IMG/VR virus record: IMGVR_UViG_3300040770_000140
Location: 1 to 35,992 of that record
Length of the DNA: 35,992 bases
Direction: 5' to 3' (one strand)
DNA from: a virus
The notes beneath the pieces were generated by a model. That model worked only from the letters and a program-made list of their open reading frames with translations, did no database searches and was not told where the DNA came from. Below, piece after piece: positions 1 through 35,992 of this stretch (position 1 is its first letter; the number at the start of each line of letters is the position of its first letter). The translations under genes and the position numbers were made by a program.

Positions 1-55
1 GCCGCGGTAAAATGATGAACGCCTTTGTAGTTTCAGCGGTTCCGGTCGTTCCGGT
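1..55. repeat. Terminal direct repeat copy A. Window ends are identical (1-55 = 35938-35992), most simply a circular-assembly overlap; unit genome length 35937 bp
   Basis: Direct reading: gccgcggtaaaatgatgaacgcctttgtagtttcagcggttccggtcgttccggt occurs at both ends. Confidence 0.9.
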
Positions 56-329
56 TAACATTGGAGAAGGCGACAAAGCACGCGTTCAGCGTATTATAAT
101 TAAATTATTTGACGCTATCGTAAGCGACGGACACCCACAAGTAAGAAGCGCCGGCGTAACTTTGGGCGGCTACGTAGCCAGTGGATACATTGACCAAAGC
201 GAAAGCGAAGAATTTATTTACAGTTTAATTCAAAATAATAGCTACCTTCGAAAAGGAATTTCAGGCTATCAAAAGACCGCCAAAACGGCTATTCAGACCG
301 GTACACTATCACAATTAACACTATCTTAA
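1..329 (+). CDS. 3' part of the junction-spanning primase gene. The ORF-track entry 12..329 is an internal fragment
   Basis: Position 12 equals position 35949 in the repeat. Both are 0 mod 3, the same phase as ATG 35379. Stop TAA at 327-329. Confidence 0.65.
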   Translation, partial: RGKMMNAFVVSAVPVVPVNIGEGDKARVQRIIIKLFDAIVSDGHPQVRSAGVTLGGYVASGYIDQSESEEFIYSLIQNNSYLRKGISGYQKTAKTAIQTGTLSQLTLS

Positions 330-332
330 ACA

Positions 333-1829
333 ATGGAGAATAAAGAAGTAACAGTTGACGACTTTATAAAAGACGAATTAATTCAAGACAAAAAATATAC
401 AGAATTCGACGAAGCGCCGGAAATTCAAGAAGCGCGAAACCTACAGGAAAAAGACGCTTGGCGCGAAATTTACAGCTTTGCACACGCAATAAATAAAGCT
501 GGCCGCGCGTTTACCGATACCGATATAAAACATCAATGCGAACGCTTTTATTTGAGCGTGGAAAAGGTGCAAAAAGTATTCAAGAAGGTATTCGAAGCAA
601 ACGCTGACGAATTCGCAATTGAAGACAAACCCGAAATATTTAAGGTCGAAAATTTTCTTCGTAAAAATTGGGATTTTGCGCGTAACGAAGTAACCCTTCG
701 AAGCGAATACAAGCCTAAAAATTCAATGATAGACTACGAATGTCTTAATGTCGATTCGCTTTACCGTAAACTTCAGCACGTCCGATTCAACTTTTCAATT
801 GATAAAGTTAAGTCTTTGCTTCGTTCTGACTTCGTTAAGTCTTACAATCCATTCGTTGACTACTTCGACGCCTTGGAGCCGTGGAACCGCGAAGTTGACC
901 ATATCGGAAATTTAGCGAATTACATAACAGCGACAGACCAAAATTTTCACGTTACCCAATTCAGAAAAATGCTCGTTCGTTGTATCGGTTGCGCGCTTTA
1001 CGGCGTCGAAAATCGTTTCGTTTATGTATTCGTAGGCGAAAAACAGGAAAAAGGAAAATCGACTTTTATACGCTTTTTGAACCCGTTCGGCCGCAAGTAT
1101 TACACCGAAGCGCCTATTCGAGACAATAAAGATACTTATTTCAGCTTCGCCGAAAACTTCATTTACAACCTTGAAGAACTAGCTTCGCTTTCAAATATCG
1201 AAGTTAATCACTTGAAAAGTATTATTTCAATGACCACGATAAAAGAACGCAAGGCCTACGCCGTAGACGCTGAAGAAGCGCCAAGGCGAACGAACTTCTT
1301 CGGGTCGACAAATAAGAACGAATTCTTAACAGATACCGAAAATACGCGCTGGCTTTGCGTCAACGTCGAAGACATCAATTGGAACTATAAGCAAGAAGTC
1401 GACATTCACGCCGTTTGGGCGCAAGCCTACGCGCTTTACCATTCCGACGACTATAACCAGCAATTAACCAGCGAAGAAATGAGCGTTCGCGATAAAATGA
1501 ACAAGAACTTCGAAATTTCCGACCTTGAAAAAGACCTTATAAAACAATGCTTTGAACTAAGCGACGAAAAAGGTAGTTTTTACAGTTTACCGGATATTAT
1601 AATAGTTTTATCGGATAAATTTCAAGGTAAGCCGCTAAATTCGCGCTTCGTCGGTAAATCTATGGCTCAATTGGGGTTTATTGCTGGAATTCAGCGCGTG
1701 AATGGCCACAAAACGCGCGGCTATTGGGTCAACTTACGCACGACGTCACAATATACCGGCGACGAAGAAAAAGCGCCTTACAAGAAGCCGGAGACGGTCG
1801 AAATAAAACAAAAACAGTTTCCGTTTTAA
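333..1829 (+). CDS. VirE-like P-loop NTPase (primase-associated replicative helicase, D5/VirE family)
   Basis: 498-aa ORF with Walker A VFVGEKQEKGKSTFIRFL. It lies directly after the primase domain gene, as in Bacteroidota BT4734/VirE proteins. Confidence 0.75.
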   Translation: MENKEVTVDDFIKDELIQDKKYTEFDEAPEIQEARNLQEKDAWREIYSFAHAINKAGRAFTDTDIKHQCERFYLSVEKVQKVFKKVFEANADEFAIEDKPEIFKVENFLRKNWDFARNEVTLRSEYKPKNSMIDYECLNVDSLYRKLQHVRFNFSIDKVKSLLRSDFVKSYNPFVDYFDALEPWNREVDHIGNLANYITATDQNFHVTQFRKMLVRCIGCALYGVENRFVYVFVGEKQEKGKSTFIRFLNPFGRKYYTEAPIRDNKDTYFSFAENFIYNLEELASLSNIEVNHLKSIISMTTIKERKAYAVDAEEAPRRTNFFGSTNKNEFLTDTENTRWLCVNVEDINWNYKQEVDIHAVWAQAYALYHSDDYNQQLTSEEMSVRDKMNKNFEISDLEKDLIKQCFELSDEKGSFYSLPDIIIVLSDKFQGKPLNSRFVGKSMAQLGFIAGIQRVNGHKTRGYWVNLRTTSQYTGDEEKAPYKKPETVEIKQKQFPF

Positions 1830-1854
1830 AAAGCGGAACAACAGCGGAACAAAG

Positions 1855-1883
1855 TGGAACATTAGATTTTTTTTAATGTTCCA
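1855..1883. repeat. Hairpin/palindrome E1: TGGAACATTA - T-rich loop - TAATGTTCCA
   Basis: 10-bp arms at 1855-1864 and 1874-1883. The T8 run lies inside the loop, so this is not intrinsic-terminator geometry. Confidence 0.8.
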
Positions 1884-2050
1884 GCCTTAAGGCCTATTAA
1901 CAGCGGCTTCGCGTGGGGTGGAACATTGGAACAGTAAAAAATGAACATTTACCCAATATACAGTATAATATATAATTCTATAAAATGTTGAGAATTCAAT
2001 GTTCCTATTGTTCCACTTGTTGCCAAGCCTTACTATCAAAGGCGTAAGGG

Positions 2051-2080
2051 TGGAACATTAGCTTTTTTTTTGATGTTCCA
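2051..2080. repeat. Hairpin/palindrome E2, a near-copy of E1 (GTGGAACATTAG-N-T9-N-ATGTTCCA)
   Basis: Arms at 2051-2058 and 2073-2080. It is a direct repeat of E1 about 196 bp downstream. Confidence 0.8.
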
Positions 2081-2102
2081 AAAGCGGTCTTGTTGTTCCA
2101 CT

Positions 2103-2120
2103 TTGTTACAATTGTAACAA
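2103..2120. repeat. Perfect 18-bp palindrome TTGTTACAATTGTAACAA (operator candidate)
   Basis: Self-complementary by direct reading. It sits 52 bp upstream of the ATG at 2172. Confidence 0.85.
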
Positions 2121-2171
2121 AAGGCGTTTAAATTTAAAGAAAAATAACAATAACTAAAAAAATATAACAAA

Positions 2172-2882
2172 ATGTTAAATAATCACAAAGAAGAACAAAA
2201 CCCAAAATTGAACAGTTCGTTTGGTGGTGCCGTGGGGGTCGACGTGCCGGAGCAAACAGAAGGCCGTATTCAAGCCGATTGCTTTCAATGGTTCAATAAT
2301 ACTTTTCCGGCTTTGCGTGGTCTTATGTATCACGTAAATAACGGCGGCAAAATGACCGGAGCAAAAGGAAACCAATTAAAAGCTATGGGCGTAGTCGCTG
2401 GAATTCCTGATTTAGAATTTCACTTTTGGAAAAGAACGTTTTTCTTGGAATGTAAAACGCCAAAAGGAACAGTTTCGAAAGACCAAAAAAACATTCACAC
2501 TATTTTAGACGAACACGGTTTTAGGGTCTTCGTTTTTCGTTCGCTTAAAGAGTTCCAAGACATTGTTTTTGCAATTATAGAAGACAAGTCGCCGATATAC
2601 AAACGAGGTCTTAAAAGGTCTGAATTCGAATATAAGAATAAAGTATTTACTTATATTTACAATTTAGAAGCTGGCAAGGTTCAAAACTTGGCCGAAATTG
2701 TAGACCCTGAAAATATGGAACGCTTCAAAGGCTTAGTTATTGAATTCTTAACCGAAGGGTTCGACAGGCTGGAAGGGTTCGAAATTTTGTTTACGCCGGA
2801 CTATTTAGGATTTTATAAAAAGGAACTAGAGAACGAAACCGAAGTATTTTATAACGGTTCAAATAATATTAAAGCCGAATAA
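2172..2882 (+). CDS. VRR-NUC domain nuclease with a C-terminal extension of about 100 aa of unknown function
   Basis: Motifs GVVAGIPDLEFHF..FFLECKTPKGTVSKDQ fit the VRR-NUC D..ExK..Q core. Confidence 0.65.
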   Translation: MLNNHKEEQNPKLNSSFGGAVGVDVPEQTEGRIQADCFQWFNNTFPALRGLMYHVNNGGKMTGAKGNQLKAMGVVAGIPDLEFHFWKRTFFLECKTPKGTVSKDQKNIHTILDEHGFRVFVFRSLKEFQDIVFAIIEDKSPIYKRGLKRSEFEYKNKVFTYIYNLEAGKVQNLAEIVDPENMERFKGLVIEFLTEGFDRLEGFEILFTPDYLGFYKKELENETEVFYNGSNNIKAE

Positions 2883-3457
2883 TGGAAAAGAAACCAAAAC
2901 ACAAGCCGACGAACCCGACCAAGACAGCCGTTAAAAAGGCCGACCGGTTGGCAGTTCGTGACGCTTCGCTTATGCCTTTTGAAGTAGCAAAAGAACAGAC
3001 AGAAAACAAGCCAGCGACGCACAAAAAAACCGCATTATCAAAACAACAGGATTTTATTAAATTGATATTCGAAAAAAACCCTGTCGGACGTCCTAGGCTT
3101 TACGCTTCAGTTGAAGGCCTACAAGCCGAAATAACAGCCTATTTCGTTTACTGTTATGAATTCGGTATAAAATTGACTATCAGCGGTTTAATTTTATATT
3201 GTGGTTTTTCAGACAGAAAAAGTTTTTACGAATATGAACAAAAGGCCGAATTTACTCACATAATCAAGAAGGCGCGCGCTATTATAACGCTACATTATGA
3301 AGGCCTATTAACCGAAGCGTTCCCACAAGGCGCCGTTTTCGCGCTCAAAAATCTAGGCTGGAACGCTGAAGAAAAGACCGAAACGACAGTTAAAACAGCA
3401 ACTTCTTTTTATATAGGCGGCGACGCCGAAATTATTGACTATGACGAACCCGAATAA
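2882..3457 (+). CDS. terS: Terminase small subunit
   Basis: GRPRLY..EITAYFVYC..LTISGLILYCGFSDRKSFYEY..GAVFALKNLGW resembles the P27/Terminase_4-type small subunit. The start overlaps the upstream stop (TAATG), and it lies immediately before TerL. Confidence 0.7.
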   Translation: MEKKPKHKPTNPTKTAVKKADRLAVRDASLMPFEVAKEQTENKPATHKKTALSKQQDFIKLIFEKNPVGRPRLYASVEGLQAEITAYFVYCYEFGIKLTISGLILYCGFSDRKSFYEYEQKAEFTHIIKKARAIITLHYEGLLTEAFPQGAVFALKNLGWNAEEKTETTVKTATSFYIGGDAEIIDYDEPE

Positions 3458-4991
3458 CAACCGCGTCGGCCTGACGTTTAACCCTAAATTATTCAACCCT
3501 AATTTTCATCATATAGAACGCGAATTTTGTAACCAGCAAAGGCGTTTTATATGGTGTTACGGCGGTTCTAGTTCGGCCAAGACTTACAGCGTAAGCCAAG
3601 CCGTTTTAATTATTGGTTCGTTGATTGAGGGAAGCGATTCGCTTGTTTTTCGTAAGGTAAGCGCGACGCTTGAAAGTACCATTTTCAAAGACTTTACCGG
3701 TATTATTAAAGCGCTGAAGCTGGACGCCTTTTTTAAAGTGAACTATAGAAAAATAACTTGTATTAACGGCGCCGTTATTGACTTCAAAGGTTTAGACGAC
3801 AATCAGAAAATTAAAGGAATTTCAGGCTATAAGCGCGTTATTTTAGACGAAATTTCTGAAATGGAGTTCGCCGATTTTAAACAGATTCGTAAGCGTTTGA
3901 GGGGTCGCGTCGGCCAGCAAATTGTTTGTATGTTTAACCCTATAGACGAAGAACATTGGATTAAAAAAGAAGTCTTTGACAAGCAAGAAAAGCGCGTTTT
4001 GCCGAACAGTTTAGTCGACCCGAACGGCGTCTTGAAACTGAACGTTTCGCCGATATTTACCGAAGTAGCGGAAAAGTGGGAAGGCGCGCCGCTGGCGATT
4101 AAGGGCGTCGAAATGCCTTCTAATATTGTCGTAATGAAGTCTAATTATAAAAATAACTTTTGGGTCGTTGGGTCGCCTTGCAAGACCTTTGGCTTCGAAG
4201 ACGTTCAAACGCTTTTAGATTTCGATTATGACCGCGTGAACGATTGGGATTTCTACAATATTTACGGCCTTGGTAATTGGGGTAAATTGAACAAAGGCGG
4301 CGAAATGTATAAGAATTTTGACGTCAAAAGGCACGTTAAGCCGCTACTTTATGACCCTGAACGCTCGCTACATTTGACCTTTGACGAAAATGTTAATCCA
4401 TTTATGACGCTAGACATATTTCAAGCTGAAGGCCTGAAAGCGTGGCAAATAGACGAAATATGTCTTGAAGACCCACGTAACACGCTAAAACACACTATTG
4501 ACGAATTCGCCAGCCGATACGACCCGAACGGAATGACGCTGTTTATTTACGGCGACGCGACCAGCCGAAAGCAAGACGTCAAGCTAGAAAAAGGCGTTAA
4601 CTTCTTCGTATTAATCGAAAACGCGCTTCAGGAAAAAGGCTATAATATAGTTCGCCGCGTGCCTTCTAAGAACCCGAACGTCGAACTTCGATGTAATTGG
4701 TTTAATGCGGTTCTTAATGGCTTAGACGGTATCGAAGTCAGTTTTGGCGACCATTGCACCAAGACAATAGGCGACTATAAATATTTAAAACAGGCTTCAG
4801 ACGGTGGCAAGCACAAAGAAAAAGAAAAGAACAGCGTGACGGGCGTAGTCTTCGAAAAATACGGCCACAATACCGACGCGAACGACTACTTCTTTACGTA
4901 TTACTTCGCTTCAAGCTTCGACGCCTTCGGTTCGTCTCGAACGGTCGCAAAGGCTATTATTCGAAATAGGTCGCCGAAGGGCGTTTATTAA
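3435..4991 (+). CDS. terL: Terminase large subunit (PBSX/Terminase_3-like)
   Basis: 518 aa. Walker-A-like CYGGSSSAKTYS and Walker-B-like KRVILDEISE. Position follows TerS. Confidence 0.85.
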   Translation: MTMTNPNNNRVGLTFNPKLFNPNFHHIEREFCNQQRRFIWCYGGSSSAKTYSVSQAVLIIGSLIEGSDSLVFRKVSATLESTIFKDFTGIIKALKLDAFFKVNYRKITCINGAVIDFKGLDDNQKIKGISGYKRVILDEISEMEFADFKQIRKRLRGRVGQQIVCMFNPIDEEHWIKKEVFDKQEKRVLPNSLVDPNGVLKLNVSPIFTEVAEKWEGAPLAIKGVEMPSNIVVMKSNYKNNFWVVGSPCKTFGFEDVQTLLDFDYDRVNDWDFYNIYGLGNWGKLNKGGEMYKNFDVKRHVKPLLYDPERSLHLTFDENVNPFMTLDIFQAEGLKAWQIDEICLEDPRNTLKHTIDEFASRYDPNGMTLFIYGDATSRKQDVKLEKGVNFFVLIENALQEKGYNIVRRVPSKNPNVELRCNWFNAVLNGLDGIEVSFGDHCTKTIGDYKYLKQASDGGKHKEKEKNSVTGVVFEKYGHNTDANDYFFTYYFASSFDAFGSSRTVAKAIIRNRSPKGVY

Positions 4992-5001
4992 GAAAAAACA
5001 C

Positions 5002-5009
5002 TATATTTG
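5002..5009 (+). promoter_or_regulatory. Bacteroidota-type -7 promoter box TATATTTG (TAnnTTTG consensus)
   Basis: Perfect match in the 44-nt gap, 27 nt upstream of ATG 5036. No clear -33 TTTG. Confidence 0.4.
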
Positions 5010-5035
5010 AATTCAATTAATTAAATAATAACAAA

Positions 5036-5398
5036 ATGAAAAAATTAACGTTTAAGGTCGTTTGTACTGACGTCGACCATTTAGAAGCCGGAATTTATAC
5101 AGCTTCATTCGTACCAGCTGACGCAAAGGTAAAAACCTTTTTAAAGGACACTTTTCGAATTGAAGTCTTTACAGATACATTCGAAGCTGAAGAAACCGAA
5201 GAAGGCGCGCCGGTCGTTGTTGGCGAGTTGTACGATATGACCATAACAAAAGAGAAAGCAAAAGCCGAAGACCTTACAGAAGAACAGGCCGCCGAACTAG
5301 CTGAAGCAAAAGCCAAGAAGGCCGCGAACGATAAAGCTTCGAAGGCTAAGAAGAAGGCCGAAGCTGAAGCCGACAAAGGCGCGACGCCAAACGTTTAG
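5036..5398 (+). CDS. Hypothetical protein with an acidic N-domain and a Lys/Ala/Glu-rich tail
   Basis: 120-aa ORF bracketed by a -7 box and a strong terminator. Tail sequence: AKAKKAANDKASKAKKKAEAEADK. Confidence 0.6.
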   Translation: MKKLTFKVVCTDVDHLEAGIYTASFVPADAKVKTFLKDTFRIEVFTDTFEAEETEEGAPVVVGELYDMTITKEKAKAEDLTEEQAAELAEAKAKKAANDKASKAKKKAEAEADKGATPNV

Positions 5399-5417
5399 AT
5401 TATAGCTATAAAATTAG

Positions 5418-5447
5418 ACGCCTTGCGATATGTAAGGCGTTTTTTTT
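5418..5447 (+). terminator. Intrinsic terminator
   Basis: Stem acgcctt (5418-5424) / aaggcgt (5434-5440), 9-nt loop, then T7. Confidence 0.75.
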
Positions 5448-5450
5448 GTT

Positions 5451-5458
5451 TATATTTG
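5451..5458 (+). promoter_or_regulatory. Bacteroidota-type -7 promoter box TATATTTG
   Basis: Perfect TAnnTTTG directly after the terminator, 18 nt upstream of ATG 5476. Confidence 0.4.
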
Positions 5459-5475
5459 GCAAAACATTAATTATT

Positions 5476-6171
5476 ATGGCTTTTCTTATAAAACGCGATT
5501 ATTTTCTTCTAATAGACGAAGAAGACCTTGACGTAGTTAGTTTTTCAAGTAACGAAGGCGTGACCGCCGACGCTATCATTGAAGAAACTGAAGCAAACGT
5601 AGTTCAAGAAATTTCTTCTTACTTGTCAGGTCGTTATGACGTGGCGAAAATATTTTTTCCTGTTAACGAATATTTGAACGGCGAGACCTTCAAGGCTGGC
5701 GACTTCATTTATTTGAACGCGCCGAAGCTTCAGGCCGACGACTTCGCTGTTAACGAATTAGCGACGCACGCCGACGGTCTTGTTTATCGTTGTACTACAG
5801 CCGGAACACTACAGACAGCCGAATTTTTAGCTATTGGAACCGCTGGCCGCTATTATACCGCTTTAGTCGACACGAACGCCGAAGACTTGTTTTCTGACGT
5901 CGCCAAGTTCGAAACCGGCGAAAAGCGTAACGCGTTAATGAAGCGCCACGTCGTAAATATTGCATTGTACGAACTTCATTCGCGTATCAATCCGCGTAAT
6001 ATACCGGAATTCAGGATACAAAGGCGCGACGATTCCGTTTCGTGGCTTAAATTGGTACAAAATCCACGTAATAACGTAGACGCTGACTTTTTGCCGAAAC
6101 GCGACCTTGGACTTCAAAAAGGTAACGACATATCTTGGAACTCAAAAAAGAAACTTAGCCACGACTATTAA
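5476..6171 (+). CDS. Hypothetical head-associated protein. The N-terminus weakly resembles DUF1320 / Mu gp36-like connector proteins
   Basis: The ORF track starts at TTG 5446, inside the terminator/promoter. ATG 5476 (MAFLIKRDYF..) is the plausible start. The resemblance is from memory only. Confidence 0.55.
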   Translation: MAFLIKRDYFLLIDEEDLDVVSFSSNEGVTADAIIEETEANVVQEISSYLSGRYDVAKIFFPVNEYLNGETFKAGDFIYLNAPKLQADDFAVNELATHADGLVYRCTTAGTLQTAEFLAIGTAGRYYTALVDTNAEDLFSDVAKFETGEKRNALMKRHVVNIALYELHSRINPRNIPEFRIQRRDDSVSWLKLVQNPRNNVDADFLPKRDLGLQKGNDISWNSKKKLSHDY

Positions 6172-6182
6172 ACCATATAAAA

Positions 6183-7481
6183 ATGAGAATATTAAATTAC
6201 GAAATAAACGCTTCGGGCGTCGTTAACGTCACAAAAGAAGCCGCAAGGCAAGAAGCGGCGTTAAACAATAAACAAGCGCGCAAAGCGGCCACGATTCGTG
6301 AAAAAATCTATAGAACAGCTTTAATGCGTTCGCGCGCTGGGGTTCTTGAATGGCAAGCGGCGACCCAACAGGCCGAAAGTATCATTTTACCGAATAATAC
6401 GGAACTTATTCGCGTTTATAAAAGCATTGACGTAGACCTTCATTTATTTGCTTTAATGCAAACGATTCGAATTAAAGTAATAGCGAATAACTTCTTTATC
6501 TATAACGCTGACGGCGAAGTTAACCAAGAAGCGACCGATTTATTCAAAAAGAAATGGTTCCGTAAGACTGTAAAGCATATAGTCGATTCGGAATTCTACG
6601 GCTTTAGTTTAATACAGCTTTTAGACATAAAAGACGGTATTTTTTCGGACGCCGAACTTGTGCCGCGCGAATACGTTATTCAACAGCGCCAAGGCGTTAA
6701 AACCTCGTTAACCAATACAAGCGAATTGATACCATTTAACGCGCCGGAGTACTTAAATTGGGTCATTCCTGTAGGAGAACCCGACAATTTGGGTCTATTG
6801 CATAAAGCCGCGCCGCTTGTGATTAAGAAAAAAGAAGTCATAAGCGCGTGGTCTGAAAGCGCCGAAATTTTCGGTATGCCTTTGCGCGTTGGTCGCACGA
6901 ACATAAACGACCCTGTTAAGCGTGCAAATATGGAAGATATGCTTGACAATATCGGCGCGGCTGGCTGGGCGGTAATTCACGAGGACGACGTAGTTGAATT
7001 CGTCGAAACGTCGAAGACCGATTTTTATAAGATATACCAAGAATTCATTCAAACGACGAATTCAGAACTTTCGAAGGGGTTTTTGCTTCAGACCGGAACA
7101 ACAGACGAAAAAGCCTTCAGCGGTTCGGCTGGCGTTCACGAAAATTTACTTAAGTCATTAATCGAAGCTTATATAGTTTTAGTCGAAGAAACGGTTAACG
7201 AAGCGATTATTCCAGCCTGTCAGCGTTTAAGCCTTATTCCTGTCGGTTGTTACTTCCAAAGCGATAACGAACAGAAACTTAGCCTTGAAGAAATGGTTAA
7301 AATCGTAAGCGAATTGCTTAAATATAAGGACGTACCGAACGACTTTATTCTTGAAACTTTCGGCGTGCCGACTGAAGACAAAATTATTGAAGAAATAGCG
7401 AACCCGAACGCGGCGCCTTCTTCAGTAATGCAAAGCGTCAAAAATATGTATTCTAACGTATTAAAAACTTGTGAACATTGA
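6183..7481 (+). CDS. Portal protein (Mu gp29 / DUF935-like)
   Basis: 432 aa lying between terminase and MuF. FYGFSLIQL and EIFGMPLRVGRT resemble DUF935 portals. Confidence 0.65.
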   Translation: MRILNYEINASGVVNVTKEAARQEAALNNKQARKAATIREKIYRTALMRSRAGVLEWQAATQQAESIILPNNTELIRVYKSIDVDLHLFALMQTIRIKVIANNFFIYNADGEVNQEATDLFKKKWFRKTVKHIVDSEFYGFSLIQLLDIKDGIFSDAELVPREYVIQQRQGVKTSLTNTSELIPFNAPEYLNWVIPVGEPDNLGLLHKAAPLVIKKKEVISAWSESAEIFGMPLRVGRTNINDPVKRANMEDMLDNIGAAGWAVIHEDDVVEFVETSKTDFYKIYQEFIQTTNSELSKGFLLQTGTTDEKAFSGSAGVHENLLKSLIEAYIVLVEETVNEAIIPACQRLSLIPVGCYFQSDNEQKLSLEEMVKIVSELLKYKDVPNDFILETFGVPTEDKIIEEIANPNAAPSSVMQSVKNMYSNVLKTCEH

Positions 7482-9160
7482 ACGAATTAAGCTATACAGA
7501 CAAAGAAATTGAAGACATAATAAACCGCGTTTACGGGGGTTCGGTTTCGCGCGACGTCTTGCCTGTCGAACTATATAACGACGTAAAGAACCGCTTGAAT
7601 AAGGCGGTTTTTGAAGGCTTCGGCGGTTCGTATGCTCAATTTGACACGTCAACGACTGAAGGCCTGATTATGGCCGGTTTTGAAAAGAATATAGCCGTAT
7701 TTTCAGGCGCGAAGACATTCCAGCAAGTTAACGATATGAGTAATATTCTTTATTCAGGGGTTAACGGTTCAAAGATTCCATTCAATGAATTTAAAGCACA
7801 CGCGAACGAAATATTCGACACTTATAACAATAATTGGCTAAAAACCGAATATAATACAGCTTTAAGCCAAGCGTCGGCCGGTCGTCAATGGTCAGACATA
7901 GAAGCGCAAAAGGACATTTTGCCATTAATAAAATATTTAACTGTAGGCGACGGCCGCGTTCGCGACAAACATATTCCATTGGACGGCGTCGTTTATCCTG
8001 TAGAACACCCGTTTTGGAACGAAAATTTTCCGGCTAACGATTGGAATTGCCGTTGCATTACTGAACAGCTTATGGAAGGCGAAGAACCGACGACAGACGA
8101 AAATAAAACTTTTCCTGAAAACCCTGAATTATTCAGAATGAACGCCGGAAAAGACAAGATTATTTTTCGCGAAGACGTACACCCTTATTTAAAAGTTTCG
8201 GAGCGTTACCAAGTAGCGCTTCAAAATAATTTCGACTTGCCTTTTGTTCCTGAAGTAAAAGTTAAGGTTCCACGGGCGCCACGGGTGCCAAAACTGCCAA
8301 AGGCGCCGAAGGTTCCGGCGGTTCCCGAAGCGGTTCCGGTCGTAGAACAGACAGCACAACAGGCCGCCGAAAGAATTAAAAACTTGCCGCTTGTCAAAGA
8401 AGCCGCGGCTTTAGACGTAGAACTTGCCGCTGGAAAAGAAGCCAGCGCGGCCGAATTACGCGCTATAAATTTAATTAACTACAGAACAGACCCGACGGAA
8501 TATAGTAGGCGCGTAAACGCTTGGAACGCTGACCTTCGCGCGCGTAAAAAATTAGTTTCAAGAAAAAAGTTGCTATTGAAAAAGGCCGAAACTGACATTA
8601 TTGACATTCTAAAAGTCGAAGACCATTTTGAAGAACTTAATTTCGTATCTTTAGCTAACTCGCTGGAAAAAAAGCCTAAGCTTATACAAACGCTCGACAA
8701 GTTTAAAACTTTCTTTTCGAAGAAATGGCAACCGGAGAACTTAAGCGTTAACATTTACGTTAAGCCGCGCGTTCGTGCCAATTTTATAGGCGGCCGCTAT
8801 AACCGCGTGACGCTTTCGCCTACGGACGGAACCGAAACAATACTTCACGAGTTAGGCCACTTTTTAGAACACGACAGGCCGGAACTTCATAGTCAAATAA
8901 TGGAGTTCTACAACAAGCGAACCGTCGGCGACAAGCTGGAACGCCTTCGCGACGTGACAGGAAATAAAGGCTACGAACTAAGAGAAATAACCAAAAAAGA
9001 CAATTTCGTTGACCCTTATATTGGTCGTTTTTATAACGAAGCCGGAGCGTCTGAAGTCTTGACTATGTGGTTTACTGAAGTATTCAACAATCCTACGCGA
9101 TTAATGAACAAGGACTTCGAATATTTTGAATTTATTTATAAACTTTTAAGACAGAAATAA
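7478..9160 (+). CDS. MuF-like minor head protein fused to a Pro/Lys-rich linker and a C-terminal HExxH (putative Zn-metallopeptidase) domain
   Basis: Phage_Mu_F core DGRVRDKHIPLDG..HPFWNENFPANDWNCRC. Linker VPRAPRVPKLPKAPKVPAVPEAVP. HELGH encoded at 8846-8860. TTG start overlaps the portal stop (TTGA). Confidence 0.8.
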   Translation: MNELSYTDKEIEDIINRVYGGSVSRDVLPVELYNDVKNRLNKAVFEGFGGSYAQFDTSTTEGLIMAGFEKNIAVFSGAKTFQQVNDMSNILYSGVNGSKIPFNEFKAHANEIFDTYNNNWLKTEYNTALSQASAGRQWSDIEAQKDILPLIKYLTVGDGRVRDKHIPLDGVVYPVEHPFWNENFPANDWNCRCITEQLMEGEEPTTDENKTFPENPELFRMNAGKDKIIFREDVHPYLKVSERYQVALQNNFDLPFVPEVKVKVPRAPRVPKLPKAPKVPAVPEAVPVVEQTAQQAAERIKNLPLVKEAAALDVELAAGKEASAAELRAINLINYRTDPTEYSRRVNAWNADLRARKKLVSRKKLLLKKAETDIIDILKVEDHFEELNFVSLANSLEKKPKLIQTLDKFKTFFSKKWQPENLSVNIYVKPRVRANFIGGRYNRVTLSPTDGTETILHELGHFLEHDRPELHSQIMEFYNKRTVGDKLERLRDVTGNKGYELREITKKDNFVDPYIGRFYNEAGASEVLTMWFTEVFNNPTRLMNKDFEYFEFIYKLLRQK

Positions 9161-9387
9161 TGTTAACAGCAGTTAGAAAAGAAGACAGTCTTCGCGTTGT
9201 TATTGACGGCGCGACCATAATATTACCCGAACCGCTTTCATTCCTGAAGGCGGCCTTCGAAGACTTCGCGCCGCATACCAGCGAAGGCGAACCTGAAGCT
9301 TTATTTTATTACCAATTCGTCGAACCTTTAGGCTTTGTTTTAACGCAATACGCGCCGCCTGTAGACGACCCGAAAACAGTTTATTAA
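9160..9387 (+). CDS. Small acidic hypothetical protein, translationally coupled to the MuF fusion
   Basis: 75-aa ORF with a TAATG overlap on the upstream stop. Confidence 0.55.
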   Translation: MLTAVRKEDSLRVVIDGATIILPEPLSFLKAAFEDFAPHTSEGEPEALFYYQFVEPLGFVLTQYAPPVDDPKTVY

Positions 9388-9789
9388 ATGGCCTTTAACT
9401 TCCAAGCTAAAATTCAAGAATTACAGCGGACAAGACAGTATTTACCGATTTTAGTCGGGAACCAAGCCAAGAACCACTTTTTAAGGGGTTTCAGGAACGG
9501 CGGCTTTACGGACGCGACGCTTGAACCGTGGGCGGCAAGGAAAAAAGCTGACAAGAACCCAAAGCCGCGCGCTATTTTAGTCAAAACCGGCCATTTGCGC
9601 GGTTCAATTCGCGTGAAGGTGGCTACATTCCAAAAAATAGAAATAGGCGCTTACGGGATTCCTTACGCGGTTTATCATAACCAAGGCGTCGGCAAAATGC
9701 CAAAAAGAAAGTTTATAGGCGAAAGCAAGACCTTAAACCGGAATATAAGAGCGTTAATAAATAGAGAATTTATAAAAATATTAAGATGA
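9388..9789 (+). CDS. Virion morphogenesis protein (Mu gpG-like)
   Basis: ILVKTGHLRGSI..IGAYGIPYAVYHNQG..MPKRKFIG fits my memory of the PF05069 pattern. Position follows MuF, as in Mu. Confidence 0.55.
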   Translation: MAFNFQAKIQELQRTRQYLPILVGNQAKNHFLRGFRNGGFTDATLEPWAARKKADKNPKPRAILVKTGHLRGSIRVKVATFQKIEIGAYGIPYAVYHNQGVGKMPKRKFIGESKTLNRNIRALINREFIKILR

Positions 9790-10289
9790 ACCCAAAACTT
9801 CAATTATTCGACGCGCTGGCCTTAATGGTAGCCGAAAAATTACCGGAAATTAAAACCTTCAGGCTGTTCAATAATCAATTCGAAAAAGAAGGCGTCGAAA
9901 AGGCCTTTGCTTTTCCGGCTGTCTTCGTTGAATTCGTTTCGACAGAATACACCAGCCAAAGCGAAAGCCGACAGCTTGGCGAAACTATGATTCGTTTTTA
10001 CTTGGGTTTTTCTTCATTAAAGACAGAAGACAGACGCGTTTTCGAGGTCGCTAATAACTTGAATTTTTGGCTTCAGAACTTCAGCGTCGAAAACTTAACG
10101 ACGCCGCTAGACCGCAAGCGCGAAGTTCAGGACGTGAACCACGACAGCGTAATAGTTTGGCAAATGGAATATAGTACTTTGATTGTCGACAATACGGCGA
10201 ACAGAAGAAACAAACAAACGCTTCTAACGTTCGTACCGGAACTAGAAATTAAGACCGAACCCGAAGGTTATTTTTTAAAGCCTTCATAG
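9786..10289 (+). CDS. Hypothetical structural (head completion/neck) protein
   Basis: 167-aa ORF with an ATGA overlap on the upstream gene. Call is positional only. Confidence 0.45.
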   Translation: MNPKLQLFDALALMVAEKLPEIKTFRLFNNQFEKEGVEKAFAFPAVFVEFVSTEYTSQSESRQLGETMIRFYLGFSSLKTEDRRVFEVANNLNFWLQNFSVENLTTPLDRKREVQDVNHDSVIVWQMEYSTLIVDNTANRRNKQTLLTFVPELEIKTEPEGYFLKPS

Positions 10290-10297
10290 TAGAACAC

Positions 10298-10331
10298 AAA
10301 AAAAAACGCCTTCAATTAAGAGGGCGTTTTT
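10298..10331. terminator. Bidirectional intrinsic terminator between convergent genes
   Basis: A-run, stem AAAAACGCCTTC / GAGGGCGTTTTT, loop AATTAA, then T-run. Confidence 0.7.
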
Positions 10332-10385
10332 CGGTCAATGAACAACTAAATCAACAACAAAATAAGGAGAACACCAAATATAGTA

Positions 10386-10895
10386 TTATTTAACTACTTT
10401 CAAAGATTTTTCTTTCAATAATTTTTCGTTCGTTAAAGCTTCTAAATTTACGGCGTCGGCTTCTTTTGCTTCGGCGGCTTTTTGGTCAAAATTACGTTCG
10501 CCGTATTTCTTTAAATAGTCATTATGTGACTTAATTTCGCCGGCTGTCTTGGTTTCTAGCGTAAACCCGTTAGGTTTCCATTTTACTTTTAAAATGACCC
10601 AACCGTTAACGCTATAAACTTGGCTTTTAAAACGGGCGTCGCGCTTTGATTCCGTCGCGAATGATTGCATTCTTACGCGGCCGCTTAAAATGTCTTCAGG
10701 ATTGAAGCCGTTTCGCTTCAGTTCGCATTTTAAAGCGTGGTTAATGACCTTTAGGCCGTTTTGAACGAACGAAATAGCTTGCTGTTCTAGTGAAATGAGT
10801 TCGGCGTAATTCTTTTCGGCTTTGCGAAAATTTGAGACTTGAAACGCTGGCGCTATTCCGAAGCGCGCTAATAGTGAATTGATTGAATTTTTCAT
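10386..10895 (-). CDS. Hypothetical protein encoded on the reverse strand inside the head module
   Basis: The ORF track starts at TTG 10925. ATG 10895 (MKNSINSLLARF..) overlaps the stop of the upstream small ORF (ATGA). No motif recognised. Confidence 0.6.
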   Translation of the reverse strand: MKNSINSLLARFGIAPAFQVSNFRKAEKNYAELISLEQQAISFVQNGLKVINHALKCELKRNGFNPEDILSGRVRMQSFATESKRDARFKSQVYSVNGWVILKVKWKPNGFTLETKTAGEIKSHNDYLKKYGERNFDQKAAEAKEADAVNLEALTNEKLLKEKSLKVVK

Positions 10896-11062
10896 TCTTT
10901 TTTTTGTTTTGCGAAGTCTTTCCAAATTGTTTCTTCAGACAAAAAAAGGCGTTTGGCAAGGTCGCGAACGACGTCCGTAGTATTCAGGCTTTTATGTCGG
11001 CTGTTGACTTGCGTTTTAACGTACTTTTCGCGGTCTTCTAAGGTCTTTTGGTTCTTCTTCAT
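10892..11062 (-). CDS. Small putative helix-turn-helix protein (56 aa). It is not in the ORF track
   Basis: Hand translation: MKKNQKTLEDREKYVKTQVNSRHKSLNTTDVVRDLAKRLFLSEETIWKDFAKQKKE. The segment TTDVVRDLAKRLFLSEETIWKDF looks HTH-like. Confidence 0.45.
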   Translation of the reverse strand: MKKNQKTLEDREKYVKTQVNSRHKSLNTTDVVRDLAKRLFLSEETIWKDFAKQKKE

Positions 11063-11138
11063 TAGGTTATTACTGTAAAGACAAATTAAAAGCTTTAAAA
11101 CGAATAAAACAAGAATTTAATTACATTAATATTGTGAT

Positions 11139-12320
11139 ATGAAGCACAATTATATAAATAATTACGAACGCGGCTCGGATACGGCCGAAATGTTCATTTA
11201 CAAAGAAATTTCAGGCGAAGGCGTGAACGGCGCTCACTTCGCCGAAGAAATGCGTTGGCTTGCTTCTAACGGCGTTAAAACTATCGAAATTAAATTTAAT
11301 TCAGTAGGCGGCGACGTGATACACGCGCAAAGCATAGTTTCTGAAATAATCGACGCGCCGAAAAAAGGCGTTACGATTAAGGGGTTTTTAAATGGCCTTG
11401 GCGCTTCGTCAGCTGGCGTTATATGGCTTTCGATTGAAGAAAAGAACAGATACGCCAAAGATTACGCGCGTTTAATGATTCACGGCGTCAGCTTTAAAGA
11501 CGAACGAAACGCTTCAGAGAACGACCGCAATAGTTTAGCACAATTCAAAGCGACGTTAATACAGATTTTAACCAACAGAACCGGAAAAAAAGAACGCTTT
11601 TTTGAAGAACTTTTTTCAAACGATAAAGACAATTGGTTTACAACTGAAGAAATGGTAAAAGCTGGCCTTTTGGCGGCTGGTAACGTAGAAAATACAAGCG
11701 TTAAGATAAACGTAACACAAAGAGAACAAACGGCCGGCGTCGCGGTTGTTTATAATATGATAAATTCGACGGTAAACAGTATTAATAAAAACACGATTAA
11801 AATGAAAACAATTATCGCAAGGTTAAATTTGCAAGAAGGCGTTTCCGAAGAAGTGATTGACAAAGCCGTAGAAACTATCCAAAACAGTTTAGTGACAGCG
11901 TCGACGTTAGCCGGAAACCAAGCTTCGAAAATTGCTGAACTTGAAAACAAGATTTCAGAACAAAAAACGGCCTTAGACGAGGTAAACAAAACGGCGACTA
12001 TTGCGTTCGTCGAAAACTGTATTAAAGACGGTAAAATTGACCCTTCGAAAAAAGACGAAGTTATTGCTTCAGCTGAAAAAGACCTTCAAGGCTTCGTAAA
12101 TCTTATGTCAATGGTAAATGTTAAGTCGGTCGACATTCGTAACGCTTTCAAAGGCGACCAAGGCCAAGCGGCACCAGCTACAGAAACAAGAACTTTCAGA
12201 CAATTAGAACGCGAAGCGCCACAAGTGCTTAACGCTTTAAAATCGACTGACAAGCCGGCTTTCGTAGCGCTTTACAATGCAGAATACAAAACCAACAAAA
12301 CTGAAGCTGATTTTCAATAA
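11139..12320 (+). CDS. ClpP-like (S14/S49) prohead protease fused to a C-terminal coiled-coil scaffold domain
   Basis: FNSVGGDV..LNGLGASSAGVIWLS..RLMIHGVS give a Ser/His protease core. The C-terminal half is coiled-coil rich (ELENKISEQKTALDEVNK). Confidence 0.75.
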   Translation: MKHNYINNYERGSDTAEMFIYKEISGEGVNGAHFAEEMRWLASNGVKTIEIKFNSVGGDVIHAQSIVSEIIDAPKKGVTIKGFLNGLGASSAGVIWLSIEEKNRYAKDYARLMIHGVSFKDERNASENDRNSLAQFKATLIQILTNRTGKKERFFEELFSNDKDNWFTTEEMVKAGLLAAGNVENTSVKINVTQREQTAGVAVVYNMINSTVNSINKNTIKMKTIIARLNLQEGVSEEVIDKAVETIQNSLVTASTLAGNQASKIAELENKISEQKTALDEVNKTATIAFVENCIKDGKIDPSKKDEVIASAEKDLQGFVNLMSMVNVKSVDIRNAFKGDQGQAAPATETRTFRQLEREAPQVLNALKSTDKPAFVALYNAEYKTNKTEADFQ

Positions 12321-12354
12321 TTAGCCAAGGTAAAAACCTTTAAAATTAAATAAA

Positions 12355-13434
12355 ATGAAAAATAGAATTTCCCTTTTACGCGTTTCAATTAACTTGCTTT
12401 TAGCTTGTATTATTGGAATGGTTTTTAGTTCCGCTTTTGTCGGTGCTGGCGTTTTCCTTTTAGGAACAGGCGTGCAAATATTATTCAAGAAGTCGTTCAC
12501 GGCTGGAAGTTTAGCCTTCGCGCTACAAACTGAAGTTTGGGTTGCTGACATTCAAGAAAAACTTTACTACGGTAACGAATTCTTGTTTTTGGCTCAAGAC
12601 CATTCACAATTCATTGAGAACAAAACGGTTCACGTTCCCCAAGCTGGAAATTCGCCGAATGTAGTTAAGAACAGAGCCGCGGTAAATACTGACCCTATAC
12701 AAAGAACAGATTCCGAAATTACTTACGATTTAGATAACTATACTACTGACCCGATTTTAGTTAAAAGTATTGAAGACTTACAAGTTTCTTACGCGAAACG
12801 TCAGTCTGTTTTGTCTTCTCACATTGCGACATTAAGCGACACTATCGCTACGTCTACGCTTCAGAAATGGGCGGTTACTGTTTCAGCTACGCACGTATTG
12901 AGAACAACCGGAGCGAACACCGGAACGTTACCAAACGCGACAGCTACAGGAACACGTTTTAAAACGACAAAAGAAGACATTGCGCGCGCTTCGGCTAGAA
13001 TGGATTTAGACAAAGTACCTTCACAAGAAAGATACTTGGTTATGCCGGCGGCTATGTTCTACGACTTATTTACTGATAGCGATTTAGTTCGCTCACGTGC
13101 TACGGTTTCCGCTGATATGTTAGCGAAGGGCGTTATTGCTGAACTATTCGGCTTTAATATCATTAAACGCGGCGAGGTTGTAAAATATACGTCAGCTGGT
13201 ACGAATACGCTTATAGCTTCAGGAACGGCCGACGCGGCTACTGATTGCGCCGGTGCTGTTGGGTTTAGCCGTTTTATGACGTCTCAAGCTTTGGGCGCTA
13301 TTAGAGTTTATGCGAACGAAGGCGACGCGCAAAAATACGGAGACGTTTTTAGCGCTGAAGTGAACCACGGAGCGCACTATTTAAGAACGAATAACGTAGG
13401 GCGCGTTTCTATTGCTCAAGGCGCCGGAATTTAA
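12355..13434 (+). CDS. Major capsid protein. Start is ambiguous: ATG 12355 or GTG 12472
   Basis: Position lies after protease/scaffold and before a strong terminator. LQTEVWVADIQEKLY..PQAG resembles the N-terminus of Bacteroidota phage capsid proteins (from memory). Confidence 0.6.
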   Translation: MKNRISLLRVSINLLLACIIGMVFSSAFVGAGVFLLGTGVQILFKKSFTAGSLAFALQTEVWVADIQEKLYYGNEFLFLAQDHSQFIENKTVHVPQAGNSPNVVKNRAAVNTDPIQRTDSEITYDLDNYTTDPILVKSIEDLQVSYAKRQSVLSSHIATLSDTIATSTLQKWAVTVSATHVLRTTGANTGTLPNATATGTRFKTTKEDIARASARMDLDKVPSQERYLVMPAAMFYDLFTDSDLVRSRATVSADMLAKGVIAELFGFNIIKRGEVVKYTSAGTNTLIASGTADAATDCAGAVGFSRFMTSQALGAIRVYANEGDAQKYGDVFSAEVNHGAHYLRTNNVGRVSIAQGAGI

Positions 13435-13456
13435 TCCTAAGAGTAACAATATATTG

Positions 13457-13490
13457 AAAAAAGGCGACGAATGAACGTCGCCTTTTTTTT
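13457..13490 (+). terminator. Strong intrinsic terminator after the capsid gene
   Basis: A-run, stem ggcgacg (13463-13469) / cgtcgcc (13476-13482), then T8. Confidence 0.8.
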
Positions 13491-13514
13491 AACTTTTTTT
13501 AAAAAATATAAATT

Positions 13515-14690
13515 ATGAACGATGTAATTTTTAACCGTGGCGAAGGCGGTCTTGGTCGCGCTTTAGCTGGCGAAGACCACGTTAGCGGCCTTTTAGCCTA
13601 CTTATTAGCCGCTGACTTGCCAGCAAGTTTTTCTTCAGATTCTATAAAGGAAATTTATTCCATTGAAGAAGCCGAAGCGCTCGGAATAAACAACGAAACC
13701 GCGGCGCCTTCAGCTGTCAAAGCTTTGCATTACCAAATTAACGCTATTTTTGAAGCGAATAACCAAGCCGTTTTATACTTGGCTATCTATACAAGAACGG
13801 GAATAACAGCGCCGGACTATACGAAGGTTCTGAACGTTCAGCGCTTTGCTGAAGGTAAGATTCGCCAGCTTGGAGTTTTAGACGAAGAAGTTACTTTTGC
13901 CGGTTCTGTAGTGACTGTATTGCAAACGCAAGCCGACATTTTGGAAGCGGAACACAAGCCTTTGAGTATTGTTATAGCTGGTAAAATGTCAACTTTTGCA
14001 AATACTTCGACTTTGCCGGATTTACGCGCTTTAGACGCGAAAAACGTTTCTGTCGTTGTTGGTTCTGACGGTGCCGGTCTTGGTTCCAAAACTACAGCTT
14101 CAATTTTAGGCTTAACAATTGGGTTTTTATCGCTTGCAAAAGTGAACGAAAATGTCGGCTGGGTTGGGCGCTTTAATGTAGCGAAAAACGCTACGAACGA
14201 ATTCGACGTTCCGGCGCTTTCAACAGACGGAACCCTTTTAAAAACCTTGGCCGCTGGTGCTGTTCAGACTATAAGCGACAAAGGTTATATTTTTATCAAA
14301 AAGCACGTAGGAACAGCCGGAACGTATTTTAATGATACGCCAACAGCCACGGCCGTAACGTCGGACTACGCTTTTATTGAGAATAACAGAACGATAGACA
14401 AAGCTGTTCGAGTATGTAGAACGTTTCTTTTGCCAAGTATTAACGCGCCTTTGTACGTTGAGACAGACGGAAAACTTACCGAAGACACGATTGCAAGCTT
14501 CAGAAATGACGCGCGCCGCGGTCTTGAAACGATGCAAAAAGACGGCGAAATTTCAGCTTTTGAAGTGGTTATTAATCCAGCGCAAGACGTGCTAAGTTCG
14601 TCGAAAATCGTTCTTACATTAAAAATCATTCCTGTAGGAGTTGCAAGAAAAATCGAAGTAAATATTGGCTTTGCCGTTAAAATATCTTAA
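13515..14690 (+). CDS. Tail sheath protein (putative)
   Basis: 391 aa, first gene of the tail block. It is followed by tube, G/GT chaperone and tape measure. Baseplate spike and hub genes are present. Confidence 0.5.
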   Translation: MNDVIFNRGEGGLGRALAGEDHVSGLLAYLLAADLPASFSSDSIKEIYSIEEAEALGINNETAAPSAVKALHYQINAIFEANNQAVLYLAIYTRTGITAPDYTKVLNVQRFAEGKIRQLGVLDEEVTFAGSVVTVLQTQADILEAEHKPLSIVIAGKMSTFANTSTLPDLRALDAKNVSVVVGSDGAGLGSKTTASILGLTIGFLSLAKVNENVGWVGRFNVAKNATNEFDVPALSTDGTLLKTLAAGAVQTISDKGYIFIKKHVGTAGTYFNDTPTATAVTSDYAFIENNRTIDKAVRVCRTFLLPSINAPLYVETDGKLTEDTIASFRNDARRGLETMQKDGEISAFEVVINPAQDVLSSSKIVLTLKIIPVGVARKIEVNIGFAVKIS

Positions 14691-14692
14691 TT

Positions 14693-15112
14693 ATGAAAAA
14701 CATACCATTAATAAACGGACGCGCTTATTCTTTTGTCGACGTAGTCGTTAAAATTGCCGGCGTTGTAGCGCCTTCAGTAATGAAAATCGATTATACTGAA
14801 GACCAAGAAAAGAAAAACAATTTCGGAACCGGAGAACGTCCGACGTCACGCGGTAAAGGCAAAATCGAAGCGAAGGCTTCAATTGATTTATCAATGAACG
14901 ACGTCGAAGCAATTCGAGACGTAGCGCCTGACGGTTCGCTGTTAAATTTACCGCCTTTTGACATTGAAGTTCATTTTTTGAACGCTCAAAAAGTAGTAAC
15001 GCACGTAATTAAAAATTGCGAATTCGTGAACGACGGAGTTTCGGCCGGATTAGACGACCAAGACATTAAATTTTCATTTAATTTAATTCCGTCACATATC
15101 TTATATAGATAA
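14693..15112 (+). CDS. Tail tube protein (putative)
   Basis: 139 aa lying between sheath and chaperone. Call is positional. Confidence 0.5.
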   Translation: MKNIPLINGRAYSFVDVVVKIAGVVAPSVMKIDYTEDQEKKNNFGTGERPTSRGKGKIEAKASIDLSMNDVEAIRDVAPDGSLLNLPPFDIEVHFLNAQKVVTHVIKNCEFVNDGVSAGLDDQDIKFSFNLIPSHILYR

Positions 15113-15161
15113 AAAAATTGTCGTATTTTTAGCAAAAATTAACACTAAAAAGGCTAAAAAA

Positions 15162-15701
15162 ATGACTAAAGTTAGTACAAAAATAAGATACGAAATTGAG
15201 ATTGAAGGCGCGGTTGCAAAACTAGCGCCTTTGTCGTTTCACGTTGCTGAAGCTTGTCTTGGTTTTACGTTCCGACAATTCCCTAAAATGATAGCGGCCG
15301 GCGAAATTTTGATTAATTCGCTTTTCGTTTCCGGCGACAAAAAGTTTACAACAGACAAGAACAGCGCCTTTTTTACGCGCGCGTGCCTTGAAGCTTACAA
15401 AATTATTGAATTGCTATCTTACGAAATTGAAGGCGATGCAATAACAGTCGAAACCGAAGGCAAAAAATATACTTGCAAGCTTAAAAAAGACATTGATAGA
15501 AACGTTTTGGAAGACGCGCTTGGTCTTATACGACCGAACGGCGGTAACCCGTTCCCGTTGACAGCTGGAAAAATGATTCTTGAAAACTGTTGGCTGGAAG
15601 GCGACGAAGAAATTAAAACGAACCCTGAATTATTGGTTCCGGCCTGTTTGGCGTCTTACTATAGAATTGAAGCAAAAGAAACAAGCCTAAAAAAGCTTTA
15701 A
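15162..15701 (+). CDS. Tail assembly chaperone (G-like, zero-frame product)
   Basis: Lies directly upstream of the tape measure gene. It ends 6 nt after an in-phase slippery heptamer. Confidence 0.65.
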   Translation: MTKVSTKIRYEIEIEGAVAKLAPLSFHVAEACLGFTFRQFPKMIAAGEILINSLFVSGDKKFTTDKNSAFFTRACLEAYKIIELLSYEIEGDAITVETEGKKYTCKLKKDIDRNVLEDALGLIRPNGGNPFPLTAGKMILENCWLEGDEEIKTNPELLVPACLASYYRIEAKETSLKKL

Positions 15702-15883
15702 GTCGTTTCGCGATTCCTGAACACGAAAACGACGACAGTTTTGAAGTCAGGAAAATAGGCGCTTTAATTCGGTACTACTTTAAAGAAGACCCGAACGCGT
15801 TAAACGACGAAGACTTTGCGAAGCGCTGGAATGACTTAAAATTTGCATTACATTTTGAAAGCCAAAGAAAATCTATTTTTTAA
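15162..15883 (+). CDS. Tail assembly chaperone, -1 frameshift product (GT-like)
   Basis: After a -1 slip at 15689-15695 the frame stays open for 62 further codons (..KKALSRFAIPEHENDDSFEVRK..FESQRKSIF) to TAA 15881-15883. That region otherwise has no ORF. Confidence 0.6.
15689..15695 (+). promoter_or_regulatory. Programmed -1 ribosomal frameshift slippery heptamer A_AAA_AAG
   Basis: In the zero frame the codons read CTA AAA AAG CTT TAA, so the heptamer is in the canonical X_XXY_YYZ phase. Confidence 0.65.
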
Positions 15884-15895
15884 TTATATTTTATT

Positions 15896-17512
15896 ATGAG
15901 TAATAATACAGAAACTTATACTATTCGACTGAACGACGTTAATTTTATGGCCGGTATGCGACGCGCACAAGAAGAAGCCGGACAAACTACGCGCCGCGTT
16001 TCCGGTATCGGTGGCGCTATGCGAATGGTCGGCGGTATTATGGCCGGTTTTTCTATTTACCAGCTTGGTAGTTCTGTTGTTGATACGCTTTCGAAGTTTG
16101 AAAAATTTGAAGCTGTTTTGACGAATACCTTCGGCGACAATTCAACAGCGAAAAAGTCCTTGGCCGAAATAACACAATTCGCAAAAGAAACGCCTTTTCA
16201 GGTCGACGAATTGGCGAACGCTTACGTAAAATTAGCCAATAGAGGTATAGCGCCGACTATGGACGAAATGCGAAAAATGGGCGACGTCGCAAGTTCTACG
16301 GGCAAAGGTTTTGACCAGCTGGCCGAAGCTGTTCTTGACGCGTCGACAGGCGAATTCGAACGTCTAAAAGAATACGGAATTACAGCCAAGAAAAGCGGCG
16401 ATAAAGTAGCTTTTTCGTTTAAAGGAGTTACGACGCAAGTCGGGTTTTCCGATAAAGCAATAGTAAGCTATATTCAGGGTTTAGGTAATATGAACGGGGT
16501 TCTTGGAGCGTCGGACGCTATTATGGGAACCACGGGCGGCCGAATTTCGAATTTAGGCGACAGCTTAACAGCTTTATATTTGGTTATAGGTCAAAATTTA
16601 GCGCCAGCTATAGCCGGAACTATTTCGGCTTTGCAAACAGCTATTTCGTCGATTTCCGGCTTCGTTACCTTTATAACTTCAGGAACTACAGGCGCGAAGG
16701 CTTTCGCTGTTGGCGTGGCTGTTCTTGGCGGTGCCTTGCTGGCTTACGGGGTTATTACTACGGCTTTAAGTATTAAAACAGCGGCCTTGGCTGTTCAACA
16801 ATGGTACTTAAACGTAGCTATGACCGCGAACCCTATCGGGGTCGTAGTTGTCGCGCTTGGTGCCTTGGTGGCCGGTATTGTCGTAGCATATAACCAATTC
16901 GATACGTTTCGCGCTGTTGTCGACGGCGCTTGGTCTTCAATTCAAGTAATGGCGTCGAATATAAAGACCACTTTTTTAAATATTCCCGAATTAATTATTA
17001 AAGCTTTTACACAAATACCGACAGCTTTAATGTCAGCTTTTTCGGGCGTTGGAAAAATTATTTCGGCGCTTCTTTCAGGAGATTTAAAAGCCATTCCGTC
17101 GCTTATGGCCGATTTAGGAAAAGACATTTTAAAAGGGAACCCTTTAACCGGTTTCGCTGTTAATATGGCCGAAAGCGTAACCAAGGGGTCAGGCGCGGCG
17201 TTTACGAACGCTTACGACAATACAATGACCCAAGCCGAAAAAGACAAAGCGGCCAAAGGTAAGGCCGCCGGTTCCAAGCTTGACGTTCCAGCGGCCGGAA
17301 CCGGTGCCGGAGCGAAAGCGAAAGGCGTTGACGCTGGAATTTCAGAAGTTCGTTCTTCAGCGCCAAAGAATTTCTATATTTCTATTGGAAACTTAGTAAA
17401 AGACTTGAACATAAATACGACCAATTTAAACGCCGGTTCGGCGAAACTTAAAGAAGAAATAACAAAAGTATTATTAACAGCTGTTAACGATATGCAAATA
17501 ATTAGCCAATAA
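15896..17512 (+). CDS. Tape measure protein
   Basis: 538 aa. It has a central hydrophobic Gly/Ala-rich block and lies after the G/GT chaperone. Confidence 0.8.
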   Translation: MSNNTETYTIRLNDVNFMAGMRRAQEEAGQTTRRVSGIGGAMRMVGGIMAGFSIYQLGSSVVDTLSKFEKFEAVLTNTFGDNSTAKKSLAEITQFAKETPFQVDELANAYVKLANRGIAPTMDEMRKMGDVASSTGKGFDQLAEAVLDASTGEFERLKEYGITAKKSGDKVAFSFKGVTTQVGFSDKAIVSYIQGLGNMNGVLGASDAIMGTTGGRISNLGDSLTALYLVIGQNLAPAIAGTISALQTAISSISGFVTFITSGTTGAKAFAVGVAVLGGALLAYGVITTALSIKTAALAVQQWYLNVAMTANPIGVVVVALGALVAGIVVAYNQFDTFRAVVDGAWSSIQVMASNIKTTFLNIPELIIKAFTQIPTALMSAFSGVGKIISALLSGDLKAIPSLMADLGKDILKGNPLTGFAVNMAESVTKGSGAAFTNAYDNTMTQAEKDKAAKGKAAGSKLDVPAAGTGAGAKAKGVDAGISEVRSSAPKNFYISIGNLVKDLNINTTNLNAGSAKLKEEITKVLLTAVNDMQIISQ

Positions 17513-18114
17513 TGAAACAATTATTTTCTTTTGACGAACTTTTAATTAATGTAAAAGGCCGCGCGGCTTCAGAATTAAAAACAGCTGTTTACCGTGATAG
17601 TTTAGCGACAGAAACCGAAGACTTCGACAAGCGCTCGTTATTCGGTACGCCTGTTTATTCAAACTTAGAGATTCCAGCCGGACAATATACCGACTTAGAC
17701 GGTAACGTTATAAACTACGACGGCGTTCGTTTAGATACTGTTCTTTTTGACGTATCACAAGAACGAAACATTATTCGAACAGCTGTCAGCGGCAAGGCTG
17801 GAACTATAAAACAGTTTATTGCGGACGGCGATTATATTATTAATGTTCAAGGCCTTATTTCAGGCGAAAGTTTTAAAACGAATTCCGGCTTCGGCGTTCA
17901 GGCCGTTACAGGGGTTCCCGAAGAAGAAGTTCGAAAAATTAAAATAATATGTTCCATTCCCAAAGAAATAGAAGTAATTTCTTCGTTTTTAGACCTTTTT
18001 GACATTACGACTGTCGTTATAACAGCGCCAATTTTCGCCGAAAAAGAAGGCTATAGAAACGAAATATTCTTTTCTTGTTCAATGATTTCCGATAAACCGA
18101 TAGAGTTAAAATAG
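17512..18114 (+). CDS. Tail/baseplate protein (position of Mu gp43-like)
   Basis: 200-aa ORF with an ATGA overlap on the tape measure stop. Call is positional. Confidence 0.45.
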   Translation: MKQLFSFDELLINVKGRAASELKTAVYRDSLATETEDFDKRSLFGTPVYSNLEIPAGQYTDLDGNVINYDGVRLDTVLFDVSQERNIIRTAVSGKAGTIKQFIADGDYIINVQGLISGESFKTNSGFGVQAVTGVPEEEVRKIKIICSIPKEIEVISSFLDLFDITTVVITAPIFAEKEGYRNEIFFSCSMISDKPIELK

Positions 18115-18115
18115 T

Positions 18116-19114
18116 ATGTTACGACCTTGGATAAAAATTAAAATAGGCGAAGAAACGCTTTCGTATGTCACGACAGGCGAAATTTCTTCGACGTGGAAAA
18201 AATTTACTGATACGGCTGTTTTGACCATACCAAAAAAAGCTATAAAAGACGGTAAAACCATTTATATAAGTAACGCGAACGTCTTTAAAAAAGGCCAATT
18301 CGCGACTATTTCAATAGGTTATTTTCCGAAAATGGAAGTCGTTTTTCAGGGTTATTTGACTAAAATAATACCGGCCGAAAACGTGACGCTTGAATTCGAA
18401 GACCCTTCTTGGATTCTAAAACAAACGAATTTAACAGTTTCGTATAAAAAAATAACGCTTGAAGGCCTGTTAAAAAATTGCCTTGAATTGGCTATTTCAA
18501 AGGCTTCGCCTGATATTAAAAAGGCCTTAAAAATGATCAAAATTAACGCTGTAGGAGCCGAATTTTTCGCTTTCAGGCTTACGAATGTCAATATAGTACA
18601 AGTTTTAGACGAATTAAAAAGTACTTACGCGCTGACTTCGTTCTTCAGGAACCAAACGCTTAACGTCGGTTTGGCCTATAACGGCGGCGGCAAAAAGCAC
18701 GTTTTCGAATTCGAAGAAAATATTATTTCCAACGACTTAGAATATAGGTCTGAAGCTGACGTTCGTATTAAAGTTAAAGTCGTTTCAATGCTGGAAAATA
18801 ACAACAAAATAGAAGTCGAAGTTGGCGACAGCGACGGCGAACAGCGAACCATTTTCGCCTATAACGTGACCAGCGAAAAGGAACTAAAAGCTATAGGAGA
18901 ACGCGAAAAGGAGCGCCTGAAGTACGAAGGTTTTTTTGGAACCCTTACGACGTTTATTTTCGACTTAGTTCGCCACGGCGACGAAATAGAACTAATAAAC
19001 AAAAAACAGCCGGAGCAAAACGGTATTTATTACGCTGAAGAAGTAAGACCGACTTTCGGCGTCGACGGCTATTTTCAAACTATAACGCTGGGCGTTAAAA
19101 TAAGCGCTAAATAA
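18116..19114 (+). CDS. Baseplate hub protein (gpD / Mu gp44-like, putative)
   Basis: 332 aa lying between the tape measure block and the spike. Call is positional. Confidence 0.45.
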   Translation: MLRPWIKIKIGEETLSYVTTGEISSTWKKFTDTAVLTIPKKAIKDGKTIYISNANVFKKGQFATISIGYFPKMEVVFQGYLTKIIPAENVTLEFEDPSWILKQTNLTVSYKKITLEGLLKNCLELAISKASPDIKKALKMIKINAVGAEFFAFRLTNVNIVQVLDELKSTYALTSFFRNQTLNVGLAYNGGGKKHVFEFEENIISNDLEYRSEADVRIKVKVVSMLENNNKIEVEVGDSDGEQRTIFAYNVTSEKELKAIGEREKERLKYEGFFGTLTTFIFDLVRHGDEIELINKKQPEQNGIYYAEEVRPTFGVDGYFQTITLGVKISAK

Positions 19115-19899
19115 TGGAAATACAGGACTTAATAAAACAAATGACCCAAAGCAAAGAAGAAATTTATTCTGTCCTTTGTTCTGTCGTTGAAATTGACCAA
19201 GAAACGCGAACCATTCACGCCAAGCCGTTAAACGGTTCGGCCGAAATATTCGACGTAAGGCTTCAAACTATGCTTTCGGGCGTGCTGGGGTTGGTTATTT
19301 GGCCAAAAATCAATTCGAACGTAATAGTTAGCTTCGTTTCAAAAGAAGTCGCTTATATCGCTTTAAATAGCGAAATAGAGAAGACCGAATTGAAAATTGG
19401 CGAAATGACGTTTTTTGTCGATGCTAATAACACGAATTTAGCTGTCGAAAATGTACTTATTGACAGCACGAACGCGACCCTGAACAGCGATAACGTGAAC
19501 GTGAACGCCACGAACACAAAATTCGCGACGACCAGCTTCGAAGTAGAAGGCGAAACTTTCAAAGTGACCGGAACCGTCGCCGACATAATGGCCGCGGCTA
19601 TAAAGCTGACCGGAGCCGTAACAATTCAAGGCGCGACCACTATAACGGGCGCTGTCGCTGTCGCCGGTTCTGTAGCCTTAAACGGTGGCGCGAACGGTGG
19701 CGTTCCCAAAGGCGCGGCCTTAGTTACTGAATTTAACAAGCTAAAAGAAGACTTCGCTGACCTGAAGGCAAGGTTCAACAGCTGGACGCCTGTAAACGGC
19801 GACGGCGGCGCGGCGTTAAAAACAAAGCTTGCGACTTGGGCGCCAAGAACAAACGCGTTAACACAAAACGAAATAAGTAATTCCGAAAACACTCACTAA
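19114..19899 (+). CDS. Baseplate spike (gpV / Mu gp45-like)
   Basis: An N-terminal OB-like region is followed by a repetitive Asn/Thr/Gly/Ala beta-helix-like segment (LTGAVTIQGATTITGAVAVAGSVALNGG). Confidence 0.5.
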   Translation: MEIQDLIKQMTQSKEEIYSVLCSVVEIDQETRTIHAKPLNGSAEIFDVRLQTMLSGVLGLVIWPKINSNVIVSFVSKEVAYIALNSEIEKTELKIGEMTFFVDANNTNLAVENVLIDSTNATLNSDNVNVNATNTKFATTSFEVEGETFKVTGTVADIMAAAIKLTGAVTIQGATTITGAVAVAGSVALNGGANGGVPKGAALVTEFNKLKEDFADLKARFNSWTPVNGDGGAALKTKLATWAPRTNALTQNEISNSENTH

Positions 19900-20193
19900 A
19901 TGGAAACCGCAAAAGACATTAAATTTATCGAAGACATAGTTATTGTAAACGGCGACTTTCAGCTTTTCGAAAGCGACGACACCCACATTGAAAACATTTT
20001 AAAAGCGAACAAAGGCTTCTTTTTTGAAACGCCTTTGATTGGCGTCGGTATTATAAACGAATTAAAAGGTTCTAAATCCAGCCAAGAACTAAAACAAGAT
20101 ATTCGCCGTCAGCTTGTTTATGATAACTTCGGCGTTCAAAAAATAGAACTTACGCCTGTCGGAATTAACATAATTGCAAAAAGACTGAAATAA
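19900..20193 (+). CDS. Small baseplate protein (hypothetical)
   Basis: 97-aa ORF, tightly packed. Call is positional. Confidence 0.4.
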   Translation: METAKDIKFIEDIVIVNGDFQLFESDDTHIENILKANKGFFFETPLIGVGIINELKGSKSSQELKQDIRRQLVYDNFGVQKIELTPVGINIIAKRLK

Positions 20194-20480
20194 TGAAAGT
20201 AAAAATTAAAGAAAATCAAAGCGTTTTAGACGTAGTTTGTCAGGCCTTTGGAACCGCTGAAGCCGCTTTCGCTTTTGCCTTGCTCAATGGCTTGTCAGTC
20301 AGCGACGAAATACATTCGAACGACATATTCGAACTACCTTCAAACAGCTTAAATAAAAATGAAATTTCGTCGTATTTTTCCGAAAAAAATACAGAACTTG
20401 CAACAGGTTTCCCACTTGTAGAGGTCGCCGACTACGGAATTGGCGATATGATTATAGAAAATAACTTTATAGTAAGATAA
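20193..20480 (+). CDS. LysM-like tail protein (P2 gpX-like)
   Basis: IKENQSVLDVVCQAFGTAEAAFAFALLNGLSVSDEIHSNDIFELP fits a LysM-like pattern. Confidence 0.4.
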   Translation: MKVKIKENQSVLDVVCQAFGTAEAAFAFALLNGLSVSDEIHSNDIFELPSNSLNKNEISSYFSEKNTELATGFPLVEVADYGIGDMIIENNFIVR

Positions 20481-20481
20481 A

Positions 20482-23298
20482 ATGAAAAAATCAATTTCGA
20501 TTTTAAAGAATTACTTCAAGACCGGCGACAAGCCGACACAACAGCAATTTTATGACTTCTTAGAAAGCTTTGTTCACTTAGATAGCACAATCTTAGCGGC
20601 ACAAGTCGAAGGCCTTGAAACGGCGCTTCAAACGCTTCAGGCGCTCGGAATTAACGATATTGTAGGACTTCAAACAGCTTTAGCCGACTTAAATACGGCC
20701 ATAACTACGTTAGAAGTCGCCGACGTTTCCGGTCTTCAGGATATTCTTAACGCTTTAGCTGTCGTAAGTATTGGCGACGTTACAGGACTTCAGGACGCGT
20801 TAAACGCTTTAGCTGTCGTAAGTATTGGCGACGTTACAGGACTTCAGGACGAATTAAATAACAAAGTTACAGCGGCGACCGGTTTTGGTCTGTCAGAAAA
20901 TAATTTTTCGACGAATTACGTAAACATAATTTCAGGCCTTACAGCTTCAGTAACGGCGTTAACTTACGAAACCATTATAACCGAAGCGACAGCGACAAAA
21001 ACGCTGGCTTTAACCGACGTAAACAAACGAATTATGTTCACGGGCGCGACGCTTAACACGGTTACTATTCCGTTAGACGCGGCGGTTGCTTGGTATTCAG
21101 GAACCAAAATAAAAGGAACTGTTCAGGGTGCCGGTGCTGTCACTATAGCCGGAACCGGAATAACTTTTGTTGGAAATACTTTTACATTTGCCAAAGGCGA
21201 AAGCTTTATTTTGACGAATACAGGCTTAGACCTTTGGACTGTAGAGGGGAACGCGGCGGCGGTAAGCGCGAACATAGTCAAAACGCTTTACGTAGATGCA
21301 ATCAACGGAAACGACACGACCGGACAAGTAGGGAATATTTTTAAACCTTATAAAACGATTGACGCTCTTATGCCTTTTTTCGGTTATGTTAATCTTGACC
21401 TTAATGAATATATAGTTGAATTATTAACCGCTGGAACATACTTCGTTAACCTATCGTTTCCGCTATACACAAGAGTGACATTAAATAGTGTAAAAGCAAC
21501 AAACATAAGTTTTATAAACAATCCGAATACTACAATTTTACAAGGCGCGTCCGGAAACAATATGTTCAACGTTATTACACCAAACGGAACGATAACTTTT
21601 AGCAACACCGTAAATCAGTCGATTGGCGCAGAATATTCAAAAATAATAGTAGATGTTTTTATTGGAAATTCACCAACACCAACCGGAGTTCTGTTTGGTG
21701 GCATGGGTTATTTGTTTTTTGAAGCGCGAGAAACGACATTGAAAAAGGGGTTGGCAACGCCTTCCGGCTCCGGATATATAGATTATAAAAGCAAAAAAAC
21801 AATAGTAAACGCTTCAAACATTTTGGTAGCTACTGCGACCGGAAACAATTTGAGTACTGTTGATTATGGGGATATTTCGGGGACGGGCAGTATTATATTA
21901 GGAGGTTTTAGCGGAGAATGTTATGTAAGTAATATAAGCACTACCGAGGTAAATATAATAACTAATAATCTTTCAAACGTTATTATAAAATTCAAGGACA
22001 CTATCATTACGGGAGGAGGAATAAAAATGAGTGCTGGTTGGAGTTTTGGAAAAGTTACTTTAACGGGGGTTATACAATCGCAATCTATCGGTTTAAAGAA
22101 CGACTTTATGGCCGGAGGTACTTTGATATTAAAAGACTTTAGCCACGATTTTAAATCAAATAAAATTGAAATGTATGATTCGCATTTAATATTAGAAAAC
22201 GCGAACATTAGGTTTGACGCAACACCTTTTGGCCTCGCTTCATCGAACACAAAAAAAATAACTTTTTACGGAACGAACTCTATTTTTTCAGTTACACCGC
22301 CGGCCGTTATGTTTACCGGAACAACTGCGACACCAATAGAAAAATATGGCTTTTTAAATACTAACATTCCAAGTTTAGCAACAAACGCAATTCTTACCAA
22401 TAGAACGCCTTTAGAACACGGCGACAAGAATTTCACGTCTTACCCAAACACAAGAAACGACGGCGCGAACCCTACAAATAAAATTTTAGGAACAGACGCA
22501 AACGGTAATTTAAAAAGTTATTCAATGGCCTTAATGCCAGCGCCTTTTTTAAAGGTTTTAATACCGGATTCGACGCTTCCAAGCACGACGACAAACTTTA
22601 AATTAAAAGGCGCTTTTTTCACGCCTACAATGACGGTCGTAATTGGCGGCGCGACAATAAACTATATTACATTTATTTCAGACAATGAAGTTGACGTAAA
22701 CGTGACAACGGGCGCCGCTGAAGGTTCTTTTCCTGTCACTTTGAATAACGGAATTTCAGCGACTTTTAATAATGCTTTATTTATTGTTTTAGGTACTGTT
22801 TATAGTCCGGCGGTTACGGATTGGATAAACATAGTTGAACCCGTTAATTTTGAAGCTAAAAATATGTTATTAAAAACGGCTTATTCAGCGGGTTCGGCAA
22901 GGTGGAACAAAAATTTAGACGTAACAAAAAACTTTAGAGTTTTATTTACAATGACTTTTTCCCCTTTAACTTCAACGGCTTCGCCTAATACTTTAGCCGG
23001 TAATGATATATTACTTATAAAGTCGGTTTTAAATGATGCTTTACTTTTTAAATTCAACAATTATCAAAATATTTATTTTGATTTATACCCACCTACAGGG
23101 GATAGAATTTCGGGTTTTGGTGGCGGTATTGGTGACACCTTTAGATTGGACTATATAAGCGGAATATTTTATTTTTATAGAAATAGTACTTTGATAACAA
23201 GTATAACGCAAAACCAAAATTTAACAAATAATGCCTATTTAGTTTTTTCCGTTCAAGCACAAGACATAAAAGACATTAAATATATTGAATTAGCCTAA
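20482..23298 (+). CDS. Long tail fibre / receptor-binding protein
   Basis: 938 aa. An 18-aa GLQxAL repeat region is followed by Thr/Asn/Gly-rich beta-rich segments. An IPT/TIG-like segment (FKLKGAFFTPTMTVVIGG..VDVNVTTGAAEGSFPVTLNNG) and a C-terminal beta-sandwich-like domain complete it. Confidence 0.7.
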   Translation: MKKSISILKNYFKTGDKPTQQQFYDFLESFVHLDSTILAAQVEGLETALQTLQALGINDIVGLQTALADLNTAITTLEVADVSGLQDILNALAVVSIGDVTGLQDALNALAVVSIGDVTGLQDELNNKVTAATGFGLSENNFSTNYVNIISGLTASVTALTYETIITEATATKTLALTDVNKRIMFTGATLNTVTIPLDAAVAWYSGTKIKGTVQGAGAVTIAGTGITFVGNTFTFAKGESFILTNTGLDLWTVEGNAAAVSANIVKTLYVDAINGNDTTGQVGNIFKPYKTIDALMPFFGYVNLDLNEYIVELLTAGTYFVNLSFPLYTRVTLNSVKATNISFINNPNTTILQGASGNNMFNVITPNGTITFSNTVNQSIGAEYSKIIVDVFIGNSPTPTGVLFGGMGYLFFEARETTLKKGLATPSGSGYIDYKSKKTIVNASNILVATATGNNLSTVDYGDISGTGSIILGGFSGECYVSNISTTEVNIITNNLSNVIIKFKDTIITGGGIKMSAGWSFGKVTLTGVIQSQSIGLKNDFMAGGTLILKDFSHDFKSNKIEMYDSHLILENANIRFDATPFGLASSNTKKITFYGTNSIFSVTPPAVMFTGTTATPIEKYGFLNTNIPSLATNAILTNRTPLEHGDKNFTSYPNTRNDGANPTNKILGTDANGNLKSYSMALMPAPFLKVLIPDSTLPSTTTNFKLKGAFFTPTMTVVIGGATINYITFISDNEVDVNVTTGAAEGSFPVTLNNGISATFNNALFIVLGTVYSPAVTDWINIVEPVNFEAKNMLLKTAYSAGSARWNKNLDVTKNFRVLFTMTFSPLTSTASPNTLAGNDILLIKSVLNDALLFKFNNYQNIYFDLYPPTGDRISGFGGGIGDTFRLDYISGIFYFYRNSTLITSITQNQNLTNNAYLVFSVQAQDIKDIKYIELA
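20749..20851 (+). repeat. Perfect tandem duplication, period 54 nt (18 aa), inside the fibre gene
   Basis: aacgctttagctgtcgtaagtattggcgacgttacaggacttcaggacg occurs at 20749-20797 and again at 20803-20851. A degenerate third copy lies upstream. Confidence 0.9.
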
Positions 23299-23310
23299 AA
23301 AATAAAACTT

Positions 23311-23733
23311 ATGAGCGCGCAAATAGTATTAAATTATTACTTGGAACAATACCAAACTTTAGGGAACACCTTAACAGATTTAAGTTTCGACAATATTTCA
23401 TTCTTACAGGAACAAGAACCGGCCTACAACGAAGCCGGTCAAAAAGTTTCAAAAAGCTATTACAGCATTGAAGGCAAAGAAGCCGTAAGAATTGAATATT
23501 TAAGACTTTACGGAACCCACGAATTCGAAGGCGAAACTTTCGAAGGGGTCTTTTTAGGTCTTCAGAAAATAATTCATTTTTTGGATTGGAACGGCGAAAT
23601 AGCCAGCACAAAGGCAAAACAAGCCTATTTGTTCAATTTGGAACCGGTTTACACCGACGCAATAGTTACCGGCTTTACAAGTCGAAAAATGCGCGATATA
23701 CTTAACCAAGACAGTTATAACACACATATTTAA
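23311..23733 (+). CDS. Hypothetical baseplate/fibre-associated protein
   Basis: 140-aa ORF. Call is positional. Confidence 0.4.
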   Translation: MSAQIVLNYYLEQYQTLGNTLTDLSFDNISFLQEQEPAYNEAGQKVSKSYYSIEGKEAVRIEYLRLYGTHEFEGETFEGVFLGLQKIIHFLDWNGEIASTKAKQAYLFNLEPVYTDAIVTGFTSRKMRDILNQDSYNTHI

Positions 23734-23734
23734 A

Positions 23735-24607
23735 ATGTCAAGAACCTTACAAGAAATACAAGAAATAATTCTTCAAAAAAAAGCGGTTACGGCTTCGCTG
23801 TCGCCGCTTGAAGTATTGACCACAAGCGAACAAAACACGCTTTCGAACTTAACCAGCACGTCAAAGGTTTCAATTTGGCGCCTTTGGTCATACATTTGCG
23901 CGTTCTCAATTTGGACGCTGGAACAGATTTTCGACGCCTTCAGGGTTGAAATTCAAGAAATAATTTCCTTGAATAAAATCGGTTCTTTGTCTTGGTACCG
24001 TCAAAAAATGCTGGAATTCCAGCTTGGTTTTTCGCTGTCTGAAATGGGGGTTTATGACAATACGAACGCTATTCAGGCCGAAGTATTGGCCAGCTTAATA
24101 GTAAAACAAAGCGCTATTGAAGAACTTGACGGTAAGCTTAAAATAAAAGTAGCGACAGAAGACGAAAACGGCGACTTAATACCGCTTTCAGGGGTGCAAA
24201 TGGCCGCATTCAAGAACTACGCCGAAGCGATAAAATACGCCGGTACTCGTTTAATACTCGTTTCGCGCGTTCCTGACGACTTTAAAACTGAATACGTTAT
24301 TTACTATGACCCTTTAGTTTTAGACGCGTTCGGGTCACGTTTGGACGGTCAGAACAGCGAACCGGTACAAGACGCCGTTCGGTCATTTTTGCGAAACTTA
24401 GAATTCAACGGCGAAATAATACTTACTAAATTGACCGATTTTTTACAACTTATTGAAGGCGTAGAAGAACCGGTTCTTGTATCGGCTTCGGCGAAATACG
24501 GGTTATACCCTTACGCGGCCGTGAACGAATTCTATATTGCCGACGCCGGATATATGAAGCTGGACGAACTGAATACTAATTTTACCTTCGTAAGCCGTGG
24601 ACTATAG
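23735..24607 (+). CDS. Baseplate wedge protein (J / Mu gp47 position)
   Basis: 290-aa ORF. The call is positional only; I recognise no motif. Confidence 0.35.
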   Translation: MSRTLQEIQEIILQKKAVTASLSPLEVLTTSEQNTLSNLTSTSKVSIWRLWSYICAFSIWTLEQIFDAFRVEIQEIISLNKIGSLSWYRQKMLEFQLGFSLSEMGVYDNTNAIQAEVLASLIVKQSAIEELDGKLKIKVATEDENGDLIPLSGVQMAAFKNYAEAIKYAGTRLILVSRVPDDFKTEYVIYYDPLVLDAFGSRLDGQNSEPVQDAVRSFLRNLEFNGEIILTKLTDFLQLIEGVEEPVLVSASAKYGLYPYAAVNEFYIADAGYMKLDELNTNFTFVSRGL

Positions 24608-25094
24608 CAAAACTTTTAACGTAGACTTCAGAAAATTGGCGCTTTTATTAACGCCGGTTTTTTGGCGTAAAAGCGTTTTCGTAGATTATATTTATACTTT
24701 TATAGAACCGGTTTCGCGCTTACATTTTGATTTTTTGAACTTCAGAACAAAAGAAATTTACAAAGTAATTCATAACGGTCAGGTCATACTTTTAGAAAAG
24801 GTTTTAAACGATACTTTTGACCCTGAAGAACGCCGAATTTTTATTTCAGAAGAACAGATTTTCGACGCGTTATATATCTATACTACAGACGAAAACAAGC
24901 CTGTTTTTTTAGGTACCGAATACTTGTACCCTACGCAAGCAGTTAACGTCATAAACGTCGACTTTATCGTTAATTTTCCTATTAAAATAAAACCTAATAA
25001 TTCCGACGCTTTACTTAACTTTGAAAACAGAATTAAGGCGCTCACGAATTACTATAAATTAGCGTCTAAAAGATATAAAATACTATGGATATAA
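24597..25094 (+). CDS. Baseplate/tail-fibre-associated protein (Mu gp48 position)
   Basis: 165-aa ORF with a GTG start at 24597 that overlaps the upstream gene by 11 nt. Confidence 0.35.
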   Translation: MDYSKTFNVDFRKLALLLTPVFWRKSVFVDYIYTFIEPVSRLHFDFLNFRTKEIYKVIHNGQVILLEKVLNDTFDPEERRIFISEEQIFDALYIYTTDENKPVFLGTEYLYPTQAVNVINVDFIVNFPIKIKPNNSDALLNFENRIKALTNYYKLASKRYKILWI

Positions 25095-25924
25095 TAAAAT
25101 TATTTTCGGGCGGTTTTCCAATGACAACCGAAACGCTGGCTTTTCTACAAAACAGTTATTCAAAACCTATTGAAGCGCTGACCAATTTGACCGGCGACGG
25201 CGTAATTCTTGAAGGCGTTATAAGCGCCGCCGGAACGCTTTCGGCTGGCTTTATAGTCAAGAACAAAGAAGTTATTCCCTTTGTTTCTTCGGCTGTTGGT
25301 GCTACGGTTTACGTTCACGAAACGACCGTTCAAGTACCGTATAACGTCGACACGAATAACGACGGTTCGCTTGACTTGAAAGACGCCTATATTACGCGTT
25401 TCGCTTCTACGGCGGCGACTGTCGCCGGTTCTGTAGCTGTTTACAATTTCACTTTCGCCAGCCTTACGCGATTAGCACAAACGCGCCAGCCTATCGGGTC
25501 GGCTATTTTATGGTTCGACGCGGCAAACATTCCGAAATTTTATAGAGTAATGGACGGAACCGGCGGCACGGTAAACGGAGCGCCAGCCATTGACTTAAGA
25601 AATAAATTTATAAAAGCGGCTGGAAGTGAAAACTTGGCCGGAACTTCTGGCGGTTCAAGAACCAAAGTTTTAGCTGTCGCAAATTTACCTTCGCACACAC
25701 ATAGCTTTGTTATAAACGCTTTAAGCCGTCTTTTCGGAACCGGCGGCGCTCGTTCTGACGGCGGTAACGACTTTTTAAAAACAGTTGACACCGACGGAAC
25801 CGGTTCGACAAAAACGTTCGCCGGTTCTACGGGAACCACGGGCGGCGGTGCCGGAACCGCTGAAGCGTTTAACAATGAACCAAGCTTTTACACGGCTGTT
25901 TGGATTCAATATATAGGCTTTTAA
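25085..25924 (+). CDS. Short tail fibre with a phage tail-collar domain
   Basis: PIGSAILWFDAANIP..MDGTGG..APAIDLRNKFIK..LPSHTHS..NNEPSFYTAVWIQY matches the tail-collar / MdpB-type pattern. Confidence 0.7.
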   Translation: MDIIKLFSGGFPMTTETLAFLQNSYSKPIEALTNLTGDGVILEGVISAAGTLSAGFIVKNKEVIPFVSSAVGATVYVHETTVQVPYNVDTNNDGSLDLKDAYITRFASTAATVAGSVAVYNFTFASLTRLAQTRQPIGSAILWFDAANIPKFYRVMDGTGGTVNGAPAIDLRNKFIKAAGSENLAGTSGGSRTKVLAVANLPSHTHSFVINALSRLFGTGGARSDGGNDFLKTVDTDGTGSTKTFAGSTGTTGGGAGTAEAFNNEPSFYTAVWIQYIGF

Positions 25925-25925
25925 T

Positions 25926-26225
25926 ATGAACGAATTTATTTCTAAAAATTGGGAAGTTTTAGCCGGTTTAATCGGAACAAGTAGCTTGTTTTTTAGTGGT
26001 CTAAAGTTCAAAAGACAGAACGAAAAAACGACAGAACTTGAAAACCTTAAAACGGTTCGCGGTATCGAAAAAAGCCTTTTAGAAGATATGCGCGTTCAAA
26101 TTGACGAACTCGTTAAATTAAACAATTATTTAAAAGGTATAGTCGAAATTCAGACCATACAAATAGCACAATACAGGACGCAATTCGGCGAACTAAATCT
26201 AAAAATAAAGGAAAATGAAAAATAA
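25926..26225 (+). CDS. Single-pass membrane protein with a coiled coil (holin or spanin-like candidate)
   Basis: TM segment WEVLAGLIGTSSLFFSGL followed by a heptad-rich region. It lies immediately upstream of the amidase and overlaps it. Confidence 0.45.
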   Translation: MNEFISKNWEVLAGLIGTSSLFFSGLKFKRQNEKTTELENLKTVRGIEKSLLEDMRVQIDELVKLNNYLKGIVEIQTIQIAQYRTQFGELNLKIKENEK

Positions 26226-26805
26226 AATTATTGTAGTAGACGCCGGCCACGGTGGCGTAATTAAAGGAATACCACAAACGGCCGGAAAACGTTCGCCGGA
26301 CTTCGGCAAAGGTATTTTATACGAAGGCGTAACGAACAGGCAAATAGCGCGAAAGTTTCTTTGTATGCTCAAAAACGCCGGTATTCCTTGCGTCGAATTG
26401 GTTCCTGAAGAAACTGACGTTTCGCTTGGCGAACGCGTCCGTAGGGTTAACAAAATAAAAGACGCTGTTCTTGTTAGCTTCCATTCGAACGCTGGGGTCG
26501 AAACGGCTTCAGGCTGGGAAATTTTCACTTCAGTAGGCAAGACAGCCGCCGACCCTATAGCCGAAGCTATACTTCAGGAAATGAAAAAAGAATTTCCAAA
26601 GGCGAAGTTCAGAACCGACAATTCAGACGGCGACGGCGACAAAGAAGAAAATTTTTACATACTTAAAAATTCAAATTGTCCGGCCGTTTTAATAGAGAAT
26701 TTTTTTATGACCAACAAAGAAGACTATTCGCTTTTATTGTCTGAAGCCGGCCAAAATAAGATTTCGAAGGCTGTTTTTGAAGCCGTTAAAAATCTTCGTA
26801 AATGA
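26215..26805 (+). CDS. N-acetylmuramoyl-L-alanine amidase (Amidase_3) endolysin
   Basis: IIVVDAGHGG, VSFHSNA and PAVLIENFFMTN are the canonical Amidase_3 motifs. Confidence 0.85.
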   Translation: MKNKIIVVDAGHGGVIKGIPQTAGKRSPDFGKGILYEGVTNRQIARKFLCMLKNAGIPCVELVPEETDVSLGERVRRVNKIKDAVLVSFHSNAGVETASGWEIFTSVGKTAADPIAEAILQEMKKEFPKAKFRTDNSDGDGDKEENFYILKNSNCPAVLIENFFMTNKEDYSLLLSEAGQNKISKAVFEAVKNLRK

Positions 26806-27158
26806 AAAACTTCTTTAAGATTTACCGTATTTATATAATGCTTTTTGTGTTTTTGTGGGTCGGTATTGGAATAATGCAATATTTTGTTATTTCGCCGATT
26901 AGGCAAGACAACAAAAGGCACAAAGAAGAAATTAAAAGGCTTGAAACTGAAAACGGATTTATTACGCTTTCGTTAAACAAGAATGAAGCGCTTATAAAAG
27001 TGCAAATAAAAAAAATTGAACAGCTTGAAGCGCTTGAAGCCTACTATAAAAAAAAAGCTTCAGAAACAGTTATAAAATATGAAAAAGAAAAAACTTCTTA
27101 TGTTCGCCGTACTGTTGCTGAACGTCGCCGCATATTCGCAAAGCTTGCCAGCGAATGA
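26802..27158 (+). CDS. N-terminal TM plus coiled-coil protein (holin or i-spanin-like candidate)
   Basis: IYIMLFVFLWVGIGIMQYFVI followed by EEIKRLETEN..IEQLEALEAYYKK. ATGA overlap with the amidase stop. Confidence 0.5.
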   Translation: MKNFFKIYRIYIMLFVFLWVGIGIMQYFVISPIRQDNKRHKEEIKRLETENGFITLSLNKNEALIKVQIKKIEQLEALEAYYKKKASETVIKYEKEKTSYVRRTVAERRRIFAKLASE

Positions 27159-27486
27159 CAGTATAAAAATAGCCGTTCGCGATATGGATAACGCAACTAT
27201 TAAAATGATTGAAGGCAAACAGGCGAAAGCTGAACTTCGGTTTATTTCGGCCGCGCTTTCAGCTTGCGACACTATAAAACAGCGTCAAAAAGTAGTTATA
27301 GGCCTTTACGAAACGAATTCAGTCGGTTTAAAGACGCAAAACCTGAACTTGGTAAAGATATCCGACGACTTGAAAATAATAGCTAAGAACGAAAAAAGCG
27401 CCGGTTTAAGGCGCGGTTTCTTCGGTTTCTTAAAAGGTTTCGCCGTGGGGGTCGTTGTTACTTCGGCGGTTTTGTTATTAAATTAA
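27079..27486 (+). CDS. Secreted/anchored protein with an N-terminal signal peptide and a C-terminal TM. It overlaps the previous gene out of frame
   Basis: MKKKKLLMFAVLLLNVAAYSQS at the N-terminus and GFAVGVVVTSAVLLLN at the C-terminus. The 80-nt overlap with 26802..27158 is in another frame. There is no Cys lipobox. Confidence 0.5.
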   Translation: MKKKKLLMFAVLLLNVAAYSQSLPANDSIKIAVRDMDNATIKMIEGKQAKAELRFISAALSACDTIKQRQKVVIGLYETNSVGLKTQNLNLVKISDDLKIIAKNEKSAGLRRGFFGFLKGFAVGVVVTSAVLLLN

Positions 27487-27620
27487 AGCATAATAACAAG
27501 TTCGAATTCTGAAACCAACAAAGCCAAGGCTTCGTTTTTAGCTTTCAAATAGTTGTATTTTTCAGCTTGCGTTAAAGGCTTAGTTTTAGGCGGCTTTTTA
27601 AGCGTTTTCGGGTCTATCAT
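27483..27620 (-). CDS. Small hypothetical protein (45 aa from ATG 27620; the ORF track gives a 73-aa TTG-start version to 27704)
   Basis: MIDPKTLKKPPKTKPLTQAEKYNYLKAKNEALALLVSEFELVIML. The longer version would read through the 27639-27677 hairpin and overlap the ATPase gene. Confidence 0.3.
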   Translation of the reverse strand: MIDPKTLKKPPKTKPLTQAEKYNYLKAKNEALALLVSEFELVIML

Positions 27621-27638
27621 AATTTTTGTATATAATAT

Positions 27639-27677
27639 AACCGCGCCGAAGTTTTGAAGCTTTAGGCGCGGTTTTTT
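27639..27677 (+). terminator. Intrinsic terminator for the rightward late/lysis transcript
   Basis: 9-bp stem aaccgcgcc / ggcgcggtt, 17-nt loop, T-run at 27672-27677. Confidence 0.6.
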
Positions 27678-27681
27678 AAGG

Positions 27682-28935
27682 TTATTCAGAAACGTTTTCT
27701 TCAATTTCTATTTTAAGCGAACCGTCTTCGCGGTCGACCAATTCTACAAATAACTCTATACCTTCAGATTTAGACCAAGTTTTTACTTTTTCGAAGTTTT
27801 CTTTGTCAATAAGCGAAGCGTCAATTTTCAGAATTTTAACTTCATTCAGAAGCGAAGCGCCAATTTTCAAACCGGCGATTAATTGCGCGGCGGTATTTAT
27901 TTGGGTTCTGTCGAACGGCAACGCGTTAAAAAGAAAACATTCGTTTTCTATATCATAAGACAGGCCTTCAATATTGATTTTTTCGGAAATTATAACCGCT
28001 TTTCTGTCCTTGCTTTCGGTTATTCCGTCCGTCGCTTCTTGAATGGCTTCTTGTAGCTTTTCAATGGCTTCGTCGGCTTCTTTGTAGCCTTTGGCTTCGA
28101 ATATTGAAGCGTTTATTTTCTCGCTGTTCTTGAAGTCGTTTTCAAGGCCAGCCAGCACGTCAGACGGTACCGGTTTATTTCCGGCTTCGTCCAGCCAAGT
28201 ATAAGCGCCTTTTACTTCAGCTTCAATTTTATCGAATTCGGCCTTCAGTACTTTAATTCGCTGTTCGCGGTCAGCTATTCCGTCGGTCACTTTTTGCCAA
28301 TTTTCAGCTTTTACGCGTTCGACTTCTCTTAATTTGGTTATTTTTTCGGCCAATTCCACGACGTTGACAAGCGGCTTTTCGGCTTCTTCAGGCTGGAAAA
28401 AGCCGGCCTTGGCTTGAAGTTCGACAAGCTTCTTTTTATCAAATTTGCGGCTGTCGCTGTTTTCTTCAATTTGTTGGTCTAATTCGTAAACGTCGACGCC
28501 GGTAATTTTACAAAAATATTCGACTTGCTTCGCGTCTGACATTTTGAAGAAGTCGTTAACGTTAAAGTCTATAACGCCTATACGTTCGTTTAACCACGTT
28601 CGCGGCGCTTTTACGAACTTGTCTTTTTCGTCGACAGCGTTCAGGTTCTCAATTTCAAAAGAAACCGGAGTTTTACCGGTAGCCAATTTTGTACGAACAA
28701 TGAAACCGTCGGCAAGTTCTACTTCGATAAGGCCTTTTTTGGCGCCTGTCGTGACCGGTTTCGGCGGTATGTTCTTACCGGTAAGCGCAAGCCAAACAGC
28801 GTCTATAAACGAAGTTTTGCCGCTGGCGTTCTTGCCTGTAAGATAAACGTCGTTTCCTAAAACTTCGCCTTCGTAAGCCTTAAGGCCTTTAAAATTCTGA
28901 ATTTTGATTCTCTTAATTTGTGTTTCGTTTGACAT
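27682..28935 (-). CDS. SMC/Rad50/RecF-like ABC-type ATPase with a central coiled coil
   Basis: IKIQNFKGL..LTGKNASGKTSFIDAVWLALTG is an SMC_N-type Walker A. The central region is coiled coil. C-terminus: NTAAQLIAGLKIG..ILKIDAS. Start moved to ATG 28935 because ATG 28977 lies in the loop of the upstream terminator. Confidence 0.7.
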   Translation of the reverse strand: MSNETQIKRIKIQNFKGLKAYEGEVLGNDVYLTGKNASGKTSFIDAVWLALTGKNIPPKPVTTGAKKGLIEVELADGFIVRTKLATGKTPVSFEIENLNAVDEKDKFVKAPRTWLNERIGVIDFNVNDFFKMSDAKQVEYFCKITGVDVYELDQQIEENSDSRKFDKKKLVELQAKAGFFQPEEAEKPLVNVVELAEKITKLREVERVKAENWQKVTDGIADREQRIKVLKAEFDKIEAEVKGAYTWLDEAGNKPVPSDVLAGLENDFKNSEKINASIFEAKGYKEADEAIEKLQEAIQEATDGITESKDRKAVIISEKINIEGLSYDIENECFLFNALPFDRTQINTAAQLIAGLKIGASLLNEVKILKIDASLIDKENFEKVKTWSKSEGIELFVELVDREDGSLKIEIEENVSE

Positions 28936-28956
28936 TTTTTTTGATTTATTGAGGTT

Positions 28957-28990
28957 AAAGAAAAAAGGCGCGGCCATTGAACCGCGCCTT
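28957..28990 (-). terminator. Intrinsic terminator (minus strand) after the SSB-like gene
   Basis: Minus strand reads aaggcgcgg-ttcaatgg-ccgcgcctt followed by TTTTTTCTTT. Confidence 0.7.
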
Positions 28991-29009
28991 ATATTATTTT
29001 AATAATGGC

Positions 29010-29675
29010 CTAAAATGGAAGCGCTTTTTTGATTATGTCGCCGCCGCCGATAGGGTTAAGAATATAACCGGCCGGAATTTCGTCGCCTTGAACCCAATTT
29101 TCAGGGGTTACGACCTTCGCGTTCGTGGCCGCTGGCGTCGCGTTTGGGTTCTGACCGTCGGCCGCTGTCGCTTTGCCTATAAACGGATTACCGCCGGAAA
29201 CGAAAAGCTGTTTTAAATCAATGGGGTTGTCGGTATAAGCTTCAACGATAACGTCAGAAACGGCGCTTGGCGGTTCAGGACTTGTAAAATATTCGGTATC
29301 CATTCCCGAACCTTTTTTTGTAATTACTATGTCGTAATTTTTAGGGTGACCCCAAGCCGCCTTTTCAGATAATGCGATTAAATTCGCGATAATTCCGGCT
29401 TTGTCAAGTTCAAAAACTTCTATTTTTGCGGTCTTGTAATTCCAAACGATAAGACCCCAAGCGTGCTTAACGCTGTCGCTTTTTCCGTCGCCTTTTGGCG
29501 GCGTTGGTTGGTCTTTAAACCAAGCCGAACGCGTAGGCTTGCCGTCGCGCCATTCCAGCCACATAAGAACCGGAGAAGACAGGATTCGAAGCGTATTGTC
29601 GCCTGTTTCTAATTTTGTAAAACCGCCGCCGCTTGTTGGTTGCGCGTAACCTTCAGGAATAAATGAATTTGACAT
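29010..29675 (-). CDS. Putative ssDNA-binding protein (phage gp2.5/DUF669-like OB-fold; unverified)
   Basis: GFTKLETGDNTLRILSSPV..HAWGLIVWNY..IEVFEL is a pattern I associate with phage SSBs. It has a low-complexity C-terminal region ending ..KKALPF and lies next to the recombination ATPase. Confidence 0.45.
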   Translation of the reverse strand: MSNSFIPEGYAQPTSGGGFTKLETGDNTLRILSSPVLMWLEWRDGKPTRSAWFKDQPTPPKGDGKSDSVKHAWGLIVWNYKTAKIEVFELDKAGIIANLIALSEKAAWGHPKNYDIVITKKGSGMDTEYFTSPEPPSAVSDVIVEAYTDNPIDLKQLFVSGGNPFIGKATAADGQNPNATPAATNAKVVTPENWVQGDEIPAGYILNPIGGGDIIKKALPF

Positions 29676-29701
29676 AATTTTGATATTTAATTGTTAATTG
29701 A

Positions 29702-29962
29702 TTACTTTTTTGAGTTTTGAAGCGTTAAAACAAGTGCTTCCAGCTTTTCGGTAATGTCGGCGTCGGTCTGTCTTAATTGAAGAACGTTCGACATTAATGA
29801 CCGCTTTTTTACGGTATCTAATTCAGGGAATTGAAAGACTAAAAGCGTAGTTATGCCGCTTTTAGGTAACAAAAGCTTCGCATTTATGACGCGAATTTTT
29901 AAACTGTGGTCAGTCGGCTGAAGCTTCTTTTCTTCGGCCGTGGGTTTTCTTGGAATTTTCAT
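29702..29962 (-). CDS. Hypothetical protein
   Basis: 86-aa ORF in the leftward operon. Confidence 0.5.
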   Translation of the reverse strand: MKIPRKPTAEEKKLQPTDHSLKIRVINAKLLLPKSGITTLLVFQFPELDTVKKRSLMSNVLQLRQTDADITEKLEALVLTLQNSKK

Positions 29963-29974
29963 TTTTTTAGGATT

Positions 29975-30226
29975 TTATTTTAAACAGAAATTTACAGTAA
30001 GACCGCCGCGCAAACGAATAACCGTTTTTGTTAGGTCGGAATTTAAGGCGCGGTCAAAGTGACGAAGCGCCAAGTCAATAGGGTCTTTTGAGTTTTCCAA
30101 TAATATAGCGTATTTTCCGGCGCCTATTAAAGACGTTTTTTTGTCGCCGTCAAAACGGTAACGAATAACGAAGTTTTGATTAATTGACTTAATAAGGCTT
30201 TGTTCAATGTGGCTAATTACTGACAT
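29975..30226 (-). CDS. Hypothetical protein (first gene of the leftward operon)
   Basis: The ORF track starts at 30298, but a minus-strand -7 box (30257-30264) lies inside that extension. ATG 30226 (MSVISHIEQ..) is downstream of it. Confidence 0.5.
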   Translation of the reverse strand: MSVISHIEQSLIKSINQNFVIRYRFDGDKKTSLIGAGKYAILLENSKDPIDLALRHFDRALNSDLTKTVIRLRGGLTVNFCLK

Positions 30227-30256
30227 AATGGGTTTTTTTCTCGTTGTTGTTGGGTG

Positions 30257-30264
30257 CAAAGATA
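30257..30264 (-). promoter_or_regulatory. Bacteroidota-type -7 box TATCTTTG (minus strand), leftward promoter
   Basis: The plus strand reads caaagata. It ends 30 nt upstream of ATG 30226. Confidence 0.4.
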
Positions 30265-30310
30265 TAAATGTTTTTGACATTATAAAATTTTTTTGCAATT
30301 AATTTTTACA

Positions 30311-30318
30311 TATATTTG
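30311..30318 (+). promoter_or_regulatory. Bacteroidota-type -7 box TATATTTG, rightward promoter
   Basis: Perfect TAnnTTTG. A TTTG lies at 30292-30295, with shorter than canonical spacing. ATG 30347 is 28 nt downstream. Confidence 0.45.
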
Positions 30319-30346
30319 CAGTCAACAAAATAAAACCTTTGTAATT

Positions 30347-30532
30347 ATGACATCATTAGAAAAATTCTACAATGAACGCATAAAGGCGACCGACGGCCGT
30401 TTTCCAGCGTTTAACGAACTAAACGACGAAGCGAAGCAAGTTATTAGAAAATCGACAAGTTTCGCTTTTTACAAACTTGACAGGGATTTTGAAGCCTTAA
30501 AAACTAAAGCAAGAAATTTATTTAAGCTATGA
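30347..30532 (+). CDS. Hypothetical protein (61 aa)
   Basis: The ORF-track TTG start at 30293 precedes the promoter box, so ATG 30347 (MTSLEKFYNER..) is preferred. ATGA overlap with the helicase start. Confidence 0.5.
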   Translation: MTSLEKFYNERIKATDGRFPAFNELNDEAKQVIRKSTSFAFYKLDRDFEALKTKARNLFKL

Positions 30533-32022
30533 ATTTAAGACCATACCAAACCGAAAGCAAGAACGGAATTCGCGCCAGCTTCAGCGCTGGGAATAAAGCC
30601 GTCGTTCTTTGTTCGCCTACGGGTTCCGGCAAGACCGTAACGTTCGCCGATATAGCGCGCGAAAGCGTGCTAAAAGGCTTCGTCGTTATGATAGCGGTCG
30701 ACAGAACTGAACTGTTAGAACAGGCAAAAAACAAGCTTATTGAATACGGCCTTAGTCCGGCCATAATAACGGCCGGAAAATCAATGAAACGAAACGCCAG
30801 CTGTTATGTCGCTACGGTTCAAACCCTGAAGCGCCGCACGTTCCCCGAAATTGACCTTTTAATTATTGACGAAGCACACAAGCAAATTTTCGACCCTGTA
30901 GTTAAGCAATACAAAGAAGCTGGCGTTTTTATAATAGGCGCCACGGCTACGCCTGTAAGAAGCGGCAAAATGGGGCAACTAAGCGACGTATATGACGAAA
31001 AAGTTGAAACTATTACCATAAGCGAACTAATAAAAGAAGGTTTTCTTGTTCCGGCGGTAACTTACAGCGTGAAAACCGATACTTCAAAATTAGCCGTAAA
31101 AGGCGGCGACTACGATAATAAGCAAATGTTCGATATGTTCGACAAAAAGAAGCTATACGACGGCGTAGTTGAAAAATATAAGACATTCACGCCGAAGACT
31201 AAGGCTATTTGTTTTAATATAAACGTCGAACATTCCAAGAACGTGACGCGCGCCTTTAATGAAGCCGGAATTTCGGCCGTTCACGTCGACGGAACGACAC
31301 CAAAGAAGAACCGCGAAGACATATTTCGCGCTTTTAAAGCTGGTCAATTCGCTGTTCTTTGCAACGTAGACATAGCGACGACAGGCTTCGACGAATGGAC
31401 TATTGAAACCGTAATAGTTAACCGCGTGACTTTATCGCTGGCGTTATGGCTTCAAATGGGCGGCCGTGGTTCGCGAATTACGCCTTCGGGTCTTGTCGGC
31501 GTGGCTGGCGTGCTACAAAAGGAACATTTTAATTTGTTAGATATGGGCGGCAACGTTTACGCGCTTGGTTTTTGGGAAGAAGAACGCCTTTGGAACCTGA
31601 CCCACAAAAAGAACGATAAAGCCGGAATAGCGCCTATAAAAGAATGTCCTGAAGATAGAGTTGACACCAATTTCAAAAGGGGTTGCGGCTGTCTTGTTCC
31701 AGCGCCGGCGCCTACTTGCAAACATTGCGGCTTTGTGTTCCCTAAAGAAGAAAAAAAACTTGCTGAAGGCGAATTCATAGAGGTACAAAACTATAACCTT
31801 TTGCCGCCTGAAATAGTTGGCCAAGCGTGGGGTTCTTTGTCACTTGAACAGCTGGAAACGGTCAGGACAATAAAAGGCTACAAATTAGGCTGGATTATTA
31901 AACAGATTGCAATAAATAAAGACCTTACTTTAATTGAATACGCGCGCTTCAGGGAATTTAAAGCGCCGGCGTATTGGGTCGAACGAATGGAAAAAATGTA
32001 TAACTTAACACCTACAAAATAA
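30529..32022 (+). CDS. SF2 DEAD/DEAH-box helicase with a C-terminal Cys-cluster (zinc-ribbon-like) region
   Basis: RPYQ, CSPTGSGKT, LLIIDEAHK, GATATP, TTGFD and GRGSR motifs. CPED..CGC..CKHCG cluster. Confidence 0.85.
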   Translation: MNLRPYQTESKNGIRASFSAGNKAVVLCSPTGSGKTVTFADIARESVLKGFVVMIAVDRTELLEQAKNKLIEYGLSPAIITAGKSMKRNASCYVATVQTLKRRTFPEIDLLIIDEAHKQIFDPVVKQYKEAGVFIIGATATPVRSGKMGQLSDVYDEKVETITISELIKEGFLVPAVTYSVKTDTSKLAVKGGDYDNKQMFDMFDKKKLYDGVVEKYKTFTPKTKAICFNINVEHSKNVTRAFNEAGISAVHVDGTTPKKNREDIFRAFKAGQFAVLCNVDIATTGFDEWTIETVIVNRVTLSLALWLQMGGRGSRITPSGLVGVAGVLQKEHFNLLDMGGNVYALGFWEEERLWNLTHKKNDKAGIAPIKECPEDRVDTNFKRGCGCLVPAPAPTCKHCGFVFPKEEKKLAEGEFIEVQNYNLLPPEIVGQAWGSLSLEQLETVRTIKGYKLGWIIKQIAINKDLTLIEYARFREFKAPAYWVERMEKMYNLTPTK

Positions 32023-32321
32023 TGACAGATTTAAACAAATGTTCAGCGAATTGCGAAGCTTGCAAAGCGACGCCAGCAAACGACGAAAAAGGCCTTATTA
32101 TTGAATTCTACGCTTCACACTACGCCGACAGCGAAAAGACCGAAAGCTTTTGCTGTTTGGTCGAAAAAGGTACTGAAGAAGGTTCTTGGTCAGGTCGTCA
32201 ATGGTTCGGCCTAAAATACGCAACTTATAAACGTACTTGTCAAGGTAATAAAATAGTAGTTTCAGCGCCTTTGTGGCTGTTAGAACGTAAAGGAATTTTA
32301 AACTTAATAACTAAAATATAA
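32022..32321 (+). CDS. Small Cys-rich hypothetical protein
   Basis: 99 aa. N-terminal CSANCEAC (CX3CX2C) plus CC and C further on. Confidence 0.5.
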   Translation: MTDLNKCSANCEACKATPANDEKGLIIEFYASHYADSEKTESFCCLVEKGTEEGSWSGRQWFGLKYATYKRTCQGNKIVVSAPLWLLERKGILNLITKI

Positions 32322-33070
32322 TGAAAATTTTAAACGAAGTGAAAATTGAAACGGTTCTTTTCTTAGACATTGAAACCGCGCCGAATTGGTTAACATTAGA
32401 CCAAGCGCCTGAAGTAGTCCAAAACGAATGGATTTATAAATTCAAGTTCAGAAGCGAAGCGCCAGCCGAACCAAAAAAAGGCGAAGTTTACACCGATTAC
32501 TTTGAATATTTCGCCGAACTATGGCAAAAAGAAGCCGGCCTTTACGCTGAATTTTCGCGCGTCGTTTGCGTTTCTGTCGGGTTTATGTATCAGGGTAATT
32601 TCTTAATGCGGTCATACTTCCAGCAAAACGAAGGCGAACTTCTACAAGCTTTCAAAGCTGACCTTTTAAGCTTTTGCGGTTCTGTAGCCTTGGCGAAACT
32701 TTGCGCTCACTACGGCAAAGGTTTTGACTATCCATTTTTAGCGAAAAGAATGTTAATAAATCGAATAGTTATACCGGCCATTTTAGACACCGCCGGACAA
32801 AAGCCTTGGGAAATTGCAAACTTAGACACTCACGAAATTTGGAAAATGGGCGGCACGAACAGCGCCGGCCTTCCGGCTATTTGTATGGCCTTCGGAATAG
32901 ACACGCCGAAAGACGACTTGAACGGTTCCTTGGTAGCCAAAGCGTTTCACGACGGCCAGCTTCAGCGAATAGCTGACTATTGCGAAAAGGACGTTTTCGC
33001 GCTGTTAAACGTATTCAAGGCGTTCAGATTAGAAGAACCGGTTTCGGCCGTTAATATTGTAAAACATTAA
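32321..33070 (+). CDS. 3'-5' exonuclease, RNase H-fold (PolB-exonuclease-like, PF10108-type)
   Basis: LFLDIETAP, VCVSVGF, GKGFDYPFL and YCEKDV fit ExoI/II/III-like motifs. Confidence 0.65.
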   Translation: MKILNEVKIETVLFLDIETAPNWLTLDQAPEVVQNEWIYKFKFRSEAPAEPKKGEVYTDYFEYFAELWQKEAGLYAEFSRVVCVSVGFMYQGNFLMRSYFQQNEGELLQAFKADLLSFCGSVALAKLCAHYGKGFDYPFLAKRMLINRIVIPAILDTAGQKPWEIANLDTHEIWKMGGTNSAGLPAICMAFGIDTPKDDLNGSLVAKAFHDGQLQRIADYCEKDVFALLNVFKAFRLEEPVSAVNIVKH

Positions 33071-33072
33071 AA

Positions 33073-33267
33073 TTGCAAAAATACACACCACTTACAGAAG
33101 AACAAAAACACGACATAATTCAGCTTTTCAGATTTACAAAAGACAATACTTCGAAAGAAATAGCTTTAAAAATCGGTTGCGCTATTTCACAAGTTGACAA
33201 AGCCGTTAACGACCATTTATTTAAAAAGAACCCCGAACAAGACAGAAACCGAAAAAGAATTTATTAA
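33073..33267 (+). CDS. Small putative HTH protein (TTG start)
   Basis: TSKEIALKIGCAISQVDKAV looks HTH-like. There is no in-frame ATG, so the call depends on TTG 33073. Confidence 0.35.
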   Translation: MQKYTPLTEEQKHDIIQLFRFTKDNTSKEIALKIGCAISQVDKAVNDHLFKKNPEQDRNRKRIY

Positions 33268-33268
33268 G

Positions 33269-33583
33269 ATGAACGAAATATATAAAAATGCAGTCGAAAA
33301 CCAAGGCGAAAAAGGCGAACCGATATTTTTTGGCGAAATAAGGCTATTTAAAGCCACGAAAAAAGGTAATTCGATAAAGATTACCAAGACGTTCTTCAAT
33401 GCTCGCAAAATGGTTTTTTCGGGTAAATTAGAGAACGTAAAGACTGACCGCTTGCTTCTTTTGTCTTGTCTGAATTCATTTTTTGACAAGAAAAAGGCCT
33501 TCGAAGAACGTAAAAGCGGCGTTTGGTTTATTGATTCCTTAACAGTTGAAAAATTCCTTGGATATGGTTTTAAGTCAAAGTAA
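33269..33583 (+). CDS. Hypothetical protein (104 aa)
   Basis: ATG 33269 lies 1 nt after the upstream stop. The ORF-track 33194 start overlaps the upstream gene. Confidence 0.45.
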   Translation: MNEIYKNAVENQGEKGEPIFFGEIRLFKATKKGNSIKITKTFFNARKMVFSGKLENVKTDRLLLLSCLNSFFDKKKAFEERKSGVWFIDSLTVEKFLGYGFKSK

Positions 33584-33956
33584 AAAGGACGCCGGCCGGT
33601 TCTGTTGTGCTTACGCCTGTCAGAACGAACCAAGTAAAAAGCTGGGCGGCCTTTGTTTTAAACACTACGAACGCAAGCGCCGACAGAATGACCCTATCGG
33701 CGCGCGGTTCCAACAGTTCAGAACGAACGCCTTAAAAAGAAAAAAAGAATTTACTATAACACTATTAGAGTTTCGGAAATTTTGCCAAGTTACCGGCTAT
33801 TGTATCAAAAAAGGCCGGCGCGGCCAAAATGCAACTATAGACCGATATTGTAACGCTCACGGTTACCACATTTGGAACATTCACTTAATGACCAATTCGG
33901 CGAACGCCAGCAAGGGCGCCGGTTTTCGTGGCGACGACTTCGAATGTCCTTTTTAG
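33564..33956 (+). CDS. HNH-family-like endonuclease (GLCxxHYxR ... IDRxxxxxGYxxxN ... N type)
   Basis: GGLCFKHYERKRRQNDP plus FTITLLEF..ATIDRYCNAHGYHIWNIHLMTNSANASKG resemble free-standing phage HNH proteins (from memory). ATG 33564 is preferred over TTG 33546. Confidence 0.5.
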   Translation: MVLSQSKKDAGRFCCAYACQNEPSKKLGGLCFKHYERKRRQNDPIGARFQQFRTNALKRKKEFTITLLEFRKFCQVTGYCIKKGRRGQNATIDRYCNAHGYHIWNIHLMTNSANASKGAGFRGDDFECPF

Positions 33957-34002
33957 TGTAAAATTAATTTGCAAATTTATTTTAATAACTCGTTAATATT
34001 TT

Positions 34003-34010
34003 TATCTTTG
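34003..34010 (+). promoter_or_regulatory. Bacteroidota-type -7 box TATCTTTG
   Basis: Perfect TAnnTTTG in the 85-nt gap, 31 nt upstream of ATG 34042. Confidence 0.4.
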
Positions 34011-34041
34011 CTGAAGTATTAACGACAAAAACACTATTAAA

Positions 34042-34260
34042 ATGGAAAATTCAGCGGTTAAAATTGAAAATGTAATGCTTAAAAAGGTCAATGAAATAGC
34101 AAGAAACGAAACTTTCACGGCCATAAAAAAAGTAAATAAAGGGAATAATAGGCGCGTTCAGTTAGTAATGGCCGGCGACGAATTTAACGTTTGGATTTCG
34201 CCGACGACTTACAAGTTCTTTACCGACGACAATAACGGAACTTGGTATTCTTTTAAATAA
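34042..34260 (+). CDS. Hypothetical protein (72 aa)
   Basis: ORF bracketed by a -7 box and a hairpin terminator. Confidence 0.5.
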   Translation: MENSAVKIENVMLKKVNEIARNETFTAIKKVNKGNNRRVQLVMAGDEFNVWISPTTYKFFTDDNNGTWYSFK

Positions 34261-34273
34261 CAAATAATTAACC

Positions 34274-34293
34274 AAGCGCCTTCGGGCGCTTTT
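34274..34293 (+). terminator. Intrinsic terminator with a UUCG tetraloop
   Basis: aagcgcc-ttcg-ggcgctt followed by a short T run. Confidence 0.65.
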
Positions 34294-34306
34294 ATACCTT
34301 AAAATT

Positions 34307-34756
34307 ATGGCAACTAAAGCAAAATTGACAAACCACATTTCGAAAATATTGGCCGACGCTGGGCGGTCTTCAGACTACAATAACAGAAGCTTTTTCACGA
34401 AAAGCCTGAATTCAGTTTTAGACAAAGGCCTTGTAAAAATAGAAATTCAGCAAGTCGGTAAGATATGGCAAAACGCAAAAGTTGACCATAATTTTAATTT
34501 GATAATAACAGGCTTCGGACGTATCGCAAGAATTTATATTCAGGGCAAAATGGAACCGCGCGAAATTTTGCTTAAGGTCGGCGGATTCTTAAATAGCGAA
34601 CACATAAAAAAGCAAATAGGTATTTCTTTAACTGTCGGTTGTTCTTGTGAGCGTTGTAACGGTAACGGTATTATTAAGCAATTCCATTACTATTGCGCTG
34701 GTATATGCTTTGAATGTTTCGGTTCCGGCCGTTCAATTACTACAAAAACAATATAA
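34307..34756 (+). CDS. Hypothetical protein with a C-terminal DnaJ-type zinc finger (two CxxCxGxG units)
   Basis: CSCERCNGNG ... CFECFGSG near the C-terminus. Confidence 0.55.
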   Translation: MATKAKLTNHISKILADAGRSSDYNNRSFFTKSLNSVLDKGLVKIEIQQVGKIWQNAKVDHNFNLIITGFGRIARIYIQGKMEPREILLKVGGFLNSEHIKKQIGISLTVGCSCERCNGNGIIKQFHYYCAGICFECFGSGRSITTKTI

Positions 34757-34765
34757 ACTTAAACC

Positions 34766-34783
34766 GCGCCTTCGGGCGCTTTC
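34766..34783 (+). terminator. UUCG-tetraloop hairpin (weak terminator) sharing a 17-mer with 34276-34292
   Basis: gcgcc-ttcg-ggcgc then ttt. The T tract is poor. Confidence 0.4.
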
Positions 34784-34888
34784 AAAACCCCAAAAAATGA
34801 ACAAACTTTTTATTAAATTCTACGACACTATTTCAAAATTCCTTTTCGGCGGCGTTAATTGTAATCCTAAAGGCTAAAACCCCAAATT

Positions 34889-35212
34889 ATGAAAATACAA
34901 AATTTTACTTTCGACCAAATTAAGACCATTTTAGAGAAGACACGCGAAGCAATTTTCGACGTTCAAGGTCAGAACTTCGGCCAAGTCGACAATATTACTA
35001 TTTACGTACCGGAATATTTTATTTTCGTTCTTCGTGAATTTCACGTTTCCACGGTTCGAAACGTCGTTTATGTCAGCGAATTGCCTTTTCACGAAAATGG
35101 AAGCTTTTACGGCGTTAAAAAAATGTTCCCTTCGCCATATAATCAAATAATAGTTTCGACCACTACAGCGCCACTAGAAAACCCTTCACTTACAAAAATT
35201 ATACAACTATGA
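34889..35212 (+). CDS. Hypothetical protein (107 aa)
   Basis: ORF with an ATGA overlap on the downstream small ORF. Confidence 0.5.
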   Translation: MKIQNFTFDQIKTILEKTREAIFDVQGQNFGQVDNITIYVPEYFIFVLREFHVSTVRNVVYVSELPFHENGSFYGVKKMFPSPYNQIIVSTTTAPLENPSLTKIIQL

Positions 35213-35385
35213 AAAATCAAAACACAAAGCCGGACTTGTTTAGTACTTGGCCGGTATTGGAACTGAAGAAAAGACTTTCATTCGAAAACAAACTTCGCCT
35301 TCTTTTTGGCGCGGCGGTTCTGACGGTCTTCGTTATGGCTGGCGTTTTTTACGTGGCCTATTTAATAGTTGAATTTATATGCTAA
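35209..35385 (+). CDS. Small membrane protein (58 aa). It is not in the ORF track
   Basis: Hand translation: MKNQNTKPDLFSTWPVLELKKRLSFENKLRLLFGAAVLTVFVMAGVFYVAYLIVEFIC, with one TM segment. Coupled on both sides by ATGA and ATGCTAA overlaps. Confidence 0.4.
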   Translation: MKNQNTKPDLFSTWPVLELKKRLSFENKLRLLFGAAVLTVFVMAGVFYVAYLIVEFIC

Positions 35386-35992
35386 AATTTCAATTCTATC
35401 CAGCGCGCGTTAACTCAAAAAAGCCGCTTGGCGAAGTCACGCTTTTCGAATTCCTGAAGGCGAACCAAAACCCGAACGACCAAATTAAGACCGTTTTCGC
35501 GCAAATTGCACAAGCTGAAGCGGTCGGCGATATGAAGGCAAAGGCCGAATTAAAACAGTCGTTTTTATATTACTTTACGCCTTGCGTTTGGACGGACGGC
35601 CAAGGTCGCGGCTATAGCAATATTCTGACCTTTACCGGCCTGTTAGTTTTAGACTTCGACCATATCGAAAACGCTTCAGAATTCAAGTATTACCTTTTCA
35701 ACGAATACGACTGTATTCTTGCCGGCTGGCTTTCGCCTTCCAAAAAAGGCGTTAAGTTCTTGGTTAAAATTCCGGTCGTTAGTTCTGTCGATGAATTCAA
35801 AACTTACTTTTATGGTATCGCTATTGAAATGGAAAAATACAAAGGTTTCGACGGTACCGGCCAAAACGCAATTTTGCCGCTTTTCCTATCTTATGACCCT
35901 GATTTATTATACAGGGAACAGCCGACGACTTGGAACCGCCGCGGTAAAATGATGAACGCCTTTGTAGTTTCAGCGGTTCCGGTCGTTCCGGT
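35379..35992 (+). CDS. DNA primase, BT4734-like / VirE N-terminal domain family. This is the 5' part; it continues across the circular junction into 1..329
   Basis: ATG at 35379 overlaps the stop of the upstream small ORF (ATGCTAA). The frame is open to the window end. Translation: MLKFQFYPARVNSKKPLGEVTLFEFLK..GLLVLDFDHIEN..AGWLSPSKKGVKFLVKIP. The hhhhDFD and SPSxxGxK motifs match my memory of the PF08800-type primase domain. It is absent from the ORF track because it has no stop inside the window. Confidence 0.7.
   Translation, partial: MLKFQFYPARVNSKKPLGEVTLFEFLKANQNPNDQIKTVFAQIAQAEAVGDMKAKAELKQSFLYYFTPCVWTDGQGRGYSNILTFTGLLVLDFDHIENASEFKYYLFNEYDCILAGWLSPSKKGVKFLVKIPVVSSVDEFKTYFYGIAIEMEKYKGFDGTGQNAILPLFLSYDPDLLYREQPTTWNRRGKMMNAFVVSAVPVVP
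35938..35992. repeat. Terminal direct repeat copy B (identical to 1-55)
   Basis: Direct reading of both ends of the window. Confidence 0.9.

Follow-up and report, generated by a model that had tools for sequence, protein, structure and literature searches.

The locus described here raises the question of whether a MuF head protein fused to an HExxH domain, and followed by a coupled small acidic ORF, is a virion-delivered metallopeptidase effector with a cognate inhibitor, as an initial annotation of this DNA had proposed, or whether the peptidase serves the maturation of the capsid or of its own chain. The DNA analysed (the window) is the full stretch of 35,992 nucleotides, positions 1–35,992 of IMG/VR record IMGVR_UViG_3300040770_000140, and the source phage is Flavobacterium-type.

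Organisation of the locus

The features considered, all on one strand, are as follows.

6183–7481, + strand: Mu-type portal gene (Pfam Portal_Mu, E 3.2e-62), directly upstream of the MuF gene and given as context
7478–9160, + strand: MuF-zincin fusion gene (560 aa, TTG start), orthologue of pippi8-1 gp28
7478–8239, + strand: MuF core (aa 1–254) with the Phage_Mu_F match at aa 110–194; conserved, putative delivery/packaging module
8240–8662, + strand: Pro/Lys linker (about aa 258–285) and basic helical region (to about aa 395), read from the sequence
8663–9157, + strand: C-terminal zincin-like metallopeptidase domain (aa 396–560), assigned from homologues, an AF2 model, Foldseek and PHROGs
8846–8860, + strand: HELGH (aa 457–461), with H457, E458 and H461 as predicted zinc ligands and catalytic base; invariant
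9053–9055, + strand: codon for E526, predicted third zinc ligand, in SEVLTMW (consensus TEIxSMG); invariant, the ligand role being presumed
9160–9387, + strand: 75-aa acidic partner ORF, the ATG of the TAATG overlap being its start codon
9370–9384, + strand: C-terminal tail motif P-K-T-V-Y (PxxΦY-COOH) of the 75-aa ORF, with the conserved terminal Tyr
9388–9789, + strand: gpG/Neck1-type virion morphogenesis gene (Phage_tail_S, phrog_26), at which conserved synteny resumes

The start of the MuF gene overlaps the stop of the portal gene, and the MuF gene thus adjoins the portal gene in the head module. Both parts of the MuF signature, DGRVRDKH and NDWNCRC, were found in the N-terminal part of the protein as annotated, and Pfam Phage_Mu_F (PF04233) matches aa 110–194 with E 4.5e-13 and 50.4 bits (cut-off 29.6). 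TIGR01641 gave E 1.2e-09 and 38.5 bits, slightly below its cut-off of 39.65. The core is 42% identical to the complete short MuF protein (253 aa) of phage FPSV-S1, which ends where the core ends. The Pro/Lys linker and the basic helical stretch after it, also noted initially, are readable directly in the 560-aa sequence.

The 'structural protein' label of pippi8-1 gp28 derives from sequence similarity only. The canonical short MuF proteins SPP1 gp7 and 80alpha gp44 have a homologous N-terminal domain and occupy the same gene position, but are without C-terminal enzymatic cargo and without a cognate small ORF; FPSV-S1 represents this short-MuF state within the family of the source phage. By analogy with these two proteins, of which 80alpha gp44 is an ejection protein (PMC12323379), the MuF-peptidase would travel inside the capsid and leave it together with the DNA.

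The C-terminal domain

The HELGH motif was confirmed at 8846–8860, i.e. aa 457–461. At 50% identity, homologues of the domain that carries it fall into 3558 clusters, which makes for a very large family in phages, and the fusion partners of these homologues include ART, Acb1, 2'-5' RNA ligase and portal domains. HExxH was found in 151 of the 151 best homologues, and alignments of 98–100 homologues show no variation at H457, E458 or H461; hence, the motif is not a chance occurrence. Further invariant residues of the domain are R433, R481, E503 (100%), D508, Y514, G516, E526, and D546, and E464 is conserved at 99%.

An AlphaFold (AF2) model of the domain (pLDDT 91.8) has an N-terminal helix, a three-stranded sheet, the HExxH helix, an insert, and a later Glu helix, which is the zincin topology. 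HExxH sits in helix 57–71 of the model numbering, and the second core helix (132–142) begins directly after E526. The top of the Foldseek PDB list was occupied mostly by zincins (anthrax lethal factor, jannalysin/selecase, IrrE/PprI, ArdC, BepA, LTA4H, and SprT), with a best E of 0.11 and best TM values of 0.3–0.5. Matches in BFVD were phage 'head morphogenesis' and polyvalent proteins, and a profile-to-PDB search gave FtsH matches around HExxH at E about 1. A zincin-like fold is thus indicated by the confidently modelled topology and by the zincin-dominated structural matches, but no Foldseek PDB hit reached E < 0.1.

The PHROGs matching the domain (33618, 8561, 19443, and 20397) are all of unknown function. 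In the Pfam search, no model covered the C-terminal HExxH domain; Peptidase_M78 scored 13.7 bits, below its gathering cut-off of 22, and no peptidase family, including MPTase-PolyVal and ATLF, was found at E ≤ 0.001 over 98 domain homologues. With no curated Pfam peptidase family above threshold, the domain therefore represents a distinct, uncurated zincin family. It is best read as a zincin-type (HExxH...E) metallopeptidase, presumably proteolytic.

Exchange of the cassette among close relatives

Phages pippi8-1 and lotta8-1 have flanking DNA that is 99.2–99.4% identical on both sides. Between these flanks, stretches of 997 and 902 nt, respectively, show no similarity; they begin at about codon 276 of gp28 and run through the final base of the small ORF, identity returning precisely there. 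Correspondingly, the two gp28 proteins are 95% identical over aa 1–287 and unrelated beyond. The lotta8-1 cassette encodes a different HExxH domain and a different, Cys-containing small ORF. From these relatives, the cassette boundary is placed within the linker at about aa 276 (about nt 8303), and the peptidase domain and the small ORF, as judged by such comparisons of sequence, are swapped between phages as one unit.

In FPSV-S1, which belongs to the same phage family, the short MuF protein is accompanied by neither the peptidase domain nor the small ORF, and a Dcm methylase occupies their slot. The next gene, of the gpG/Neck1 type, is 52% identical to its FPSV-S1 orthologue. Three states of the slot hence exist in one phage family, namely no cargo with Dcm, zincin A with an acidic partner, and zincin B with a Cys-containing partner. 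The downstream ORF, which is gone together with the domain in FPSV-S1 and replaced together with it in lotta8-1, is not a conserved head-completion protein.

The small acidic ORF and its terminal tyrosine

The acidic 75-aa ORF is present at 9160–9387 and coupled by TAATG as first described; its product has a pI of 4.3, with 12 acidic and 5 basic residues. Orthologues (P0153, P0154, L002, and pippi8-1 gp29) share 37–89% amino-acid identity with it, and 16 columns are invariant in the alignment of the five sequences. It is conserved as a protein in relatives with DNA only ~69% identical. The protein modelled alone gave a poor pLDDT of 59, with an unstructured C-terminal tail.

The linkage to the domain was surveyed at about 80 distant loci having a gene that ends in the domain, which gave 80 unique downstream ORFs. 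Small ORFs (median 81 aa), tightly coupled with gaps of mostly -4, -1 or +1, account for 57 of the 80, and about a quarter of the domain-ending genes are without an obvious coupled small ORF. Thirty-eight of the 57 coupled ORFs (67%) end in [VI]Y, versus 13 of 2574 background ORFs (0.5%). In the reverse test, five of six homologues of the small protein directly follow a gene ending in the domain. Streptococcus phage 315.3 and Lactococcus phage 62503 have the combination too, and so do tandem arrays in which Pfam detects no MuF domain and stand-alone domain-ending proteins each have their own small partner. The small ORF thus trails the domain in distant phages and even where no MuF part is recognisable, which ties it to the domain.

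The terminal Tyr of the small-partner family is invariant in an 83-sequence alignment. The HMM of this large family did not pick up the 75-aa ORF; hhalign aligned the two collinearly, with E 0.0025 and a probability of 12%. Because this homology is weak, the 75-aa ORF is assigned to the family chiefly by its position, length, charge and C-terminal motif. No informative covariation was found between the last residue of the partner and the peptidase. An orphan gene for a small protein of the family was found in the chromosome of Planktothrix agardhii, beside defence-like genes. A literature search found no description of a small-partner family with an invariant C-terminal Tyr, and the small partner proteins thus appear from their alignment to share an unreported, nearly invariant C-terminal tyrosine.

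Comparison with known systems

The architecture resembles that of the MuF polymorphic toxins, 20% of which have a metallopeptidase domain and 89% of which are followed by an ORF of <150 aa (PMC5576092). Common features include the MuF N-terminus, encoded right behind the portal gene, an enzymatic domain at the C-terminus that varies (here the aa 255–560 extension with its zincin-like aa 396–560), and, immediately downstream, a small ORF (<150 aa) exchanged with the C-terminal domain as a unit. The toxin-like architecture proposed at the outset is accordingly supported by the extension, its polymorphism, and the co-varying small ORF, and going by sequence the locus is a member of this known class (Jamet 2017; Iyer 2017). 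The (p)ppApp-synthetase type is the sole MuF cargo studied experimentally, and the protein encoded next to the MuF toxin Apk2 on its downstream side, IapK (IapK/Aph1), neutralises the toxin by occluding its active site (PMC12226406).

The class as described is essentially confined to temperate phages, mainly of Firmicutes (PMC5576092), whereas the phage studied here, like its relatives, has Flavobacteriia as hosts and is apparently virulent. Pfam gave no match to an integrase or recombinase among the scanned ORFs of the window, which included every ORF of at least 180 aa, and pippi8-1 and lotta8-1, its closest relatives, are virulent isolates (PMC7077304). When representative genomes were scanned with narrow search patterns, no prophage copy turned up in Bacteroidota. 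The source phage thus looks virulent. The claim that such a system would be unusual for Bacteroidota holds against the set of Jamet 2017, in which none of 22 Bacteroidetes MuF proteins was a toxin (PMC5576092), but not for the architecture itself, which is that of a described class. A further difference from that class lies in the partners, whose family with an invariant C-terminal Tyr was not found in the literature searched. Two points are new, namely the occurrence in a virulent phage of Bacteroidota and a family of partners that end in tyrosine.

The zincin peptidase is the commonest domain of phage polyvalent proteins (PMC5512222). The zincin-like MPTase described there shares with the present domain the N-terminal helix, three-stranded sheet, HExxH helix, variable insert and Glu helix, lethal-factor-like structural neighbours, and frequent fusion to MuF, portal, ART, and other effector domains. 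However, polyvalent proteins are giant and multi-domain, whereas the protein here is a simple two-module one that Pfam MPTase-PolyVal does not detect in its peptidase domain, and Iyer 2017 makes no mention of immunity proteins or a dedicated small partner (PMC5512222).

The minigluzincins jannalysin and selecase likewise have a minimal zincin scaffold of similar size; PDB 4jix stood at Foldseek rank 2, but the match is weak (E 0.14, TM 0.30–0.41), and minigluzincins have no phage context. In their latent form, the C-terminal segment of the enzyme occupies the active-site cleft. The blocking segment is there contributed by the enzyme itself or its homodimer mate, whereas here it would be supplied in trans by a separate protein. 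To our knowledge, no member of the metallopeptidase-type MuF toxins has toxicity data or a known activity, target or immunity mechanism.

Proposed function and alternatives

We favour, at a probability of roughly 0.55, a zincin effector that is delivered by the virion and has a cognate partner, probably its inhibitor; toxicity, proteolysis and inhibition are predicted, and packaging and ejection are proposed from the analogy with SPP1 gp7 and 80alpha gp44. The N-terminal 254 residues would be the portal-associated, capsid-packaged MuF module, and the protein from the linker onward an exchangeable cargo cassette consisting of a helical spacer and the zincin-type peptidase domain, with the product of the 75-aa ORF as the cognate partner of the latter. 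Late in infection, peptidase and partner would be produced at ~1:1 because of the TAATG coupling. The partner would bind the peptidase domain and silence it in the producing cell, probably by laying its flexible tail with the Φ-Tyr-COOH end into the active-site cleft. A few copies of the MuF-peptidase would then be packaged together with the DNA. Upon ejection through portal and tail, the non-covalent partner would stay behind or be stripped off, and the peptidase would turn active in the newly infected cell, where it may cut host proteins (host takeover or anti-defence) and/or free itself from the MuF module.

A further-reaching version, which we put forward tentatively and hold to be possible rather than probable, is that the small acidic proteins are unrecognised, very widespread trans-acting zincin inhibitors that plug the active site of the cognate metallopeptidase, whether MuF-borne or a stand-alone virion protein, with a free C-terminal Φ-Tyr carboxylate, the pair forming an ejection-activated protease. 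The inhibitor would be stripped during threading through portal and tail, so that the protease would be active only in the next host.

The peptidase could instead cut its own chain, e.g. in the Pro/Lys linker, before packaging or after ejection, to free the MuF core or the C-terminal part, with the small protein as a timing factor or chaperone and with no host target. Autoproteolysis was proposed by Iyer et al. as the main role of polyvalent zincins, citing P1 DdrB (PMC5512222), and two features would suit it: 150 of 170 copies of the domain lie at the very C-terminal end of their protein, and here a long flexible linker precedes it. However, the cassette is polymorphic in near-identical phages and its alternative has a different zincin, which is more typical of effectors under diversifying pressure; moreover, the FPSV-S1 MuF core needs no such processing, and the stand-alone proteins of the tandem arrays each keep a partner of their own. 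We regard self-processing as the whole function as rather unlikely, but it is not exclusive of the effector reading and both can hold. Unlikely to a greater degree is a small protein that is the substrate, a co-packaged cargo or a targeting chaperone, recognised via its free C-terminal Φ-Tyr, the domain then being perhaps a carboxypeptidase or a binding module. Recognition of a free C-terminus would keep the last residue invariant, in substrates and inhibitors alike, and the invariant R433, R481, and Y514 of the domain could bind a carboxylate. Yet the sole experimentally studied pair of MuF cargo and partner is a toxin with its immunity protein (PMC12226406), and an immunity-like role would account better than cargo for the orphan copy carried by a bacterial chromosome.

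A classical MuF polymorphic toxin of a temperate phage, acting in interbacterial competition or in the lysis-lysogeny decision, with the small ORF as lysogen immunity, would agree with Jamet et al. in architecture and downstream ORF, and the homologous fusion protein of the temperate Streptococcus phage 315.3 is listed there as Cter-Tox (PMC5576092). Against this, the scanned ORFs include no integrase or recombinase, the relatives were isolated as virulent, and an immunity gene expressed late in the head module would leave a lysogen unprotected. As the phage looks virulent, an interbacterial-toxin role benefiting lysogens is improbable, and we give this reading very little credence. The capsid-maturation role that the initial annotation offered as its alternative, i.e. 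a scaffold-removing protease with the small ORF as a head-completion protein, fares worst: the gene sits in the head module and matches phrog_595 'head maturation protease' weakly at aa 143–358, outside the HExxH domain, but a dedicated ClpP-type prohead protease has its own gene at 11139–12320 (Pfam and PHROG matches), and the domain, missing like the small ORF from FPSV-S1 and replaced along with it in lotta8-1, is dispensable within the phage family. This role is thus highly improbable.

Implications

The slot with its three states in virulent, culturable Flavobacterium phages constitutes a clean natural experiment, and the partner family with an invariant C-terminal Tyr leads to a concrete hypothesis for the silencing of a protease until its delivery. 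If the ejection-activated scheme is true, virulent phages would use the protease as a host-takeover or anti-defence effector and not as a lysogen toxin, and tandem arrays of diversified enzyme-inhibitor modules, like orphan inhibitor genes in host chromosomes such as that of P. agardhii, would be signs of an arms race over the effector. MuF-borne cargo domains are thought to enter the host with the phage DNA. A proteolytic class would join the virion-delivered anti-host effectors, and the logic of the 'polymorphic toxin' would extend beyond temperate phages, if the protease acts on proteins of host defence or housekeeping.

Head module and overall organisation of the phage genome

The window is the ~36 kb genome of a Mu-like-headed myovirus. 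The nearest sequenced phages, with ~69% nucleotide identity, are the Flavobacterium phages vB_FspM_pippi8-1 and lotta8-1 (Winoviridae, Pippivirus). Genes of the head module are arranged as listed below.

Genes of the head module in the window, in order
3435-4991, terminase
5446-6171, gp36-like adaptor
6183-7481, Mu-type portal
7478-9160 (+), MuF-peptidase ORF, 560 aa; TTG start overlapping the portal stop
9160-9387 (+), small ORF, 75 aa, pI 4.3; TAATG coupling to the MuF-peptidase ORF
9388-9789, gpG/Neck1-like gene
9786-10289, tail-terminator-like gene
11139-12320, ClpP-type prohead protease
12355-13434, major capsid protein
13515-14690, sheath

All of the features recorded in the initial annotation of the MuF locus were recovered, namely the MuF domain (Phage_Mu_F at aa 110-194 of the 560-aa protein, E 4.5e-13), a Pro/Lys linker, a basic helical stretch, the HELGH motif at 8846-8860, and the coupled acidic 75-aa ORF.

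Two opposite-strand ORFs of 179 and 56 aa without family matches (10386-10925 and 10892-11062, both - strand) sit inside the head module, with the tail-terminator-like gene on one side and the prohead protease on the other, and pippi8-1 and lotta8-1 carry opposite-strand genes (gp32 and gp33) at the equivalent position. A further minus-strand block at 27682-30298 includes a 431-aa SMC/AAA_23-type ATPase and several ORFs without a family match, and is flanked by the lysis region (Amidase_3, 26215-26805) and helicase/exonuclease replication genes.

The C-terminal HExxH domain

An exhaustive HMMER search of cluster representatives with aa 401-560 revealed 3558 homologues of the HExxH domain at E <= 1e-3 and 1056 at E <= 1e-10; a word-indexed homology search with the C-terminal domain gave one match only. 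Conservation of HExxH among homologues, on which the metallopeptidase assignment in the initial annotation depended, was found in 151/151 retrieved sequences. Residues R433, H457, E458, H461, R481, E503, D508, Y514, G516, E526 and D546 are invariant, and E464 is conserved at 99%. In 150 of 170 domain copies, the protein C-terminus lies <=15 residues from the domain end.

A Pfam MuF-type domain was present in 32 of the 98 full-length homologues, and some of the others have a portal, ADP-ribosyltransferase, Acb1 or 2'-5' RNA ligase domain. In none of these 98 proteins is the HExxH domain itself covered by a Pfam family, and the Peptidase_M78 match of the window protein is below threshold. PHROGs 33618, 8561, 19443 and 20397 include the domain under the labels 'unknown function' or 'minor head protein'. 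The peptidase domain occurs twice or three times within one polypeptide (of up to 1838 aa) in 18 of the 151 best homologues (P0002, P0004, P0005, P0007, P0018, P0077, P0128 and others), which match the multi-MPTase polyvalent proteins of Iyer et al. (PMC5512222).

The AlphaFold2 model of the domain (pLDDT 91.8, from a 39-sequence alignment) contains, in order, an N-terminal helix, three strands, the HExxH helix, an insert, and a helix starting at E526, and this is the element order of the zincin core described by Iyer et al. (PMC5512222). A Foldseek search of the PDB with the model gave nothing significant, though the top ranks are mostly zincins (anthrax lethal factor, jannalysin/selecase, IrrE/PprI, ArdC, BepA, LTA4H and SprT/Spartan; best E 0.11). 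In BFVD the significant matches are phage proteins, either uncharacterised or named for 'head morphogenesis', and polyvalent-protein, IrrE, lethal-factor and SprT entries come further down the list. Sequence searches of the PDB, run with either the single domain or its profile, gave marginal matches only. We conclude that the HExxH domain probably represents a zincin family of its own, as yet uncurated and typical of the MuF and polyvalent proteins of phages, and it is presumed to be catalytic.

Linkage of the domain to a small partner gene in distant phages

The linkage survey covered 76 IMG/VR loci, retrieved through the domain, and two annotated phages, Streptococcus phage 315.3 and Lactococcus phage 62503. 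Genes ending in the domain are followed by a tightly coupled ORF (gaps mostly -4, -1 or +1) in 57 of 80 unique downstream ORFs, and the coupled products have a median length of 81 aa and are usually acidic. An ending in [VI]Y is found in 38 of these 57 ORFs, as compared with 13 of 2574 other ORFs at the same loci. A profile search from the small proteins retrieved 90 proteins, none with a Pfam domain and none with a name beyond 'hypothetical', and in an 83-sequence alignment the terminal Tyr is invariant. Five of six small-protein homologues that were looked up lie directly 3' of a domain-ending gene with a portal gene upstream.

The sixth is an orphan, the 101-aa P0221 in the chromosome of Planktothrix agardhii 1032 (JAKGOY010000002.1; L087:4001-4306), where no peptidase domain is nearby and the gene adjoins large DUF499 and DUF1156/methylase genes. 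P0221 could be an orphan 'immunity' gene in the host of a peptidase-carrying phage (PaV-LD).

The pairing of enzyme and partner also occurs in tandem arrays of ~370-390 aa proteins that end in the domain and have no detectable Pfam MuF domain. Small ORFs in these arrays are of 86-99 aa and end in VY, IY, IL, VL or KL.

Tandem arrays of peptidase-ending genes and small ORFs
L037:106-5234, four modules in a row, each with its own small ORF
L027/L048, array on one 100-kb contig
L021:1223-3787, two peptidase-ending genes, then one small ORF
L088:2221-4743, Planktothrix phage PaV-LD ORF080R-082R, two peptidase-ending genes, then one small ORF

One member of the peptidase family, PaV-LD ORF081R, carries the GenBank label 'virion structural protein'. 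At L085:4309-7203 and L091:3308-6231 (Atribacteria-associated and related contigs), the MuF-peptidase/small ORF pair is followed by a ~1000-aa DNA-ligase-domain protein and then by a methyltransferase-prohead protease fusion; these look like polyvalent proteins set in the head module.

No family for the small proteins was found in Pfam, PHROGs or NCBIfam, and searching for proteins in which small protein and peptidase are naturally fused gave no example. Covariation between the terminal residue of the partner (Y or L) and peptidase columns revealed nothing in the conserved core. A scan of genome contigs with window-type patterns gave two loci only, both non-Bacteroidota.

Loss and replacement of the cassette in close relatives

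Flavobacterium phage FPSV-S1 is a syntenic member of the family to which the window phage belongs. Its MuF protein is 253 aa long, is 42% identical to aa 4-254 of the window protein, and stops where the window linker starts; the peptidase domain and the small ORF are both absent. The slot before the gpG-like gene, the product of which is 52% identical to that of the window, is occupied by a Dcm methylase.

MuF-gpG slot in FPSV-S1
L083:8680-10403, short 253-aa MuF, then C-5 cytosine DNA methylase (PF00145, E 1.4e-50)

Because FPSV-S1 carries a short MuF and a methylase here, the MuF-gpG junction has the look of an accessory locus that varies within Winoviridae, and the methylase would fit such a locus for counter-defence functions.

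In pippi8-1 and lotta8-1, which belong to one genus, the DNA is 99.2-99.4% identical on both flanks of the cassette, whereas no similarity was found over the intervening 997 and 902 nt, respectively. The dissimilar stretch runs from codon ~276 of gp28, in the linker, to the final base of the small ORF.

Replaced cassette in lotta8-1
L084:2801-3702, C-terminal part of gp28 and gp29

The HExxH domain of lotta8-1 differs (HEFGHV...EFIAEAF) and has weak Pfam matches to ATLF, the anthrax-lethal-factor family, and Peptidase_M90, and the small ORF encodes an unrelated 66-aa protein with CxxC. A scan of viral contigs for relatives of this cassette gave lotta8-1 alone. The loss in FPSV-S1 and the replacement between pippi8-1 and lotta8-1 establish the small ORF as part of the cassette in the phage lineage of the window. 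Three independent lines, namely loss, replacement and linkage at a distance, support the reading first proposed, in which the small ORF partners the domain and is not a head-completion gene.

Relationship of the window 75-aa ORF to the partner family

An HMM of the large small-ORF family, built without Flavobacterium-type sequences, did not detect the window 75-aa ORF. Alignment with hhalign was collinear from end to end but weak (E 0.0025, probability 12%). The window ORF and the family have in common position, coupling, size and charge, the same β-strands/helix/helix/tail secondary-structure pattern, and a C-terminal P-x-x-[VI]-Y-stop motif (PKTVY in the window, PKEIY in pippi8-1 and PNAIY at L002, one of the loci compared). 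The window ORF is treated as a likely member of the partner family, and its place in the cassette, given by loss and replacement in the relatives, does not depend on this. An AlphaFold model of the small protein alone was of low confidence, with an unstructured C-terminal tail.

Predicted role of the cassette

In its behaviour the C-terminal cassette resembles those that encode toxin and immunity protein in polymorphic toxin systems. Apk2, the single MuF toxin studied, is neutralised by the downstream IapK through active-site occlusion (PMC12226406), and by analogy the 75-aa protein would most likely serve to silence the peptidase in the cell that produces it. Through the TAATG overlap, synthesis of the two proteins would be coupled and roughly equimolar. 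As the invariant C-terminal aromatic residue sits on the tail that is unstructured in the model of the lone protein, we infer that this tail, with its free terminal residue, may bind in the active-site cleft. Packaging and ejection of MuF proteins have been shown for SPP1 gp7 and 80alpha gp44 (PMC12323379 for gp44). Passage through portal and tail would then strip the non-covalent inhibitor from the enzyme, and the freed enzyme would act in the new host. The partner could also be a substrate, cargo or chaperone of the peptidase.

Capsid maturation, offered in the initial annotation as the alternative, is contradicted by the separate ClpP-type protease encoded in the head module and by the dispensability of the cassette, and was rejected. 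A plausible rival is that the peptidase is a self-processing device, as considered by Iyer et al. (PMC5512222), and this is compatible with the inhibited, virion-delivered enzyme. A scan of window ORFs, among them all of >=180 aa, revealed neither an integrase nor a recombinase, and the relatives pippi8-1 and lotta8-1 were isolated as virulent phages (PMC7077304). For these reasons an early action on the host or against its defences, or release of the peptidase from its own MuF core, is favoured over an interbacterial toxin, and the apparent virulent lifestyle led to rejection of a lysogen-protecting toxin role. Comparative genomics supports the interpretation of the pair as a putative virion-delivered metallopeptidase effector with a cognate inhibitor.

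Comparison with known MuF systems

MuF-toxin domain fusions were noted by Zhang et al. 2012, and the MuF polymorphic-toxin class was formalised by Jamet et al. 2017 (PMC5576092), who found toxin domains on 13% of MuF proteins, 20% of those being metallopeptidases, and an ORF of <150 aa following 89% of MuF toxins. These toxins were near-exclusively associated with temperate phages (PMC5576092). In the same year, Iyer et al. reported the zincin as the commonest polyvalent-protein domain and MuF as another hub (PMC5512222). The MuF protein of Streptococcus phage 315.3, which carries the same domain family as the window, is a 'Cter-Tox' in Jamet et al. (PMC5576092). The window locus is therefore a further member of an already described class, and the suggestion that it is unusual for a Bacteroidota phage holds in that no such toxins were present among 22 Bacteroidetes MuF proteins (PMC5576092), but not for the class itself.

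Literature searches found no described MuF-metalloprotease/partner pair, though absence of a match is no proof. Likewise, the literature searched did not include a MuF-peptidase in a virulent Bacteroidota phage, the very clean three-state polymorphism of the cassette within Winoviridae, a large family of partner proteins in which the C-terminal Tyr is invariant, or tandem enzyme/partner arrays.
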